From contig CAWGYA010000008.1 in the NCBI GenBank assembly GCA_963826715.1, forward strand, positions 448,001 through 512,000: a stretch of 64,000 bases of DNA. The letters run 5' to 3'. This document shows, in pieces, positions 1 through 64,000 of the stretch. Position 1 is the stretch's first letter. Each line of letters opens with the position of its first letter. The notes under the pieces are model-generated. The model worked only from the letters and a program-made list of their open reading frames with translations, was not told where the DNA came from and made no database searches. The stretch comes from Candidatus Bathyarchaeota archaeon. Lineage in GTDB: Archaea > Thermoproteota > Bathyarchaeia > Bathyarchaeales > Bathycorpusculaceae. Position numbers and translations under genes: made by a program.

Positions 1-1018
1 AAATAATGTAGATTGGACGGATTTTCTTTACAAAAGGCAACATTAAAACCAGCATTGCTATGGCTGGAAACAAGTAGCGTTCATGAATACGTGTGGGTAA
101 CATAAAGAAACTAAAGATGAGCATAAACGCACAAAAAATAACCAACATATAATCTGAAATTTTGTAGCGTTTGTGCAGAACATATATCGTTAATGTGGCA
201 AACCCTGCAAATAGTGCCCAGCCTAAAATGTTTAGTCCGCCGCCGTCGGGCATCCATAGCCCAAACATCCCCCACAAGTTGAAAGCGTTTATTGACGTGT
301 ATGCATAGCCACCGTAAGCACCAAAGTAGATGTCACTTAGAAAAGTCACAGGGTTACTCCATTGGAAAGGCAAAATTACTATGAATATCGTGGCAGCAAA
401 TGTAACTACCGAAGTTGCTAACCTCTTTAAACCGTCTTTCTTAATAATTAGAAAGGCGATGAGGGGCAACAACGCTATACTTTGTGGTTTAGTTAGCAGT
501 CCAATAGCAAAAACTGCAGCTGATGCTTCAGGTTTGTTTTTTAGGGCAAATATCAAAGAGAGAACCAAGAAGAAGGTGTAAATCGCGTCGAATTGTCCCC
601 ATACCGCCACATTAAACAGTATGGCAGGATTAAAAGCGTAGAATGAAGTGGCAAGTAGACTCTGGTTTATGTTTAGGTGTTTGCGGATGAAAAAGTAAAT
701 CAACCCAATAGTTGCTATGTCAAAGAGGGTTGGCGCCAGCTTTACGATATAAGCCGTATTGACAGCGGGAACTGCATGGGCTATGGAACCGAACGTCCAG
801 AAAATGTAAACATTGAATGGCGGGTAATCTGACCAGCTTACCACATCATAGAATGGTCGTATGCCATATTGGCTGGCGGTGCTAAACCATGAGATGAACG
901 TGTTGGTGTCGTTTTGGTATCCTTGTAGAGGAAACAGCAGAAGTCTAACTAGGAAGGCTATGAGAAGCAAAACAGCTAAGCCTACGACTTCACGTTGCTT
1001 AACCGGGAAACTAACCAT
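1..1018 (-). CDS. GT-C fold membrane glycosyltransferase (mannosyltransferase-like), 3' end outside window
   Basis: Manual translation from ATG at 1018: MVSFPVKQREVVGLAVLLLIAFLVRLLLFPLQGYQNDTNTF...DYPP...WGQFDAI...HERYLFP; multi-TM; absent from ORF track because it runs off the edge. Confidence 0.8.
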   Translation of the reverse strand, partial: MVSFPVKQREVVGLAVLLLIAFLVRLLLFPLQGYQNDTNTFISWFSTASQYGIRPFYDVVSWSDYPPFNVYIFWTFGSIAHAVPAVNTAYIVKLAPTLFDIATIGLIYFFIRKHLNINQSLLATSFYAFNPAILFNVAVWGQFDAIYTFFLVLSLIFALKNKPEASAAVFAIGLLTKPQSIALLPLIAFLIIKKDGLKRLATSVVTFAATIFIVILPFQWSNPVTFLSDIYFGAYGGYAYTSINAFNLWGMFGLWMPDGGGLNILGWALFAGFATLTIYVLHKRYKISDYMLVIFCAFMLIFSFFMLPTRIHERYLFPAIAMLVLMLPFVKKIRPIYII

Positions 1019-1125
1019 TGTCCCCTCTCAGAAAGATACTTTGTATCCTAAACATAAGAAGGTTTTTGCAAAAACATTAGGTGCCTTGTTTTTAGAAAAT
1101 AAATCTGGAAAAGTCTTTGTTAGTT

Positions 1126-1440
1126 TTATGTTTCCTTGATGGCAGATATCTCTTGGGTGAGTTCTTGGAAATGCTTCATCACCGTAATGCCTCGTTGAGT
1201 AACTGCAAAAACAGAGTGTCTTTTGTTAGTTATTCGTTCTTCTACTAAACCCTTCTTTCTTAGAAAGCATAGATACTCTTTGAGTATACTACCGTTGAAG
1301 TTTGATTTGTACATGATGTGTGTCATCTTCAATTGACCTGTTTGCGCCAACACTTTGAGAATATTAATGTATCTTTCCATTTTTGATCGTCTAATCAGTC
1401 GCACCCCACAATTCTCCAGTTTCAAAAGTGGTCTTTCCAT
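1126..1440 (-). CDS. winged-helix transcriptional regulator (ArnR1-like)
   Basis: RRSKMERYINIL...THIMYKSN...L..KGLV...VTQRG pattern. Confidence 0.8.
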   Translation of the reverse strand: MERPLLKLENCGVRLIRRSKMERYINILKVLAQTGQLKMTHIMYKSNFNGSILKEYLCFLRKKGLVEERITNKRHSVFAVTQRGITVMKHFQELTQEISAIKET

Positions 1441-1528
1441 TGCATAATCGGATGTTTTTTAATAACTTTTGCTATCACATGGAAATGCTTAAAATGATTT
1501 TAACCGTATTCTGAAAAGGGGCAAAAAC

Positions 1529-1783
1529 ATGACCTTAGGCAGACTTTATGAAGAATTAATTCCAATCGATCAATTATCCTATAAAGGATATAATACTCCT
1601 GAACTTGCAAATGCTAAAATAAAACAAATTTTAGATGAGGCAAAAAAAGACATGCCGCCTTTCATCGAAAAATGGGTTAATACAGAAAACGAACCTGATT
1701 GGAAAGCGACATGTGAAGCAATGGACAAAAGAAATATGGAAAGGGAAAAATGGTTCATTAAATGGTTTGGTGAACAGAAATAA
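1529..1783 (+). CDS. hypothetical protein
   Basis: 84-aa ORF with ATG and upstream CTTAAA TATA-like box. Confidence 0.5.
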   Translation: MTLGRLYEELIPIDQLSYKGYNTPELANAKIKQILDEAKKDMPPFIEKWVNTENEPDWKATCEAMDKRNMEREKWFIKWFGEQK

Positions 1784-1844
1784 ATCGAGACATCATTTTT
1801 ACGCCTACCTTAAGTCTAAATCAGTTTTTCTAAGCGCCTCTCTT

Positions 1845-1969
1845 CAACTTTACCAGCTTTCTTATACTATGTTATTCAAGACTCCGATACCCTTCTTCAA
1901 CTCCTCAGGACTCCCATTCATTTGAGCTTCAACAGACACAGCCACTTTATAATTAATCATAAATTTCAT
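1845..1969 (-). pseudogene. fragment of YCII-like protein, paralogue of 50546..50875
   Basis: MKFMINYKVAVSVEAQMNGSPEELKKG... aligns with MKKFMILYLAPVSAEAQMNVSPEELKKGMEPWMAWYKKAG; one frameshift and both Trp codons mutated to stops. Confidence 0.75.
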
Positions 1970-2178
1970 CAAAATACACAATTAAGAATTAATGGTCATA
2001 AAGAGTAACAAACTAACAAAAAGCGTTTATGACTACTTTTAAACTTCAACAATACCAAGCTAAGTTTGTATCTCTATAGCGGGGTTAAATTATTATCTAT
2101 CGTCAAAAACAGTGACGTATCCTAATTCGGATAGATTTATAATAGCCTGAACCCCAATTTTGATTGAGGTAACATGTA

Positions 2179-2604
2179 TTGTATGAAAAAATATTGGTGC
2201 CTGTTGATGGTTCAGATAACTGCAATACTGCTTTAAGAGAAGCTATTAAGTTAGCTAAATTGACAGGGGGCAAGATCACAGTTATACATGTATATTTAAA
2301 GTGGTCTCCAGCAATTATGGATGATAAGGAAGGTTGGCTTGAGGCGTTAAAAGATGCAGCTAAAACTATTTTGGATGACTCCAAGAAAATAGCTGCAGTA
2401 GAGGGTTTTAAAGTTGAAACCTTATTAGTTGATGGTGATGCAGTGCAAGAGATAACTAAAACAGCCCATGACAAGAATTTCGATTTGATTGTTATGGGTG
2501 CAAAAGGCAAGAGTAATCTATCAAAGCTTTTCCTTGGGAGCGTCAGCAGCGGAGTACTAAAAAATTCAGCCTGCCCTGTACTAATCACAAAGTGCTTTGG
2601 ATAG
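2179..2604 (+). CDS. universal stress protein (UspA family)
   Basis: KILVPVDGS...DLIVMGAKG...LGSVS..V....CPVLI. Confidence 0.92.
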   Translation: MYEKILVPVDGSDNCNTALREAIKLAKLTGGKITVIHVYLKWSPAIMDDKEGWLEALKDAAKTILDDSKKIAAVEGFKVETLLVDGDAVQEITKTAHDKNFDLIVMGAKGKSNLSKLFLGSVSSGVLKNSACPVLITKCFG

Positions 2605-2976
2605 CAATCCAATAACCAATTTTTTAAAAAATAACGAACTCAACAAATACTCTTTTTTTATCTCTTGACCATCGCGTGTTTAGTGAGGAAGTCTTTAGAA
2701 GTTCTTACCCGGAACTAGAAAACATATTTTCTTTAGCTACGCATCAGCTCTTGAATCTTTAATAACTTAATGCTCACAGGAGCTCGCAATGTCTAAACGG
2801 AAAATTACTATCAACAAGTATTGAGACGTAAAACCATTATTCCCTGAATTGCAAATGCAACAGTTATTGTTGCTTTTCAAGAAAATAATTCCAATGTAGT
2901 TTGTACACGAGATCGCATTCCAAAGACTTTTAAACTAAATGGGTTAAATTAGAGATTAAGTGTGGAGTTGCCTAAA

Positions 2977-3362
2977 ATGACCCAAACTAATCCTCTATAC
3001 CCAAATGGCACAAATTTTGTGTTAATTGCTGAGCTATGATTTATGCAAGAGCTGAAATTTGCCCTAAATGTGGCGTTAGAGTTTCTCCCCCTCCAGCTCC
3101 ACCAATGCCTTCACAGTATACTAACATTGAAAGAAAAAGCGAAGGATTAGCAGCAGTTGCCTCATTCATATTTGTGGGTTTAGGACAGATATATAATGGT
3201 CAAATTGGGAAAGGAATAATGTTCATAATACTTGGCGTATTTTTCGTGTTCACAATGATATTTCTGATTGGCTTTCCGTTATACCCACTTTTCTGGATTT
3301 ACAATGTCTACGATGCCTACAACACTGATAAGCAAATAAATGCTGGTTTAATTAAAACGTAG
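2977..3362 (+). CDS. double zinc-ribbon + TM2-like membrane protein (5' end frameshifted)
   Basis: CVNC..CPKCG and KSEGLAAVASF..VGLGQIYNGQIGKG; ATG 2977 out of frame with the main ORF 3036..3362. Confidence 0.7.
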
Positions 3363-3412
3363 GCAACAATACAGTTACTAATACTTAAGACTTAAATTTA
3401 GACATATATAGA

Positions 3413-3748
3413 TTACTTGTGTTTTTTCCAAACAAGCTTTAGTAATTCTACAATTTTATCCTCATCAATTTGTTCCAGAGAGCTAATTTCAAAATGTTTC
3501 ATTGTTTTTCCTGATCCTTCAAGCAGCATCTGTTCTTCTTTTGAAAGACCTTTTAACGATAAACCCAAATTAACATGGTTTTCCAATGCAACAATATAGT
3601 AAATACCTTTAGCATACGTTGGAACACCCCACTTCATTTCTTCTTCAATGCCTGTAAAAGACTCAACAACAATTCTTCTAAGTTCCAAACAGATTTTTTT
3701 CTGTGAAGAGCTCTGCTTTTCAAAATACTCATCAACTTTATTGCTCAT
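3413..3748 (-). CDS. DUF1801/YdhG-like protein
   Basis: VDEYF...LRRIV...EEEMKWGVPTY...HVNLG...LLEGSGKTMKH. Confidence 0.8.
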   Translation of the reverse strand: MSNKVDEYFEKQSSSQKKICLELRRIVVESFTGIEEEMKWGVPTYAKGIYYIVALENHVNLGLSLKGLSKEEQMLLEGSGKTMKHFEISSLEQIDEDKIVELLKLVWKKHK

Positions 3749-4190
3749 TTACATTCCCTGGGTATTTCATTAAAAATTATAGCACTTAAAAGCTTAAGCC
3801 AAACTCAATAGGTAAAAGTTATTTTTTGCAATCCATCAGTTCTAGCCATTTGATATTTACATTGGAGTATCTTTCTTATTTTTCGATAATATGACCTAAC
3901 CAGGACATTCTTAATTTTGGGATGGAGCGTCTTCAAATTTAGTTAAATCTTTGATGAAATAATATTCACAATTACAGAAAACAAGGGTGTAGGCTCTAAA
4001 ATTCTGATATTTTAAACCTAAAGAGTTTCTTATTGTCTTTTCTCCACGTATTCAATGAATTTTCTACTGTTATTTACAACTTACTTCAATTCAATCACAC
4101 ATAATAGCTCGTTTCCAGACTTATCCTTATTCCTTGACCTTGCTACTGAGATTTCGCCAGTCTGGGGACCAAATTAGAATTTGATCAAGT

Positions 4191-4590
4191 ATGTCAAGAA
4201 TAAAAGGCTATAATTTGAATGTGAAAAATGCCAAGTTAAAACGTCAATAGAAGTATTTTATCGCAAAGATGGACAAGTGGGTTATTCTATGGCAAGACAT
4301 CTTGGATCAAATAAAAAATACTACTACCAATCAACAAAGCATAGAATATACCAATAAAAAACTCAGAAAACTATCTATTATTGATCCCTGTCAAGGTTTT
4401 GAAGGTAAATCCATTGAGCGTTCAAATGATGAATCAAAGTTTTTTAATAAGAATGGAGCCTTCGGCGGGATTTGGACCCGCGACCATTACCTTACCAAGG
4501 CTGGACAGTAACAGGATAGCGAAACTTTTGATTTGGAAGGCTTTGGCCAAATTATTATTTGCTAAATATTCACGAAGGTATGCAAAAGTA
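4191..4590 (+). pseudogene. partitioned-integrase N-fragment (CxxC Zn-finger) reading through att copy into a short downstream relic
   Basis: Clear nucleotide paralogue of 6404..6715 with frameshifts; continues through the tRNA-Thr 3' duplication as EPSAGFGPATITLPR. Confidence 0.6.
4454..4500 (-). repeat. 47-bp att site: duplicate of 3' part of tRNA-Thr(GGT)
   Basis: tggagccttcggcgggatttggacccgcgaccattaccttaccaagg identical to 6666..6712. Confidence 0.95.
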
Positions 4591-4843
4591 AGGTCACATC
4601 CTGTGCGTTTTGTTTCTTCATCTTATTCAACAAAGTAGGGATATTCAGAAACTTTATGATGAATTGTAACCTCGAGTTAATTTGAATAAATATCGCAGTA
4701 TCCACACTTTCATCGAAGATTATCCTTAACAAATTGCATCAAAACATAAAGTGGAAAAAAAGAGTTCTTGTCTTAATGTGGCGGTAGATTTAATGCTCTC
4801 AAATTTATAGTTTAAATTCTGAAATATTGGAGGAGTCGTAAAA

Positions 4844-5590
4844 ATGAAAAGAGTTCTTAATTGGCAAATAGTTCTTGCTTTAATTTTAGTGGCTCTTTCA
4901 ATTAGTTTCTATTTGCTTCATTATTTAATATTCCAAGATATACACCATATTTTCATTTATCTCATAGGTGACATAGCTTTTCTATTCATAGATGTCATGA
5001 TAGTAACCCTAGTCTTGAACCGCTTGCTTGTATTTAGGGAAAAACAGTCCAATATGAAAAAACTCAATGTTGTGATTGATACCTTTTTTAGCGAAGTGGG
5101 TGCGGATTTATTGAAAATATGTTTAAAGTTTGATTCCAATTTGGATGATTCTAGAAAAAAGCTTCTAATAGCAAGAGATTGGTCAGATAGAGATTTTTTT
5201 ATTACAAAACAAAACATACAACAGAGTGGAATAATCAACAGCAAGAGATACGACCTTGATGAAGTAAAGATTTTTTTAATAAACAAAAGACAGTTTTTAC
5301 TTAATTTACTGGAGAACCCACATTTAGTTGAACATGAGTCTTTCACCAATTTACTTTTAGCTATTTTACATTTGACCGATGAATTAGCAAATAGAAAGAA
5401 CCTCAAAAAATTACCTGAATCTGACTATAACCACCTCTCGGAAGACATGAAAAGAGTCTATAACCAGCTAATTTTGCAGTGGCTGGAGTATATGAGACAA
5501 CTAAAAAAAGATTATCCGTATCTATTCTCTTTAGCTTTAAGGATTAATCCATTTGATGAAAATGCTTCAGTAGAAATTAACGATCCTTAA
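4844..5590 (+). CDS. conserved-looking membrane protein (2 N-terminal TM + soluble domain)
   Basis: 248-aa ORF, GGAGG upstream, hydrophobic N-terminus. Confidence 0.75.
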   Translation: MKRVLNWQIVLALILVALSISFYLLHYLIFQDIHHIFIYLIGDIAFLFIDVMIVTLVLNRLLVFREKQSNMKKLNVVIDTFFSEVGADLLKICLKFDSNLDDSRKKLLIARDWSDRDFFITKQNIQQSGIINSKRYDLDEVKIFLINKRQFLLNLLENPHLVEHESFTNLLLAILHLTDELANRKNLKKLPESDYNHLSEDMKRVYNQLILQWLEYMRQLKKDYPYLFSLALRINPFDENASVEINDP

Positions 5591-6051
5591 ACTGATGGTT
5601 TCGTTGAGGAATCCACCTATTACGTTTCTTTGATCAAACGGTAGGTTCCTTAAACAGCCGGTCGCCATATATTTCATCTAAAATCAGGTTTGATGGTTCG
5701 GCGTCTGATCAATTGAATATTTAGCGCATGCCGAATAATTTAGGTGCCTTTTTCAAAGAGTAAATAGTGTGCAACTCCTCGTCCATTGTATGTTGCTTGA
5801 TATGAGTAAAGCATCCACCCCTTTTCTTGTCATGCCAATATGGTTTTGTTAATATCTTTGTGGTGATTTACTTCTTCACAGGCCCATTCGTTCAAAACAA
5901 AAAACCTCTAAGAAAGGTATACTCAGAAAAATATAAAGTCTCTGAATGTTCCAAAAGGGCACCAAAGTTCTTAAACAAAAACAAACATAACAAGTCAACA
6001 ATAGGAACACTGAAGAACGTATGTTTGCTTTATCCTTTCATTAGTCCCCCA

Positions 6052-6347
6052 ATGTGGATTTATGTATACATTTTCACATTAACAACGGGCATAGTTATTT
6101 TTGCAGGGCTAATAGCACTGTTGATTTTTCCTTCTCACTACAAAAAGACAGCAGTACTATTAGGAATAACTGGGTTAATTCAAATAATAATTTCAAGCTT
6201 GGTATACTAACTTATCACATTTTCATTGTTTTTCCATTACAGTTCGTTGTTGTTGGAATAGTTGCTCTAACAATAGGAGTAGTTATTGCCATATACGGCA
6301 CAGTTAAAAAGAAAAACAATAGAAGGGCACTCCAAAATAGTTCTTAG
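6052..6347 (+). pseudogene. small membrane protein, frameshifted
   Basis: Hydrophobic helices continue across two overlapping frames (5827..6210 and 6054..6347). Confidence 0.4.
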
Positions 6348-6403
6348 AAGAACCTTATAAGTTACATTGACAGTCTGGGGACCCACTTTAGGATTGGTCA
6401 AGT

Positions 6404-6715
6404 ATGTCAAGAATCAAGGTCACAGGGTTTGAATGTGAAAAATGCCAAGTTAAAACGTCAATATAAGTTTTTTATCGTAAGGATGGACAAGTTGGATACT
6501 CTAGAGCCAGGCATCTTGGGGAAAATAAAAAGTACTACTATCATCAGCAAAGCCTAGAGTATGTTAATAGAAAACTTAGAGAAATATCAAATATTGATCA
6601 TGGTCAAGGTTTTGAAGGTAAATCCATTGAGCATGCCAATGATAAATCAAGGTTAAATTGTGATGTGGAGCCTTCGGCGGGATTTGGACCCGCGACCATT
6701 ACCTTACCAAGGTAA
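6404..6715 (+). pseudogene. partitioned-integrase N-fragment Int(N), overlapping tRNA-Thr antisense
   Basis: MSRIKVTGFECEKCQVKTSI*VFYRKDGQVGYSRARH...YYYHQQS...EPSAGFGPATITLPR*; one in-frame TAA at 6464 (GAA/CAA in paralogues). Confidence 0.65.
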
Positions 6716-6742
6716 CGCCCCACCGGGCTAGGCTACGAAGGC
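6666..6742 (-). tRNA. tRNA-Thr(GGT)
   Basis: GCCTTCG acceptor/CGAAGGC-T-CCA, anticodon arm TTACC-TT-GGT-AA-GGTAA, T-loop GGTCCAAATCC. Confidence 0.95.
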
Positions 6743-6909
6743 AAATTTTTACTCTTCCCCTCAAACAACATACGATAGTAAATAAAATGCTTACGGTTAC
6801 ACTGCTCCTTATCAACGGCAAACCTCATGCAAACAAGACTTAAACCCCAGATTCCTGGGGGCAAATAAATATTAAAGGAGGCAGAAATATCTCAGTACAC
6901 TCAGAGCAT

Positions 6910-6994
6910 GCAGGGGTCTCCAAGCCAGGTCAACGGAGTAGGGCTTAGGACCCTATCGCGTAGGCGTTCGTGGGTTCGAATCCCACCCCCTGCA
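6910..6994 (+). tRNA. tRNA-Leu(TAG)
   Basis: GCAGGGG/CCCCTGC-A acceptor, TAGGG-CT-TAG-GA-CCCTA anticodon arm, long variable arm, GGTTCGAATCC. Confidence 0.95.
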
Positions 6995-7052
6995 CCTTTA
7001 TAAGTAAAACTATAGGGGGTCCCGCCGTGGAGACACTTTGGGTTTTTGCCTG

Positions 7053-8369
7053 CTAAAGTTTGCGTTTTCGGAAAATCTTTGCTCCTTGAAACTCGGTGAC
7101 GTATTCAAAGCCTGAGTCAACTAAGCTTAAGATTTCTTTCTCAGTTCTAGCGACTTTGGAGATGTAGTTTGTTTCGCCTTGAAATAGCGCTTCTTCAAGC
7201 TGAACGTACAAAAGCGTATTTTTGATGTTTTTGTGTCCTAATCGCATCATAACATAATACATGTCTTTGGTTTCGTGGTATAGTATTGTTCCTTTCCAGT
7301 ACCGGAAAGTGTGGAAGTGGATTTTTAGCAATCGTTGGTTGTTGACCTTGTGAGATAGGCGTCTTCTTTGCTGGCAAAGTAGAGTTCCGAAGTGGTCAAC
7401 TGGCATGTGTGGATGTGAGAAGATTCTATCTCCGTAAATTCTTGGCTGTTTCTGAAGCATTTCTAAGAGTTTGTTGCTAAGATGCACGACTCTTGGATTG
7501 CTGTGTTTTTCAGCGGTTATGTTTACGACTTTGCTTTCGAAGTCTATATCGTCCAATTTTAGTGTCCATATTTCGCCGCATCTTGCGCCTGTTTCTTTTA
7601 GCATTTGTAGAAATGTTGCCATGCGACTTGTGCAGCCTGCGATGAGTTGGTCGATTTCAGTTTCTTTGGGGATGAATGGTAGTTTGCGGATTGTTTGGTA
7701 TAACGGTGGGTTCCATGTGCCGCCCGCCATCTTTAGATAGGATGAGTAGGTGTCTACTGCGTTGTTTTTTCTTCCGTTGCACCATGTTTGCTTTGCGATT
7801 ACTTCTTTGATTGTTTCAGGATCATAGAGGTTAGCGCCGCGTTTGGTGAGGACTTTTAGAAGTTTTACTCTGCCTTCTATAGTTGCTTCGCTTTTGCCGT
7901 CTTTTTTTAGCCACCAAGCATATTCTATAATTTTTCCTGTAGCATCAGCAGTTTGCGTTGCGCCCTCCCGCTGGGCGTTTTCTTGTCGGGTTTGACTTGT
8001 GACCAAGGTTAATCCCCCTTGCCGGAGGGTCGATGCTCGTCCCTGACGGGATTCACTGCGTTCTTGGCAGTTAAAAGAATAAGCAGTAGGTGTATTTATT
8101 TTCAATTCTAAACATGTTTGTAGTGGTTTGTGTTCACTGAAGCGGTGTTTGCAGTCTTTACACTTCCATCGTTGTACTCGCTCACCATTTGTTAGTGGTC
8201 TTGTTCCTGCTTGAACTAAAACTATAGAGCCGCATAATGGACAGTATAGGTTAGGCTGTTTAGGGGGTTGGTGCAAGCGGTTTTCCACCGACTTCCTATC
8301 GGAATCTTGCCTTCTGCCAAGAACGCCAAAATCAGAATCAATTTGGAAGCCAACCTCTCCCTCAGTCAA
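7053..8369 (-). CDS. tyrosine recombinase/integrase with N-terminal IS1-InsA-like zinc ribbon
   Basis: Catalytic GARCGE, K, HTFRY, LGHKN, Y; N-terminal CPLCGS...QRWKCKDCKHRF. Confidence 0.92.
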   Translation of the reverse strand: MTEGEVGFQIDSDFGVLGRRQDSDRKSVENRLHQPPKQPNLYCPLCGSIVLVQAGTRPLTNGERVQRWKCKDCKHRFSEHKPLQTCLELKINTPTAYSFNCQERSESRQGRASTLRQGGLTLVTSQTRQENAQREGATQTADATGKIIEYAWWLKKDGKSEATIEGRVKLLKVLTKRGANLYDPETIKEVIAKQTWCNGRKNNAVDTYSSYLKMAGGTWNPPLYQTIRKLPFIPKETEIDQLIAGCTSRMATFLQMLKETGARCGEIWTLKLDDIDFESKVVNITAEKHSNPRVVHLSNKLLEMLQKQPRIYGDRIFSHPHMPVDHFGTLLCQQRRRLSHKVNNQRLLKIHFHTFRYWKGTILYHETKDMYYVMMRLGHKNIKNTLLYVQLEEALFQGETNYISKVARTEKEILSLVDSGFEYVTEFQGAKIFRKRKL

Positions 8370-8372
8370 CCA

Positions 8373-8585
8373 TTATCTCCCCTTGCTCACCTGATCAGGA
8401 TTACCCTTCTCAACCGCTTCATAGATTGCAACAAAGACTCCAAGTTCAGCGATGAAATGCAGAGCACGAATGGGTGGGTTCATCTGTACCTCTTCTCGTC
8501 TTCTGGCTGCATCTCTGGCAATTGCCAACAAAGAGCCTACTTCAGAGGTTTTGGCGTTTGGGATAATAACGAGAGCCTTAAGCAT
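8373..8585 (-). CDS. hypothetical protein, coupled between 8585..9499 and the integrase
   Basis: Start overlaps upstream stop; 3-bp gap to integrase start. Confidence 0.5.
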   Translation of the reverse strand: MLKALVIIPNAKTSEVGSLLAIARDAARRREEVQMNPPIRALHFIAELGVFVAIYEAVEKGNPDQVSKGR

Positions 8586-9499
8586 TACAGAGTCACCTGA
8601 ACATCTTTATAGCTGGTCGAATCTTCAGCGGTCATTTTTTCGGCAAAAGCATTTGGGAGCGGTTTTCTGGGTTGTTCAATGACTTCTTTTCTGGCTCTAA
8701 ATTTATCCCCGTTTTTCTTAAGGTAAACCCGTATTAACGCACCTGTCCAGTTCCTGTAAGTAACATGGTAAGACTTTCCGCTAATCTCCTTCTTGCCATC
8801 CCGTCCAAAATGCCACTGCATAACAATCCAATTAGAGACATTTGGAACCACGCTTCGCTTAAACACAAAAGAAGAAGATTCAGCCGACGTCTCAAGAATT
8901 GCCGCAACCTTACCTAAAATAGCAGTGAAATCAACCAATCCCTCTGGAGTAACCTCGATAGGATGCATACTACACTTAACATAACAAGTAACCATCCCAG
9001 TCCGATGCAAAAACACGGTTATCCGTAAATTTCCAGGAATAGCAACATCAAGAAACTTGATGTCTTTAGATTGCTTATTACTTGGCATACCTTTAACCCG
9101 CATTTTCCAATAAAGTCCATCAACCCTAAAACAAAGACAAACATCATGAACCCTCCAAATCTCCTCCCAACCAAACGACTCAATATAACTCAAATAACTA
9201 AGCTGCATGATCTTCCGATTATGACGACCCCCCATATGGGTAATCGTCACTTTTCCTCCATCGCCGAGTTTCTCATTACTAGGTAAAATATAGTAAGCAT
9301 TTGAGCTTCGACAGCAGCGGTCAAGCAACTTTAGCTTAACTAAATGGGAAAAAGCGTTTCTGATAGTATTGTTATTGTATTTTGAGGCAAATTCAAGCCA
9401 GCAAAAGCATTCATATGGGTGTGTCTTTGCGTAGAGAAGGATAGTCTTCTCCACTGGCCTCAAATGGCAATGTAAACTGTCAGCGTCATTTTTTTCCAA
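8585..9499 (-). CDS. element core protein with N-terminal wHTH (possible replication/DNA-binding protein)
   Basis: NTIRNAFSHLVKLKLL..(wing)..YYIL; position in the integrase operon; function not identified. Confidence 0.55.
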   Translation of the reverse strand: MEKNDADSLHCHLRPVEKTILLYAKTHPYECFCWLEFASKYNNNTIRNAFSHLVKLKLLDRCCRSSNAYYILPSNEKLGDGGKVTITHMGGRHNRKIMQLSYLSYIESFGWEEIWRVHDVCLCFRVDGLYWKMRVKGMPSNKQSKDIKFLDVAIPGNLRITVFLHRTGMVTCYVKCSMHPIEVTPEGLVDFTAILGKVAAILETSAESSSFVFKRSVVPNVSNWIVMQWHFGRDGKKEISGKSYHVTYRNWTGALIRVYLKKNGDKFRARKEVIEQPRKPLPNAFAEKMTAEDSTSYKDVQVTL

Positions 9500-9576
9500 G
9501 AGACTGTCACCAAGCTTTTATTATGTATCTACCTATAGTTGCAAAGTGAATTTCAGACTAACCTATGCGTGATTGA

Positions 9577-10215
9577 ATGGTCAACAACAAAGAAGTATGC
9601 GAACCTGCAAACTCTCAATATTACAAAGCAAGTGATACAAAGAGCTTAGGAGCAGACGCCAAAATAATCATCGCCTTACTGAAGCAACAACCCTTAAAGA
9701 GAGTAGAAATTTGCCAGAGAGCTAACATTAATGAGTCAACATTCAGTCGCTATAAACGCTTGTTGGTAAACCAAAAAATAATAAAAGAGTCAAATCAAGG
9801 GTTTAGCTTGTGGTTCTATATTGAATCGCCTACTTTATGGGATACAATGTATAGTGCACTTCAAAAGGAAGGGGGGAACCTCACTAGAGTAAAGTTAGAA
9901 AGGCTATTGAAAGACAGAAAAGCCTACGGAGCACACTTAGATGATGACTATGGTGAACACATTTCGATTGAGGGGGTAATTATTTTTAAAGGTGCGTCAA
10001 AACTAGAACAAGCTTTGTGTTCATGTCTTCCAAACAATTTTAGTTTTTATGGAATTAATACTTCAGGCGGATACTTTGTAACAACAGAATTAGTTAAGAA
10101 AGGCGACCGTTTAACGTTTAAGGATAGAATAGTTGAGGCAGATTGTGTTTCACAGTTTTTTGATGTAGAAACATTAAGCTTTTCTCTTGTGTTCCTCAAA
10201 AGACCTGATAATTAG
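9577..10215 (+). CDS. HTH-domain protein, divergent regulator candidate
   Basis: PLKRVEICQRANINESTFSRYKRLLVNQKII HTH. Confidence 0.6.
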   Translation: MVNNKEVCEPANSQYYKASDTKSLGADAKIIIALLKQQPLKRVEICQRANINESTFSRYKRLLVNQKIIKESNQGFSLWFYIESPTLWDTMYSALQKEGGNLTRVKLERLLKDRKAYGAHLDDDYGEHISIEGVIIFKGASKLEQALCSCLPNNFSFYGINTSGGYFVTTELVKKGDRLTFKDRIVEADCVSQFFDVETLSFSLVFLKRPDN

Positions 10216-10319
10216 GTCCTAGTTTGCTTAAACTCAAACTTTTTTCAAACCTGCTTCCATTATATCCATGAAGCTGTACAAGAGCTTTTGTAGGACGAAT
10301 GTAAAAGAAGCGACTGAAG

Positions 10320-11843
10320 CTATTCTTTTTTGAATAGCTCTTCAGTATTTATTTCCTGTAGCGTTTCTATTATTTTATTCTCAAGCTTCAGTATCTTCTG
10401 TTTGATAATCTCGGGCTCTTCATAGATTACTTCTTTGTACTCAAACTCACGATACTTTGAAATGCTAAGGTCAAAGTTGTTATCTTCAATCTCTTTAATT
10501 GGTACAAAGAAGCATTTGGCTTTTCTATCTTCAAATTTTTCCAAGTCCCTGCGGTCGAATTTGGTTATGATGTCTGTTATGTCGCCTTTGCCGTCGATGA
10601 ATGTTCTTTTATCATCTAGGCTGTAGCCATCTGAGGTCATGCCGTAGAACCAGACTTTCTTTGTTGGTTCGCCTTTAGTGAAGACTAACACCGCTGTGGA
10701 GACGCCTGCATACGGTTTAAAGACGCCTGAAGGCATAGAGACAACAGCGTCAAGCCGGCACTCTTTGAGCAGCTTTTGCCTGATCTGCTTATGAGCATTT
10801 GAATTGCCAAATAATACACCGTCTGGAACAATTACAGCACAAGTTCCGCCGTTAGCCATAATATTGAACATCAATTCCAAAAACAATATCTCAGTTTTAG
10901 TTGTAGTAATCGAGAACTCTCTGCTGATGTCTGATTTGTTTATGCTACCTTTAAAGGGTGGATTAGCTAGGACAATGTCGTAATGGTTCTTTTCTTGGTT
11001 GTACCGAGTTGACAGAGTGTTAAGTTGTTTTATGTTTGGTCGTTTAACGCCGTGCATCATCAAATTCATTAATGAAATTCTAACCATCGTAGAGTCAAAA
11101 TCGTACCCATGAAGCATTAGCTCTCTTAATTGGTTCCACTGCTTTTCATTGAGCTTGTCTCCGACAAAATTGTACTCGTTTCCTTGCTCGTCTACTTTGA
11201 TTAAGTCCTTTGAAGTATTAGTTTTAAGAATATGCTCATAGGCGTTAACCAGAAAGCCAGCCGTGCCGGAGGCGGGGTCACAGATTAAATCGCCAATTTT
11301 CGGGTTAGCCATGGCAACCATCATCTTAATAATATGCCGCGGTGTCCTGAATTGCCCGTTCTTTCCAGCAGTCTTTAGTTCTGAGAGCAGATACTCATAG
11401 AGGTCACCTTTGGCATCCCTATTCTGCTCTTTAATGTGCATTTCATCGATAATTTTGACAGCTTCGATGAGTAATGAGGGTGTTGGGATAGTGAAAACTG
11501 CATCTTTCATATACTGAGCATACAAAGAATCTTCACCGCCCAAGGTCCTAAGGAAAGGAAACACCTTGTCCCTAACATGCTCTAAAATCTGGTCGGCAGG
11601 AAGATTAGTCCACTTAGACCACTTATATTCAGGATGCTCCTCAAAGATTGAGGAATAACCATTACCGTTTAGTTGTGACTCTTGCTCCTGCTGAATGTCC
11701 TCATCTTCAAGTCTCTTCATAAAAATAAGATAAGACATCTGAGTAATGGCTACTAAAGGGTCAGAAATACCTCCGCTCCAAAACTTGTTCCAAAGTTGAT
11801 TTATTTTCGATTTAAGTTCTAAATCTAGCAAACTAATCACCAT
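10320..11843 (-). CDS. hsdM: type I restriction-modification methyltransferase subunit
   Basis: GQFRTPRHII, DPASGTAGFL (motif I), ANPPF (N6-adenine motif IV). Confidence 0.95.
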   Translation of the reverse strand: MVISLLDLELKSKINQLWNKFWSGGISDPLVAITQMSYLIFMKRLEDEDIQQEQESQLNGNGYSSIFEEHPEYKWSKWTNLPADQILEHVRDKVFPFLRTLGGEDSLYAQYMKDAVFTIPTPSLLIEAVKIIDEMHIKEQNRDAKGDLYEYLLSELKTAGKNGQFRTPRHIIKMMVAMANPKIGDLICDPASGTAGFLVNAYEHILKTNTSKDLIKVDEQGNEYNFVGDKLNEKQWNQLRELMLHGYDFDSTMVRISLMNLMMHGVKRPNIKQLNTLSTRYNQEKNHYDIVLANPPFKGSINKSDISREFSITTTKTEILFLELMFNIMANGGTCAVIVPDGVLFGNSNAHKQIRQKLLKECRLDAVVSMPSGVFKPYAGVSTAVLVFTKGEPTKKVWFYGMTSDGYSLDDKRTFIDGKGDITDIITKFDRRDLEKFEDRKAKCFFVPIKEIEDNNFDLSISKYREFEYKEVIYEEPEIIKQKILKLENKIIETLQEINTEELFKKE

Positions 11844-13056
11844 TAAACGCTTTTTCGGTTAAAATGCTTGATAACTTGACAATCTCCAAGTTAGTGTCCA
11901 GTTGCATCTGCCGTAATTCTTTAATTTGGCGATAAATTTCTACGAATTTTTTCTGAAGGTTTATTGGTGGAATTGGTATCTCAAGCGTTTCCAGCACTTT
12001 CGTATTCATAAATGTATATGCCCCATCTGCACCAGTTTTTAATCGCCCTATTTTTCCTTTAAAGTACTCCATTAAACAAACAAAATATACTGGACTAAGG
12101 ATGGTTTTGTCCAGGGATAAACGAATAAGATTTGAACTTATTATTGACTCCTTAGCGGAAGTCTCAACTACGCACATTTTACCAACTGTTCCAGCGCGTG
12201 ATATTATAACGTCACCATTTTCTATTGCATAAGATTTTAAAGCGTTAAATTTTTGCTCTGTTACAAACAAGCATTTTCGTTCTAAGAAAGCCCCATTATG
12301 TATATTGTCCATGGTCCAAACTGGAATGCCTGATTTGACGTATTCAAATTTTTTGAGGGCGCTCCCGAATGGTCCGCACTTTAAACCGGATCTATTTTTC
12401 GAAAAAGCGGTTTTTAGCTTTGCAAAGTCAAAATTGTATGGGTTTTTTTTAGGTTCTCCAAACATTTTAATGAAAACATTTTGTAAATATTCTTCTGTTA
12501 ACTTATCCGCTTGTTTTCGCCGTTCCCTTAATTGCTCGACATTGTCAAGCATTGAAACAATTTTTTCTTGAGTGCTAATAGAAGGCAAAGGTACTTTTAA
12601 TTTTTGAAGATTTTTTTTACTAATTCGTTCTCTGGTAGTTCCAACTGAAAATTTTTTGGCTTGATTTTGAAGGGCTTCTGTATTTAGAAAGTAATTTAGG
12701 TATTTTACCTTTGCAAGGGTTGGGTCAGGCTTAATTATTGTTACATCTACAGCTGTAACGGTATCAAAATTAAGTTTTGGTAATATGCAAGACCTGCAGA
12801 TAGGCTCGGCCATTCGTGAAACTAGTAAATCTCCTTCCTCTAACCTAGTGCATTTAAGTTTTTTACATGTTTTTTCAGAGATAAACTTGAAATCTTTGTG
12901 TAAGAATTTTCCCTTACCGATATGCTTGAGTTGCACCACACCTATTTTGCCATTATCGGACATGTCCCGAGAGAGTATCCAATCGCCATCAAGAAAACCT
13001 ATGGTAGACTTGCCCATAACCTCGATAAAGGATCTGCAAGAATCTTTTATTTTCAT
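11833..13056 (-). CDS. hsdS: type I R-M specificity subunit
   Basis: Two TRDs with conserved VPLPS..TQEKIV and IPIPPI.LQKKF helices. Confidence 0.92.
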   Translation of the reverse strand: MKIKDSCRSFIEVMGKSTIGFLDGDWILSRDMSDNGKIGVVQLKHIGKGKFLHKDFKFISEKTCKKLKCTRLEEGDLLVSRMAEPICRSCILPKLNFDTVTAVDVTIIKPDPTLAKVKYLNYFLNTEALQNQAKKFSVGTTRERISKKNLQKLKVPLPSISTQEKIVSMLDNVEQLRERRKQADKLTEEYLQNVFIKMFGEPKKNPYNFDFAKLKTAFSKNRSGLKCGPFGSALKKFEYVKSGIPVWTMDNIHNGAFLERKCLFVTEQKFNALKSYAIENGDVIISRAGTVGKMCVVETSAKESIISSNLIRLSLDKTILSPVYFVCLMEYFKGKIGRLKTGADGAYTFMNTKVLETLEIPIPPINLQKKFVEIYRQIKELRQMQLDTNLEIVKLSSILTEKAFNGD

Positions 13057-13451
13057 TTGCTTTCACCCTTTAGCAAGTAAGCGGGAATTGGAACTGAATC
13101 TTTTTTTTTGCTTTGGATATAGCTTGCCCTTTCTTCTAACACTGTGACAAGCGCTTTTTTTAGGTCTTCAAGATAGAGGGGAGAAATATTTTTCATGATA
13201 GTAGCGGTTGCACCTGAATCTATTTTAACTAACCAAGTAAAAGAATCCTGATCTTTATTATAATGAACAATGTTTTTTCCAGCGACATTAGTTGGTAAGT
13301 GGATTTTTGTCTCTTTGAGAATTAATTCTCTAAGAAGATTTGCAGGGCTAACACCTTTCTTTTCGCAATGAGTCCTAAACATCGTTAACTCGTCAACTGG
13401 CATTTTTGTGGACACAGTTCTATATTCCATGGCTAACTTGTATGCCGGCAA
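13053..13451 (-). CDS. ribbon-helix-helix-like DNA-binding protein inside hsd operon
   Basis: YRTVSTKMPVDELTMFRTHCEKKGVSPANLLRELIL; stop overlaps hsdS start. Confidence 0.6.
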   Translation of the reverse strand: MPAYKLAMEYRTVSTKMPVDELTMFRTHCEKKGVSPANLLRELILKETKIHLPTNVAGKNIVHYNKDQDSFTWLVKIDSGATATIMKNISPLYLEDLKKALVTVLEERASYIQSKKKDSVPIPAYLLKGESK

Positions 13452-13489
13452 GGCTTAATAAGTATTTATGTAAACCTCAGTTTACCTTA

Positions 13490-16229
13490 TTATTTCATCT
13501 TTAATTGGTTGCATTTCTGAATGACAAGCTTAAGTTCGTCTATCTTGAATAAGTCAAGTGGGCGTTCATTGGACAAGGGTGGTTTTGCTAGATCAGCCAA
13601 CTCTATTCTCTTTCTTTCAGAGAAAACCTTCTTTAAAATTAATAGAAATTCGAGTTGTCTTGAATTATAACTGTTCTGTTTGACTATGTATTGGTCAAAT
13701 TCGTATTCGATTAGCTCCTTTGGGTCTTGTTTCTCGGTTAAGCCCATTATTCTGTGCAGGAAGGATATGAAGTCGGTTTTTTGGTATTTCTGCACGTTTT
13801 CAATAGTCAACTCTGGTTTTAGGGAGGACAACTCTAGTTCCAATTCACCTAGTTCGCTGGCGGTTATGCCTTCTCTACTTTGGATTTTTTGGGCAAGTGT
13901 ATTTGAATCAAGTAATTTCTTGATCGCTGGGTCCTCTTTTACTTCTTTAGCGTAGGTTTCTCTTAGTATCACAAAGTCTGGTTGGTCAACCTGAACCACT
14001 TTTTTTGGGGTAGGTTCGTAATACTTCATTAAAGGTGCTATCTGTACAACTAAAAACTCAACATCACTAAATGTTAGGTCTTCCCAAAAAGAATCGGCGA
14101 AGACTCGCAGGATATTGGGCAGGTTATTTTTTATTTCGGTGAGGGTGTCTCTTCTGCGTATGTTATCGGACATACCTTGAACGTAATCTCTGAGTTCAAA
14201 AATCAGGTCTTTTTTGCCTTCTAAGACATACCCGAACAGCTTTTCAACCCGCAAGATGAATGAAGCTACATTGGGGTTTTTGCCTTGGCTGAAAATCATG
14301 AGGGGGGCAATTTCTTTTTTTAACTCAGCGATGTATGTATCTAAATTGAAGACTTCACCTTTGATCTTTTCTAGGTACAGACAGTTTTTCTCGTAGAATA
14401 AAAGAGTCTTTGTCTAAATCATCAATGGAAGCGATAATTTTGCCAGCGATAATGGTTTTTTGTTCTTGATTGAGGGGTTGTTCTAAGAGTTTTACTCGGT
14501 TTTCAAAAATTCTGGTGATGACATCTTTGGTTGGTAAATGCTCTTTGGCTTGGCTGAATTGGTGGTAGATAACATTTGAGTGCCCACCTATTTTGAAGTC
14601 AAGAATTAAGAAGTTGCTTTTTTCTTGGTTTGGTAGCCATAGCGGATGTTTGCATGCTTCTCGGTTTCTTGTGCCGCGCCCCACCATTTGCCAGAATCGG
14701 ATATGTGAGAAAACGGGTTTAACAAAAACCAAGTTACAGACTTCGGGGACATCAACACCTGTATCGAGCATGCCAACGGATAGGGCGATTCTTGGCTCTG
14801 ATTGAAGACCAAACCGCTTAACCTCATCATCTGAGCGATACATCTCTGAAGTGATAACCTGTACATCGTTACTTAGAGTGGGAACAACTATTCCAAAAAT
14901 TCTTTTCAAGTGTTTTGCATGTCTTTGGCTGGCACAGAAAAAGATAGACTTGCAGGGTTTCCCATCATCAGAACGGTAACAACTCCGCAGAAACTCGCGG
15001 ACTATTACCTCATTGGTTTTGTCATCCATGAATACCCTGTCGAACTCTGAACCGGCAAACTCTGCCGTTTCAGGATTGACTTCTTGGCGTCGAAGTTGGT
15101 CTTTTAGCGCATCAGTTAGGGTTGAGCCTTTAATCCCTAAAGATAGCCGTTCTGTGTCAATTATTTCTGCCCTGTAAGGCACAAGAATAGTATCAACAAT
15201 AGCCTCGTCGTAAGAGTAATCTACCGTTGGCTTACCATGCTCGCAGTCGAATAAATCAAACGTATTCTTGGTTTCACATTCTCTAGGGGTTGCTGTTAGG
15301 CCTATCTTTATTGCATCAAAGAATCTATCGACAAAATGGTTCCTGTCGTAATATGACCTGTGGGCTTCATCAAAGACTATTAAGTCAAAAAAGCCTGGGC
15401 TAAACTTTTCTGCAAGCCGGGGTTTGCCGCTCATTAAAGTTTGAACAGTAGAAACATACAGCCGACCTGTCGTTGAAAAGCCATCACGCAAGTCAACTAC
15501 GGGCTCAGTGAAGAACTGCTCAAACCCACTAGACTTAACCTGATTAACAAGGGCTGTCCGGTCAGCAATAAACAAAGCATTTCTAACAATATTGGCGTTT
15601 ATCAAAACATCAATTATTGCCATGGCAACTCTGGTTTTCCCTGTACCGGTAGCCATTTGAACAAGCGCTTTTCGATGACCCTTAGAAAAATGCTCGCTTA
15701 GTTGCCGGACAATCTGAATACTTCTTGGTCGGCTGACTATATTTGAGTTAATTTTAACCTCGCAAGGGTTTCGTCTCTTACTGTAATTGTCGCCTCTTCT
15801 TTTGAGATCCTCTTGACTAAAGGGACCGCTAACTTTACGCTCTATACCATCCTCATCGACTAAGCACCAAACTTTGCCGTTGGTAAGAAAGAAAGGAATC
15901 CTTCTGCCGGTCTGGCGTTCAATATCTTTTGCGTAGCTGCGCGCTTGGATGCGCCCTTTTTCTTCATCTTTGGAGAATTTTTTTGCCTCAATAAGAGCTA
16001 AAACCGAATAGTCCTCATCAAGCAATAGATAATCAATAAAACGATCAACCCCTTTTTCAGGGTGCTTATCATAAAATACTAATCGTTTATTTACAAAATC
16101 CGACTTAACCGAATTGACCTCTGTCTTAACGTACTTTTCAATCCAGCCTCTTTTCTTTAGGGCGGGGTCAATGTATTTGGTTCTGGTTAATTTCTCATCG
16201 GAGGAATCAAACGCTTCTTCTTCTGTCAT
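13490..16229 (-). CDS. hsdR: type I restriction endonuclease R subunit (EcoAI/EcoEI-like), frameshift near 14375
   Basis: D..IEAKK nuclease motif, MATGTGKT, DEAHR, TATP, QMVGRGTR; C-terminal part continues in another frame (13490..14299). Confidence 0.88.
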
Positions 16230-16357
16230 GTTGATAATTAATGCAGCGTAGTTTGCTTATAAAATCTACCAATCTGAATTACAAACAAGTTAGGCTTAAA
16301 TGGAATTAACTACAAGAAAGCCTTGCCAAAAATGGTTCTCTATTGACAGGTGAAATT

Positions 16358-16698
16358 ATGAGAGGGCTAAAAATCCAGAATGTGTGGATAAGAAAAATAT
16401 TATCCGGAGAAAAGTCTATGGAGGTTAGAAGTAGGCGCTATTATGTTCTGGGTCAGAAGATTGCGTTGGGGAACTCTGGAAATGGGTTAGTTGAAGGATA
16501 CGCCACTGTTAAGAAATAATTGAAATACCCTTCGAAAGAATTTCAAAGTATGAGAGTGAACATCTTGCGACTAAGTGGTTGTTAAAGCAATACCGTAATA
16601 AAGAAACTCTTTATGGTTATTGTTTAAGTTGTGTCAAAAAAAACTACAGGGTTTTTCCTTATCCAAAATCGGCGAGCATTTAGTTTACTTTAGAATAA
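16358..16698 (+). pseudogene. ASCH/PUA-like domain protein
   Basis: MRGLKIQNVWIRKILSGEKSMEVRS (GxKxxExR); frameshift near 16515 and a TAG near the C-terminus. Confidence 0.65.
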
Positions 16699-16780
16699 GA
16701 GAAGGGTGAAGAAGAGCAGTTTTAAAGAATTAGGATCCAGTATACGTATCTGCTTTTTTCTAATTTTCTTTTATTCTGTT

Positions 16781-17840
16781 TTAAGCTGGTAACTCATGGA
16801 AAAATTGATCAAGTGTGGGTTGTTCTTTGCGAACTGGTTGCACAACATCTTTCAATCTCTCGACTAAAACATGATATTGTTGACTCCAAATTAGATCAAC
16901 AAAGAGCTGTATCATCTTTGCATATTTTCGTTCATTTCCCAGTTTTAGCGAGCTAAGATAGGTATCTCTGTCGACTCCGAGAAAGAGTAATCGAGGATAC
17001 CGCACTTCTTTAACATATAATTGAAAATTTCTCGGCCGACTCGTCCATTTCCATCGGTAAAAGGATGAACCATCTCAAAACCATAATGGAATAATACAGC
17101 CGCCTCAAAAGGATGAACGCCTTTGTCCAATCGATTGTAATATTCCGTAATTAGTTTTTGAAGCTCAGATTTGATTAGGATTGCAGGTGTTACAGGGAGG
17201 TCACATCCAGCTACCATAATGCTATCAATTCGTCTAAAAACTCCTGATGATTCATTGTCAATATTATTCATGATTAATGAATGAAGCGTCTTCAAGAAAT
17301 CCAAGGTTACCTTAGCTTTGCTGCTTTCTCTAAATTTGATGACTTTTTTAAAATTTTGAACCTCGTTAATCTCTCTCAGAGATTTCCCGGCAGGTGTAAT
17401 GTTGTTAACTCGAAGGTCAAACGCTTGATGGGACGAAATAGTGTTGCCTTCAATATTAGTTGTTCCCTGAATATAATTTATTTCAAAGGCTTGCTCATAA
17501 ACAGCTACTTCGCTTAATGTCAACAAGCTTATGAAAGTTCTGTAATAATGGCGTACTTTTTCAACGCTCCTTATGCCATCGCGACTAAGGTATTTTGACT
17601 TGTAAAAGCTACTGCTTAATTCAGCTCGCTTCTCACTGCCATTGCTTCGAGGTCATAGGCATATTTAATTCCTAATTGTATTTTTTCTTCTGCTGATGTT
17701 GGGGGAGCGCGACCAACGTAAATTCTAACTTTTGTTCGTCTGTTTTTGTATTTTACATCTTTTACTATGTAACTAATAGGTTTGTTATTGCGATAGGTAG
17801 TTTCTATCCTGTACTTTTTTTGTTTCCTTGCCGCTTGCAT
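16781..17840 (-). CDS. Fic-domain protein, split over three ORFs by frameshifts
   Basis: HPFTDGNGRVGR catalytic motif; TTNIEGN inhibitory motif; ORFs 17616..17840, 16945..17526, 16781..17005 are contiguous. Confidence 0.85.
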
Positions 17841-18200
17841 TGTGATTATGTATTGTTGACGCCCTATTTTAAGAATTATACAAAATGGGCGTCAACACGA
17901 GATTGTGAATAATAAATTATTTTCTTGAGAGCTTAACTTAATCCACCGTAAGATGACACGGCATCGTTTTGAAAATGTACTGCATCGAAAGGTAATTTGT
18001 TTACGGCTTAGGCTACTTCTCAATTCATTTTTAATTCGTGTATTTCTCATCCTTTGCTTGCGTGTCCAAAGCGGGTTATTTTCCAGTTTTCCATGTTTCC
18101 ACAATGAAGCGGGCGTTGCTGGTTATTTGAAAAATTTAGCTATCTTTTGGGCGTAGCTAAAGCTTAAGAATACATTTACAGTTCCAATAACTAGGATAAT

Positions 18201-18536
18201 TTGAAGATTCCTGAGCTCTCCTCAATTAAAAGCATACCTGAGAAAACACTTGCAACTATCTGGAAGACTATTTCTGATAAGTCCCTGCCAGAAGCACACG
18301 CTTTTACCTTAAACGACAAAGACTTTGACTACATGCTAAATATTGTTCAGAAAAACCCCGGCGTTAAAGACTCAAGAGTCAGAGAATATGGGGTAGATTT
18401 TGATAATTCCTTAATTGAAGCCTTCTCGTTTAAGGCAGAAAACTATTTTGTAATTTTAATCAAGCAGTCTGCCCCGCTGCAAGAATTGTTAGAACACGAA
18501 TTAAAACACATTCTAGACGACGACTACAGCACATAG
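18201..18536 (+). CDS. small HExxH (zincin-like) protein
   Basis: C-terminal LLEHELKHIL. Confidence 0.55.
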   Translation: MKIPELSSIKSIPEKTLATIWKTISDKSLPEAHAFTLNDKDFDYMLNIVQKNPGVKDSRVREYGVDFDNSLIEAFSFKAENYFVILIKQSAPLQELLEHELKHILDDDYST

Positions 18537-18549
18537 CACATTTCGGCTT

Positions 18550-18801
18550 TTATGGTGCTATTAGTTTTCTGGAGCACATAGGGCACTTTACAATGAGGTT
18601 GTTGAGGTCTTTTTCAGATTGTAAAATCATCAATTCGTTATAGCAGCTAAAACAGAAGTATATTTGGCATTTTGGACAATAATAGACGCCCCCACCCACC
18701 ATATGTCCGCAAACATCACAAAGTCTGGACGAAAAGAAAATCCATAAGACAACTTTAGACGACAATTCACAGATAAAGAAATCGGCTAAAATACAGCCCA
18801 T
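18550..18801 (-). CDS. Cys-rich zinc-finger protein
   Basis: CDVC..CPKC..CFSC..CPMC. Confidence 0.55.
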   Translation of the reverse strand: MGCILADFFICELSSKVVLWIFFSSRLCDVCGHMVGGGVYYCPKCQIYFCFSCYNELMILQSEKDLNNLIVKCPMCSRKLIAP

Positions 18802-18821
18802 AGTAGCAGAGTATTAGCTAT

Positions 18822-20368
18822 TTATAAAAATAAATTAACAGATCCAATATTACCTCTGCGTATAGTAACATAAGCTATTATCCCCAATATAGCGCCCAAA
18901 AATACTATAATTGCTGCCAACACAACCTCGCTACCCAAAGGCTGAGCTGTTAACGTGCCTTTTACTATATGCATACTTATCAGGTGTGTGCTATGGTGAT
19001 ACTTAAAGCAGTAAATCCATGAGTCACCAGCAGAAATAACAGTATAATTGAGTTGTTTGCCATCCAGAGTTGCCTGAAGGTCTTCCCCGTTTTCAACCAT
19101 ATTTTTGGCGATGGTTGCTTGGCGTAACTGTGGTTCCTGTCGGTCCAGTCACGTTAAAGCTTAAAGTAGAGGTGGCATTGTCAAATGCTAAGGCGTAAAC
19201 TGTGCTGTTTGATTCAATAACAAAAGTACTTCTCTCGCTGGGCAGAAAACTCAAGGTTGTAGTGTTGCTAACAGGCGCGTTTTCTGCATCTCCACTCCAC
19301 GCAGCTTTAAACGTGAATGTTCCAGAAGCGCTATTTATCCACTGAATGTTGTAGTTGCCTTCTATGTCAGTTTGGGCTGAACTAATTGGAATCCAAGAAT
19401 CAATTCCCAAAAAATTGTATGATAAAACAACAGTTTTGTTTTGCAATGGGATGTTCGTAGAATTCGCCAAGTTGCCGAAAATGTTAACTGCTGAACCAGC
19501 AACATTTGACAAAGATTGTGCGCTCGCCAAGATTGACAGGCCCCGTTAAGCGAGGGTTGTTTTCTATAAATAGGGGAAACGTAGAAATCATCAAAACAAT
19601 CAGTTCCCCAATAATGTCCCCATTTGCTAAGTGTAGATATATACATAGCATTCGCTTGCGTTGATAGCGTAGGGTTCGGAATAGCGAAATAGACCGTTTT
19701 CATAGAATGAAACTGTTCCATTTGAAATCTCAATTTCAAGTTTGCCAGTCGGCGATAACCATGGGACCTCAACTCTCCACGAGATATTTCCATCAATTCG
19801 GCTTACAACACGAGTTAAGTTCATATGATAATATTTTGTATCAAGTACTTTGTTTAGCATATACCAGTTCGTCGCATTGACTGGGTCTCGGTCTGTTATT
19901 TTCTGGTCACTTATAAGAAGAACCATTTCGGAAACATTGTCGAGTTCTACAACATTAACAGATGTTTCAAATCCTGAGGTGGAGTTTGTACTAATTGGGT
20001 ATTTTGTTACATAGCCTGCTTGGCTCCAATACCAATCTTCCCAGCTTCTGTTGCTGTCTGGCACAGTAACCTGTAATTTTCCGTCCTTCTCTGCGGTTAA
20101 TCCTCCATTTATTTCAATTTTATCCCAAATACCTAGAGTTGAAGGTGTTATCGTCAAAGTTATCTTGCATTTGCGATTGTGGATTTCGTTGAGTTAAGTC
20201 AGATGGGATTGTTGTGCTGCTTAAGTCTTGGATGAATTCTGAGGTACTTGTGAGGGTAGCCTGAGAGGAAGCTTTCGTTGTGGGGGTATCTGAGCAAATT
20301 ACTGTTAATGATAGAATACAGAACAATAAAATACTGATTAATCCAGCTTTGCTGTTTTGGAACAACAT
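18822..20368 (-). pseudogene. secreted/surface protein with Ig-like domain and C-terminal TM, multiply frameshifted
   Basis: Signal peptide at 20368; consecutive ORFs 20120..20368, 19627..20157, 19093..19530, 18822..19100 end in TM plus basic tail. Confidence 0.7.
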
Positions 20369-20859
20369 TGTTTCCCTAATTACCTTTTTTTATTTCTGTA
20401 TTAAAGTGTTTCAGTCAAGGTTTTTTGACTAACAGAAAGTTGAAGCGTTACGGTTCTCGGAATCTACCTTCCGTTCTTTTCTAGCTATTTAGCAAACAAA
20501 AACCTCTTCACTAATAAGCGTATCAAACGGTTTGCTTATTTCCAATCCGATTTTTACAGACCCTAGCAAAGTAGTCAAAAAATAGGAACAAAAAAGAGAG
20601 GTTGTTTATCTTGCCCAGCAGGGACCATCAGCATACCCGTAGCCATAGCCGCCTTGATATGGAGCTTTCTGGAACAGAGCCGTCAGTTGGTGCCTGAGGC
20701 CCTACATACTGACATTCATAGACTTGGTTTGCTCCATAGCCAAAACAGTTACCTATCCAGACCCAAAACCCTTAGAAGTCGCCGCGTTCAGGGTGACCCG
20801 GGAACTAATTGTGTTTGGTTTTATAGAACTATTTGGGCGGCTGCAATCATAGCTTAGCT

Positions 20860-21084
20860 TCAAGTCTTTGTGACTTTGATAGCGCTCACAGGACAAGCGC
20901 TTTCCGCATCTTGTGCAACGATTATTTTGTCATCGTCAAAACTGCCAGTTGATTTCCCGTTACTTATTCCGCCTTTCACTTTCGACTTACCCTCATCATC
21001 TCTTTCGAAATGGTAAGAATCCCTCGTGTAACAGGCTGCGCACGCTATGCAATCGTCCCTGTTAACTTCAATTTCGAATTTCAA
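20860..21084 (-). CDS. single-cluster ferredoxin (Fer4_13/15 type)
   Basis: CIACAAC ... CPVSAI. Confidence 0.88.
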   Translation of the reverse strand: MKFEIEVNRDDCIACAACYTRDSYHFERDDEGKSKVKGGISNGKSTGSFDDDKIIVAQDAESACPVSAIKVTKT

Positions 21085-21202
21085 TAAATAACCCTCAACT
21101 TTAACTTTAACTTGGTATGCTAATTTAAATTTATTCTTTTAGATTTTTCTTATTGCTGAAGCTTAATAAAGGCTCTCAGATGAGATAATTACGAAGACCA
21201 AC

Positions 21203-21330
21203 ATTAATTTTTGAACGCATAAAGTCCGAAGGTTTAGCTCACTTCGCGTATTTTTAAGGCTCTAACAAGGAAGCCGTAATTATTGAACCACACCGTGACT
21301 GCCAAAGTTACATTGACCTTGCCAGAAAGA
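21203..21330 (+). pseudogene. N-terminal fragment of MBL-fold hydrolase
   Basis: LIFERIKSEGLAHFAYF*GSNKEAVIIEPHRDCQSYIDLA. Confidence 0.55.
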
Positions 21331-21631
21331 AGAGCCAACTACATTTTAGGTACATCCAGGCGCGGCCTTCTTTGGTTACTCCATGGGGACTAAATAAATC
21401 GGTTAAAAAAGATATTTCAAATTCGTTACCGCATCTTGGACAGTGGTACGCGGTGGCTTTTTTGCGCCACAAGACAAGCATTAACAATCCCCCTGTAAGA
21501 ACCGCCAGCCAAACATACCAATACGTGACAAGCAAAATAAAGGCGGTAATTGAGATGACTAAAACGTAGATGCCTATTAAAAGAAGTGATTTTGTCCAGT
21601 CGCTTCTTTTAGGCTTACGATAAGCTGACAT
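21308..21631 (-). CDS. membrane protein with zinc ribbon (truncated)
   Basis: 2 TM + YHCPRCG...YLKC; second CxxC incomplete. Confidence 0.6.
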   Translation of the reverse strand: MSAYRKPKRSDWTKSLLLIGIYVLVISITAFILLVTYWYVWLAVLTGGLLMLVLWRKKATAYHCPRCGNEFEISFLTDLFSPHGVTKEGRAWMYLKCSWLFFLARSM

Positions 21632-22113
21632 TAATGCGCCTTAACGCGGTTTACAGCTTCACAGACTTTATCGGGCTTTTTTGAGGAGAAAACAAACACT
21701 CTCCCCTCTTTGGGACCTACCTCAACTGCGTCCCCAAACGATGTTGTAAACGCAACTGAGCCATCTCTGCCATAGCGGATACCTACCCCGAAATATCGCC
21801 CAAGATTAGATTTAGTTCTCTTACAGTAAGCAACCTCGTCTAAAAGGAACGATTTTTTGTTGAACAAACCATAATCTACGGTAAGTCTACCGTTGCTAAT
21901 TTCTATGGATATTCCTCGGTAATTCCAAATTAAGAAACCAATTAAGGCTAGTATGCTCCAGGCTAATGCAACTCCAATTAAACTCTCAACTGTGAGTCCG
22001 CCAAAATATAGGATTGTAGTACTTATGATAATCTCCAAGGAAACAAACATTGTCACCAAACCTTTGACTAGTTTCCCCATTGGGACCCATTCGGTATAAT
22101 CTGCACTTAGCAT
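21631..22113 (-). CDS. membrane protein with bacterial PH-like domain
   Basis: 2 TM then GVGIRY...FVFSSKKPDKV. Confidence 0.65.
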   Translation of the reverse strand: MLSADYTEWVPMGKLVKGLVTMFVSLEIIISTTILYFGGLTVESLIGVALAWSILALIGFLIWNYRGISIEISNGRLTVDYGLFNKKSFLLDEVAYCKRTKSNLGRYFGVGIRYGRDGSVAFTTSFGDAVEVGPKEGRVFVFSSKKPDKVCEAVNRVKAH

Positions 22114-22301
22114 ATTCTAAAAAAATAAGCAGCCAACAATTTATTTTTTCTTATCAACATTTGCTGTTTTTGACATTCAATCGTTATAAAGTCATTAAAG
22201 GTGTGGGCTTTGCCTGTTTTAGCTATCAATTGGTGGATTTCCCATATATTGCAACGAAACGGTTATGCGTTGTCTGCTTAGGCTGCTTCTGATTTCGTTA
22301 T

Positions 22302-23300
22302 TTATTCTAGTATTACCCGTCCCTTGCTTGCATGTCCAAATCGCTTAACCTTCCAGTTCTTCATGTTGCCTTTTATGATTTGGGGATTGCTTGTCAGGAT
22401 GTAGAAGGGCATTTTTGTTTGGGAAGTGTAGAGTTCAGCGATAAAGTTTAGAAGTCGTTTGCCGACTCCGATTCCTTGATAGTCAGGTAGCACCACTAAT
22501 CGGCTAACTCGATAATATTTTGCCTTCATCTTAATGCAGGCAACTGCTATGAAGGCTATGGGTTTATCTTGGTAGAGGGCAACATAACATCGGACTCCTG
22601 CACCTAGAGAGCCGTTTAGATAGTGATATTGCCGAAACATCTTCCAAAGGTTTGTGCCGCACCGATAGATTTTGAGGTCAACGGGCGGCCTGCTTCTTTT
22701 TTTCGACTAAACTCCATCGTATCCGTGCAGAATACCCAGTCGGGTTCCAGCCAATCGACAACGTCATAGTGGCAGGTAACAGCTATGAATTTCTTTTTTG
22801 AACTTCTGCGAACTGCTTTACTTATGGCAAAGGCACTGACTTTAGCAATTTCTCTATCTACAACAGTGTAAACTCGTCAAAGACAACAAAGGTTGATTAA
22901 ACAAAGCGCCCTCGCAATGTCAACACGCATTTTTTCACCTTGACTTAGACAATCATAGCTCTTAAGCCAGTCCGGAGGAGAAGCAAAACCGACACTGCAA
23001 AGCATCCGCGTTATCTCTGAGGTTTCAAGCCATGTGGGGAAATCATCCAAGACGCATTTGCTATTGTATTCAAAACCTTGAATGTAGGCGTCTGGGAAAA
23101 GCTGTTTAGCTATACTGGTTTTACCAGAGCCGCTTCGCCCAACGATAACACCGATTTGCCAATCGAAATCCTCAAGCGGCAAACGGCCCTTAAACCGCTT
23201 CTCCAGTTTCACATCGCTTAAAGTGTAGCTGCCGACAACGCTTTGGGCTCGGAAACTGTCGGATTCTTCCCATCCTTTTACAATGTCAAAATCCGTAACT
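22302..23300 (-). CDS. ABC-type ATPase fused/coupled to GNAT (Mom-like) acetyltransferase, frameshifted
   Basis: GRSGSGKT, LSQGEKMRV, (V)VFDEF..VVDR, CHYDVVDWLEPDWV; then YHYL...RLVVLPDYQGIGVG. Confidence 0.8.
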
Positions 23301-23847
23301 TATAACCCTCCGACTTTAGCTTCTCAAAATTTCCTTTTGGTCTGCTTCATCTTTACATTCAATAATGAACTCGTAGGTTTCAGGAACCGAAAAAGAAACC
23401 TCACGCTCATCCACCTCAATGGGGATCTCTCGCCGACAGATTGAAGAAACAACTTTAAATCCTCTTTTTCGCCTCATCAATTATGCGCAGGTACTCGGCG
23501 CTATCCAATTCTTTGTTGTGTTTGCCTTTTAGCTTGTTCAGCACCTGCCGTAGAAGTCGGCGGTCAACATCCTTAATTGGCAAGCGGATGACACTGCACT
23601 CAGTCATGCCAAGCTCCTTCATAGCCGTAACACGCTGCTGCCCATCAGCCACCAAAAGCTCACTATTAGTAACAACAGGAACGATGTCGCCCCATCTTTT
23701 AATTGAAGCTTTCAGGCGATCAAGTTGCGCAAAGCTCATTCGGTTAGGGTTGTCTTGGTCAAACTTGAGCTCGCTGATTTTCACTCGTTCCGACATTGGA
23801 ATCGGAATTTCTTGGTCTCGCTCGGTTTCGACTTGTTGGTCGCTCAT
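23278..23847 (-). CDS. ParB/Srx N-terminal domain protein, frameshifted C-terminus
   Basis: DNPNRM...LKASIKRWG..PVV...VADGQQRV; out-of-frame tail IIECKDEADQKE.FEKLKSEGYKLRILTL overlaps ATPase start. Confidence 0.8.
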
Positions 23848-23889
23848 ATTTTCGGATTCTCCATTATGTTTTCTGCAGTCGGTAATTGG

Positions 23890-24630
23890 TCAATTTGTGG
23901 CATTTTTCTTAAACCAGTCGCACTGCTTTGCACAAGTGGGACATTTCTCTTTGAGATAACGTGCGTTTCTTTCAGCAGTTGCTTTTTCCTCAATTTCTTC
24001 TTGCTGTTCTTCTAACTCGTCTTGCCTAGCCTGCTCGGGGGTTCTATTAGCGATAAACTGCTGTATGTCCTGGGTTGTTTTGAAAACATGATGTTGGTAA
24101 CAGTAGCGCTCAAAACTCTCAGGAGTAAATAAGTCATGGTTCCAAGCTGCATAAACGGGAGCTAAACGCCTTTCCTGTTCGCCCTCGCATAGTTCCCAAT
24201 AGCCAAGCGATTCAAAGATTGCTTGTTCCGCGTCGAATTGCTTTTTAAACTTGCGGGTTTCTTCAATGAGCCAATAAAATCGCGTGTAGAACACCCAATT
24301 AGCCATAGGATCTTTATACGTTACAAAAGCATCTGTGTAGGTTTGGAAAATCTCAAATATCCTAGCCATAAAGCGATGGTTCGCTGCATCCACGACTGCT
24401 TGGTCGCTTGCCGACAGCGGAGTATAAGCGGTTTCTCCCCGCGATGATGCTTCCTGCATTTCTTTCATGTGAGCTTCCAAGATTTGAGTCGCTCGCCTAT
24501 GTAATTCGCTTTCAGCTCGATCTAACTCTATGTCACCGTTTTCCCAGGTTATTCTTGTTGTGCCTTCTTCGGGAAGTTCAGGTAACACGTTTTTCTCTAA
24601 TTCACGCAGTTTCCTACTTAAAATGTTCAT
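23890..24630 (-). CDS. hypothetical protein (element-borne)
   Basis: 246-aa ORF coupled to upstream ORF; C-terminal CPTC..C. Confidence 0.65.
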   Translation of the reverse strand: MNILSRKLRELEKNVLPELPEEGTTRITWENGDIELDRAESELHRRATQILEAHMKEMQEASSRGETAYTPLSASDQAVVDAANHRFMARIFEIFQTYTDAFVTYKDPMANWVFYTRFYWLIEETRKFKKQFDAEQAIFESLGYWELCEGEQERRLAPVYAAWNHDLFTPESFERYCYQHHVFKTTQDIQQFIANRTPEQARQDELEEQQEEIEEKATAERNARYLKEKCPTCAKQCDWFKKNATN

Positions 24631-25007
24631 TTCCGCTTATCCTCCGGTTTCGGTATTAGTATGCTGTTCTTGAGCTTCTCCTCTAAAGTTAACACCCGAA
24701 GCTCCAACTCCTCATCTTTTAACAAGGGGCCGTAGGTTGAGACGGCTGAGACTAGAACTCTCGCCCAACCCTGCTTTGCTTTGTCGCTGTTTCCTTCGGA
24801 ATGAATTTTTTTGTGGGACAGGCTTAATACACTGTCTAATACGTGAAATAACGTGTTTCTACGCTCCTTTGTGGAACGGTTTAATGATGGTTTCTTAACG
24901 GTTTCAGATTCAACTTTGCCCAAGCTGCACTTTGCCTTCCTTAGGTTAACTCCAACACCTGGAGAAAGACAACAAAGCGAGTTAACACTCAAGACAACAC
25001 AAAACAA
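24627..25007 (-). CDS. hypothetical small helical protein (start uncertain)
   Basis: ELELRVLTLEEKL coiled tail; ATGA overlap with next gene. Confidence 0.5.
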   Translation of the reverse strand: MFCVVLSVNSLCCLSPGVGVNLRKAKCSLGKVESETVKKPSLNRSTKERRNTLFHVLDSVLSLSHKKIHSEGNSDKAKQGWARVLVSAVSTYGPLLKDEELELRVLTLEEKLKNSILIPKPEDKRK

Positions 25008-25107
25008 GACAACAATAGCTATATCGACTATTTGTTGATAAAAAACTTTGGGTTTAGTGTATTAAAAATATTTCAATTGAAAAGCAATAAGAAACAAAAA
25101 TGAACTT

Positions 25108-25890
25108 TCAAGAGGAGAACTTAGTTATGGCAATATTTCTTAGTTGCTCTTGAATTTTAGGGTCCTGATATTTTTGTTCATCCTTCAGGTAATCAATCAG
25201 GATTTCATACTCTGTAGGTGCCATTAGCTCTTTTAGCCAGAGGACTCCTTTAGACTTAAACGGGATTAACGATTTAAGAACCATACCTTTAGACTGTGCT
25301 TTTTCCTTCGCACCTTGCTCTCTATCCAGTATTACAACCACGTCATTGCAAATGACGTTTACATTTTTGTCCTTTGCTGCTTCCAATATTTGTTCCCCTC
25401 GCAACTAATTTCGTATCGAATTTGGTTGCTAGGTCGTCAATTATGGCTATATGGTCACCTTCACAAAAATCCCCTTCCACCAAAGAATGGTGACCATGAG
25501 CGTTAACCTTACCCTTTATTTTGGCGAGATGCTCGTTAAATGCTGCTTTTGTCTTAATATCTTCCAAGTTTCTGCCGTAACATGAAGGAATCCCTGAAGC
25601 TATCGTTACGGAGCAAGCAATTGGTATTCCTGCAAGATAAACTCCGACAATTCGGTTAACTTGCGGCATTTCAGTTTTAATCAGCTCTCCAATAGCGGAG
25701 CCTATTTTGTTCAATATTTCTTGACCGTGTTTCTTACTTCCTATTGGACAATATTAATGTAAAAAGGACTCCATAAACCTGAAAACAACCTGTATCCATT
25801 CGGGTTATTCTTGTACCATGTTTCAATCATTCCTTCTTTATAGAGTAATTCTACTATGTCTTTGCAGATCTGTTCTCGATTGAAAGTCAT
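25108..25890 (-). CDS. orotate-phosphoribosyltransferase-like type I PRTase, two frameshifts
   Basis: ATG 25890 MTFNREQIC...FSGLWSPFYIN...AGIPIA...IAIIDDLAT...VVILDREQGA. Confidence 0.8.
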
Positions 25891-25892
25891 TC

Positions 25893-26810
25893 TCAGTTGA
25901 TTCTCCTATACATAACGACGAAATCAGCATATCCACTGATTGAGAAATCATGCCTCTTCCTAAACCCGAGTTTCTCTTTATAGAAGGTTTCTTTGGTTTT
26001 AAAGGCATCTAATGTAATCGTTCGAATACCTTTGAACCGACAATACTCTATAAAGAATAGCATCAGGTCGGTTCCAATGCCCTGTTCACTATAATTAACA
26101 TCGACTGCAAGTGTATCAATACGAGCGGTAGTTGATTTAATATTAAAATGCAACGCTGCTATAATTTTGCTTTCCTTTTCTACGACGAAAACTTTTCCAC
26201 TCTTATTGCATCTCAAAAAATACAAATATTCTCCGATCCCCGTCTTATCGATACGTTCATCGCCACATTTGAACCATTGAGAAGAAACATCGTTTTCATC
26301 TAATTCTCGAACGAAATCGCCTGGTGGAGTCAACACTTGTGGATAAGGCCATTCTATGTCTGGAGGATAACCTTCGAGTAATAGGTAAAGATTGTCCTCA
26401 GCATTAATAATTGAAGAAAAGAAATGGGGAAAACAAGAAGCATTGTTTCTTGCTGCAATACTCATAGTTTTAACATCAATGGCTCCACAAGCAGTAGCCT
26501 GTTTGGCGACTGCTCGAAGCGTGTTTCCTGTATCCACTCTCACGTATGTTATCAGTACTTTTTTGCCCTTTACTTCCGTTTCGGGAAAATTGGTAATTTC
26601 TGTAACATTAGTGCCTTTTCGTACCACATCGCAGGCATAAACTTCAATCTTCTCATTGTTCAAAATTTCAGCTAATCGAGTAACAATTTCAATGCCTGAT
26701 ATTCCGACTGCAATTAATACGGGCAAATCATTTGCATAATACTTTTTTATCTCAATAGAAAGGGAGCTTAGAAGATGAGAAAAAATATCTTCTGTGAGAT
26801 AGACATCCAC
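25893..26810 (-). CDS. PRTase-like domain fused to GNAT acetyltransferase
   Basis: N-half GKKVLITYVRVDTGNT (degenerate PRPP loop); C-half FKCGDERID, LAVDVNYSEQGIG, LDA..FY..LGF. Confidence 0.8.
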   Translation of the reverse strand: MDVYLTEDIFSHLLSSLSIEIKKYYANDLPVLIAVGISGIEIVTRLAEILNNEKIEVYACDVVRKGTNVTEITNFPETEVKGKKVLITYVRVDTGNTLRAVAKQATACGAIDVKTMSIAARNNASCFPHFFSSIINAEDNLYLLLEGYPPDIEWPYPQVLTPPGDFVRELDENDVSSQWFKCGDERIDKTGIGEYLYFLRCNKSGKVFVVEKESKIIAALHFNIKSTTARIDTLAVDVNYSEQGIGTDLMLFFIEYCRFKGIRTITLDAFKTKETFYKEKLGFRKRHDFSISGYADFVVMYRRIN

Positions 26811-26826
26811 TATTCAAGCCACGGAT

Positions 26827-27069
26827 TTAAGCAATGTTTTCTGGAGAAAGTGATCTTATGGGTGTAGTTTCTATTTCTTTTCCAAGAATCTTGGCAAAGC
26901 ATCTGCGGCATAAGGCACCTTCTTGAGTCTCATATTTCCCTGTAATAGCCTCGTGAATATGAACACCACAATTTGAGCAAATCAAAGCTGGCTTTTCGCG
27001 CAACTGGTCCCTTAAACTTTCAATTCTTTTCTTGGTCTGAGCGTTCATTTTCGATTCACTTTTTGCCAA
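26827..27069 (-). CDS. small zinc-finger protein
   Basis: CSNC...CRRC; 16 bp upstream of PRTase-GNAT. Confidence 0.65.
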   Translation of the reverse strand: MAKSESKMNAQTKKRIESLRDQLREKPALICSNCGVHIHEAITGKYETQEGALCRRCFAKILGKEIETTPIRSLSPENIA

Positions 27070-27547
27070 TAGAATCCCTCCTTTAATAATAAAAACTTAC
27101 CTATACTTCGCGTTAACTTTGTTGGTCTATGCGAACAGTTATTTGCTTTTTTAGGTGCACACGTGGTGCACTCCATTTTGCGCTCGCTAAAATCAGTCTC
27201 CATACTTGATAGCGTGGTGCACCAGTGCTCATCGATTCCATGTTTATGCTCGCTAATAATAATGGATTTAAGCACAAACTTATTATCAGCTATACAGATT
27301 TAAGTTTTTCCAAACTTAGCCATTATTAATCAAAGCTCGTTGCAGTACAAATTAGCTTAATTACGTCAGTTATCGAGACTTAATTTAAAAAAGGCCTGAA
27401 ATTAATTTTTCAGGCTTAAAGTTGTAAGTTGGTTATCAAGGACCATCAAAAGCCGATTAAAAAAGGGAATTAGCGGGAGATTTTGCCACTTTAACCTTAT
27501 AGAAGCCATAAAAGACCACTATATTACGACTATTTTTTGCAGACGAC

Positions 27548-28027
27548 TTATTGAAATGGCAACCAAGTTGTGTTAATATAAACGAGAATAAGTATCCAGG
27601 CGACAAAGAATATCAAGGGCATGACTTGCGTTAAGTATGATGGGCTTTTTATTTTCTTTTTAGTTAGTTCACTTTCGATAGATGCGAAGCAGTGAAACCT
27701 ATCTATTTCATTGCTTAGTTTTATCATTTCTTGCCGCCATTTATCAATCCAGTGAAGAGACCCCTTCAGAACTAGAAACCATAAAAGAGCTATAGAAAGT
27801 CCAATTATGGGGACGAGTGAAACTAGGAAAGAATAACCATCTAGGAGGGTTGGATAAATTAATATGAATGCAGAAAAGAGGCCAGTATTTGTTATTAGAT
27901 AAAAGTTTGCTCTATTCCAAAATTCCCTTAGATCCTGATTAAAATGGTCGGCAACAATTTTATAGGTTTCAATATCAATTTTATTTATCTGATCCTTAAG
28001 TGAATTTGAAGCGTCGCTTGTTGTCAT
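27548..28027 (-). CDS. small multi-TM membrane protein (RipA-like pattern)
   Basis: FWNRANFYLITNTGLF, 3 TM. Confidence 0.6.
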   Translation of the reverse strand: MTTSDASNSLKDQINKIDIETYKIVADHFNQDLREFWNRANFYLITNTGLFSAFILIYPTLLDGYSFLVSLVPIIGLSIALLWFLVLKGSLHWIDKWRQEMIKLSNEIDRFHCFASIESELTKKKIKSPSYLTQVMPLIFFVAWILILVYINTTWLPFQ

Positions 28028-28449
28028 ATATAATCTCTCTTTTTGCTTTTCCTTCGCTTTTTTGGAATAATTGAAGTGCTATTAGGGATTTTTCTGGTGC
28101 AATCAAATAACAAATGACCAAGTGGGTTACGATTTGGATCTTGTGAGTCTATGTGTCGTTTTATTTTAAAGCCCTTGTTTGAATTGTGAACATCACCGTG
28201 CAATCGCCGTCCATCAGGAAGAGGTTTTTCAAATGTAATTTTTGCCCCAGGTTTATTTCCTTGCAGTGAAGGACCTATTTTATAGCGTTTGTTACGGAGA
28301 TGAGTTTCGATCCCTTCCAAGGTTGTTGGGGGTAACACAAATTTTTTAGGACCTTTGTTTTTTAATCCAGTTGATTTTCTCGCTCTATTACCATAAGAAC
28401 TATTTGATTTCCTTGCTCTGTAACTCAATGTATTGTTTCCACCTAGCAA
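28024..28449 (-). CDS. basic hypothetical protein
   Basis: RLHGDVH...RHIDSQDPNRNPLGHL; ATGA-coupled to 27548..28027. Confidence 0.55.
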   Translation of the reverse strand: MLGGNNTLSYRARKSNSSYGNRARKSTGLKNKGPKKFVLPPTTLEGIETHLRNKRYKIGPSLQGNKPGAKITFEKPLPDGRRLHGDVHNSNKGFKIKRHIDSQDPNRNPLGHLLFDCTRKIPNSTSIIPKKRRKSKKRDYI

Positions 28450-28694
28450 GAGTTGACTAAAGGATACAAATTACATGGTTAGCGCTAATTGGTATTGAAT
28501 CTTTCGTTATAGTCAAAAAAAGAGAATTATGCTGAGAATGGAGACGTCGCCTATGAAAGCCTTAATATAGATTAAAGTTATGTTTTTCCGGATAAGGGTA
28601 TCATCATTTTCATTTTTCGTCAAATTACAAAGTTTTTAAAAACAGATTAATTTTCTCTCAAGAAATCTTTGTAGGGCTTTATGCTTACAAGAAG

Positions 28695-28880
28695 ATGGTG
28701 AGCCAGTTTGCTATGAATTTAAATTACAAAGCTAAATTAATTGGTAATATGGACACTAAGAAAACAAAAAACGAGAATATTCAAAAGATTTTGAGAGAAC
28801 AATGGCTTGTTATTGACGCGAGTCATGAAGCTATAATTGCTGATATAAAGAAACTTGTAGAAGAAAGAACTAAAATTTGA
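28695..28880 (+). CDS. hypothetical protein
   Basis: Short ORF near right att. Confidence 0.3.
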   Translation: MVSQFAMNLNYKAKLIGNMDTKKTKNENIQKILREQWLVIDASHEAIIADIKKLVEERTKI

Positions 28881-29012
28881 AGTTAGACGGATTATATAAA
28901 AAAAGAGATTAGTCGGGTTATGTATCCACTGGATAGAGGGTTCGAATCCCACCCCCTGCACCATATATAAATAAACTCTAGGGGGTTTGTCCAGGCGATA
29001 CTTTTAGGTTCT

Positions 29013-29078
29013 TTAGCTGAGTTTGCGTTTTCTAAAGATTTTAGAGCCTTGAAACTCAGTAACGTACTCAAAGCCTGC
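29013..29078 (-). pseudogene. C-terminal remnant of integrase homologous to 7053..8369
   Basis: AGFEYVTEFQGSKIFRKRKLS* vs SGFEYVTEFQGAKIFRKRKL*. Confidence 0.85.
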
Positions 29079-29162
29079 TTGCTGTTTATAAAAATTATTA
29101 AAAGTATGTATTAAGATACCATAATTTTAGAAAAAAGTGGCAATTAGCACACCCAGCTAACG

Positions 29163-30044
29163 CTAACTTTTTTCTTTATGTCTTTTACGAGCTATAAGGA
29201 GCACTGAAAAAACTAAAACAACTACAACCACTCCCAGTATCAGAAGTATTGGATTTAACCAGAAGTCAGAACCCGCTGGCGAAGAGACTGGTACACTAGG
29301 TGTCGTAGTTGGAGAAGGGGTTGGTGAAGCAACAGGCAATATGTTGTTTTCCAGGACTGTATCTGGCGCACCTGAAATGTCAATATACTCATCCGTAATG
29401 TCTAGGAACGTATTGTTTATTGCGGCGTTGTGGTCACCATAATTGAACTCAATACCACAACATACATTAGAAATATCGTTTCCAATAACATCATTGTAAG
29501 ACCCGAAAACTCTAATTCCATTGCCGCTGTCCAGACCTATTAGGGAGTTATAAGCAATTTTGTTATTTGTTGCTGAATAGCCAATATTTATACCCGAAAC
29601 AGTGTTCTTAATTGAATTTCCAGTGATTGTGCAGTCAGAAATTTTATCTGCAACAATACCGTGGACGAAATTATCTATATTAAAATTTCGAACTTCCACA
29701 TTTTTTGATGAACTTAAATCTATTGCAGTATCTTGTATTGGACCATGGCCTCTACCTAGAAGGGTGTGATATTTGCCATCCAGCACTATGTTATCACATT
29801 TGATTATTAATTTGTATTCTGTAATATCCCCTGTTAAGCTGTAAGTTTTTGCGTTTCTTGCAATAGGGGCCGTATTTGGGTCAATGCTGCCATCCCCCAA
29901 TATGTAAATTTCAGGCATATTTTCCATAAGACCTGGGTTAGCGACTAGATTGGCTGCGCTAGTAACTTCAAACCCACAGCTAAACAGTAATGCAACAAAT
30001 AGAATAAACACGCCAATTTTCTTATGCAAATACGGTTGCCTCAA
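29163..30044 (-). CDS. right-handed beta-helix (NosD/CASH-like) surface protein
   Basis: Signal peptide, IYI..DGSIDP..API, parallel beta-helix repeats, P/T linker, TM; paralogue of 56472..57347. Confidence 0.85.
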   Translation of the reverse strand: MRQPYLHKKIGVFILFVALLFSCGFEVTSAANLVANPGLMENMPEIYILGDGSIDPNTAPIARNAKTYSLTGDITEYKLIIKCDNIVLDGKYHTLLGRGHGPIQDTAIDLSSSKNVEVRNFNIDNFVHGIVADKISDCTITGNSIKNTVSGINIGYSATNNKIAYNSLIGLDSGNGIRVFGSYNDVIGNDISNVCCGIEFNYGDHNAAINNTFLDITDEYIDISGAPDTVLENNILPVASPTPSPTTTPSVPVSSPAGSDFWLNPILLILGVVVVVLVFSVLLIARKRHKEKS

Positions 30045-30082
30045 CCATATTGTTTGAAGAAATCAAGAGTATAAAAGGTTTT

Positions 30083-30102
30083 TAGTCAAGGTTTATTGAC
30101 TA
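30083..30102. promoter_or_regulatory. palindrome TAGTCAA-N6-TTGACTA just upstream of BRE/TATA
   Basis: Same core motif at 20413..20430 and 56403..56420; core lies 7 nt from the TATA-like box in all three. Confidence 0.6.
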
Positions 30103-30655
30103 TCAGACTATTGATAGGATGATGTAGTAAGTCAAGTGAAAAGGTTATTACGGTATTTAATATAAATTAAAAGGCAATCAGAAACACCACCCTTGGTTTT
30201 CCGTGAATATGACAAACAGTCACTAAGTACAGTTCAATGGTGAATAGCGGCTAACCCGGTTCGCAATGTTGAATTAAGCATGGATACATCACTTTTCACC
30301 CAAAAAGCACCGATAATAACCCAAGAACCCAAAAAACAGCGAAAACCACTATATGAAAAAACCCGCAGTAGCCTTTTTTTCCATGCTGTTTTTATTAAAA
30401 AAGAGGTTAGTGCTTAATGCGGGGTTTTTGCGGCTCGTTGCGAAGTATTATTGCGGTTTTCCCCATACTTTTAGGGACTTAATAACATTTCCAGAATAGA
30501 CGATAAGCTAAATTATAGACGAAGATTGAAAAGTGTTTTAACTTACAGGGAAGAGCGGGGGATTTTGCCACTCAGCTGCATGGAAGCCAAAAAATACTAA
30601 ATCAAGTGAGTTATCTAAAAAAAGAGATTGGCGGGATATGTCTCCACTGCTTTGA

Positions 30656-31564
30656 GGGTTCGAATCCCACCCCCTGCACTTCAATCGGACTCAATCGCAT
30701 TAGTTTTGCCTGTTGTTTTGAAGTTGAAGAGTGAAGGTAGAAAGGATTCTACGTTAGCTCCGATGCTTAAGCGATTGAAGTTTTTGGGAAGAAACGTAAA
30801 CTTAGAAGACCCTGAGAAGGTCAAAGAATTTATCGCCTCTAAAAACTATACCGATGGATACAAAGATAACCTGATTGATGCATACAGTCATTTCTGTCGA
30901 TTCTATTCGGTTCAATGGACTAAGCCAATCTATATGCGTGAGGAAAGAATTACAAAAGCACCTAGAGAGGAAGATATAAACAAAATAATTAGTCATGGCA
31001 AATTCAAGTTCTGTTGCTTTTTCGGTTCTTAGAGATTCAGGGATGCGACCCGTTGAAGTTGGAATGTTGAGAGTTAAGGACTTTGACTAGATAGCGGTGA
31101 TGTGTATCCTACAACTGCAAAAAATGGTTCAGGTAGAATTCTTAGAATTAGGAAAGAAACATTGGCGATGCTCAAGAGGTATATTAGCGAAAACAATCTT
31201 AACTCCAATGGATGTTCTTTGGGAATGATAAAAGAGTCAAGCAAAACTGGTCTAGATTGAAAACCTCTGTTGCAATCAAACTATGCGAACCAAAATTACT
31301 TCAAATAAGACTTTATGACTTAAGGCATTTCGCTGGTTCTATGACCTACTATAGAACTAAGGAGACATCATCTATACAATGCGATTTCTAGGGCATAAGA
31401 ACATTAAGAATACTTTGCGTTACGTTCACTTGATTGATTTCAATAAGGATGACTATCATGTTTCTGTAGCCAAAACCGTTGATGACGCTTGTAAACTAAT
31501 AGAGCACGGCTTTGAGTATGTCACATCAATCGATGAGGTTAAGCTATTCAAAAAGAGGAAGTAG
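30656..31564 (+). pseudogene. tyrosine integrase C-fragment starting at att site, frameshifted
   Basis: RVRIPPPALQ.. in frame through att; GMRPVE, TAKN, YDLRH, LGHKN, Y; homologous to core of 7053..8369. Confidence 0.85.
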
Positions 31565-31570
31565 CATCAT

Positions 31571-31789
31571 ATGATTGACTGTATAGCCTTCATCATATCC
31601 TTTTTTCTCATACCTTTTCTAATTCTAATAATATTGATTGGCGTTAAATTCTTCTATAGCCTAGTCACGATTGGACAATCAAACAATAACTGTAATGAAG
31701 AAACCAATAAGCAACTTATAGAGAATTCAAAGGAAGACAGTCAAGCTGACTTATACATGAGTGAAGAGAATCCCGATGATAATTCGTAA
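31571..31789 (+). CDS. small single-TM protein with acidic tail
   Basis: Hydrophobic N-terminus. Confidence 0.4.
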   Translation: MIDCIAFIISFFLIPFLILIILIGVKFFYSLVTIGQSNNNCNEETNKQLIENSKEDSQADLYMSEENPDDNS

Positions 31790-32483
31790 TGTTCCCTGAA
31801 GAGACAGATGATGAAGATTACTAACTACCTTTTCCTATGAGAGAGGGTATACCCCCCATACCCCCCATGTCAGGAAAAAGTTCTAATTATGTTTTTTGGG
31901 TAAATAGATACCGATGGATTAAGAAATTAACCATCTCTTGTAACTGTCCTGTAATATTAGCGATGATGGGATTAGTTATTTCCACCCATTTTTAGAATTC
32001 CTCTGGTTCTTTTTATCACTTTATGTTGGCGTTAGCTTTTAAGAGTTTCAGTTCATGATTAGGGTTAACAGTTTATAATAAAACAGGGCAAACACCAAGA
32101 CTACTAAAGTAGGCTTAATGAAGCCCATGACCTTTTCCCACAGAAGAGTGAACCATATCAGTCTCAAAAGGTATAGATAATCTTTTACAGGAATGGAAAC
32201 ACATAGAGTGGATATGTCTCAACCTGACGCTTTCGAGAAGAGAGTTAAGGAAGCAATCGAAAAAACAGGTTTACCAACGGAAATTCAAGCTACTAAAACA
32301 TTAGTTGATAATGGTTGGCAAGTTCACCCACACCATACCACGAGATGGGGGTAAAAGAATAAGAAAATGTTACCTAATCATGCTTTTAATAATATGTCAA
32401 AAAAGAGGACATCTTCACTCTTGCCGGGCAATCAATTTTTTCACTTGGAGGATGTCTTGGAATCGCAGTATTCTATGATTGCT

Positions 32484-33308
32484 CTAATAAGCTGATTTTG
32501 AAGTTTGTTTTCTTTTAAAACTTAAAACCATCATAGCTGCAACTAGAAATGAAATTGTACAAGCAACCAAAATCAAGTATACAGGAGATTGCATGTTTAG
32601 ATTTTGATTTGTTGTTTGAATATTTGTTACGGGTTGATTAGGTAAAGTATCATTTGTTAAAATTGGAGAGGGTTCTTTAATATTTGAATAAGAAGAATTT
32701 TTGGGGGTGGACAGTGGAGGTTGAATGGTTACTTCTGGTTGGATGGGGGCGGGTTGAAGTGTGGACTCAGGTATTGGTGCTGATGCAACGTTTTTTGGGA
32801 TGCGACCAACACTTACAGGTGCAGGGTAATCCGCTCCAGATGTGCTCATTGTTATGGAAATTATCTTTGCAATCCAAGAAGCCCCATTGGCATCTGGAAT
32901 GACTAATCGAAGACCTTCAGCGAGCGGTTGACCGTTTAGTTCATAAGCGATTATTATTTGGGGTTCAATTGCTAAATCGATGGGTATAAGGACTTGGTAT
33001 CCGTCTGAAGCAGCAAATTGAATTGACCAAACTTCAGGAGTTAGATGTGTTTGGTTTAGGAGATAACTGAGAGACACTCCGCCCCAACTGCCGTAGGTCA
33101 CTAGTGCACCGTCGCAATATAGGTCAGAGGTAATTTCTGTTTTGGGCATAGCTAAAAGTTGTGCAGATGTAAACGTATAGGTTGCGTGGGATAAGTCGGT
33201 AACAACCAAGTAGACCTCATTGTCAACTGTGGCTGTCCCAATTGGAGCTAGTAGTAATAAAATAAGTATTGTCGTGATTGTAAGGATGAGTAGGTGTTTG
33301 TTTTTCAT
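32484..33308 (-). CDS. secreted molybdopterin-oxidoreductase (sulfite oxidase/MsrP-like) domain protein
   Basis: LYC..WGGVSL...ASDGY...IAYELNGQPL..GLRLVIP..W.K. Confidence 0.8.
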   Translation of the reverse strand: MKNKHLLILTITTILILLLLAPIGTATVDNEVYLVVTDLSHATYTFTSAQLLAMPKTEITSDLYCDGALVTYGSWGGVSLSYLLNQTHLTPEVWSIQFAASDGYQVLIPIDLAIEPQIIIAYELNGQPLAEGLRLVIPDANGASWIAKIISITMSTSGADYPAPVSVGRIPKNVASAPIPESTLQPAPIQPEVTIQPPLSTPKNSSYSNIKEPSPILTNDTLPNQPVTNIQTTNQNLNMQSPVYLILVACTISFLVAAMMVLSFKRKQTSKSAY

Positions 33309-33328
33309 TGTGTTTTATCCTAGCATTA

Positions 33329-33342
33329 ATGACGTGTGTCAT
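33329..33342. promoter_or_regulatory. palindrome ATGAC-N4-GTCAT between TATA and start of 32484..33308
   Basis: Perfect inverted repeat in operator position. Confidence 0.35.
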
Positions 33343-34231
33343 ACTAATAAACTCTTGCAAAATCAATAAAAACAAGCCCAGAAACTCATAATGAAAACAA
33401 AAATGGTGTGAATCAAGAATGCAAATGCTATCCCTTCTGTCTTTTGCAAGTCCTTGAGCTTCAAAGCAAAAAATTTTCCTTTAATTATCATAAGAAAGTA
33501 GTTTGTAAAACAATGAAAAACTTCAATAAGTACAAAGAAAAACGGAAGTGAAAACTTGAAGATACTCATTTTAAAAACGAAGCAATCAAAAAATCAGTGA
33601 AAGAGCAAATTGCCAAAGAAAAAATCCTGAAGATAATCGTGCCTAATAAGACGGAGGGTATTTGTTTGATCCAAAAGAAATTTGAACTTTATTAATTGAA
33701 TTGCCTAGATAAAAATTTCCTAACACTCACCTGTATAAACAACTAAAATTGAAATATTTATTGATTCATTTAGTTATTCAATTATCGTCTAAATTCAGGT
33801 TTAATTGAGTAATTGACGTATACCACTTTTATTTCAAAGGCATCGACAAAGAAATCACTATTGAAAAAAGCTAAAGCACAAAAGTCAGTCACAGAAACCG
33901 ACCCAAGCTTAAACAACACACACAGTGAATACAAAGCTTGTATGTAATTAAGGCAGAAAAAATGGTGACGCCTCGATCTAAAGAGGTAAAAAACATTTCC
34001 TGGACCCGACACCACATAACTTTTAAGATTTCTAAGATAGAAAATTTTGTTTAAAGGGGTTTGCTGAGATTCTGGCACTTTTATTTGTAGGAGAAAAGAA
34101 TTCAAATGCAAACACGATGAACTATGGCATTTCATCGTAAACCAGAGTCTTCTCAGCCCCCTCCACTCTCTAATCGTGATTTTTTTTGTACAAACTAAAA
34201 AAGGGGAAAGATTGTTGGTATCTTGTTTTTT

Positions 34232-36859
34232 TTATGGCCGTTTTCTGAGCATCAGCAACGCAAGTATTGCGCCAACTACTACGATTGCGACAATAATTGC
34301 TGCAATTCCTGGAAGCAGATATGTATCAGCCATGTTTGATGGCGGTGGCTCTGTCGGTGTTGGTGTTGCAGGTGCAGGATCAACTGCAAAAGCTGAAACT
34401 GCGTGAGATGGCCAATATGATTCAGAGCCTGTAAACGAAGCATACACAATGTATTTACCGTCAATGTCAGGTGTCCAGTTTAAGCTAAAGAAGCCATCAG
34501 AATCACTAGTTACTGTGCCGATTTGGCGATAGTTGCCGTTAGCATCAACAACGCTTATTTCAATGGGTACTCCCACAGTGTCAGTTGGACGAGGTTTCTG
34601 CATATAGACGTATTCCATCCATGCAGCTTGGCTTTCGTCAGAGACCGCTGGTAAACCATTGGGGAAGCGTGCTGATTGTACATTCTGTTCTGTACCTGCA
34701 GAGATATCAGTTATTGTGCCTCGAATCACTAAGCTTTGACCACTAGTTATTGCGGCAGAAGGTGTATCGATTGTTAGCTGACTGGGACCTTTACCTAAAG
34801 AATAGATTTGCATATCATAGCAGTTAAGGTAGACAAAGTGACCGTCTGCAACAATGTCGTTTGCGCCGACGTACATGCCTGTGCCCCAACCTTTCATAGT
34901 CCAAATTTCTTCGCCTGTAGTAGCGTTAATGCAGCGGTACTGAGCGTCCTTGTAGAAAGGCGAGTTAGGTGAATGTTCTGTAGTTCCTAAGTATACTTTG
35001 CCGTCAGCGATCACATCAACAAATATAGGCATATGACCGTATGCTGTTCCGAGACCTTCATAGGTACTGTTGCCAACTCCACCGTTACCATATGTCCATA
35101 GCAATTCTCCAGTCTTGTCGTCATAGCAGTATAATATTCCGTCATATCCTGAAGCGTATAAATTACCGTATGCAGATAGAGTGTCTCTTCTAAGAGTGTC
35201 CCATTCTGTCACAACTGGTCCGCTTGTCCATAGGTGGCTACCGTCAGTTAAGCTGTAACCGTTAATTTCTAGCGTCTCTTTGTCTTCAGTGACTAATGTT
35301 CCAGCTATTGCATCGACTGCTACCATTGCCCGTGTGACATTGTTGGGTGCTGGTGGATAAGATCTAGTCCATAGTACTTGCCCAATTGCTCCTTGCTTAA
35401 GGCTGATTGCTGTTACGTTAACTCCTTCCCCATTGATTCTTGGACCTGTTCCAAAGCTTCCCTGAGTCAAAATCAACAGATTGTTGTAAATGACATCTCT
35501 GAAGATGCTCCACTGACCTTTTAGTGATGGGATTGAAATGTTCCAGTCGTATGCTGATGCCGCACTTGCATCTGGGCTTCCCGAATACCAGTTTGTGGGA
35601 CTAAGACCTGTTCCACCGCCGATTACGTTAGATGAGTTCCATTGAGATAGATAATAGCTAATGTTTGAGTTGTTTCCGTAGTTAGTCAGTGTATATATGA
35701 GGTATTCGCCTGTTGGTCCACCGATTGAAGCAGCAGATCCTGATGATGGAGATAGGTTGCCTGAAGCTGATCCTGATGGAACATTAGTAACGTTCATTGA
35801 TGTTAATTGTCCAGTTCTTGGGTCATATCCCCGCCACGTTGTCATCGATCCTACCCTGACGGAGGCTATTAGTAAACCGTTTGGCAGAACTCCGTGTTGG
35901 TTCCCAGTATCATATGAATAAAGATAGCCAAATGATGGAACGATTGAAGTACCAGTTGCTGCAGGATCTATGCGCCAAAGTTCTGCACCAGTTTTTAAGT
36001 CAACTGCAATGTAATCTCCACCGCCACCAGAGTTGCCATATGGCTCTTGATAAAACAGCGTTCCCTGCATCACAATGGCATTACCGAATCTAACGTTGTA
36101 TGAACCACCCATGTAGTAGGTTTCGCCTAAAACATTTGTGTTATTCCCTCCAACAACTCCACCGAATTGAATCGGTTTGGTCCACATGATGTGAGGACTG
36201 TTTGGTCCTAAACCGTCAGATTGGTATCTACCCCAACCCGCGCCACCTGTTGAAGTTGCGCCTGTACGAATGAATGGGGCATTTAACCAATTTGATGCAA
36301 TCATGAACCAACCGTTGTTTTCTCCCTCTATGGGACGAGCCCAGTATTCGGTTGGCAACGGATACGTATCGATGGGAGTAGGCAATTGTTCGTCTTGCAC
36401 TCGTAGGATTGTTGTTGCGTTCGCTGCTTCAAACCAATCGTTCTGGTAGGCACCGCTCCAAGTATAGTTTTGACCAGCATAGTTGAACTTTATTGTGTAA
36501 TTACCGACCTGATCAGGGGTATATGTGTAGAATTGAACACCTGTTGTATCATCGATATAATCCCAAGTGTTGGTAACAATGTTTCCATCTGGTTTGGTGA
36601 TTGTTAAAGTATAGTCGTGTCGTCTAATGTCGTTTGCAACATTTGCACTGGGTAATGGAACGTCTACCCACATGTAAACTTGAACGGTTTGGCCAACACC
36701 AACTGGTGATGGAGCAACGCTTACGTATGCAAAAGATGGAATATTCCATCCAGGGGAGTGAGCGCTAGCTGAAGGTGATAATAGTAGTTGAGAGCTTATA
36801 GTTATCATTAGAACTAAAGTAATTATTGAAGCTATAGTCTTATTTGCAATATATTTCAT
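34232..36859 (-). CDS. large secreted PQQ-like beta-propeller protein with Ig-like domains and C-terminal TM
   Basis: Repeated AxD..TG.xxW motifs; signal peptide; TM + KRP tail. Confidence 0.85.
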   Translation of the reverse strand: MKYIANKTIASIITLVLMITISSQLLLSPSASAHSPGWNIPSFAYVSVAPSPVGVGQTVQVYMWVDVPLPSANVANDIRRHDYTLTITKPDGNIVTNTWDYIDDTTGVQFYTYTPDQVGNYTIKFNYAGQNYTWSGAYQNDWFEAANATTILRVQDEQLPTPIDTYPLPTEYWARPIEGENNGWFMIASNWLNAPFIRTGATSTGGAGWGRYQSDGLGPNSPHIMWTKPIQFGGVVGGNNTNVLGETYYMGGSYNVRFGNAIVMQGTLFYQEPYGNSGGGGDYIAVDLKTGAELWRIDPAATGTSIVPSFGYLYSYDTGNQHGVLPNGLLIASVRVGSMTTWRGYDPRTGQLTSMNVTNVPSGSASGNLSPSSGSAASIGGPTGEYLIYTLTNYGNNSNISYYLSQWNSSNVIGGGTGLSPTNWYSGSPDASAASAYDWNISIPSLKGQWSIFRDVIYNNLLILTQGSFGTGPRINGEGVNVTAISLKQGAIGQVLWTRSYPPAPNNVTRAMVAVDAIAGTLVTEDKETLEINGYSLTDGSHLWTSGPVVTEWDTLRRDTLSAYGNLYASGYDGILYCYDDKTGELLWTYGNGGVGNSTYEGLGTAYGHMPIFVDVIADGKVYLGTTEHSPNSPFYKDAQYRCINATTGEEIWTMKGWGTGMYVGANDIVADGHFVYLNCYDMQIYSLGKGPSQLTIDTPSAAITSGQSLVIRGTITDISAGTEQNVQSARFPNGLPAVSDESQAAWMEYVYMQKPRPTDTVGVPIEISVVDANGNYRQIGTVTSDSDGFFSLNWTPDIDGKYIVYASFTGSESYWPSHAVSAFAVDPAPATPTPTEPPPSNMADTYLLPGIAAIIVAIVVVGAILALLMLRKRP

Positions 36860-37035
36860 TTTTTTTTCTCCTAAATTTTACGGTATAGAATCAACTGTGA
36901 ACGTTATTAAGCCCCGCTCCTTAAGCGTGAGTACAAAAAAATGTATATTTTAAGAACTAGATACAAAGTCCTACGATTAATTTTAACTAAAACAAATAGT
37001 AAAAACAAATAAAAGACAAAGCGAAATAAATACTT

Positions 37036-37710
37036 ATGTCAGAGTACCAAGCGTTCAGGGTTACATATGAAATCATTTCTGCACTTCTTTGTTTCATCCT
37101 AGTATGGTTTATGATGAAACCATATCGGTTCACAAGAAAAGGGCAATATGTTGGCTTACCGCTGGCTTTTGGTTTGCTTGGCGCATCCTACTTATTCTCG
37201 GCCATAATATATGCTAGACCTAGTTTTTTTTCGGAAGATGTTTTATGGTTCCAACTAGTTGCAAGAGCTTTTGCATTTATTTTTCTTGGGGCTACCTATC
37301 TTTTTTCAAAAAAGCAGAGTGAGACTGTACAGCTAATTTGGAAAATAACATTTAGTATAATTGTAGCTGCTATCATAACTTCAGTAATAGCGGTAATTTT
37401 CTTACCTCAACTAAACTTCGATAGCTACCGAACAGCTTCATCGTACGTCCGTATTCCCATAATTATTTCACTTATTTATGTCATAATTCAAACTATTAAG
37501 AACCATATAGCAAAGCCCCTTCCAACAACATTATTGACTCCTATGGGCTATATCCTGCTCGCAATAAGCCAGTTTTCGTTGATAATTTGGGGCGCCGAGG
37601 AAAGTATGATTGCATGGTGGGAATCACTCGCACTTCGCTGGTGCGCCTTAGCGATTTTTCTTTTCGTTGCATATACAACATTTTATCGATCACACAAAAA
37701 GGAAATTTAA
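37036..37710 (+). CDS. 7-TM membrane protein
   Basis: About seven hydrophobic helices; abuts wHTH gene. Confidence 0.7.
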   Translation: MSEYQAFRVTYEIISALLCFILVWFMMKPYRFTRKGQYVGLPLAFGLLGASYLFSAIIYARPSFFSEDVLWFQLVARAFAFIFLGATYLFSKKQSETVQLIWKITFSIIVAAIITSVIAVIFLPQLNFDSYRTASSYVRIPIIISLIYVIIQTIKNHIAKPLPTTLLTPMGYILLAISQFSLIIWGAEESMIAWWESLALRWCALAIFLFVAYTTFYRSHKKEI

Positions 37711-37980
37711 ATGAAAAATGCACGTAGAGACAAAGTCATAATCTATGGTGACTTACTTTCAGTGCTAAATGAAGAGTCTAAGAACGAAAAAATAGTGTTA
37801 ACACATATCCAGGTGAGACTAAATGTCTCCTTTGACCGTTTAAAGAAATATCTTGTTAACCTTAAAGACCTTGGATTGGTTGAGGACGAGAATTCACCGA
37901 GGCTTACTGAAAAAGGAAAACAATACTTGAAAGAATACGAAAAAGTCCTTGATTTCATAAAACGAATGAATCTACTTTAA
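37711..37980 (+). CDS. winged-helix regulator (ArnR1-like)
   Basis: RRDK..IYGDLL...THIQ..NVSFDRLKKYL...LTEKG. Confidence 0.8.
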   Translation: MKNARRDKVIIYGDLLSVLNEESKNEKIVLTHIQVRLNVSFDRLKKYLVNLKDLGLVEDENSPRLTEKGKQYLKEYEKVLDFIKRMNLL

Positions 37981-38579
37981 TGGTGGCAAAAGATTAATGA
38001 CTAAAACAATTTCCGCTATGCTTTGTGCTTAAAAACTAAGATTAACAGAGATCAGAAAGGAAAAGGAAGTAAATAACGAAATTTTCAATTACACTTGATT
38101 AAGTATTTTTTTGTCATGTGTTTTATGTACGATTCTTAATTTTCATCTTTTTTTCTTCTTTTATTTTAGTGAGCTCAACTAACATTTCTCTCTAGGTTAA
38201 ATCACCTTTCTTAAATTTAGCAATCGATTAGTTTTAAAACAGTTCTAATATCAAAGTCAAAACTAATTATTACCCTCACAAAAGAATTCAATTACAAATT
38301 TCCCCTCACTATCCTCACTTAAATCCATTGAAAGAGGACCACCACAAAGCGGACACGTAAAAAACTCCAAAGCTTTCTTACTCCGCACAATTAAAATCTT
38401 TTTGTAACTTATTCTTAAAGTATTGTATCCTGTATATTGAAAATGTATCGTTTATTCGGTTTTCTACTCTTGCAACACTATTTGTCGCATAAGTAATGTA
38501 AAATAGGTTGTTTTCTCTTTTTAATAAGCAAAATATAAAGACACTAACTTAAAAAAACACTTTTTAAGTTCTGGTTTTC

Positions 38580-39902
38580 CTATTTTTTAGTCTTGAAGAG
38601 AATGAAGACCCCAGCTGCCGCTAAGGTTGCCGTTAAAGCTACTAAAACTGTCAGAAAGACCATGGTTGAAATGTCTTTCATTGGATTTTCGGAATGAGGA
38701 AATGCGTCGTTTGAATCAGTCGAATTTGCTGGCGATACAAACGGTATTGTAGAAAGTAAAATTGAGTGATTCCAATAAACAAGTGAGCCATAATCTTTCA
38801 GGATACTGATCTCAAGTGCATCATCGTATATCATGTCTAAGCTGGAACCAGCTTGCCTTAAAACATCGCTTAGATCAATACTAATTGGAGTTGACAATGT
38901 ATCTGCTTCCCATAGCCCCCAAATTTTATCGTTTGGTCCACGAAAACCGAATGCATAATCTTTAGGAAGTACATATGCGGTCCGCTCATTGACAGGACTT
39001 ATTTTCCTCGAGTTTGTTTGAGAATATTGCCAGAACTGCTTTAGTGCAGCATAGTGTTCCTGCTCAAGAATACTCCCTGTGTAATTTTCGTTAGAATTGA
39101 AAACTATAATGTATTTTGCGCCATTATCGTAAGCTAATAAAAGATCGTTATAGAGTTCTGGACCCGACTCTATATACGGCGGTTGTTTATAAGTCCAAGT
39201 TATCATTGCGCCCCACTCTTTATTTTGGATAGTAGCTGCGCCTCTGCAAAGACCGACATTTAATTGTCTGCTGTAGTTCCAGCCGAACTGGGCTAAAACT
39301 ACATCATAACCTGCCTGATAATCGAACCAATAAAGCGAATAATCCGAGGTAAATAAAGAAACATCATTACCACCTGAATAACCGTCTCTGAACCAGCTAA
39401 CAGCGTTGCTTACTTTTGAGTTAAATTGGGTATTTGCATCAAGATAGTTTTCTGCTTGTTTAACTGTCATCCAATCTGAAACATGATCGAGTTGGCGCCC
39501 CCCAACTTCATCTGTATAATAAATGCCTAAAAACTGGTTTCCCCACCTTGTCTTAGCTATATCGAGCCAATCGGACTTATTCATAGAAAACCAACTATAA
39601 TCTAAAGGATACTCCTGATAAACAATAAAAAACAAGCCCTTATCAAAAAGATATTGGCATGCTTCCTCAAGCTTGAGCCTGTTTTGAGTAACCCCCGTAC
39701 AACCAAGCACAAAGAGATTAGTGTATGAGCCAACATCGTCGGCTAATTGTTTAACATCACCGACATCACCGTAGGCGATATCCACTCCGACAAAAACCCT
39801 GGGAAAATTCTCGTCTAGGACACCAAATGTGGGAGAAACGCCTGAAAACAGAGAGCCAATCAGTGCAAGAAATAAAAATAATCCGATTAATCTATCATGC
39901 AT
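38580..39902 (-). CDS. secreted protein, possible TIM-barrel glycoside-hydrolase-like fold
   Basis: Signal peptide, GIYYTDEVGG, C-terminal TM. Confidence 0.6.
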   Translation of the reverse strand: MHDRLIGLFLFLALIGSLFSGVSPTFGVLDENFPRVFVGVDIAYGDVGDVKQLADDVGSYTNLFVLGCTGVTQNRLKLEEACQYLFDKGLFFIVYQEYPLDYSWFSMNKSDWLDIAKTRWGNQFLGIYYTDEVGGRQLDHVSDWMTVKQAENYLDANTQFNSKVSNAVSWFRDGYSGGNDVSLFTSDYSLYWFDYQAGYDVVLAQFGWNYSRQLNVGLCRGAATIQNKEWGAMITWTYKQPPYIESGPELYNDLLLAYDNGAKYIIVFNSNENYTGSILEQEHYAALKQFWQYSQTNSRKISPVNERTAYVLPKDYAFGFRGPNDKIWGLWEADTLSTPISIDLSDVLRQAGSSLDMIYDDALEISILKDYGSLVYWNHSILLSTIPFVSPANSTDSNDAFPHSENPMKDISTMVFLTVLVALTATLAAAGVFILFKTKK

Positions 39903-40039
39903 TGACGCTTAAAAGGAAAGAAGCTATTTTAAAGTTATCTGCAACCCGCCAGATTGTAGGAAGCTATGAGTTTTGCAGAATATGAAATTTGGCATATCAC
40001 TTTCAGTTAACTTATATGGAGCTAAAAAGGGATCCCGGT

Positions 40040-41359
40040 CTAAGGTGTCAGTCTGACGCGGTCTCTGGGGTAGAGAGTGACTTCACGAATGTTCTTCTTA
40101 CCGGTCAAAATCATCGTTAGCCGTTCCAGACCTATAGCCCAACCTGCATGCGGCGGCATTCCAAAATCGTAGGCTTGAAGATGGCAATTAAACGATTTTG
40201 GGTTTAAGCCCTTTTCCTTGAGGCGTTCAATTAACTGATCTTTATTAGCAATTCTTGTTCCACCTGAAACCAGCTCGATGTAGCGCCACATTAAATCGAA
40301 ACCCTCGCACAGCTTTGGGTTGTCATCATGAGGTTTAATATAAAAGGCTTTAGCGTGGGTTGGCCAATCCGTAACGAAATAGAAGTATGGGTAGAGTTTA
40401 CCCAGTTCACGGAAAGCTTCCGTTGGTATGTCATCACCCCATGGAATGTCTACGCCATGAACTTTAAGGTCTTCGAGCACCTGTGTGTAGGTTAACCGCT
40501 TAAACGGCAGAACGGGGACCTCGAATTTGTACTCAAGCGCAGCCAACTCAGACACACATCTCTCTTTCACAGTTTTAAAGGCGTAGTGAATAACTTGCTC
40601 TAGCAACGTCATGAGATCATCAGCGCTGGCGAAAGCCTGCTCCACATCAATTGAGGTAAACTCGCTGAGGTGCCGCCGTGTGTGGGATTCTTCAGCTCGG
40701 AAAAAAGGACCTACCTCAAACACTTTCTCAAAGCTGAGCGTTAATTCTTCCTTGTAAAGTTGTGGACTCTGAGCAAGGTACGCCTTCTGTTCGAAGTAGT
40801 TTACGCTGAAGAGTTCAGCGCCGCCCTCAGTTGCCGAGGCAATTATGCGTGGGGTGTGAACCTCCAAAAAGTCCTTGTCGAAGAGAAAACTACGCACCGC
40901 CTCAAGCGCTGTATGCTGGATCTTGAAGATAGCCAATACTTTTTCCTGAGTGAGATCTAGGGCTCTTGAGTCTATACGAGCTTCGATGTTAGCGGGAGTT
41001 TTGCCTGTGATGTCTATTGGCAACTGATCAGTAGCGGTGTTGAGGATCTTGATAGCTGTTGGGATAACTTCGATTCCTCGGGTAGTCATGTTGGTTTTTT
41101 TTACGGTCCCCCTAACTGCCAGAGCAAAGCGTTTTTGAAGGCAATCGGATTTGGTTAAAACTTCAGGGTCTACTCTCTTTTTAGGTATGGTAAGTTGCAG
41201 AGTACCTTCTCGGTCTTGGATTATTATAAATCGGATTCCACCTAGGTCACGAACTTCTTGAACCCAACCGAACAGGATAACTTCTTTGCTGTCCAATTCA
41301 GGGGTCACTTGACTAGTATAATGAGTTCTAACCCACTCGCCGATTGAGTCCAAGTTCAT
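40040..41359 (-). CDS. aspS: archaeal aspartyl-tRNA synthetase
   Basis: GWV..RDLGG, LAQSPQLYK, FRAEES, PPHAGWAIGLER. Confidence 0.96.
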   Translation of the reverse strand: MNLDSIGEWVRTHYTSQVTPELDSKEVILFGWVQEVRDLGGIRFIIIQDREGTLQLTIPKKRVDPEVLTKSDCLQKRFALAVRGTVKKTNMTTRGIEVIPTAIKILNTATDQLPIDITGKTPANIEARIDSRALDLTQEKVLAIFKIQHTALEAVRSFLFDKDFLEVHTPRIIASATEGGAELFSVNYFEQKAYLAQSPQLYKEELTLSFEKVFEVGPFFRAEESHTRRHLSEFTSIDVEQAFASADDLMTLLEQVIHYAFKTVKERCVSELAALEYKFEVPVLPFKRLTYTQVLEDLKVHGVDIPWGDDIPTEAFRELGKLYPYFYFVTDWPTHAKAFYIKPHDDNPKLCEGFDLMWRYIELVSGGTRIANKDQLIERLKEKGLNPKSFNCHLQAYDFGMPPHAGWAIGLERLTMILTGKKNIREVTLYPRDRVRLTP

Positions 41360-41373
41360 GCGCTGTCAACCTT

Positions 41374-41883
41374 TTAATCTGCAATTTCTACCCGAAGAGA
41401 CATTTTGCGTGTTTTGCTGGCGATTTCTTTTAATGCGTTTAAGTCCATGGGCAATTGCGCACCACGTTTTCGCCTCAGAATAACTCGAGTTTCGGTGGTT
41501 CCGTCGGGAATCCAAATGGTGTTAATAGTGAGAATGCTGAAGGGCACGAAGAGGTCTTCAAGAAATTTGCGGTCGTCAACGCCGTATTCGAGTACACGCA
41601 CGTTTTTGCCAGTTTCGTCGCCAATGGTTTTGACGATTTTGCCGCCGTAACCTAAAAGTTTAGGGACATCTCCATGTCCGACGAGGATGGCTAACGTTTT
41701 TTCAACATCAACTGCTTTGTAGAAGCAGACGTTTTGCAGGGAAGGATATTTCTCCTCTAAGTTGAGCAGTAAACGGGCGATTTTCAGATCTAAGTCACTG
41801 ATTTCGCCAGTTTTTACTTTGGCTGAACATTTTTGGCATAGTATGCCGCTTTTTAGGCAGAAACTGCATAGTTCTGTTTTCAT
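41374..41883 (-). CDS. archaeal NusA-like KH-domain protein with N-terminal Zn motif
   Basis: C.FC.KSGILC.KC; LLGYGGKIVK KH loop. Confidence 0.75.
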   Translation of the reverse strand: MKTELCSFCLKSGILCQKCSAKVKTGEISDLDLKIARLLLNLEEKYPSLQNVCFYKAVDVEKTLAILVGHGDVPKLLGYGGKIVKTIGDETGKNVRVLEYGVDDRKFLEDLFVPFSILTINTIWIPDGTTETRVILRRKRGAQLPMDLNALKEIASKTRKMSLRVEIAD

Positions 41884-41930
41884 TTGGAGTCGTTTTTCCT
41901 GCAAAGAAGGAGTTTACACTTTATCGTGAT

Positions 41931-42224
41931 TTAACGCATCAACGTAATTTCTATAGTGCTAACGTTAGTGGAGCCCTGAGTAGTTTCTTCTTGGTCGAGC
42001 GGTGAGAACTGATCTGTTCCTATTCCGATTGCCTTGATTCTTAAATCAGGCAAGAATCGGTGTCTGACAACTTCAGCTACATCAATGGCTCTGCTGATGG
42101 ATCTACCACGTGCTTTGATGCTGACTTCTTTTGCGCCGCCATGGAAGAAAGTGATGCATGCAAGGACATAGTTCATGATTGGTTTTTTACCGATTAAGAC
42201 TGCAGCGCTGGTGGTTTCCGTCAC
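41931..42224 (-). CDS. albA: DNA/RNA-binding protein Alba
   Basis: [26 protein letters not shown]. Confidence 0.93.
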
Positions 42225-42447
42225 GATTTCGCTTCACTCCTAGTTTACTTTTAGTGGCTTCACTACATTTTTTTGGAAATAAATAGGTTGTGGTATAAGC
42301 GCGTTGTTCTATCTGGGGATTTCGGATTAGTACTTATGAGTCCAAATAGTTTATAATCTAATATAAAGTACCGTGCACTATTGGGGACATCAGATTCATA
42401 AGCAACTTCACTATTGTAAAGGTTTAACTTAACAAACATAGCCATAA

Positions 42448-42915
42448 GTGACCAAATTGGAACTATTAACTAAACGTTCAATTCAGCTTTTAAAAACCAT
42501 TTATGAAAAAGGAAAATCCACAAACGCCTACACGCTTCGGATTAAGCAAGATGAACTTTCAGAGCAATTAGGAGTTAGCAGACAGGCATTAAACGTTCAT
42601 CTTCGCAAACTCAAAAACCGAGGCTACATCCGCACCGGTCGAGGTTTCATCGACGTTACAGAAAAGGGACTAAACGTATTGGGTATATCGACCACTCCGG
42701 CTTTTATACTACTCAAAATTTCCCCAATAAAACGCATCCAAGTCTACGAGCAAATTCGGGATTTAGCTGTTTCACGAGCCTTCCGTGTTGCAGGCGAAGT
42801 TGATGCGTTAATCATCGTGGAACGAGAAAACTTAGACGAAGTGCTAAAGAAACTCTACAGTATTGATGGTATAGAAGACACACGGTCGTATGTAACTATA
42901 GAAGTAATCAAGTAG
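42448..42915 (+). CDS. Lrp/AsnC-type regulator
   Basis: HTH plus RAM domain (VAGEVD...IDGIEDTRS). Confidence 0.8.
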   Translation: MTKLELLTKRSIQLLKTIYEKGKSTNAYTLRIKQDELSEQLGVSRQALNVHLRKLKNRGYIRTGRGFIDVTEKGLNVLGISTTPAFILLKISPIKRIQVYEQIRDLAVSRAFRVAGEVDALIIVERENLDEVLKKLYSIDGIEDTRSYVTIEVIK

Positions 42916-43008
42916 CCTATATGGAAGCTGATATGCCGGAGTTAAGACAAAAGGTATATTTGAGACTAAATCATCAAAGAGTTAGCCAAACAAAAGGAAT
43001 CACAAAAA

Positions 43009-43170
43009 ATGCCGATATTAGATCCAGTAAAGAAAGCCATAGCGCAAAAACATCGCTTATATATGAAAATCTGCAGAGAATGCGGTGTACGTAACGCAGC
43101 TACCGCATTAAAATGTAGAAAATGCAAAGGCAAAAATCTGCGCTGGAAGAAACGTGAAATAGTGAAATAA
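43009..43170 (+). CDS. rpl40e: 50S ribosomal protein L40e
   Basis: MPILDPVKKAIAQKHRLYMKICRECGVRNAATALKCRKCKGKNLRWKKREIVK; below ORF-track cutoff. Confidence 0.93.
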   Translation: MPILDPVKKAIAQKHRLYMKICRECGVRNAATALKCRKCKGKNLRWKKREIVK

Positions 43171-43275
43171 TAGTTCACTTTTCTTTACTTATTTAATTTT
43201 AAGTTAAATTAGAAGTTTTCTTTAGCGACCCCTGATAAACTCTAATTACTATGCGGGTCCATAAAGACTGATCGT

Positions 43276-44562
43276 TTACTCATCGAACTCCAAGGGATAA
43301 GTGGGTATGTAATCCGACGCGAATTTCTCATCATCAGTTGAGTTATTCGAGGACTCTTCAGGTAACTCCTGTTCACAGGCTCTTCGCAGAAGGAGCGGCG
43401 CTAAAAGCGTCGTTATCATAATCATACCTAAAATTGCGGCATATGTGCTCGGGGTTATAGCACCAGCAGTAATCGCGACACCTGCTACGATAAGGCCAAC
43501 TTCGCCTCTGGAAATCATGCCGTAGCCCACTTTATTGCCTTTACTGCGGCTTTTAAGGAAGTAGGCAGCTGGTAATGCACAGCCAATCATTTTGCTTGCA
43601 ACCGCCGCTATGACAAGGACTATAAAGAAAAAATAGAAGAACCAATCTGTTGTGATGAAGCTTCTAAGATCAAATTGGGCTCCTGCTAAAGCAAAGAAAA
43701 CAGGGGAGAAGACTATACTTATTTTTTTGGTGTAGTCCCGGATTTTGTTTATAACGCTTGAGCTTGCAACAGCCATACCTGCTGCGAAGGCTCCAACTAT
43801 GGGAGATAATCCTAATGCCGCAGCTAAGGCAGAAGCACCAAAACATGACGCAGTAGCTGCCGCTTCAACAGTTCCCTCAAGATTTCCTTTTGAGGTTAAA
43901 TTGATTATTCTGGGCAGAATTATGGAGGCGAATATAGTCAGAGCAAGCCAAAGGGCTAAAGAGGTAGAAATAACCACGATAATACTTAGCGGCGTGATAA
44001 CTGTTGAAGAAGAGATAAAGGAAATGATGACACCAAGAATTGCCAAGCCCAAAACGTCATCGATGACGGCTGCGCTAATCATCATTCGCGACTCAATTTT
44101 CCGGTGCTGATTCATCTCTTGCAAAACCAATGCAGTGATGGAAATGCTGGTAGCAACTAGTGCGGCAGCAACAACTAAACTGGTTATAGTATCAAAACCC
44201 ATCAGAATGGAAAGCCCATAGCCCATAGCAAAGGGAACAATTACACCGGCAGTTCCTATGACAAAACCCGCTTTACCTACCCTTCGGAAATCCTTAAAAG
44301 TCATCTCTAAGCCCGCAACAAACAAAATCAGAATACCCCCGATTTCTCCGAAAGCTCTCACAATTTCATTAATGGCAATAAGGGGAGTCCCATTGATGGC
44401 AATTACGGAACCTAAAGCGAAAGGACCAAGTATGATACCTGCTGTTAATTCGCCAAGTACAGAGGGGATTTTTCTCCAGGAAAAAATCTCGCCCAGAACC
44501 TTGGCTGAGAAAACTAGAATACATATTGTGACAATTGCAGTAAGGACACTGTTTAAAGCCAA
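43276..44562 (-). CDS. cation:proton antiporter (CPA2, NapA/KefB-like)
   Basis: PSVLGE, LFVAGLE, AAVIDD, SRGEV. Confidence 0.92.
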   Translation of the reverse strand: MALNSVLTAIVTICILVFSAKVLGEIFSWRKIPSVLGELTAGIILGPFALGSVIAINGTPLIAINEIVRAFGEIGGILILFVAGLEMTFKDFRRVGKAGFVIGTAGVIVPFAMGYGLSILMGFDTITSLVVAAALVATSISITALVLQEMNQHRKIESRMMISAAVIDDVLGLAILGVIISFISSSTVITPLSIIVVISTSLALWLALTIFASIILPRIINLTSKGNLEGTVEAAATASCFGASALAAALGLSPIVGAFAAGMAVASSSVINKIRDYTKKISIVFSPVFFALAGAQFDLRSFITTDWFFYFFFIVLVIAAVASKMIGCALPAAYFLKSRSKGNKVGYGMISRGEVGLIVAGVAITAGAITPSTYAAILGMIMITTLLAPLLLRRACEQELPEESSNNSTDDEKFASDYIPTYPLEFDE

Positions 44563-44723
44563 GGGGGACGCCTCTTCTTAAAGAGGCACACCGTAGAATA
44601 ACTATTTAAGATTAGCTCACGTGAAATGATTTTTTATTCATAGGTAAAAAAAATTCTGTTTATTAGGATTATTAAAAAATAGAAGAAAATTTGAAGGTTT
44701 TCAACTATTATGGAGCTTGTTTT

Positions 44724-45011
44724 TTACTTTTTGGTAAGGGTAATCTCCATTGTCGAAACCATTCTGGACTTGCTCTCGCCCTCACGTGGCGGCATCTCGA
44801 CTGTCCCAATTGCAATTTTGGAAACTTTGAGGTCTTTAACGAAGCGATTTCTTGAAATCTCGGCTACATCGACAGCAGTAGTAATAGCTTGACCTCTAGC
44901 TTTTAGTGTTATTTCATTCGATGTACCTGATGAAAGGTTGGTGATAATTGCCAGAACATAGTTCATGGGTGGTTTGTTTCCTACGAAGATAACATTTGAA
45001 TTTTCTGTCAT
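44724..45011 (-). CDS. albA: DNA/RNA-binding protein Alba (second paralogue)
   Basis: VGNKPPMNYVLA, KARGQAITTAVDVAE. Confidence 0.93.
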   Translation of the reverse strand: MTENSNVIFVGNKPPMNYVLAIITNLSSGTSNEITLKARGQAITTAVDVAEISRNRFVKDLKVSKIAIGTVEMPPREGESKSRMVSTMEITLTKK

Positions 45012-45219
45012 TATTCATTAACTCCTTTGGTCGCGTAGAGGAACATTGGGTTTTAGTTCTTCTTTTGAGCGCAACGTTACTGAAAATTATGTAAGGTAAC
45101 TTCCTAATAAGTTCATTGAAAAATCTTCTCAGCCAAAATAATGTTGAACAAGCTGGTTAAGAAAGGCTTTTCTACAGCCAACCCGTAATTGGCTCAATAT
45201 ACGAGAGACTCAGAAAACT

Positions 45220-45852
45220 GTGCTGACTAAACTAAAAAAACAAATCCAGGAAATGCTAAAAAGCGAAGCAAAAATAGCACATAAAATAGGTTTAACTCCC
45301 AACCACATTAGCATAATAGGCTTCATCTTAGCCTCAGCCTCTGCAGTTGCATACGGGTTATTTACAACACAAGCAAATTGGCTTTTGCTTCTAGCAACCT
45401 TTTTCCTGCTCGCATCAGGATTCTGCGACACGATGGACGGCATCGTAGCCCGCACTCATAAACAAACCACGGTTTTCGGCGGATTCTTCGACTCGGTACT
45501 AGACCGGTACGCAGACTCTGCAATCTACGCAGGAATAATAATCGCAGGAATTAGCAATGCCGCTTGGGGACCTGTTTGGGGGGCAATCTGGGGTTTGGCA
45601 ACATTTGGGGGTTCATTACTTGTTAGTTATACACGTGCAAGAGCAGAAGTCGCGGGATTAAAAATGGAGTCTGTGGGTTTTGCTGAACGTGCGGAGCGTA
45701 TGCTTATCCTAGCTGTGATTAGTATAATAGGGTTCTTCTGGTTGCCTGTGTTTGGCTACGGCATCGCTTTATTAGCGGTACTTTCAAACCTAACGGTTTT
45801 ACAAAGAGTGTTGCATGTTTATAAAAAATTAAATAAAAAGGTAGCTGTTTAG
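45220..45852 (+). CDS. CDP-alcohol phosphatidyltransferase (archaetidylinositol-phosphate synthase-like)
   Basis: DTMDGIVAR..G..FDSVLDR motif; SYTRARAE. Confidence 0.92.
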   Translation: MLTKLKKQIQEMLKSEAKIAHKIGLTPNHISIIGFILASASAVAYGLFTTQANWLLLLATFFLLASGFCDTMDGIVARTHKQTTVFGGFFDSVLDRYADSAIYAGIIIAGISNAAWGPVWGAIWGLATFGGSLLVSYTRARAEVAGLKMESVGFAERAERMLILAVISIIGFFWLPVFGYGIALLAVLSNLTVLQRVLHVYKKLNKKVAV

Positions 45853-45856
45853 CCAC

Positions 45857-46150
45857 TTAATACCGTCTTTTGTAGCCTCTTGAATGCCGTTCACTTTCGG
45901 CTCTAACCTTGACGATGCCACGATGAACAGCGCATGAAATACAATAATATTTAGTATCAACCCAAGAAGCTAAAAATGTGCCTTTCTGTCTGAGTTCTTT
46001 AGCTAATTGAGGCTCAACAAAAGATACTCTTCGAGTGGAGCGTTTGGCCTTGTCCCTGGGTACCATTGCACCGCAATTTACACATTGAACTAGGGTACTG
46101 CTTCCTTTGCTTCCTTTCGCTCTTCCTCGGCTTTTTCGCTTACTGGGCAT
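45857..46150 (-). CDS. rps26e: 30S ribosomal protein S26e
   Basis: KRKSRGR, VQCVNCG..VPRDKA, YCISCAVH. Confidence 0.95.
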   Translation of the reverse strand: MPSKRKSRGRAKGSKGSSTLVQCVNCGAMVPRDKAKRSTRRVSFVEPQLAKELRQKGTFLASWVDTKYYCISCAVHRGIVKVRAESERHSRGYKRRY

Positions 46151-46431
46151 TATTTTGACCTACTTTTTTCCTTTTGTCCCATTTATTGAATTAACTATCT
46201 TATATATCTGCCTTAACATTGCGTGCGAAGCATGATGCATTAGAAGCTGTAAGCGAAACATTTTTTGCAAAATCGATTAATATTAGTCATAGAGACTCAA
46301 CTTTGTAACCTACATAAGTACGCAATCAAACTGACAAAGGAATTTTTCATGTTAAGTAACTCTTAATTATGCGCTTAACCTATTTGTTCACTCGTGCAAA
46401 AGTCTATCTGAATTGTGGAAGTGAGACAATA

Positions 46432-47010
46432 ATGGCTGAAATCGGATTAAGAACAAAAATGCTGGTTCGAGACGTGATGAGCAGTCCAGTCGTAACTATG
46501 GGCGAAAATGAAACTTCAAACCAGGCTGCTTCCAACATGGATAAGAACAATTTAGGTGCAGTCATAGTCCAGAACAAAGTGGGAAAACCAATCGGTATCA
46601 TAACAGAACGCGATATCGTAAAGCGTGTTGTTGCTAAAAACCTAAAACCAGATACTATAGAGGCCAAAGAAATCATGACAACCCCCCTGGTCACAATTGA
46701 ACCTGAAGCATCCATCACTGATGCTGCGCGAAGGATGACACGTCTTGACATCCGAAGATTAGGCGTAATCTATAAGGGCAATTTGGTAGGAATAATCTCG
46801 AGCAAAGACATTTTAGGCGTCATGCCCGAACTCATTGAAACCATGCAAGAACGCTCGCGAATAGAAAACGCAGACAGAACCGAGGAGAACGAAGAGATTC
46901 CGCTTTCAGGCTCTTGCGATCGCTGCAATGTCTACTCTGAGAACCTCAAAGAACGCAATGGACAAAATATCTGCGACGAATGCCGAATAGAACTTGAACA
47001 AGAAAAATAA
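46432..47010 (+). CDS. CBS-pair protein with C-terminal zinc finger
   Basis: VRDVMSSPVV, GIITERD, CDRC..CDEC. Confidence 0.88.
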   Translation: MAEIGLRTKMLVRDVMSSPVVTMGENETSNQAASNMDKNNLGAVIVQNKVGKPIGIITERDIVKRVVAKNLKPDTIEAKEIMTTPLVTIEPEASITDAARRMTRLDIRRLGVIYKGNLVGIISSKDILGVMPELIETMQERSRIENADRTEENEEIPLSGSCDRCNVYSENLKERNGQNICDECRIELEQEK

Positions 47011-47136
47011 CCCTTTTCACGAAATAAGTTTTCTTAATTCCTTTTTCGCGACCAAAACGTTATTGAAAACATCTAAATTAATATCTCCAAAATATCAATT
47101 TAGATGTAGCAAAAATTTTCACTCGAGGTCAACTTA

Positions 47137-47790
47137 GTGAAAGATGAATGCGGAATCTGCGGTATAGTTATGCGTACAATCTATTTGCGCCAGTGTCAAC
47201 GTTGCAAAAAAAAGTTTTGCCGAGACTGCATGACCCCAGATGTCGCTACTGGCGACCCCAATGCAATGCTGTGTCTCCATTGTGCACGCCGAATTGTGTC
47301 ACCGCGAAATATTTCCAAGTATGCGGGGTTAGAAAGTCATCTAAAATTCCGAAGTGCCTTTACAGACCAGGTCACACTAAAATTTGCCCGAATCGACGGC
47401 TTAATCGGCAACAATCTCTCTATGGCCGCTTACCGGCAAGAGACATTGTGGAGCAACAGTTCGTCTAGCAGTCATGCGAAGGCTTGGCTTAATGCAGGTT
47501 GGGAAGTGCAGCAACTCAACCTCAAAGAAGGTACTGTTACCTTCAAAAAAGTTCGGGCCTTGCCCAAAAAACGAAAGAATAACAAATCTGAAATCACATC
47601 GCCTTTCACTCCAGTACCGGTACATTCCCCCCGTTACAAAGCACCATCAAAAACCAAGGTTTCCAAGCTGTACGCCAGAATCAAAAACCTGGAACGCCAA
47701 CGTACGATGCCTCGCCAACCCGTAAGAGGATTTAAGTCAAAAACACATTATCAAAAGAAACTTTTTAAGTCCAGCCAGAAACCACGTTAG
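47137..47790 (+). CDS. Zn-finger + basic nucleic-acid-binding hypothetical protein
   Basis: Four CxxC pairs then SKY..L...WSN...HAKAWL.AGW. Confidence 0.7.
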   Translation: MKDECGICGIVMRTIYLRQCQRCKKKFCRDCMTPDVATGDPNAMLCLHCARRIVSPRNISKYAGLESHLKFRSAFTDQVTLKFARIDGLIGNNLSMAAYRQETLWSNSSSSSHAKAWLNAGWEVQQLNLKEGTVTFKKVRALPKKRKNNKSEITSPFTPVPVHSPRYKAPSKTKVSKLYARIKNLERQRTMPRQPVRGFKSKTHYQKKLFKSSQKPR

Positions 47791-47794
47791 TTGA

Positions 47795-48340
47795 TTGAGA
47801 TGTGGTTTTCTGATAATTAAACAAACAGTTAATTTTGATGTTGAAGCGGCGTTTTCTAGAGCAAAGTCTGCACTTTTGGGTAATGGTTGCAAAGTTCTGC
47901 GTGAGCAGGCTCCAATAACTCTTGTTTTAGGACAAGGTTCACTAATGGGTATTGCGCCAAAAAAGGCTAAAAAAACAATTTATGTTGATTTTGAGGCAGT
48001 TGAAGAAAAAACGCTGGTAAGTTATCGCTCAGCAGTTGCTCGCGACTGGATTTATATCACATTAATCGGGTGTAGTTTGTCTTTAGCCTTGGCGACAGTT
48101 TGTCTTTGGATTAGTTGGGACTTAGAGGCTTTCATGGCGACTGGTCACCCGAGCGTTTGGAGTTGGTTAATCACCGCACAGAATCAAGTGGATTTTCAAG
48201 TTGGTCGAACCTTTGTCAACCTCGCTTATTGATTAGCCGCATTCCTGTTTGTAGTGATTTTTGTTGAAGCCATAATCTACATTAACGTTCAGTCTAAAAT
48301 CAACGGGTTTGCTCAAGAGATCCTAAAGAGTCTCAGTTAG
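47795..48340 (+). CDS. membrane protein with one in-frame TGA (48230)
   Basis: Hydrophobic frame continues for 35 codons after the TGA to TAG at 48340. Confidence 0.5.
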
Positions 48341-49463
48341 AAGATCCATTGATATTTTTTCCGCATTGTTCACAGTAAGCAGCAAATTCTTTGTTTGGGG
48401 CGCCGCAGTGGATACAATATTTGCTTTCAGAAGTATCGGACGAGTTTTCTAATGCACGACTTGAAATCGACGTTATACTGAGGATTTTGGGTTTTCTGGC
48501 GGACCACACAGCAAGTGCAATACACCCAGATATCGCAATTATGATGACTGCGAAAAGGATGGGGTTTTCTGAAATCAAGTTGAAGGAAAGCGGCAGAACT
48601 GTTTTTACAGTTGGATCAGTCACATCAGGGGATGGAGTTCGGGTGGGATTTGGGGTTTCCCCTGTCGTAACCGGCGCATATGTAGGGGTTGGATCAGCAG
48701 CGGGTGTAACAACTATGTCGGGAACGAACTGTTTACTTTCATCTATGGTGTAAATCATTGCTTTTTGGTTTAGAAATGCCTCAGGAAGCTGCCCGATTTT
48801 AAAGTTGTTCCCAGTTGTTTCGCAGTAATAGTATGATTTGTTTGAGTCAGAAGGATAGTTCCAATAAGTGCCATGTAGATTATTGCCTAAAATGCCCACT
48901 GCATAATGATTAGGCGGATTAATGTAAACCGTTCCGTAGCCTAAAATCAAAGTTAGAGATGCAAAAAGAATCGAAGTGTCTTCACAATCTCCCCCGTCAT
49001 CAACTAAAGTTTCAATGGGAAAACGTGGGTACTCGTCATGACCTGTGGTTACCGAATCTGAGGTATAAGGCAGGCTCTGGACGAAGGCTAACATAAAACT
49101 GACTTGGTCAAAGGAGCTATATTGAAGCTGAGTGGTTGTTTCGTTGAGTTTTCTAGCAAGCATGTTTAGATAGTAGTCTTCGGTTGTGGTGAGAAAACCA
49201 TAACCCGCTGGACCGTCACGCGTGCGACGGCTATCTGGAACAGAATTGTAAGCGTCATAGAGAGCTGTGGGTATAGTCAGGTTCCAAGTCCAATGTTTAC
49301 CATCGTAATCCCATGCAAACACTTTATCATAATTAGAGCCTGTTTGTGCGGCAACAACTTGGCGCGGCAAAAATATTGGCAATGATATAATGAGAACTAA
49401 AGATAAGATAACCAGTAATCCAAGAGGTTTTAAAACCTGAAGACGCTTGTTTAGCTTAGTCAT
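48333..49463 (-). CDS. secreted transglutaminase-like cysteine protease with TM and zinc ribbon
   Basis: GDCEDT, HYAVG, YCETT; CIHCG..CEQCG. Confidence 0.8.
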   Translation of the reverse strand: MTKLNKRLQVLKPLGLLVILSLVLIISLPIFLPRQVVAAQTGSNYDKVFAWDYDGKHWTWNLTIPTALYDAYNSVPDSRRTRDGPAGYGFLTTTEDYYLNMLARKLNETTTQLQYSSFDQVSFMLAFVQSLPYTSDSVTTGHDEYPRFPIETLVDDGGDCEDTSILFASLTLILGYGTVYINPPNHYAVGILGNNLHGTYWNYPSDSNKSYYYCETTGNNFKIGQLPEAFLNQKAMIYTIDESKQFVPDIVVTPAADPTPTYAPVTTGETPNPTRTPSPDVTDPTVKTVLPLSFNLISENPILFAVIIIAISGCIALAVWSARKPKILSITSISSRALENSSDTSESKYCIHCGAPNKEFAAYCEQCGKNINGSSN

Positions 49464-49645
49464 TTTGGGTGTCTTAAAGAGTTCTCGGGGTCATGTTTAA
49501 AACTTCCCCCAAATTAGTATTTTTTTAAAATTGATTGATTAAACCAGGTTGCGCAATTTAAAGCTAAAGAAGGAAAGACAACATAAGGTATGGCTAAACA
49601 ATTCGTTCATAGACCAGTAGCAACATGCAGAATTCTGGCTTCAAG

Positions 49646-49939
49646 TTATTTCTGTTTGATTATACCGTAACTCTGCTTCTTCCAGGCGTCACGAAACTTG
49701 TTATAATAGTCTACGGGCTGAAACACAGGTGCATATATGAGTTCCCACTCTAAACCGCATTTGCAAACTGCATAGGCTTTCTTGTTTTTTGTGTCAGCAT
49801 AAATCTGCAACAATTCCTTACGACATTTTGGGCAGTAGTAGGGACCGTTCACCATTTGCTTGGCATCCTTTGTGAGGATTTTCATACGACTTGAAGTGAC
49901 TTTATGCAGACCTTTGGCAGGGCTTTTGTCCGAACTCAT
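49646..49939 (-). CDS. Elf1-like transcription elongation factor (Zn ribbon)
   Basis: YCPKC...AVCKCGL...PVDYYNKFRD. Confidence 0.65.
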   Translation of the reverse strand: MSSDKSPAKGLHKVTSSRMKILTKDAKQMVNGPYYCPKCRKELLQIYADTKNKKAYAVCKCGLEWELIYAPVFQPVDYYNKFRDAWKKQSYGIIKQK

Positions 49940-50176
49940 CTAAATCATGATAAACATAGGCTAAACCTCAAAGATATACTATTCCATTCAAAAATCAGAA
50001 ATCCCAAGTAGAAAAAGGAATCAACTAAGCATCAAAGCCCCAAAAATTAACAGATCTTAAAGGAATCTCGTCCAACTCGAAACAACTAAAGTAAGCAGTA
50101 ATCAATGCAAGAATCAAATCTCAATTGCAAATAAATTATTAAAAAAATAAAAATACCAAGACATTGACAATTAAAA

Positions 50177-50371
50177 TTAACTTTTTTCTTTGCACGGATT
50201 TGAACCAAGATAAATTGTTACCAAAAGGGCTACAAAAACTAGGGTTCCTACAGGGAGGAATAATCCAAAAAGAATATCACCGATTAAGCTTTCAAAAACT
50301 AACATATAAACTGACGAGATCAATGCCACAGCTAACCAGCAACTAACAACTGCTGCAGTTCTATACTCCAA
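50177..50371 (-). CDS. small 2-TM protein
   Basis: GAGG upstream, hydrophobic. Confidence 0.5.
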   Translation of the reverse strand: MEYRTAAVVSCWLAVALISSVYMLVFESLIGDILFGLFLPVGTLVFVALLVTIYLGSNPCKEKS

Positions 50372-50545
50372 TATCTTCGCCTCAAATTGAGTTTATCTTT
50401 CATCTTATTAATAGTTTTAACAATCAAAAGAATAACAAAAATATTCTCGCTCTAGTATGAGAGAAATCAATTTTAAAAAGAAAAATGAAAAATTTGAAAG
50501 AATCTGTTTACTACATATTTTTCAAAAGGCCTCGAAGGATCCGAC

Positions 50546-50875
50546 TTACATTTGCATTGGCATCATTTCAAAGATTTCAATACTTGAGTGGGGCATCATG
50601 AAATGTGGATGACCAGTAAGCATTAACTTAACTGCTTCTATGTCATTCGCTTGAACAATAGAGTACCCGTTGATCTGCGTTTGACTTTTAGACTTGCCTT
50701 CCTTGTCTAAGCGCACTCCATTTCCTAAAGGAGCGCCCATATCAACTACTGCATTTCCGGCTTTCTTATACCAAGCCATCCAGGGCTCCATCCCTTTCTT
50801 CAGCTCTTCAGGACTCACATTCATTTGCGCTTCCGCTGATACCGGAGCTAAATATAAAATCATAAATTTCTTCAA
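50546..50875 (-). CDS. YCII-related protein
   Basis: KKFMILY...W.AW...VVDMGAPL...GYSIVQA...HPH. Confidence 0.75.
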   Translation of the reverse strand: MKKFMILYLAPVSAEAQMNVSPEELKKGMEPWMAWYKKAGNAVVDMGAPLGNGVRLDKEGKSKSQTQINGYSIVQANDIEAVKLMLTGHPHFMMPHSSIEIFEMMPMQM

Positions 50876-51286
50876 AATAGGTCTACCTCATCAAAACTGA
50901 GATATCTAAAAAGTTGAAGCAAGCAAATAAACGCTTGTGACTACCATTGCACTACAACAGGAATTAACTGATTTTGTATAGGTATTTTCTGTATTGACAT
51001 TAATACTCCAGTCTATGCCAAAATTTAAGATTCAATTTAGTATAATATTGTCGCTTGAAGAAGCAAGGGCAAAAAAGTTCCTTAAACAGACACTAAAAGT
51101 AAAATCTAACTAAGCCACTAAAGATAGCTTAGAAAGATAACTAACTTTTAGTAGAAAACTAAATATTAGAGACATCTTCAACCTTGCTTACTTGGGGCAT
51201 TAACGTCCTCAGTTAACAAATGTAAAACGCTTAAATCCCAAATGGTGTTACAGTTCACTAATTCAGTTGTGAGGTGAAATAGGAGC

Positions 51287-51358
51287 ATGATATTCGAGGA
51301 AGAAGAAGAGGAATGGACAGAAACTGAAGATGAAGAATTTGAAGAGGAAGATTGGTAA
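51287..51358 (+). CDS. 23-aa highly acidic small protein
   Basis: MIFEEEEEEWTETEDEEFEEEDW; upstream CTTAAA TATA-like box and GAGGTG/GGAG; T-rich tract downstream. Confidence 0.5.
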   Translation: MIFEEEEEEWTETEDEEFEEEDW

Positions 51359-51652
51359 AATGAACCTTTCATTTCACTTTAATTTTTATTTTCACCAATT
51401 ATAGCAAGCAATGTTGTTTCAAATCATTCTTTTAGACATTAAGAACTTTTACCCATTAAAAGTGTCAAGATCGACTCTGTAACTTCAAAATTTACGTTCT
51501 GTAAAAAAACCAAATTCAAGCCTTTTGACAATAAAACTTCAAAATTAGTTCTTCGCTTTAATCCGTACAGGTCGATTTTTAGCAAAAATAAAAAAAATTC
51601 TAAAGACTCATATACAAAAACAAACTTAAGTTAAGTGAAGCAGTGAATTAAA

Positions 51653-51898
51653 ATGAAGAAAATCTCACAGGAAGATTTTGATAGATTACTGAATCAGTTT
51701 AGAGCGTTAAGTAACGAAAGACTGGAAATCGAAAATGAGCTTCTTAAGGTTTATGAGGTGCTAAACGTTAAAAATATTTCAACAATACCATCTGAAAAAT
51801 TTAAGACCATAACATCTTTAAGAGAAAGGTTGAAAATCGTGAAGAAAGAAATAAAAAAGATAGACCAAAAAATCTTAAAAATGCTAAAAATCAGCTAA
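51653..51898 (+). CDS. coiled-coil hypothetical protein
   Basis: 81-aa ORF. Confidence 0.45.
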   Translation: MKKISQEDFDRLLNQFRALSNERLEIENELLKVYEVLNVKNISTIPSEKFKTITSLRERLKIVKKEIKKIDQKILKMLKIS

Positions 51899-51929
51899 AA
51901 TTCTTGCTATATAAACCCTAACCAAAACA

Positions 51930-52220
51930 ATCGTTCTTCCTTTCTGAAATTATCCAGTGAAAATCCCAGTTCAAGGAGTGGGTAAAAGACATCTCTAAGA
52001 TTATGCAGCTCTGGCAAAGGTATTTGGCTCTGTCAGGTTTGAGACATACTGAATCATGAAGTTAGCTTCAACAGAATAATAGAGCTAGGCAAAGAGGCAA
52101 GAAGTGAATACATCAATGATGAAGGCATAGTTGAGTATTTTAGAAATCCTAAAGATTTCCTTAGTTAGGCACCAAGAACAGCTACATAAAAGTAGTCCCA
52201 GCCAGGTTACTTGATGAAAT
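51930..52220 (+). pseudogene. relic of SSV1-type integrase catalytic region (Int(C))
   Basis: Across frameshifts: YLALSGLRH.E...SFNRIIELG...EY...GIVEYFRNPKDFL..GTKNSYI.VVP. Confidence 0.55.
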
Positions 52221-52320
52221 ATCTAAGAGTAGAAAACTTTGTTATTCTCTCCTAACATAACAGGAATTTTTGAGAGGACTCATGTATAAAATCTTATTAG
52301 TACACATTTCTTATTGCTAA

Positions 52321-53024
52321 GTGAAAATCTTGACAAAAAAAGATTCTCTAACAAAAGCTAATTCAGCTATTTTGCACGAATTTATTAAGGAATTTTTTGA
52401 ATTTCTTACAAGAGATGATTTAGTGGGTGTTTGTAACATTGATGGCGAAATGATACTCGCATTACCATTTGACCTTCTTGCAGAAGATTTTATGAGGTTT
52501 GCAAAAGAGGACCTTAAAGAAAGCTCAGAAAGGTCCCTAATAAACGCTCTTTCCAACATAAAGAGAACTATAATTGTAGAATAGCTTGCTTACTTGTTTA
52601 TTTTGGACTTTATAATACAGCTAAAAAGAATCATTGGAGTCTTCCAAAGAGCGCAAAATTTCTTATGGATATTGGCGTAATCGCCCCAGGGATTTTGAAT
52701 AAAATTAATACTAAAAGAAACAAGTTAGAGCATGAATTCAAAAAACCAACTATCACAGAAGTTAGAGACTATTTTGATGTTGCTGAGCTGTTTATGAGTT
52801 GCACTAACCAATTCCTTAAGAATTTTACAGATTTTGAGGTCCATGCCTCTAAGATTGAAGATGACACTCCAAGGGGAGAGATATACCTCTTTTCAAAAGA
52901 GGGTCTAATTAAGGTAATATACAAAACATCATTGAATAAAACAGATTTTGAAGTGCCTCTCGTTGAAATAGAAATTTACACTAAATTGTTGTCATATTTA
53001 GTTCGTTTTATTCAGGATAGGTAG
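52321..53024 (+). pseudogene. HEPN-domain protein, frameshifted near 52565
   Basis: NALSNIKR....IGVIAPGILNKINTKRNKLEHEF (Rx4H). Confidence 0.6.
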
Positions 53025-53177
53025 GTTCTTGACCACTCGTATTCAGCATCCTCTTATCTTTTATCTTAGTTTTCTTGTTCATGTCTGCTTGGAGGGTCAA
53101 GGGCGAAAAAGTACAATAAACAGGTACTAAGACGTAAGACCTGTTGATAATAAAAAGAAGATGATTTGAAAAACCAG

Positions 53178-53578
53178 CTATTTTATGAAAGAAGTTGTGT
53201 AGCCGTACCCTTCTATTCTGATTACCTGTAGATCAATGGAGGCATCAAATGAAAAAGGAGTTTCAGATTTGAGATTTGGTACTGCTTGACAATCTGTTAG
53301 GGTGAAACTGTGCCCTTTACCTGTTACATCTACTGTTCCCAATTCTTTAGATAGGTTTATCCATGAACCATTGTAGGCTAGGTAACTTACAGTTGCTTCA
53401 CAGTTATAGAGAACTCCATCGGTTTTGAATTGCAGAGTAGCTCCAACATAATCACTTGAGATTTGCATTAAAGTTCCCGCATAGGAGAGTGAAACTTGTT
53501 TCTCAAAAATACAAATACTGAAAATAAAATAACTTCAACAATAACAACTGATAAGCCAATTATTACTTTCTTCTTCAT
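53178..53578 (-). pseudogene. secreted hypothetical protein, frameshifted
   Basis: MKKKVIIGLSV signal-like start at 53578 out of frame with 53178..53468. Confidence 0.4.
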
Positions 53579-54224
53579 ATTTATTTTAATACTTCGATTA
53601 TAACTTAAAAGCTTAAGCTTACTGAATTAAGTGTTTTTTCTAGACTTTCTTTAATCATAAACTAATAAGCAACCTGATTAAATAGTGGAAGACATGCGAC
53701 CACCAGAGTTTACAGAGGTAAATAGAATAAAAGTTCTATTATGATGAGAAAGGCATTGTTGTCTTTGTGGGATTATTGGTGTATCCTTGTTTATGGAAAA
53801 CTTGGCTTTTAAATTCTTTCTAATAGTCTTAACTGCTGGGCATACCCTAACTCTTGATTAACAAATTGAGAGAGAACTCCATGTTCTGTTAGCAGGACAA
53901 TCATAAGGAACAATTGATGTTTTCATTCTGAATGCGCTGCTTAAACGCTTGCTCAAAGCTTAGATAGTTTTCTGCTTTGTATGGTCAAACTGGACTATTC
54001 TGCCCAAAGAATCATGAAGAAGTTGCGCTAAGTTGTTGTCTTCTCTAGCAAAGGATGAATATATTATAGCTCTTCAAATACCGATCCTCAGATTTTTAGG
54101 TTAAACATTCTTTTCAGCTATTCAGCTATAACTTTTTTGTAAGGTGTAACGCTCCAAAATTATCCTTTAGAGGACTTTATAAGCAGAGTTGACCAGTCTG
54201 GGTTCCAAACTAAGGTTGGTCAGT

Positions 54225-54528
54225 ATGAGGTATAAGTGCATAAAATTTGAATGCGCAGTTTGTGGCAAAGTTTCCACCATACAATTATTCATAAAAGCCA
54301 ATGGACAATTAGCCTATAGCAGAGCAAGACACTAAATTGGCAAAACCAATGGCAAACCCCAATTCAAATATCATCCTCAAAACATAGAATCTCTGAAAAC
54401 TTTATTAAAAACACAAAACATCAATCTGACAACTGAGAAGAGAATAAGTGGTCAAATAGGTCAAAACCAAAAAAATAAAAACCATGACCTAGAAAGCCAT
54501 GAGAAAACCTCTGCTCAGAAAAACATTG
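54225..54528 (+). pseudogene. partitioned-integrase N-fragment Int(N) upstream of tRNA-Gly
   Basis: MRYKCIKFECAVCGKVSTIQLF...YSRARH*IG...FKYHPQ; homologous to 6404..6715; frame stays open through the tRNA. Confidence 0.65.
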
Positions 54529-54607
54529 GCGGTTGTCGTCTAGTCTGGTTTAGGACTTTAGCCTTCCAAGCTAATGATCCCGGGTTCAAATCCCGGCGAC
54601 CGCACCA
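54529..54607 (+). tRNA. tRNA-Gly(TCC)
   Basis: GCGGTTG/CGACCGC-A-CCA, TTAGC-CT-TCC-AA-GCTAA, GGTTCAAATCC. Confidence 0.93.
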
Positions 54608-54678
54608 ATTACATTACCACAAAAAACACTCTTTTATGTTGCAACCTTTCTTGATATTTTTCGGAAATCAGAACTTCT

Positions 54679-55155
54679 TCAATTGCGGTCATTCTTCCCA
54701 ACAAGAAAGTGGAAAAGCTTACCTAAGTCCTTCGGATTAACAAAGAAGGCGGGAACTTTATTGCGATAATTACGATAAGATTCACCAAACCGCTGCATCA
54801 ATTCTCTTTCCTCAATTAAAGTTACATGAATATAGAAACCAGCAAGAAAAATCGCAAACACCGCTAGTGAAAAAAGCGCCTCCAAGGCAAATCAGTATCG
54901 CGCCAGCATATGTAGGATGTCTAAGCACAGAATAGAGTTCATTCTGTTGAATTTTGCTCTCTTCAGGAAAGTACAGGTATAAAACAACCATGTAGTCTAA
55001 ACCAAAAAATTGGAGAGCTCTAGTGCACATTAAGAAACCTGTTAATAGGAATATTATTCCCAATCCGAATTTAAAGAAAAAGACTAATGGGGTAGTAATT
55101 CCAAAAAGTGTTTCTAGCGGTGTAGCAATGATTTGAAGCGGAGAAGATATCCAGA
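54679..55155 (-). pseudogene. 3' half of isoprenylcysteine/phospholipid methyltransferase-like membrane gene
   Basis: LYSVLRHPTY, EERELMQRFGESY..Y..KVP; frameshifts; 5' half at 63561..63960. Confidence 0.8.
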
Positions 55156-55510
55156 TACGACTTATTCCCTATTTCCATAATCTGATTATTAGTTTATGAA
55201 GGTTCTAAAAATCGTTTTTCTGCGCCATGTTTATCCTCAAGCGCCTCAAGGAATTCTCACGGTCGGCTGAATTGGTGTATTGGCTGGGATTCGAATCCTT
55301 CACACCGGAAAAATTAGGCATCGATAGAACTTCCAGAAACAATTACAAAACCTTCAAAGAGAAATACTATACCATCAGCAAATAGATAGGAGAAGTTGAA
55401 AGAATTATAGCTAAACAAGAATAAGTTTGTTTAACATATCTGAATATTTGTATTTTTAGCTTGTTTTGTGTCTAACGCTTATTTCTAGAATGGATTATAT
55501 AGTATAGTTC

Positions 55511-56110
55511 ATGTTTGGGTTTATAGCGGGCGTACCGCGCAGAATTAAGAACCTTTTCTCAAAATTCAAAAAACACTTCAGCAAGCCTCAATTTCAAAAC
55601 TTCTGCAGAACCGAGATAGGCTTAATGGTAGCTGGAAACGGAGAACACAACGTCAAAAGCGTCAATGAACTCTTCCTCGACAGAAAAAACCAAAGCAGCC
55701 TCAACAGATTCATAACAGATCCAAAATGGGACATCAAAGCTGTAACCAACCAAGCCAAAACCATTCTTCTTAGGAAGCAAGCCTGGGCACGTCATTTGAG
55801 TACAAGATCATCGACGATACCGTATGCCGCAAATACAACCAAAACACCCAGATGGTCGGTTACAACCATTCCTCAACCATGGGAACGGTGCTAAGCCACG
55901 ACTACATAACATCCCTCTAACTAAACCTCGCAGTTCCTGACGGCTTGAAGCTATATGCCAACCAGAAGAAGTGCCAAGAGAAAGGAATCGAGTTTAAGAC
56001 GGGACTGCAGTTGGTATGCGACATCATCATCGATGAGCACACTCCAGTGGCGAAGAGGACAACTTGGTTTTGAGATTCCTGGTTCATCTGCCAGGAAATG
56101 GCGTCAAATA
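55511..56110 (+). pseudogene. IS701/IS4-superfamily DDE transposase remnant
   Basis: QSSLNRFIT..KW, IIDDT..RK, F.DSWF; frameshifts and stops, truncated. Confidence 0.75.
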
Positions 56111-56471
56111 AAAAGCTCGATTTAAGAAAGTTTAAACCAAAAAAATCAAGCCCTAAAAGTCGAATAAAAGCGTTAACTGATCAAAATGCATAGTGACTGA
56201 ATGATGAAAACATTTTTTTCACTCTAACCTCACTGCCAGCGCTGCAATGAGCCACTGCGGCTTAATGTTTGATATTTTAAAAAACCTATAATTCTCTCTT
56301 TGGTTGTTCTCATAAGCGGGAAAACATCTTTTTATTGAAACGCCTCCAAAAAAGTTTCTTGGCTGATAAACTTTCGAGCGGTTATTTCTTTTTCAGTATG
56401 ATAGTCAAGAAAGCTTGACTAAAAACCTTTTATACCTGCTTGTTTTTAGCCAGTTTGTGAATGAGGAAGCT

Positions 56472-57347
56472 ATGTTGAAGAAGACAATTGGCGTATTGGT
56501 TCTTTCCTTTGTTATACTGTTTAGCTTAGGGTTTGAAGTCGTTAACGCAAACCTTGTCGGTAACCCAAAACCCACGGAAAACATGCCTGAAATTTCCATT
56601 ACAGAGGACGGAAGTATCGACCCAAAAACAGCTCCAATACAGCGAAACGGAAGAACCTACACCCTAACGGGGGACATCACAAAATACCAACTCATAATCA
56701 AATGCGACAACATTATACTAGACGGCAAAGGCCATACCCTTCTAGGAAGAGGTATCGTCCCTGGAACGGATACTGCAATAACAATTGAATCTACGGCTGT
56801 AACTATTAAAAATTTTAGTATAGAAAAATTCCGAATAGGCATATATGCACCTAGTATTTATGGCTGCATTATCACAGAAAATACAATTAAAAGCGGTGAA
56901 CATGGGATAAGAATAGGTTATTCTGCTGAAAATAACAAGATTACTTATAACACCATATTGGGTGGTCTCCAAGATTATGGTTGTGGAATTAGCGTTTTCG
57001 GGTCTTACAATAGTGTTATCGGAAACAACATTTCTAATTTACGCTGTGGCATTGAGTTCGATTATGGTGACCATAATAGAGCTTCAAATAATACATTATC
57101 AAATATAAAGGAAACATACATCGATATTTCATCCGCTCCAGATACATTTTTAGAAAACAATATATTGCCCGTTGCTTCACCGAGCCCAACAGCCACATCT
57201 GCAACTACAACGACCAGCACACCACCGTCTGTAGGTTCTTATTACTTGTCCATTTCAACACTCCTAATATTAGGCTTGGTCGCAATAGTTGTTGTAGTCG
57301 GTTTAGTAATTCTGATAGTCTATAGAAGGTATCAAGAAAAAAGTTAG
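56472..57347 (+). CDS. right-handed beta-helix (NosD/CASH-like) surface protein
   Basis: Close paralogue of 29163..30044; ATG 56472 after GAGG. Confidence 0.85.
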   Translation: MLKKTIGVLVLSFVILFSLGFEVVNANLVGNPKPTENMPEISITEDGSIDPKTAPIQRNGRTYTLTGDITKYQLIIKCDNIILDGKGHTLLGRGIVPGTDTAITIESTAVTIKNFSIEKFRIGIYAPSIYGCIITENTIKSGEHGIRIGYSAENNKITYNTILGGLQDYGCGISVFGSYNSVIGNNISNLRCGIEFDYGDHNRASNNTLSNIKETYIDISSAPDTFLENNILPVASPSPTATSATTTTSTPPSVGSYYLSISTLLILGLVAIVVVVGLVILIVYRRYQEKS

Positions 57348-57548
57348 CACTGGCCATATGTGTCATTATTTGTTACAATTAGGATATCGTAAGATTACTA
57401 TTTTATTCATTTTTTTAACAACATCGGAAGTGGAATGGCATTTGTAGTTAATAAATGACTCCGCGGCTTCATCTACTTAAACACAAAATATGTGACAAAC
57501 AGTAAATATGAGAAGCACGCAAGCAGCGATTGTTAGGTGTGATCAATA

Positions 57549-60500
57549 GTGAAGTTGGCTAATAAAGACTTGGTTATACTTGGTTTTATTATTGCCTTGC
57601 TTACTTCCATGGTTTACGTGTATACGCTCCCTACAGCTTTTGCAGCCGAGCTAAATGTCCAAGATAAAACAATATCAGTTTTAAACGATGTAATGGGTCT
57701 AAAGACAGATCTGTATGCAATTAATCAGAGTGCGCAAAGAGATAGTCAGCATATTAGTCTTGCCCAAGAAGAAGCCAACGTTTACTTGTCTTCTAGCCAG
57801 AGCAAACTCAGAGTAAGCTGCTCCTTTGTGAATAACCAGTTACACGAGATTTATTTAAGCGATCAAGAAGGAAGTCTCGCATTAAAGCAATCCGCTGCAA
57901 ACTCGGTTGAAATGGCTAAAAGTTTCTTAGAACGATTCCAAAACTACACGCGTGACTCTTTCTATGGCTCACTTTCTGCAATACTAAACGATACCAATGG
58001 AAATTTAAACATAACTAAACCTTCAGACAACATACAACTTAGGGTTACGACTACTGACCAGAATAACTCTGATTACATTTGGACATACATTGATGCAAAC
58101 GGAACTAGAGCTGACAGAAAAAACATTGTTCTGAGCTATGAAGGAGGACAGCTGAAAGGGTTCTTAAACAATTGGCCACTGTACAAGATATCAGGTACTC
58201 CTAAGATTTCAGCGAAGGAAGCTACTGCAATAGCTATTGAAGCTTCCAAAAACTTTTCTTATCAAGTAATCTCCGAAAATGGAACATTAGAGACTGTTAC
58301 TGAATTCAAGATTGCGCCGGAGTCGTTGGGTCATGAATCAATAGCTTACCTAAACTACAATAATGAGATTGATGCACGAGGTAGAGACCCCTTTACATTG
58401 TATCCTGCATGGTATGTTCCAATAGGCTTTGACAAGTTCTACCCAGGCGATGTTTCCAGCATGGCGGTTATAATTTGGGCTGACACCGGTGAAGTGAGTG
58501 CGATGCAAGAGCTTGTCGTTGACAGCGGATTAGCACGCTCAAGCATGGATGAAACCATTAATTCCCAAGAGATTTCCAACGGATTTAGTCAACAATTACT
58601 TATTCCAATCGCAATATTCAGTGGACTTCTATTTGGCGTGATAAAATCGACGTCAAGTAGAGGCAAGATTGCTTATCGAAGATTCTGGGGGATTCTCATT
58701 TGCATATCAATTCTCTTCAGTGCATTGCTTGTAGTGTCGTCACCAAGTGTCAGCGCAAGTACACCGGCGCACAATAGCAAATCTCGAATATACTCATGTG
58801 AAGGCACAGAGGATGGTTATAATAATGATGATGCTGATACACAGGAGGAAAGCGCAACGGCAGAAGTATGCAATTACATAGGAAACCTAACTGAAGATTA
58901 TGGATATGATACGACGAACTTACATGGGTCTGGTACAGTTTATGGAGATGTATATGATAACGCTTATTCCGACGAGCAGAATTATGACCGAACGACGGTA
59001 TTTCATGCTGGTCATTTTTCATCTTTGGGTCGTTCTTATCAGGATTGCAACGGCCGCCCAATAAGAGACATAAACTTGACTGCTGAAACAGGCTTGGGTG
59101 AGCATTTCTTTACATTCTTATGGATATGTGTTCAAGCACACAATCCAGTTGTTGATGGAACTGTGAGATGTTACGATACTATCCTGCCTTCTGAGGATCC
59201 CGGAACACCCATTGGTTGGACTCATAGAGACGGCAGTGATAACCACCCATTTATGAGTTCTGATGGCTATGCACGGCCCGATTCCTATGGTCAATGCTAC
59301 ATAAGCTTCTATGGTTATTCACCTATGCTAAGCGGTTTGCCCATCAATACTTTTTTTGAGCAAACAGGAGTCACAAATTGCAAGGAGTTTATAAAGAAAT
59401 TCTACGACTATGCCCTAACTGATGGCTTATCTGTACATGATGCATTAGATCAAGCCTCAAGTGACTACTTTGGAGTGTACTACTCAAGTAGCCTACTTAG
59501 CACAGGCTATAACGCCTATTGGCCAGGTGGTGATAATCAACCTCCTTTAAACAAAACAGGCTACTATCCTAAGGATTTTTTCCCCGAGGAGCCATTGAAT
59601 CAGATGAGGGTATATGGCGATGCAAGCATACACCTTGTTCCTCAAACTGAAACTATTTCGGTTGACTATTTCAGTGGGACATACGATGTCTGGAATGAAG
59701 TTGGGGCTTCGCCGTACTTACAGGAAGGCGTCAGTAACTTCATATACGAAAGCGGAAACGATACTGGAGATGCTGAAGCTTTCTTCTACTTCTCAAACCC
59801 CACCAATGGGCAAGGCAAGATAGAATCGGTAAAACTAAAATTATTTTGCGGGCAAACCGATCCTCAAAGTCGTATGCAGTTTAATGCCTCAGTAGCGCAA
59901 GCCAAAAACACCACCCTTACCAGTTCTTCGTATGTTTTCTACCAAAACTACATAGTCACGCCCCAGTATGGCCCCTACTACGGTGATGGTGCATGGGAGG
60001 ACATCGACATCACTTCTTGGGTGAATTCCTGGGAGACACTTGACAACGTACGATTAAAATTTGTCTATAGAAGCTACTATGGAAGCTATGAGGTTAAGGT
60101 ATACACTGCACAGATAGAAATTACGTATTGGCCCACAGTTGGATGTGAAAGAGACATAGTGATTTTTGGCAACGAAACCAGTTACCCATGGCTGGGCGAC
60201 TGGGCTGATATGCTCTATAACTTTGGCTACAACTACGCCATAGTAGATCCAAGCCAGGTATCTCATGGAATAATAAGTAAAGCGCACGCGTTAATTGTTG
60301 CGCCAAACATTGTTAACGAGCTTCCTGGAAGATTTAACCTCTGGGGCGCAAGCCTTATCCAAGAAGCCAGCGTCGATATCCCGGTTTTATGCCACATGTT
60401 CAGCTACACCTCCCAAGTCTACAGGCAAGACGACACCAACTACGGTGACGGATGGGGACCTTTGCAAGCCTCGTATAAACATTCAAACGCTACCTCAGTC

Positions 60501-62192
60501 AAAGACCCCTCAGGCGCTGACATGCAGAACATAACCTTCAACATGGATTGGAGCTACTTTCCCAACGGCGCAGTCGTGCCTTTCTACAGCGATGCCGACG
60601 GTTACTTGCGAACAGTCAATTCTAATTCAGCCTACTGGAACAGCTACGCCTCACACACCATAGTGGCAAAAGAGTATGGAAGCCAAAACTACGCAGCGAT
60701 AGTGCATGGAGACTTCTATGGCGGAGAAGGTATCTTAGCAGTTGATCTTGAAGCAATTTTTTCTAATGATTGGAACTGTAGAAATCTAATTTTCTATCCT
60801 TGGCTTGATAAAGTGGACTTTGAGATTGGCTATGACAAATGTCCAACAAGCAATTACCTGAAGCATTGGTACGCTAACGGCTATGAATTCATATCATTCT
60901 CTGACATCCAAAATGCAATAACAAGCATAGACAACAACGATGATGGTGAAGTGTCAACTTTTAGCCTTGGTACAAGCGTTCAAGGAAGAGATATAACCGC
61001 TCTTCAAATAGGCTCTGGCAGCGAGGTGGTCCTGATAGTTGCTGGTATCCATGGAAATGAGAAGGCGGCAGTGGCTGGCGCACTCAACCTTGCACACGTC
61101 TTTGACAACCTGTATCAAACTGCCCCCAACTGGAAGCATATACTTGATAACCACATTCGGATTGTGCTTGTGCCCTGCAATAATCCTGATGGGTATGTAA
61201 GTAACACTCGCGAAAACGCCAACGGGGTGGATGTTAACAGAAACTATGACTATGGGTCAGACACACCTTTTAATCAGCCAGAAACAAGAGCGATAAGCAA
61301 CTTCGTGGGCAATAACACGATAAAAGCATATGTGGGTTTTCACATGGGAGAAGCCCAGGTATACTTAGTTGAGGCTACTACAACAGGCATTAACAGACAT
61401 GACTACCCATACAGGGACCAAGCGTACATGCTTGGTTACAGAACAAACGAGACGTTGGTTAACGAAGCAAAAATTTTCCATGGATTTTACATTCGACTTC
61501 AAGGTGTAGGAGACTCTCAAACGTTAATGGGTCAGGCGTTCAACGGAACTCAGGCGTTGCATGTGATGCTAAATGAGGATTGCCCAGCGGTTACTTTTGA
61601 AACGCTACCGGGTTTTGATGGGAATGATCCTTCTAAGTCTTCTGCAAGACTTATGGGCACTTCAATTATTCAGATTACGGTTGTTGGAATGGAGCTTTCT
61701 CATTGGCGTTATGAAACGTTGGTTCCTTGGGGTGAGGGAGCATATCTTGAGTTTAGTTATCTGTCTGGCGGTACTTCTCACTACTTAAAGGTCGATGACA
61801 ACACGGATGTGGGAGATGGCGATAGTACTTGGGTTGGTTCAAACTCTTACAATATTGAGCGTGACACCTATTCCGTTCCAAGTTTAAGTGGTTATAGTTC
61901 AGGGATGAGTATTGGCAAAGTTGCCGTTTATGTAGTGGCTAGGGGTACAACTGGGCCTAGTATTGTTTTGCCTGCGTTGCAGACGCAGTCTACTTTCTAT
62001 TCGGGAACTGACCAGAACATTGTTATTACTTATTCAAGGGTTAACTATACGTGGCCGGTTAATCCCAACACTGGGGCGGCATGGACTAACAGTGACATCG
62101 ATAGTCTGCAGGTTGGCCAGAAAGCCGATCATGCTGCACTAAGAGTGACTGAAGTGTATGCTGTGATAGAATATGACCAACTTCACAGTTGA
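57549..62192 (+). CDS. 1547-aa multidomain secreted/membrane protein with M14 zinc carboxypeptidase domain
   Basis: Signal peptide, internal TM pair, GIHGNE, NPDG, RENANGVDVNRNY, QPET, GFH, TFE. Confidence 0.82.
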   Translation: MKLANKDLVILGFIIALLTSMVYVYTLPTAFAAELNVQDKTISVLNDVMGLKTDLYAINQSAQRDSQHISLAQEEANVYLSSSQSKLRVSCSFVNNQLHEIYLSDQEGSLALKQSAANSVEMAKSFLERFQNYTRDSFYGSLSAILNDTNGNLNITKPSDNIQLRVTTTDQNNSDYIWTYIDANGTRADRKNIVLSYEGGQLKGFLNNWPLYKISGTPKISAKEATAIAIEASKNFSYQVISENGTLETVTEFKIAPESLGHESIAYLNYNNEIDARGRDPFTLYPAWYVPIGFDKFYPGDVSSMAVIIWADTGEVSAMQELVVDSGLARSSMDETINSQEISNGFSQQLLIPIAIFSGLLFGVIKSTSSRGKIAYRRFWGILICISILFSALLVVSSPSVSASTPAHNSKSRIYSCEGTEDGYNNDDADTQEESATAEVCNYIGNLTEDYGYDTTNLHGSGTVYGDVYDNAYSDEQNYDRTTVFHAGHFSSLGRSYQDCNGRPIRDINLTAETGLGEHFFTFLWICVQAHNPVVDGTVRCYDTILPSEDPGTPIGWTHRDGSDNHPFMSSDGYARPDSYGQCYISFYGYSPMLSGLPINTFFEQTGVTNCKEFIKKFYDYALTDGLSVHDALDQASSDYFGVYYSSSLLSTGYNAYWPGGDNQPPLNKTGYYPKDFFPEEPLNQMRVYGDASIHLVPQTETISVDYFSGTYDVWNEVGASPYLQEGVSNFIYESGNDTGDAEAFFYFSNPTNGQGKIESVKLKLFCGQTDPQSRMQFNASVAQAKNTTLTSSSYVFYQNYIVTPQYGPYYGDGAWEDIDITSWVNSWETLDNVRLKFVYRSYYGSYEVKVYTAQIEITYWPTVGCERDIVIFGNETSYPWLGDWADMLYNFGYNYAIVDPSQVSHGIISKAHALIVAPNIVNELPGRFNLWGASLIQEASVDIPVLCHMFSYTSQVYRQDDTNYGDGWGPLQASYKHSNATSVKDPSGADMQNITFNMDWSYFPNGAVVPFYSDADGYLRTVNSNSAYWNSYASHTIVAKEYGSQNYAAIVHGDFYGGEGILAVDLEAIFSNDWNCRNLIFYPWLDKVDFEIGYDKCPTSNYLKHWYANGYEFISFSDIQNAITSIDNNDDGEVSTFSLGTSVQGRDITALQIGSGSEVVLIVAGIHGNEKAAVAGALNLAHVFDNLYQTAPNWKHILDNHIRIVLVPCNNPDGYVSNTRENANGVDVNRNYDYGSDTPFNQPETRAISNFVGNNTIKAYVGFHMGEAQVYLVEATTTGINRHDYPYRDQAYMLGYRTNETLVNEAKIFHGFYIRLQGVGDSQTLMGQAFNGTQALHVMLNEDCPAVTFETLPGFDGNDPSKSSARLMGTSIIQITVVGMELSHWRYETLVPWGEGAYLEFSYLSGGTSHYLKVDDNTDVGDGDSTWVGSNSYNIERDTYSVPSLSGYSSGMSIGKVAVYVVARGTTGPSIVLPALQTQSTFYSGTDQNIVITYSRVNYTWPVNPNTGAAWTNSDIDSLQVGQKADHAALRVTEVYAVIEYDQLHS

Positions 62193-63560
62193 CTTTTTTT
62201 TCTTTTTGAACACCGTATTTCGCTTACCCAAAAATATTACGGTGTTCAGCAAGGATGGTGCAGAATACAATTAAACTGGCGGTCGGCTAAAACGAGCGAC
62301 ATGGTTTTATGTCGGCGCTAATATCCTTAGTTGTTGTATTGTCGTCGTTTATTCGCATAGCGGTTCTTGACTGAGTTGTCCCAAACCACCAGGAACGCGC
62401 GCCTTAGAGAATTAACATTTGTTGCTAACAAGCGTATGTAGTCGTTTGTTGGTTGGCAGAATCTTGTGAATCGTAAGAACACCTTCCATAATACTTGCTA
62501 AAAACTAAATCAATTATTTCTTATAATCAAGGTGCAATAAGTTGTTTTATCTGCCGCAGAGTTAGGGAAGTTGTTAGTGAACCTTGTCGGCGCTGTAAAT
62601 CAACTTTTTTTGTCCAACCTGAAAACACCGAGCTTATTTTTTGCTAACTGCAACAGCTTTAAAGAATAGAAGGTACCTGTTTTTTGCTCTGCGGGGAAGT
62701 TAGGTTTTAAAAAGGAAGGGCGCAAACATTGCCTTAGAAAATTATTTTTTTGCAGTTAATTGGTGATCTTTTAGAAAATAAAAAAGCCCAAAGGCTAAGC
62801 TCTGGAACTGATAGGTTAGGTATTGACTGAGCCGATATAGGATTAACTATTGCTTAGAGTTGAGGTTATCAAATGAACTGTCAGTAATGTTTGTAGGCTT
62901 TTAGTTTGACGGCTCATATCTGAGAAAAGGAATATCTTTGAATTATAGTTTACTAAGTTCGTTTTTGAAAAAAAATGTTCACACTAGGCAGATGGAAAAG
63001 GTGTAGTTTTTGGATTAACTTATGTCTGAACCCTGCATTTTATGATGAAAATTGTTGGAACTCAGGAATATTCTGGCTAGGATTCTGCGATTATTTCGGG
63101 CGAATTGTCATTCGATTCATCCTCATTAATCATGAGTTCTGGTTTCTTGAAAGCTCGATCTAGAACAGTAATATTAACGCGAGATGGTTACCTTGAAGTG
63201 TCGCTATTGAGATTGAAGTGAGCGAATACATCGCTTAGATTTTTGTTCTTGCATTGTCAAGCCTGTAGCTTATTATTCTCTCTTGTATCCCCAAAATGGT
63301 TTTTTATGGTGATTATATGCATTAAACGCTTTTCACCATAGAATAGAGCTTGAAAACACCCGCATTCGCGTAAAACTAACGGCTTTTCGCCTCATTCGCG
63401 CCAATATGTAAAAACGCTTATTTACAAAAACGCGAGAATACGTTTTTGTTTACCATACTATAAACTATACTTTAAGGGCAATAATGCAAATCCCATGTTT
63501 AACCGCCTTATTCCCTATTTAATTCCCGCTTTCTCCATAAAAAACGCTGAAACTCGCTCT

Positions 63561-63960
63561 TCCAGAAAGATAGCGCAAATGAATAAAACGGAATGTATTC
63601 ACTAAGGGCAACCGTTAATATCCAAACTATCCCTCCAAAGCCAAAAAGAAACACCCGCTGATACGCCACCGATCCATACTTTGCTTTCAGACGGTTTCGC
63701 CAGAACCAAAGTTGCCACACAAGCAATAGACCAACAACCTCGACAATTAATACACCGAATAATGGAAACAAGGAAAGTAATACCCCGTTTACTTCCTCGA
63801 CGCTTAAGATAGTGGGTAATGAATCAAACGTGATAAAAATAACAAGAGCTAAGGCAATCATGCAAATTAGGTAAATTGGTAAAAAAACAATTTTTTTACC
63901 GCAAAGAGCAGGTAGTTTTTCTCGAAATTTTCTGTATCCTTTTATGGGAAAGAATAAAAC
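63561..63960 (-). pseudogene. 5' half of the interrupted methyltransferase-like membrane gene
   Basis: IKGYRKFREKLP...YQRVFLFGFGG...FALSFW; joins 54679..55155 across the insertion. Confidence 0.75.
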
Positions 63961-64000
63961 ACAGTACCCCTTTGCTTAAATTATGATTTTTTGATTTGCT

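Follow-up and report, generated by a model that had tools for sequence, protein, structure and literature searches.

We report a conserved archaeal gene cassette in which genes for a small protein with an RHH-like pattern, a Zn-ribbon protein, a fusion of a degenerate PRTase-like domain with a GNAT acetyltransferase, a PyrE variant and, often, PyrF follow one another in this order. A partial copy is present in the 64,000-nucleotide stretch of a Candidatus Bathyarchaeota genome analyzed here (the window). The reading we favor, albeit at somewhat less than even confidence, is that the cassette constitutes a nucleoside monophosphate (NMP)-sensing acetyltransferase module, which is borne by integrative elements and coupled to an accessory branch leading to UMP. 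Its ligand binding, gating, acetylation target and physiological output are proposed from the observed gene content, co-conservation, degenerate motifs, fold neighbors and mobile context.

A conserved cassette in an integrative element

In the window the cassette is represented by three genes on the minus strand, respectively encoding the Zn-ribbon protein (27069-26827), the PRTase-like/GNAT fusion (26810-25893) and the PyrE-like protein (25890 onward), with gaps of 16 bp and then 2 bp as given in a preliminary description of this DNA. Closely packed or overlapping genes are also seen in the relatives, and tblastn shows that the small-protein gene and PyrF are both absent from this copy. The element of about 22 kb, within which the trio had been placed, is confirmed by a direct repeat and a recombinase: attL (6972..6996, plus strand) is the 3' end of a tRNA-Leu(TAG) gene, its 25/25-nt direct repeat forms attR at the far end (28938..28962, plus strand), and the element (6997-28962) encodes a tyrosine integrase (7053..8369, minus strand; Pfam Phage_integrase, E=1.1e-18). 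A housekeeping pyr operon was ruled out for this genome, which elsewhere has its own pyrE above the cut-off (130.7 bits), a pyrF (141.8 bits) and a further pyrE-like gene. As the host possesses these separate pyrE and pyrF genes, the cassette is accessory.

In each of 7 independent loci the Zn-ribbon, fusion and PyrE-like genes lie side by side, so that the lack of co-conservation named as refuting the preliminary proposal is not observed. The gene order is shared by the 6 loci other than the window at 45-66% protein identity, a recurrence which implies that the arrangement is not due to chance. Among 401 Bathyarchaeia genomes the fusion and the Zn-ribbon protein are found in the same 2, while the PyrE variant is found in those 2 and 1 other; the archaeal fusion family as a whole comprises 13 clusters among 5.8 billion proteins. 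Consistent with the association suspected at the outset, the surroundings are mobile or defence-like in 4 of the 7 loci, with neighbors that include integrase, restriction-modification, Fic, ubiquitin-like or PDC-M14B genes. Extreme rarity together with mobile, defence-rich DNA would be a better fit for a conflict system than for a metabolic regulator. A known defence system was ruled out by PADLOC, which matched none of the five cassette proteins, and PHROGs returned generic acetyltransferase matches only. Likewise, a viral, plasmid or phage origin was ruled out by searches of viral_contigs, which held no relatives of the archaeal or the bacterial fusion family, and of plasmid and phage sets, which yielded no relatives when each was queried with one bacterial family member.

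The degenerate PRTase-like domain and its GNAT partner

The fusion protein (25893..26810, minus strand) is 305 residues long, as delineated by its ORF, Pfam matches and alignment, and its AlphaFold model has a pLDDT of 74.5. Residues 1-160 (26331..26810, minus strand) constitute a catalytically degenerate PRTase-like domain with a hood. In Pfam searches it matches Pribosyltran (PF00156) at E=4.2e-5 with 23.4 bits, under the cut-off of 26.3, and a profile of the family recovers the Pyrococcus horikoshii purine PRTase 1vdm (5.6e-10 over residues 3-133), followed by HGPRTs at 3.5e-4 to 2e-3. The best PRT match in NCBIfam is also HGPRT, though weak. The domain is HGPRT-like and not PyrR-like. The remnant of the PRPP loop, VLITYVRVDTGNT (residues 85-97; 26520..26558, minus strand), aligns through the family profile with VVIVDDVSDTGKT of 1vdm. 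Relative to the latter, the DD pair is changed to Y-V/A and ARGG to GISG, whereas DTGKT is retained; D93, T94, G95 and T97, which make up the 5'-phosphate loop D/x-T-G-x-T, are invariant in the family alignment. The earlier observation of a PRTase fold with a replaced acidic pair fused to a GNAT extends to the entire clade, as the DD/ED pair gives way to Y-V, Y-A, Y-M, Y-I or Y-T in 16 of 16 archaeal proteins. Among wider PRT-GNAT fusions with a PRPP-loop motif detected by regular expression (n=83), the pair reads D-S in 43, D-G in 16 and DD in only 2. The 13 close clusters all keep this domain order, as do many other fusions of 280-360 residues.

Having lost the acidic pair and the arginine of the ARGG loop, the PRTase-like domain would be unable to use PRPP. 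Because it keeps the DTGxT 5'-phosphate loop and the purine-PRTase hood while lacking the residues for PRPP use, we propose that it binds a nucleoside 5'-monophosphate, either as a sensor or as a substrate clamp, and that it may thereby gate the C-terminal GNAT domain. The region between the two domains (residues 120-164) is modeled with pLDDT below 50, a point against such a regulatory role.

The GNAT domain (residues 163-305; 25896..26324, minus strand) is matched by Pfam GNAT at 5.5e-10. Its start is marked by the motif FKCGDERID (26247..26273, minus strand), with C182, G183 and D188 invariant; the fusion reads WFKCGDERIDKTGIGEYLYF at residues 179-198 and LDAFKTKETFYKEKLGF close to the C-terminus. 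F276-Y277 is invariant, and the acetyl-CoA loop is SEQGIG in the window and QGQGxG in relatives. The preliminary description took the F-x-CG motif as a signature of TacT/AtaT toxins. However, a 51-residue query restricted to the motif region retrieved no toxin from the PDB, only unrelated chains at E of 0.12 or above, and this type of motif is present in the wider bacterial fusion family as well. The proposed affinity to these toxins also failed to emerge from the structural comparison: Foldseek placed HP0935, Ard1 and RimI first, with RimI and archaeal Ard1 among the top matches (E 2e-9 to 7e-9) and sharing first rank by Z (17.0-16.1), and there was no toxin among the matches listed. In the family-profile search the best GNAT match was the glucosamine-6-phosphate N-acetyltransferase GNA1 (3t90, 3e-8), with other sugar-phosphate GNA1 entries next, against 7.6e-4 for Ard1 and 2.6e-3 to 8e-3 for the toxins KacT, 7byy and AtaT. 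The NCBIfam rimI model scored 26.6 bits against a cut-off of 86.4. The GNAT fold does superpose closely on solved toxins of the TacT/AtaT family.

These results bear on an alternative that we regard as unlikely, though it deserves serious consideration, namely that the fusion is a nucleotide-gated toxin of TacT/AtaT type. Its GNAT domain would acetylate the alpha-amine of aminoacyl-tRNA and stop translation, resulting in element addiction or abortive infection; the PRTase-like domain would gate it by a nucleotide linked to PyrE/PyrF, and the Zn-ribbon and/or the small RHH-like protein would neutralise it. The conserved F276-Y277 and GxG acetyl-CoA loop are compatible with this function, as is the pI of the GNAT domain, which lies at 9.1-9.5 for 9 of the 13 members and at 8.4 for the window copy. 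Such a basic domain is expected of a nucleic-acid binder and speaks against a regulator. The occurrence of the cassette in only 2 of the 401 genomes and its integrase, restriction-modification and other defence-like neighbors also point in this direction, and AtaRT-like modules are often located on mobile elements, as noted in PMC7180214. TacT, AtaT, ItaT, KacT and GmvT indeed resemble the present system in the Tyr of the FY…GF motif, the basic GNAT domain, a small upstream gene in most loci and the mobile location. Against this, aminoacyl-tRNA-acetylating toxins form a distinct monophyletic GNAT clade (PMC7180214), to which the profile similarity of the present domain is weak; none of them was among the matches listed by Foldseek or was recovered by the motif region. 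Furthermore, TacT/AtaT toxins are stand-alone proteins of about 150-180 residues, whereas 13 of 13 members here are fusions of 291-311 residues with a PRTase-like domain of about 160 residues. The cassette also differs in being archaeal and in always including a Zn-ribbon protein and a PyrE variant, and the blank PADLOC result covers all of its proteins.

A further alternative, which we consider quite improbable, is that the fusion is a small-molecule enzyme, whose PRTase-like domain holds a phosphoribosyl-bearing substrate, such as a nucleotide or an aminoacyl- or amino-nucleotide, to be N-acetylated by the GNAT domain, either in a biosynthesis downstream of PyrE/PyrF or in the detoxification of a nucleoside antibiotic. 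The retention of the phosphate loop with loss of the catalytic residues would suit a substrate-holding domain, the GNA1 entries head the sequence matches, and weak NCBIfam matches were obtained to the streptothricin (Sat4, 6.7e-5) and arsinothricin (ArsN2, 2.2e-4) acetyltransferases. Nevertheless, the GNA1 alignment is confined to a 58-residue part of the acetyl-CoA motif region, UMP and OMP have no amine, the cassette has no aminating enzyme, and the conserved Zn-ribbon partner would be left without a role. The structural top tier consists instead of macromolecule-directed alpha-amine acetyltransferases.

The nearest structures to the GNAT domain all act on alpha-amino groups of macromolecule-bound amino acids, either at protein N-termini or on aminoacyl-tRNA, and under the favored reading of an NMP-sensing module the GNAT domain may have a target of this kind.

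Partner proteins, pyr genes and the state of the window copy

The Zn-ribbon protein (80 residues; 26827..27069, minus strand) comprises an N-terminal helix, a CxxC, an invariant IHEAITGKYET hairpin and a second CxxC. Alignment across the 7 loci shows C31, C34, C54, C57, H39, E40, K45 and Y46 to be invariant, and among the class genomes strong homologs are confined to the 2 of 401 that also carry the fusion. We suggest that it is an obligate partner of the fusion, acting as its regulator or serving as its substrate. Co-folding of the two gave weak support to the favored reading, with a median ipSAE of 0.47 (runs 0.03, 0.47 and 0.81) against 0.01 for the best control, a partner pLDDT of at least 49 and agreement between runs over at least 0% of contacts. 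When the method was calibrated, 116 of 157 solved complexes attained the mark, as did 2 of 215 mismatches; at values of 0.60 or less only 18 of the 157 did so, together with both mismatches. The weakness of this support, with one of three runs at 0.03, is in turn a point against the regulatory reading.

The small upstream protein (58-78 residues) stands at the head of the operon in 6 of 7 loci and displays an RHH-like pattern; its predicted shape is an extended N-terminus followed by three helices, with F62/W65 conserved in the last. The earlier statement that no RHH antitoxin lies adjacent is thus accurate for the window, but homologous loci do carry a protein with such a pattern. The small protein was not recognisable as an RHH protein or antitoxin in these searches, with no DUF1778 or RHH match in Pfam at E<=10, no PDB sequence match below E 0.17 and no Foldseek match at E<=0.001. 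For a toxin, a small gene heading the operon would be in keeping with the antitoxin genes of TacT/AtaT systems, but these encode RHH proteins with which it shares no such match, and the fusion is intact in the window although the small-protein gene is absent.

The third gene of the window (25108..25890, minus strand) encodes, as previously described, a PyrE-like (OPRT) protein with an intact DD pair (IAIIDDLATKFDTK) and an insertion, which is helical, about 25 residues long and located in the flexible catalytic loop. The motifs SPxYI(D/N)LR (SPxYINLR), the DD loop and DREQG are present in the family alignment and in alignments to 2wns and 3qw4, and the family profile recovers only PRTases from the PDB, OPRTs first (2wns, 5.5e-17). 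While sharing these OPRT motifs with canonical PyrE, the protein differs in its accessory status, its insertion, a phosphate loop in which TKF[DN]T replaces the usual T-G-rich sequence, and a score below the TIGR00336 (pyrE) cut-off of 106.8 bits (49.6 for an intact homolog, 41.3 for the window pieces); it has no Pfam match. Members of this variant family are found widely in assemblies of Asgard, DPANN and Bathyarchaeia, with 290 matches at E<=1e-3; of the 120 listed, about 115 are full-length, at 39-100% identity. The variant family is far wider than the fusion family, which indicates that PyrE does not need the module, and this breadth argues against the regulatory reading.

A PyrF-like gene accompanies the cassette in 4 of the 6 loci with enough flank and belongs to two non-orthologous types, one matching pyrF_sub2 (97.6-115.5 bits, cut-off 110.6) and the other the archaeal NF010386 (77.8 bits); the DxKxxD motif, read directly in the sequence, is retained. 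In locus L005 the trio of small-protein, Zn-ribbon and fusion genes is situated between pyrF and the PyrE variant, and this pyrF is 62% identical to that of G011, which directly abuts a PyrE variant. Both this arrangement and the presence of two PyrF types beside PyrE favor genuine conversion of orotate to UMP over the private nucleotide signal from the partner PRTase that had been postulated in the preliminary description. Judging by their motifs, the PyrE and PyrF partners look like working orotate-to-UMP enzymes. This weighs against the gated toxin, since a product of the UMP pathway, if used as a private signal, would be swamped by the housekeeping pool. In our preferred reading of an NMP-sensing module, the acetyltransferase would be functionally coupled to the adjacent accessory orotate-to-OMP-to-UMP branch and would most likely tune it, or report on it, according to nucleotide supply.

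The window copy is partial: besides lacking the small-protein gene and PyrF, it has a PyrE whose reading frame is broken in the assembly. tblastn with intact homologs resolves the gene into three frames (-2/-1/-2; 25890-25741, 25747-25343 and 25404-25108), separated by two 1-nt indels. The first is a deletion outside a homopolymer (25748..25750, minus strand), reading …aat at tgt cca… where relatives have N-L-R-P; the second is an extra G in a GGGG run (25395..25398, minus strand), and one G fewer restores …A-R-E-Q-I-L-E-A-A-K…. These two frameshifts had been noted before. One public run, with a share of 0.07 of the stretch, provides a single independent contig of 240 nt (25230-25470, at least 99% alike, depth 2.3) that spans only the second break; it has no extra G at 25395, so this break is either strain-specific or an assembly error. 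A generally frameshift-riddled assembly was ruled out, with internal stops in 0 of 7 tRNA-synt_1 and 0 of 15 AAA matches.

This copy is probably in decay or retains only part of its function. The stronger claim, compatible with each of the other readings and in our view just short of an even chance, is that the locus here is a decaying remnant which no longer forms a unit, the fusion and Zn-ribbon ORFs merely being unhit so far. The missing genes and broken PyrE are matched by other split genes of the element, namely hsdR (13490-14299, 14355-16229), a ParB-ABC-GNAT gene in three pieces (23847-22302) and overlapping ORFs at 19093-20157, in contrast to the absence of internal stops from all 22 matches of long housekeeping genes elsewhere in the genome. 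The window fusion further has 7 private changes at positions that are identical in at least 11 of 12 relatives, among them position one of the acetyl-CoA loop, but this lies inside the range of other members (0-12). Moreover, the second break may be an assembly or single-strain feature, and the G320 copy also lacks PyrF and is otherwise intact.

Relation to known systems and implications

Several sensor-domain-GNAT protein acetyltransferases are gated by cAMP, ACT/amino-acid or NADP signals, and their genes may lie beside a metabolic enzyme that they possibly control. The present fusion has the same build, with a small-molecule-binding domain at the N-terminus and a GNAT at the C-terminus, but its sensor would be a dead type I PRTase and its GNAT belongs to the short RimI/TacT type and not to the Pat type. 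PyrR and PurR use the type I PRTase fold as a gauge of nucleotide or PRPP levels by which nucleotide synthesis is regulated; their output is RNA or DNA binding, and they keep the acidic pair. Reuse of the fold and linkage to pyr genes are shared with the cassette, whose domain is however nearest to purine PRTases (1vdm, HGPRTs), lacks the acidic pair and has an acetyltransferase as its output. RimI and archaeal Ard1 (NatA-type) are the top fold neighbors, and their alpha-amine chemistry belongs to a class common to the toxins (PMC7180214), but they have no nucleotide-binding domain, Zn-ribbon partner or pyr link. Neither a PRTase-GNAT fusion, nor a sensor built from a dead type I PRTase, nor the cassette turned up in the literature searches, and the papers searched contain no description of a dead purine PRTase joined to an alpha-amine-type GNAT.

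This combination also permits a variant of the toxin hypothesis, which we rate as rather improbable: an archaeal mobile-element translation toxin of a new build, in which a TacT-like aminoacyl-tRNA acetyltransferase is permanently joined to a dead purine-PRTase domain that has lost precisely those residues by which the ribose hydroxyls are held, with the Zn-ribbon protein as antitoxin. The dead domain would then either clamp the aminoacylated nucleotide at the 3' end of tRNA or sense an NMP pool connected with PyrE/PyrF. If true, it would be without precedent both as a sensor-fused GNAT toxin and as a GNAT toxin of archaea.

Control devices in which a dead enzyme serves as a metabolite sensor, or a fused sensor gates an acetyltransferase, are recurrent. 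The cassette would represent either a new archaeal, mobile-element coupling of nucleotide supply to protein or tRNA acetylation, or a new class of gated toxin. The result would also define an unannotated PyrE variant without a Pfam match, and, as the family extends to many bacterial fusions that likewise have a degenerate PRPP loop, solving one member would annotate many proteins.

Gene organization and possible decay of the element

The cluster consists of ORFs for an 80 aa Zn-ribbon protein (27069-26827, minus strand) and a 305 aa protein fusing a degenerate HGPRT-like phosphoribosyltransferase (PRTase) domain to a GNAT domain (26810-25893, minus strand; hereinafter the fusion), followed by a PyrE-like gene (starting at 25890, minus strand), with gaps of 16 and 2 bp respectively, just as in the preliminary description. 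The 22 kb element which it invoked was likewise recovered: the last 25 nucleotides of a tRNA-Leu gene (6972-6996) are exactly repeated at 28938-28962, and these end repeats enclose the cluster together with a tyrosine integrase (7053-8369, minus strand; Pfam Phage_integrase). The element additionally codes for a type I restriction-modification system (hsdM, hsdS and hsdR, 10320-16229, minus strand), a Fic-domain protein (16945-17526, minus strand; SoFic/PDC-S04-like, 3.8e-24) and, in fragments, a protein combining ParB-N-terminal, ABC-ATPase and GNAT domains (22302-23847, minus strand). Just upstream of the Zn-ribbon gene, in the position held at other loci by a small-protein gene, lie an '8xMP' octameric-membrane-protein family gene (27548-28027, minus strand; Pfam 2.3e-22), for which a literature search returned nothing relevant, and an overlapping gene for a 141 aa basic protein (28024-28449, minus strand).

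A third exact copy (24/24 nucleotides) of the tRNA-Leu 3' end occurs at 30656-30679, 1.7 kb past the right end repeat. It may mark another, small tandem insertion or a remnant (28963-30679), which contains a NosD/beta-helix gene (29163-30044). Outside the element there is also a fragment resembling the integrase C-terminus (31397-31561, plus strand, versus 7059-7232, minus strand), and a tRNA-Thr region is duplicated 2.2 kb upstream at 87% identity (4390-4500 versus 6603-6712), a pair of findings that hints at recurrent integration at this tRNA cluster.

Translated searches (tblastn) with intact homologs place the PyrE-like gene in frames -2, -1 and -2, implicating a 1-nt deletion in a non-homopolymer context (~25748-25750, minus strand) and an extra G in GGGG (25398-25395, minus strand). 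Public sequence bears on the second of these frameshifts: a single 240-nt contig from a public run (depth 2.3), covering 25230-25470 at 99% identity or more, omits exactly one letter at 25395, restoring …A-R-E-Q-I-L-E-A-A-K… there. Several other genes of the element are also split, including hsdR (apparently at ~14300) and the ParB-ABC-GNAT gene, which is in three pieces (23847-23455, 23212-22877 and 22640-22302). Three overlapping ORFs of 145, 144 and 176 aa at 19093-20157 (minus strand), one with a weak Big_3_5 match, appear to be a single frameshifted gene. Matches to long housekeeping genes in the rest of the genome had no internal stops (0/7 and 0/15), so the breaks are concentrated in the element. 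Either the element is truly decaying in this strain, or the consensus is of lower quality where strains vary. The fusion itself carries 7 private substitutions in columns that are conserved in the rest of the family, which is within the range of other members (0-12).

The PRTase-like and GNAT domains of the fusion

A search of 5.8 billion proteins recovered 13 clusters of the fusion family including that of the window (291-311 aa, 42-66% identity), one of them labelled Candidatus Bathyarchaeota. Pfam detects Pribosyltran in the N-terminal half only below threshold (4.2e-5; 23.4 versus 26.3 bits), and the family profile best matches 1vdm, a purine PRTase from Pyrococcus horikoshii (5.6e-10), with HGPRTs next. 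In the 13-cluster alignment the PRPP loop reads Y-[VA]-R-V-D-T-G-x-T (Y89, R91, V92, D93, T94, G95 and T97 invariant), bearing out the earlier observation that the acidic DD pair is replaced. In type I PRTases the acidic pair and the ARGG loop hold the ribose hydroxyls, Mg and pyrophosphate; as VVIVDDVSDTGKT of 1vdm aligns with VLITYVRVDTGKT and its GVARGG loop with GVGISG, these residues are gone from the fusion. The 5'-phosphate loop and the invariant C-terminal hood motifs FPxFF…EDNLYLLLxGYPPD are kept. From these motifs we infer a predicted non-catalytic domain that would bind nucleoside monophosphates. A wider search of 1.84 billion representatives gave 128 matches (E<=1e-10), many of them full-length fusions of 280-360 aa. 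A regular expression for the PRPP loop matched 83 of 113 fusion-related proteins in this size range; Y-x is confined to 16 proteins of the archaeal clade, the remainder having D-S (43), D-G (16) or other D-x, with DD in just 2. In the Atlas, a PRT+GNAT family from bacteria (Bacteroidota) comes closest; at a score of 0.83 it serves as a lead only.

The C-terminal half matches GNAT in Pfam (5.5e-10), and in the AlphaFold model (pLDDT 74.5) this part lies mostly at 81-94, with the linker and hood (120-164) below 50. The earlier TacT-like assignment of this domain has some support in structure and little in sequence. Foldseek placed the HP0935 protein acetyltransferase, Thermoplasma Ard1 and RimI on top (2e-9 to 7e-9), with no toxin among the matches listed; aminoacyl-tRNA-acetylating toxins make up 18 of the 26 top entries by structural Z, where values within one unit are tied (RimI 17.0 and 16.8, AtaT2 16.7, KacT 16.5, TacT1/GmvT/AtaT 16.4, Ard1 16.1). 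Toxins score weakly against the family profile (KacT 2.6e-3, 7byy 4.1e-3, AtaT 5.7e-3 to 8e-3), below Ard1 at 7.6e-4. The F-x-C-G-x3-I-D motif is associated with TacT-type toxins; the segment searched alone matched no toxin in the PDB. According to PMC7180214, these toxins make up a monophyletic group of their own whose target for acetylation is the charged amino acid's alpha-amine, and RimI-type enzymes perform the same reaction on protein N-termini. In our reading the GNAT of the fusion belongs to this alpha-amine, macromolecule-directed corner of the superfamily, with protein or aminoacyl-tRNA as the predicted substrate class. The family profile also matches GNA1 (3e-8, over only 58 residues); a small-molecule acetyltransferase is ranked lower and appears improbable. 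The predicted pI of the GNAT domain is 9.1-9.5 in 9 of 13 members, 8.4 in the window's copy and 5.4-6.0 in three divergent members.

A conserved cassette with PyrE and PyrF partners

We compared seven independent loci: the window, L027 in the same-genus genome G320, L001 from a genome collection (99.96% identical to L004) and the metagenomic L002, L003, L005 and L006. The Zn-ribbon, fusion and PyrE-like genes adjoin in 7/7, upholding the three-gene synteny. The earlier remark that no RHH antitoxin is adjacent is true of the window, which alone lacks the small-protein gene (tblastn), but in 6/7 loci a gene for a 58-78 aa protein heads the operon. Its model (extended N-terminus and three helices, pLDDT 75.5) could correspond to a ribbon-helix-helix with an additional C-terminal helix; no library confirmed this assignment. 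Co-folding weakly supports a predicted interaction of the fusion with the Zn-ribbon protein (median ipSAE 0.47; runs 0.03, 0.47 and 0.81; best control 0.01; partner pLDDT at least 49; run agreement at least 0% of contacts), on a calibration whose mark was reached by 116/157 solved complexes and 2/215 mismatches, the range of 0.60 or under holding only 18 of those complexes and both mismatches.

The PyrE-like protein has no Pfam match and falls below the curated pyrE cut-off (49.6 versus 106.8 bits); its profile recovers only PRTases from the PDB, with OPRTs at the top (human UMPS OPRT domain, 5.5e-17). Alignments retain SPxYINLR, DD and DREQG and show the catalytic flexible loop to be enlarged by ~25 inserted residues, in line with the intact DD and insertion described previously. 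The family is large (290 matches at E<=1e-3; ~115 full-length relatives at 39-100% identity among 120 listed, some labelled Lokiarchaeota, Promethearchaeota, Micrarchaeota or Omnitrophica), and therefore represents an unannotated PyrE form mostly found without the fusion.

A PyrF-like gene occurs in 4/6 loci with enough flank. Three are of the pyrF_sub2 type (97.6-115.5 bits): those of L001 and L002 directly follow the cassette, and that of L006 lies upstream in divergent orientation. The fourth, upstream of the cassette in L005, is of a different, archaeal type. Direct reading shows the D-x-K-x-x-D motif retained in the PyrF-like proteins. Among 401 Bathyarchaeia genomes sampled, the full-length fusion and strong Zn-ribbon matches (E ~1e-42) are restricted to G320 and G000, which carries the window; the PyrE variant occurs also in G011, where it directly follows pyrF (L031, 718-2199) with nothing of the cassette between them, and may be the working pyrE. 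The pyrF of G011 is 62% identical to that of L005, which indicates that in L005 the small-protein, Zn-ribbon and fusion genes sit between pyrF and pyrE. Elsewhere G000 encodes its own canonical pyrE (130.7 bits) and pyrF (141.8 bits, NF010386) along with a further pyrE-like gene, so the cassette is accessory in this genome.

Genomic context and predicted function

L001 is flanked by JAB-E1-like (PADLOC E1-E2, 3.1e-15), E2-like and ubiquitin-like genes, a PDC-M14B match and an integrase fragment; the JAB-E1-like fusion, E2-like and small ubiquitin-like proteins, a Bil-like conjugation set, and the PDC-M14B-like protein lie at 3664-5721 and 6013-6981 (both minus strand). L006 has an integrase-like fragment, and L002 contains hsdS/hsdM and an intact 635 aa ParB-ABC-GNAT protein (6052-7959; PADLOC mad3, 2.6e-11, and mad8, 1.3e-6), which fits the 'GNAT coupled with an ABC ATPase' that PMC7824862 presents as a predicted DNA-base acylase. 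Viral contigs yielded no relatives of the fusion, nor did phage and plasmid records, each queried with one bacterial family member, and the literature searched, largely below full-text level, held no description of it or the cassette.

This mobile and defence-rich context, the extreme patchiness, the small upstream gene, the basic GNAT domain and its toxin-rich structural tier keep a predicted TacT-like gated toxin in contention as a less probable alternative. The two non-orthologous PyrF types and the position of the three genes within a pyrF-pyrE pair tie the module to real orotate-to-UMP conversion, whose product would serve poorly as a private signal, given the housekeeping pool. This link and the poor private signal lead us to lean, tentatively, towards a predicted nucleotide-sensing acetyltransferase module, which would control or report on an accessory UMP branch.
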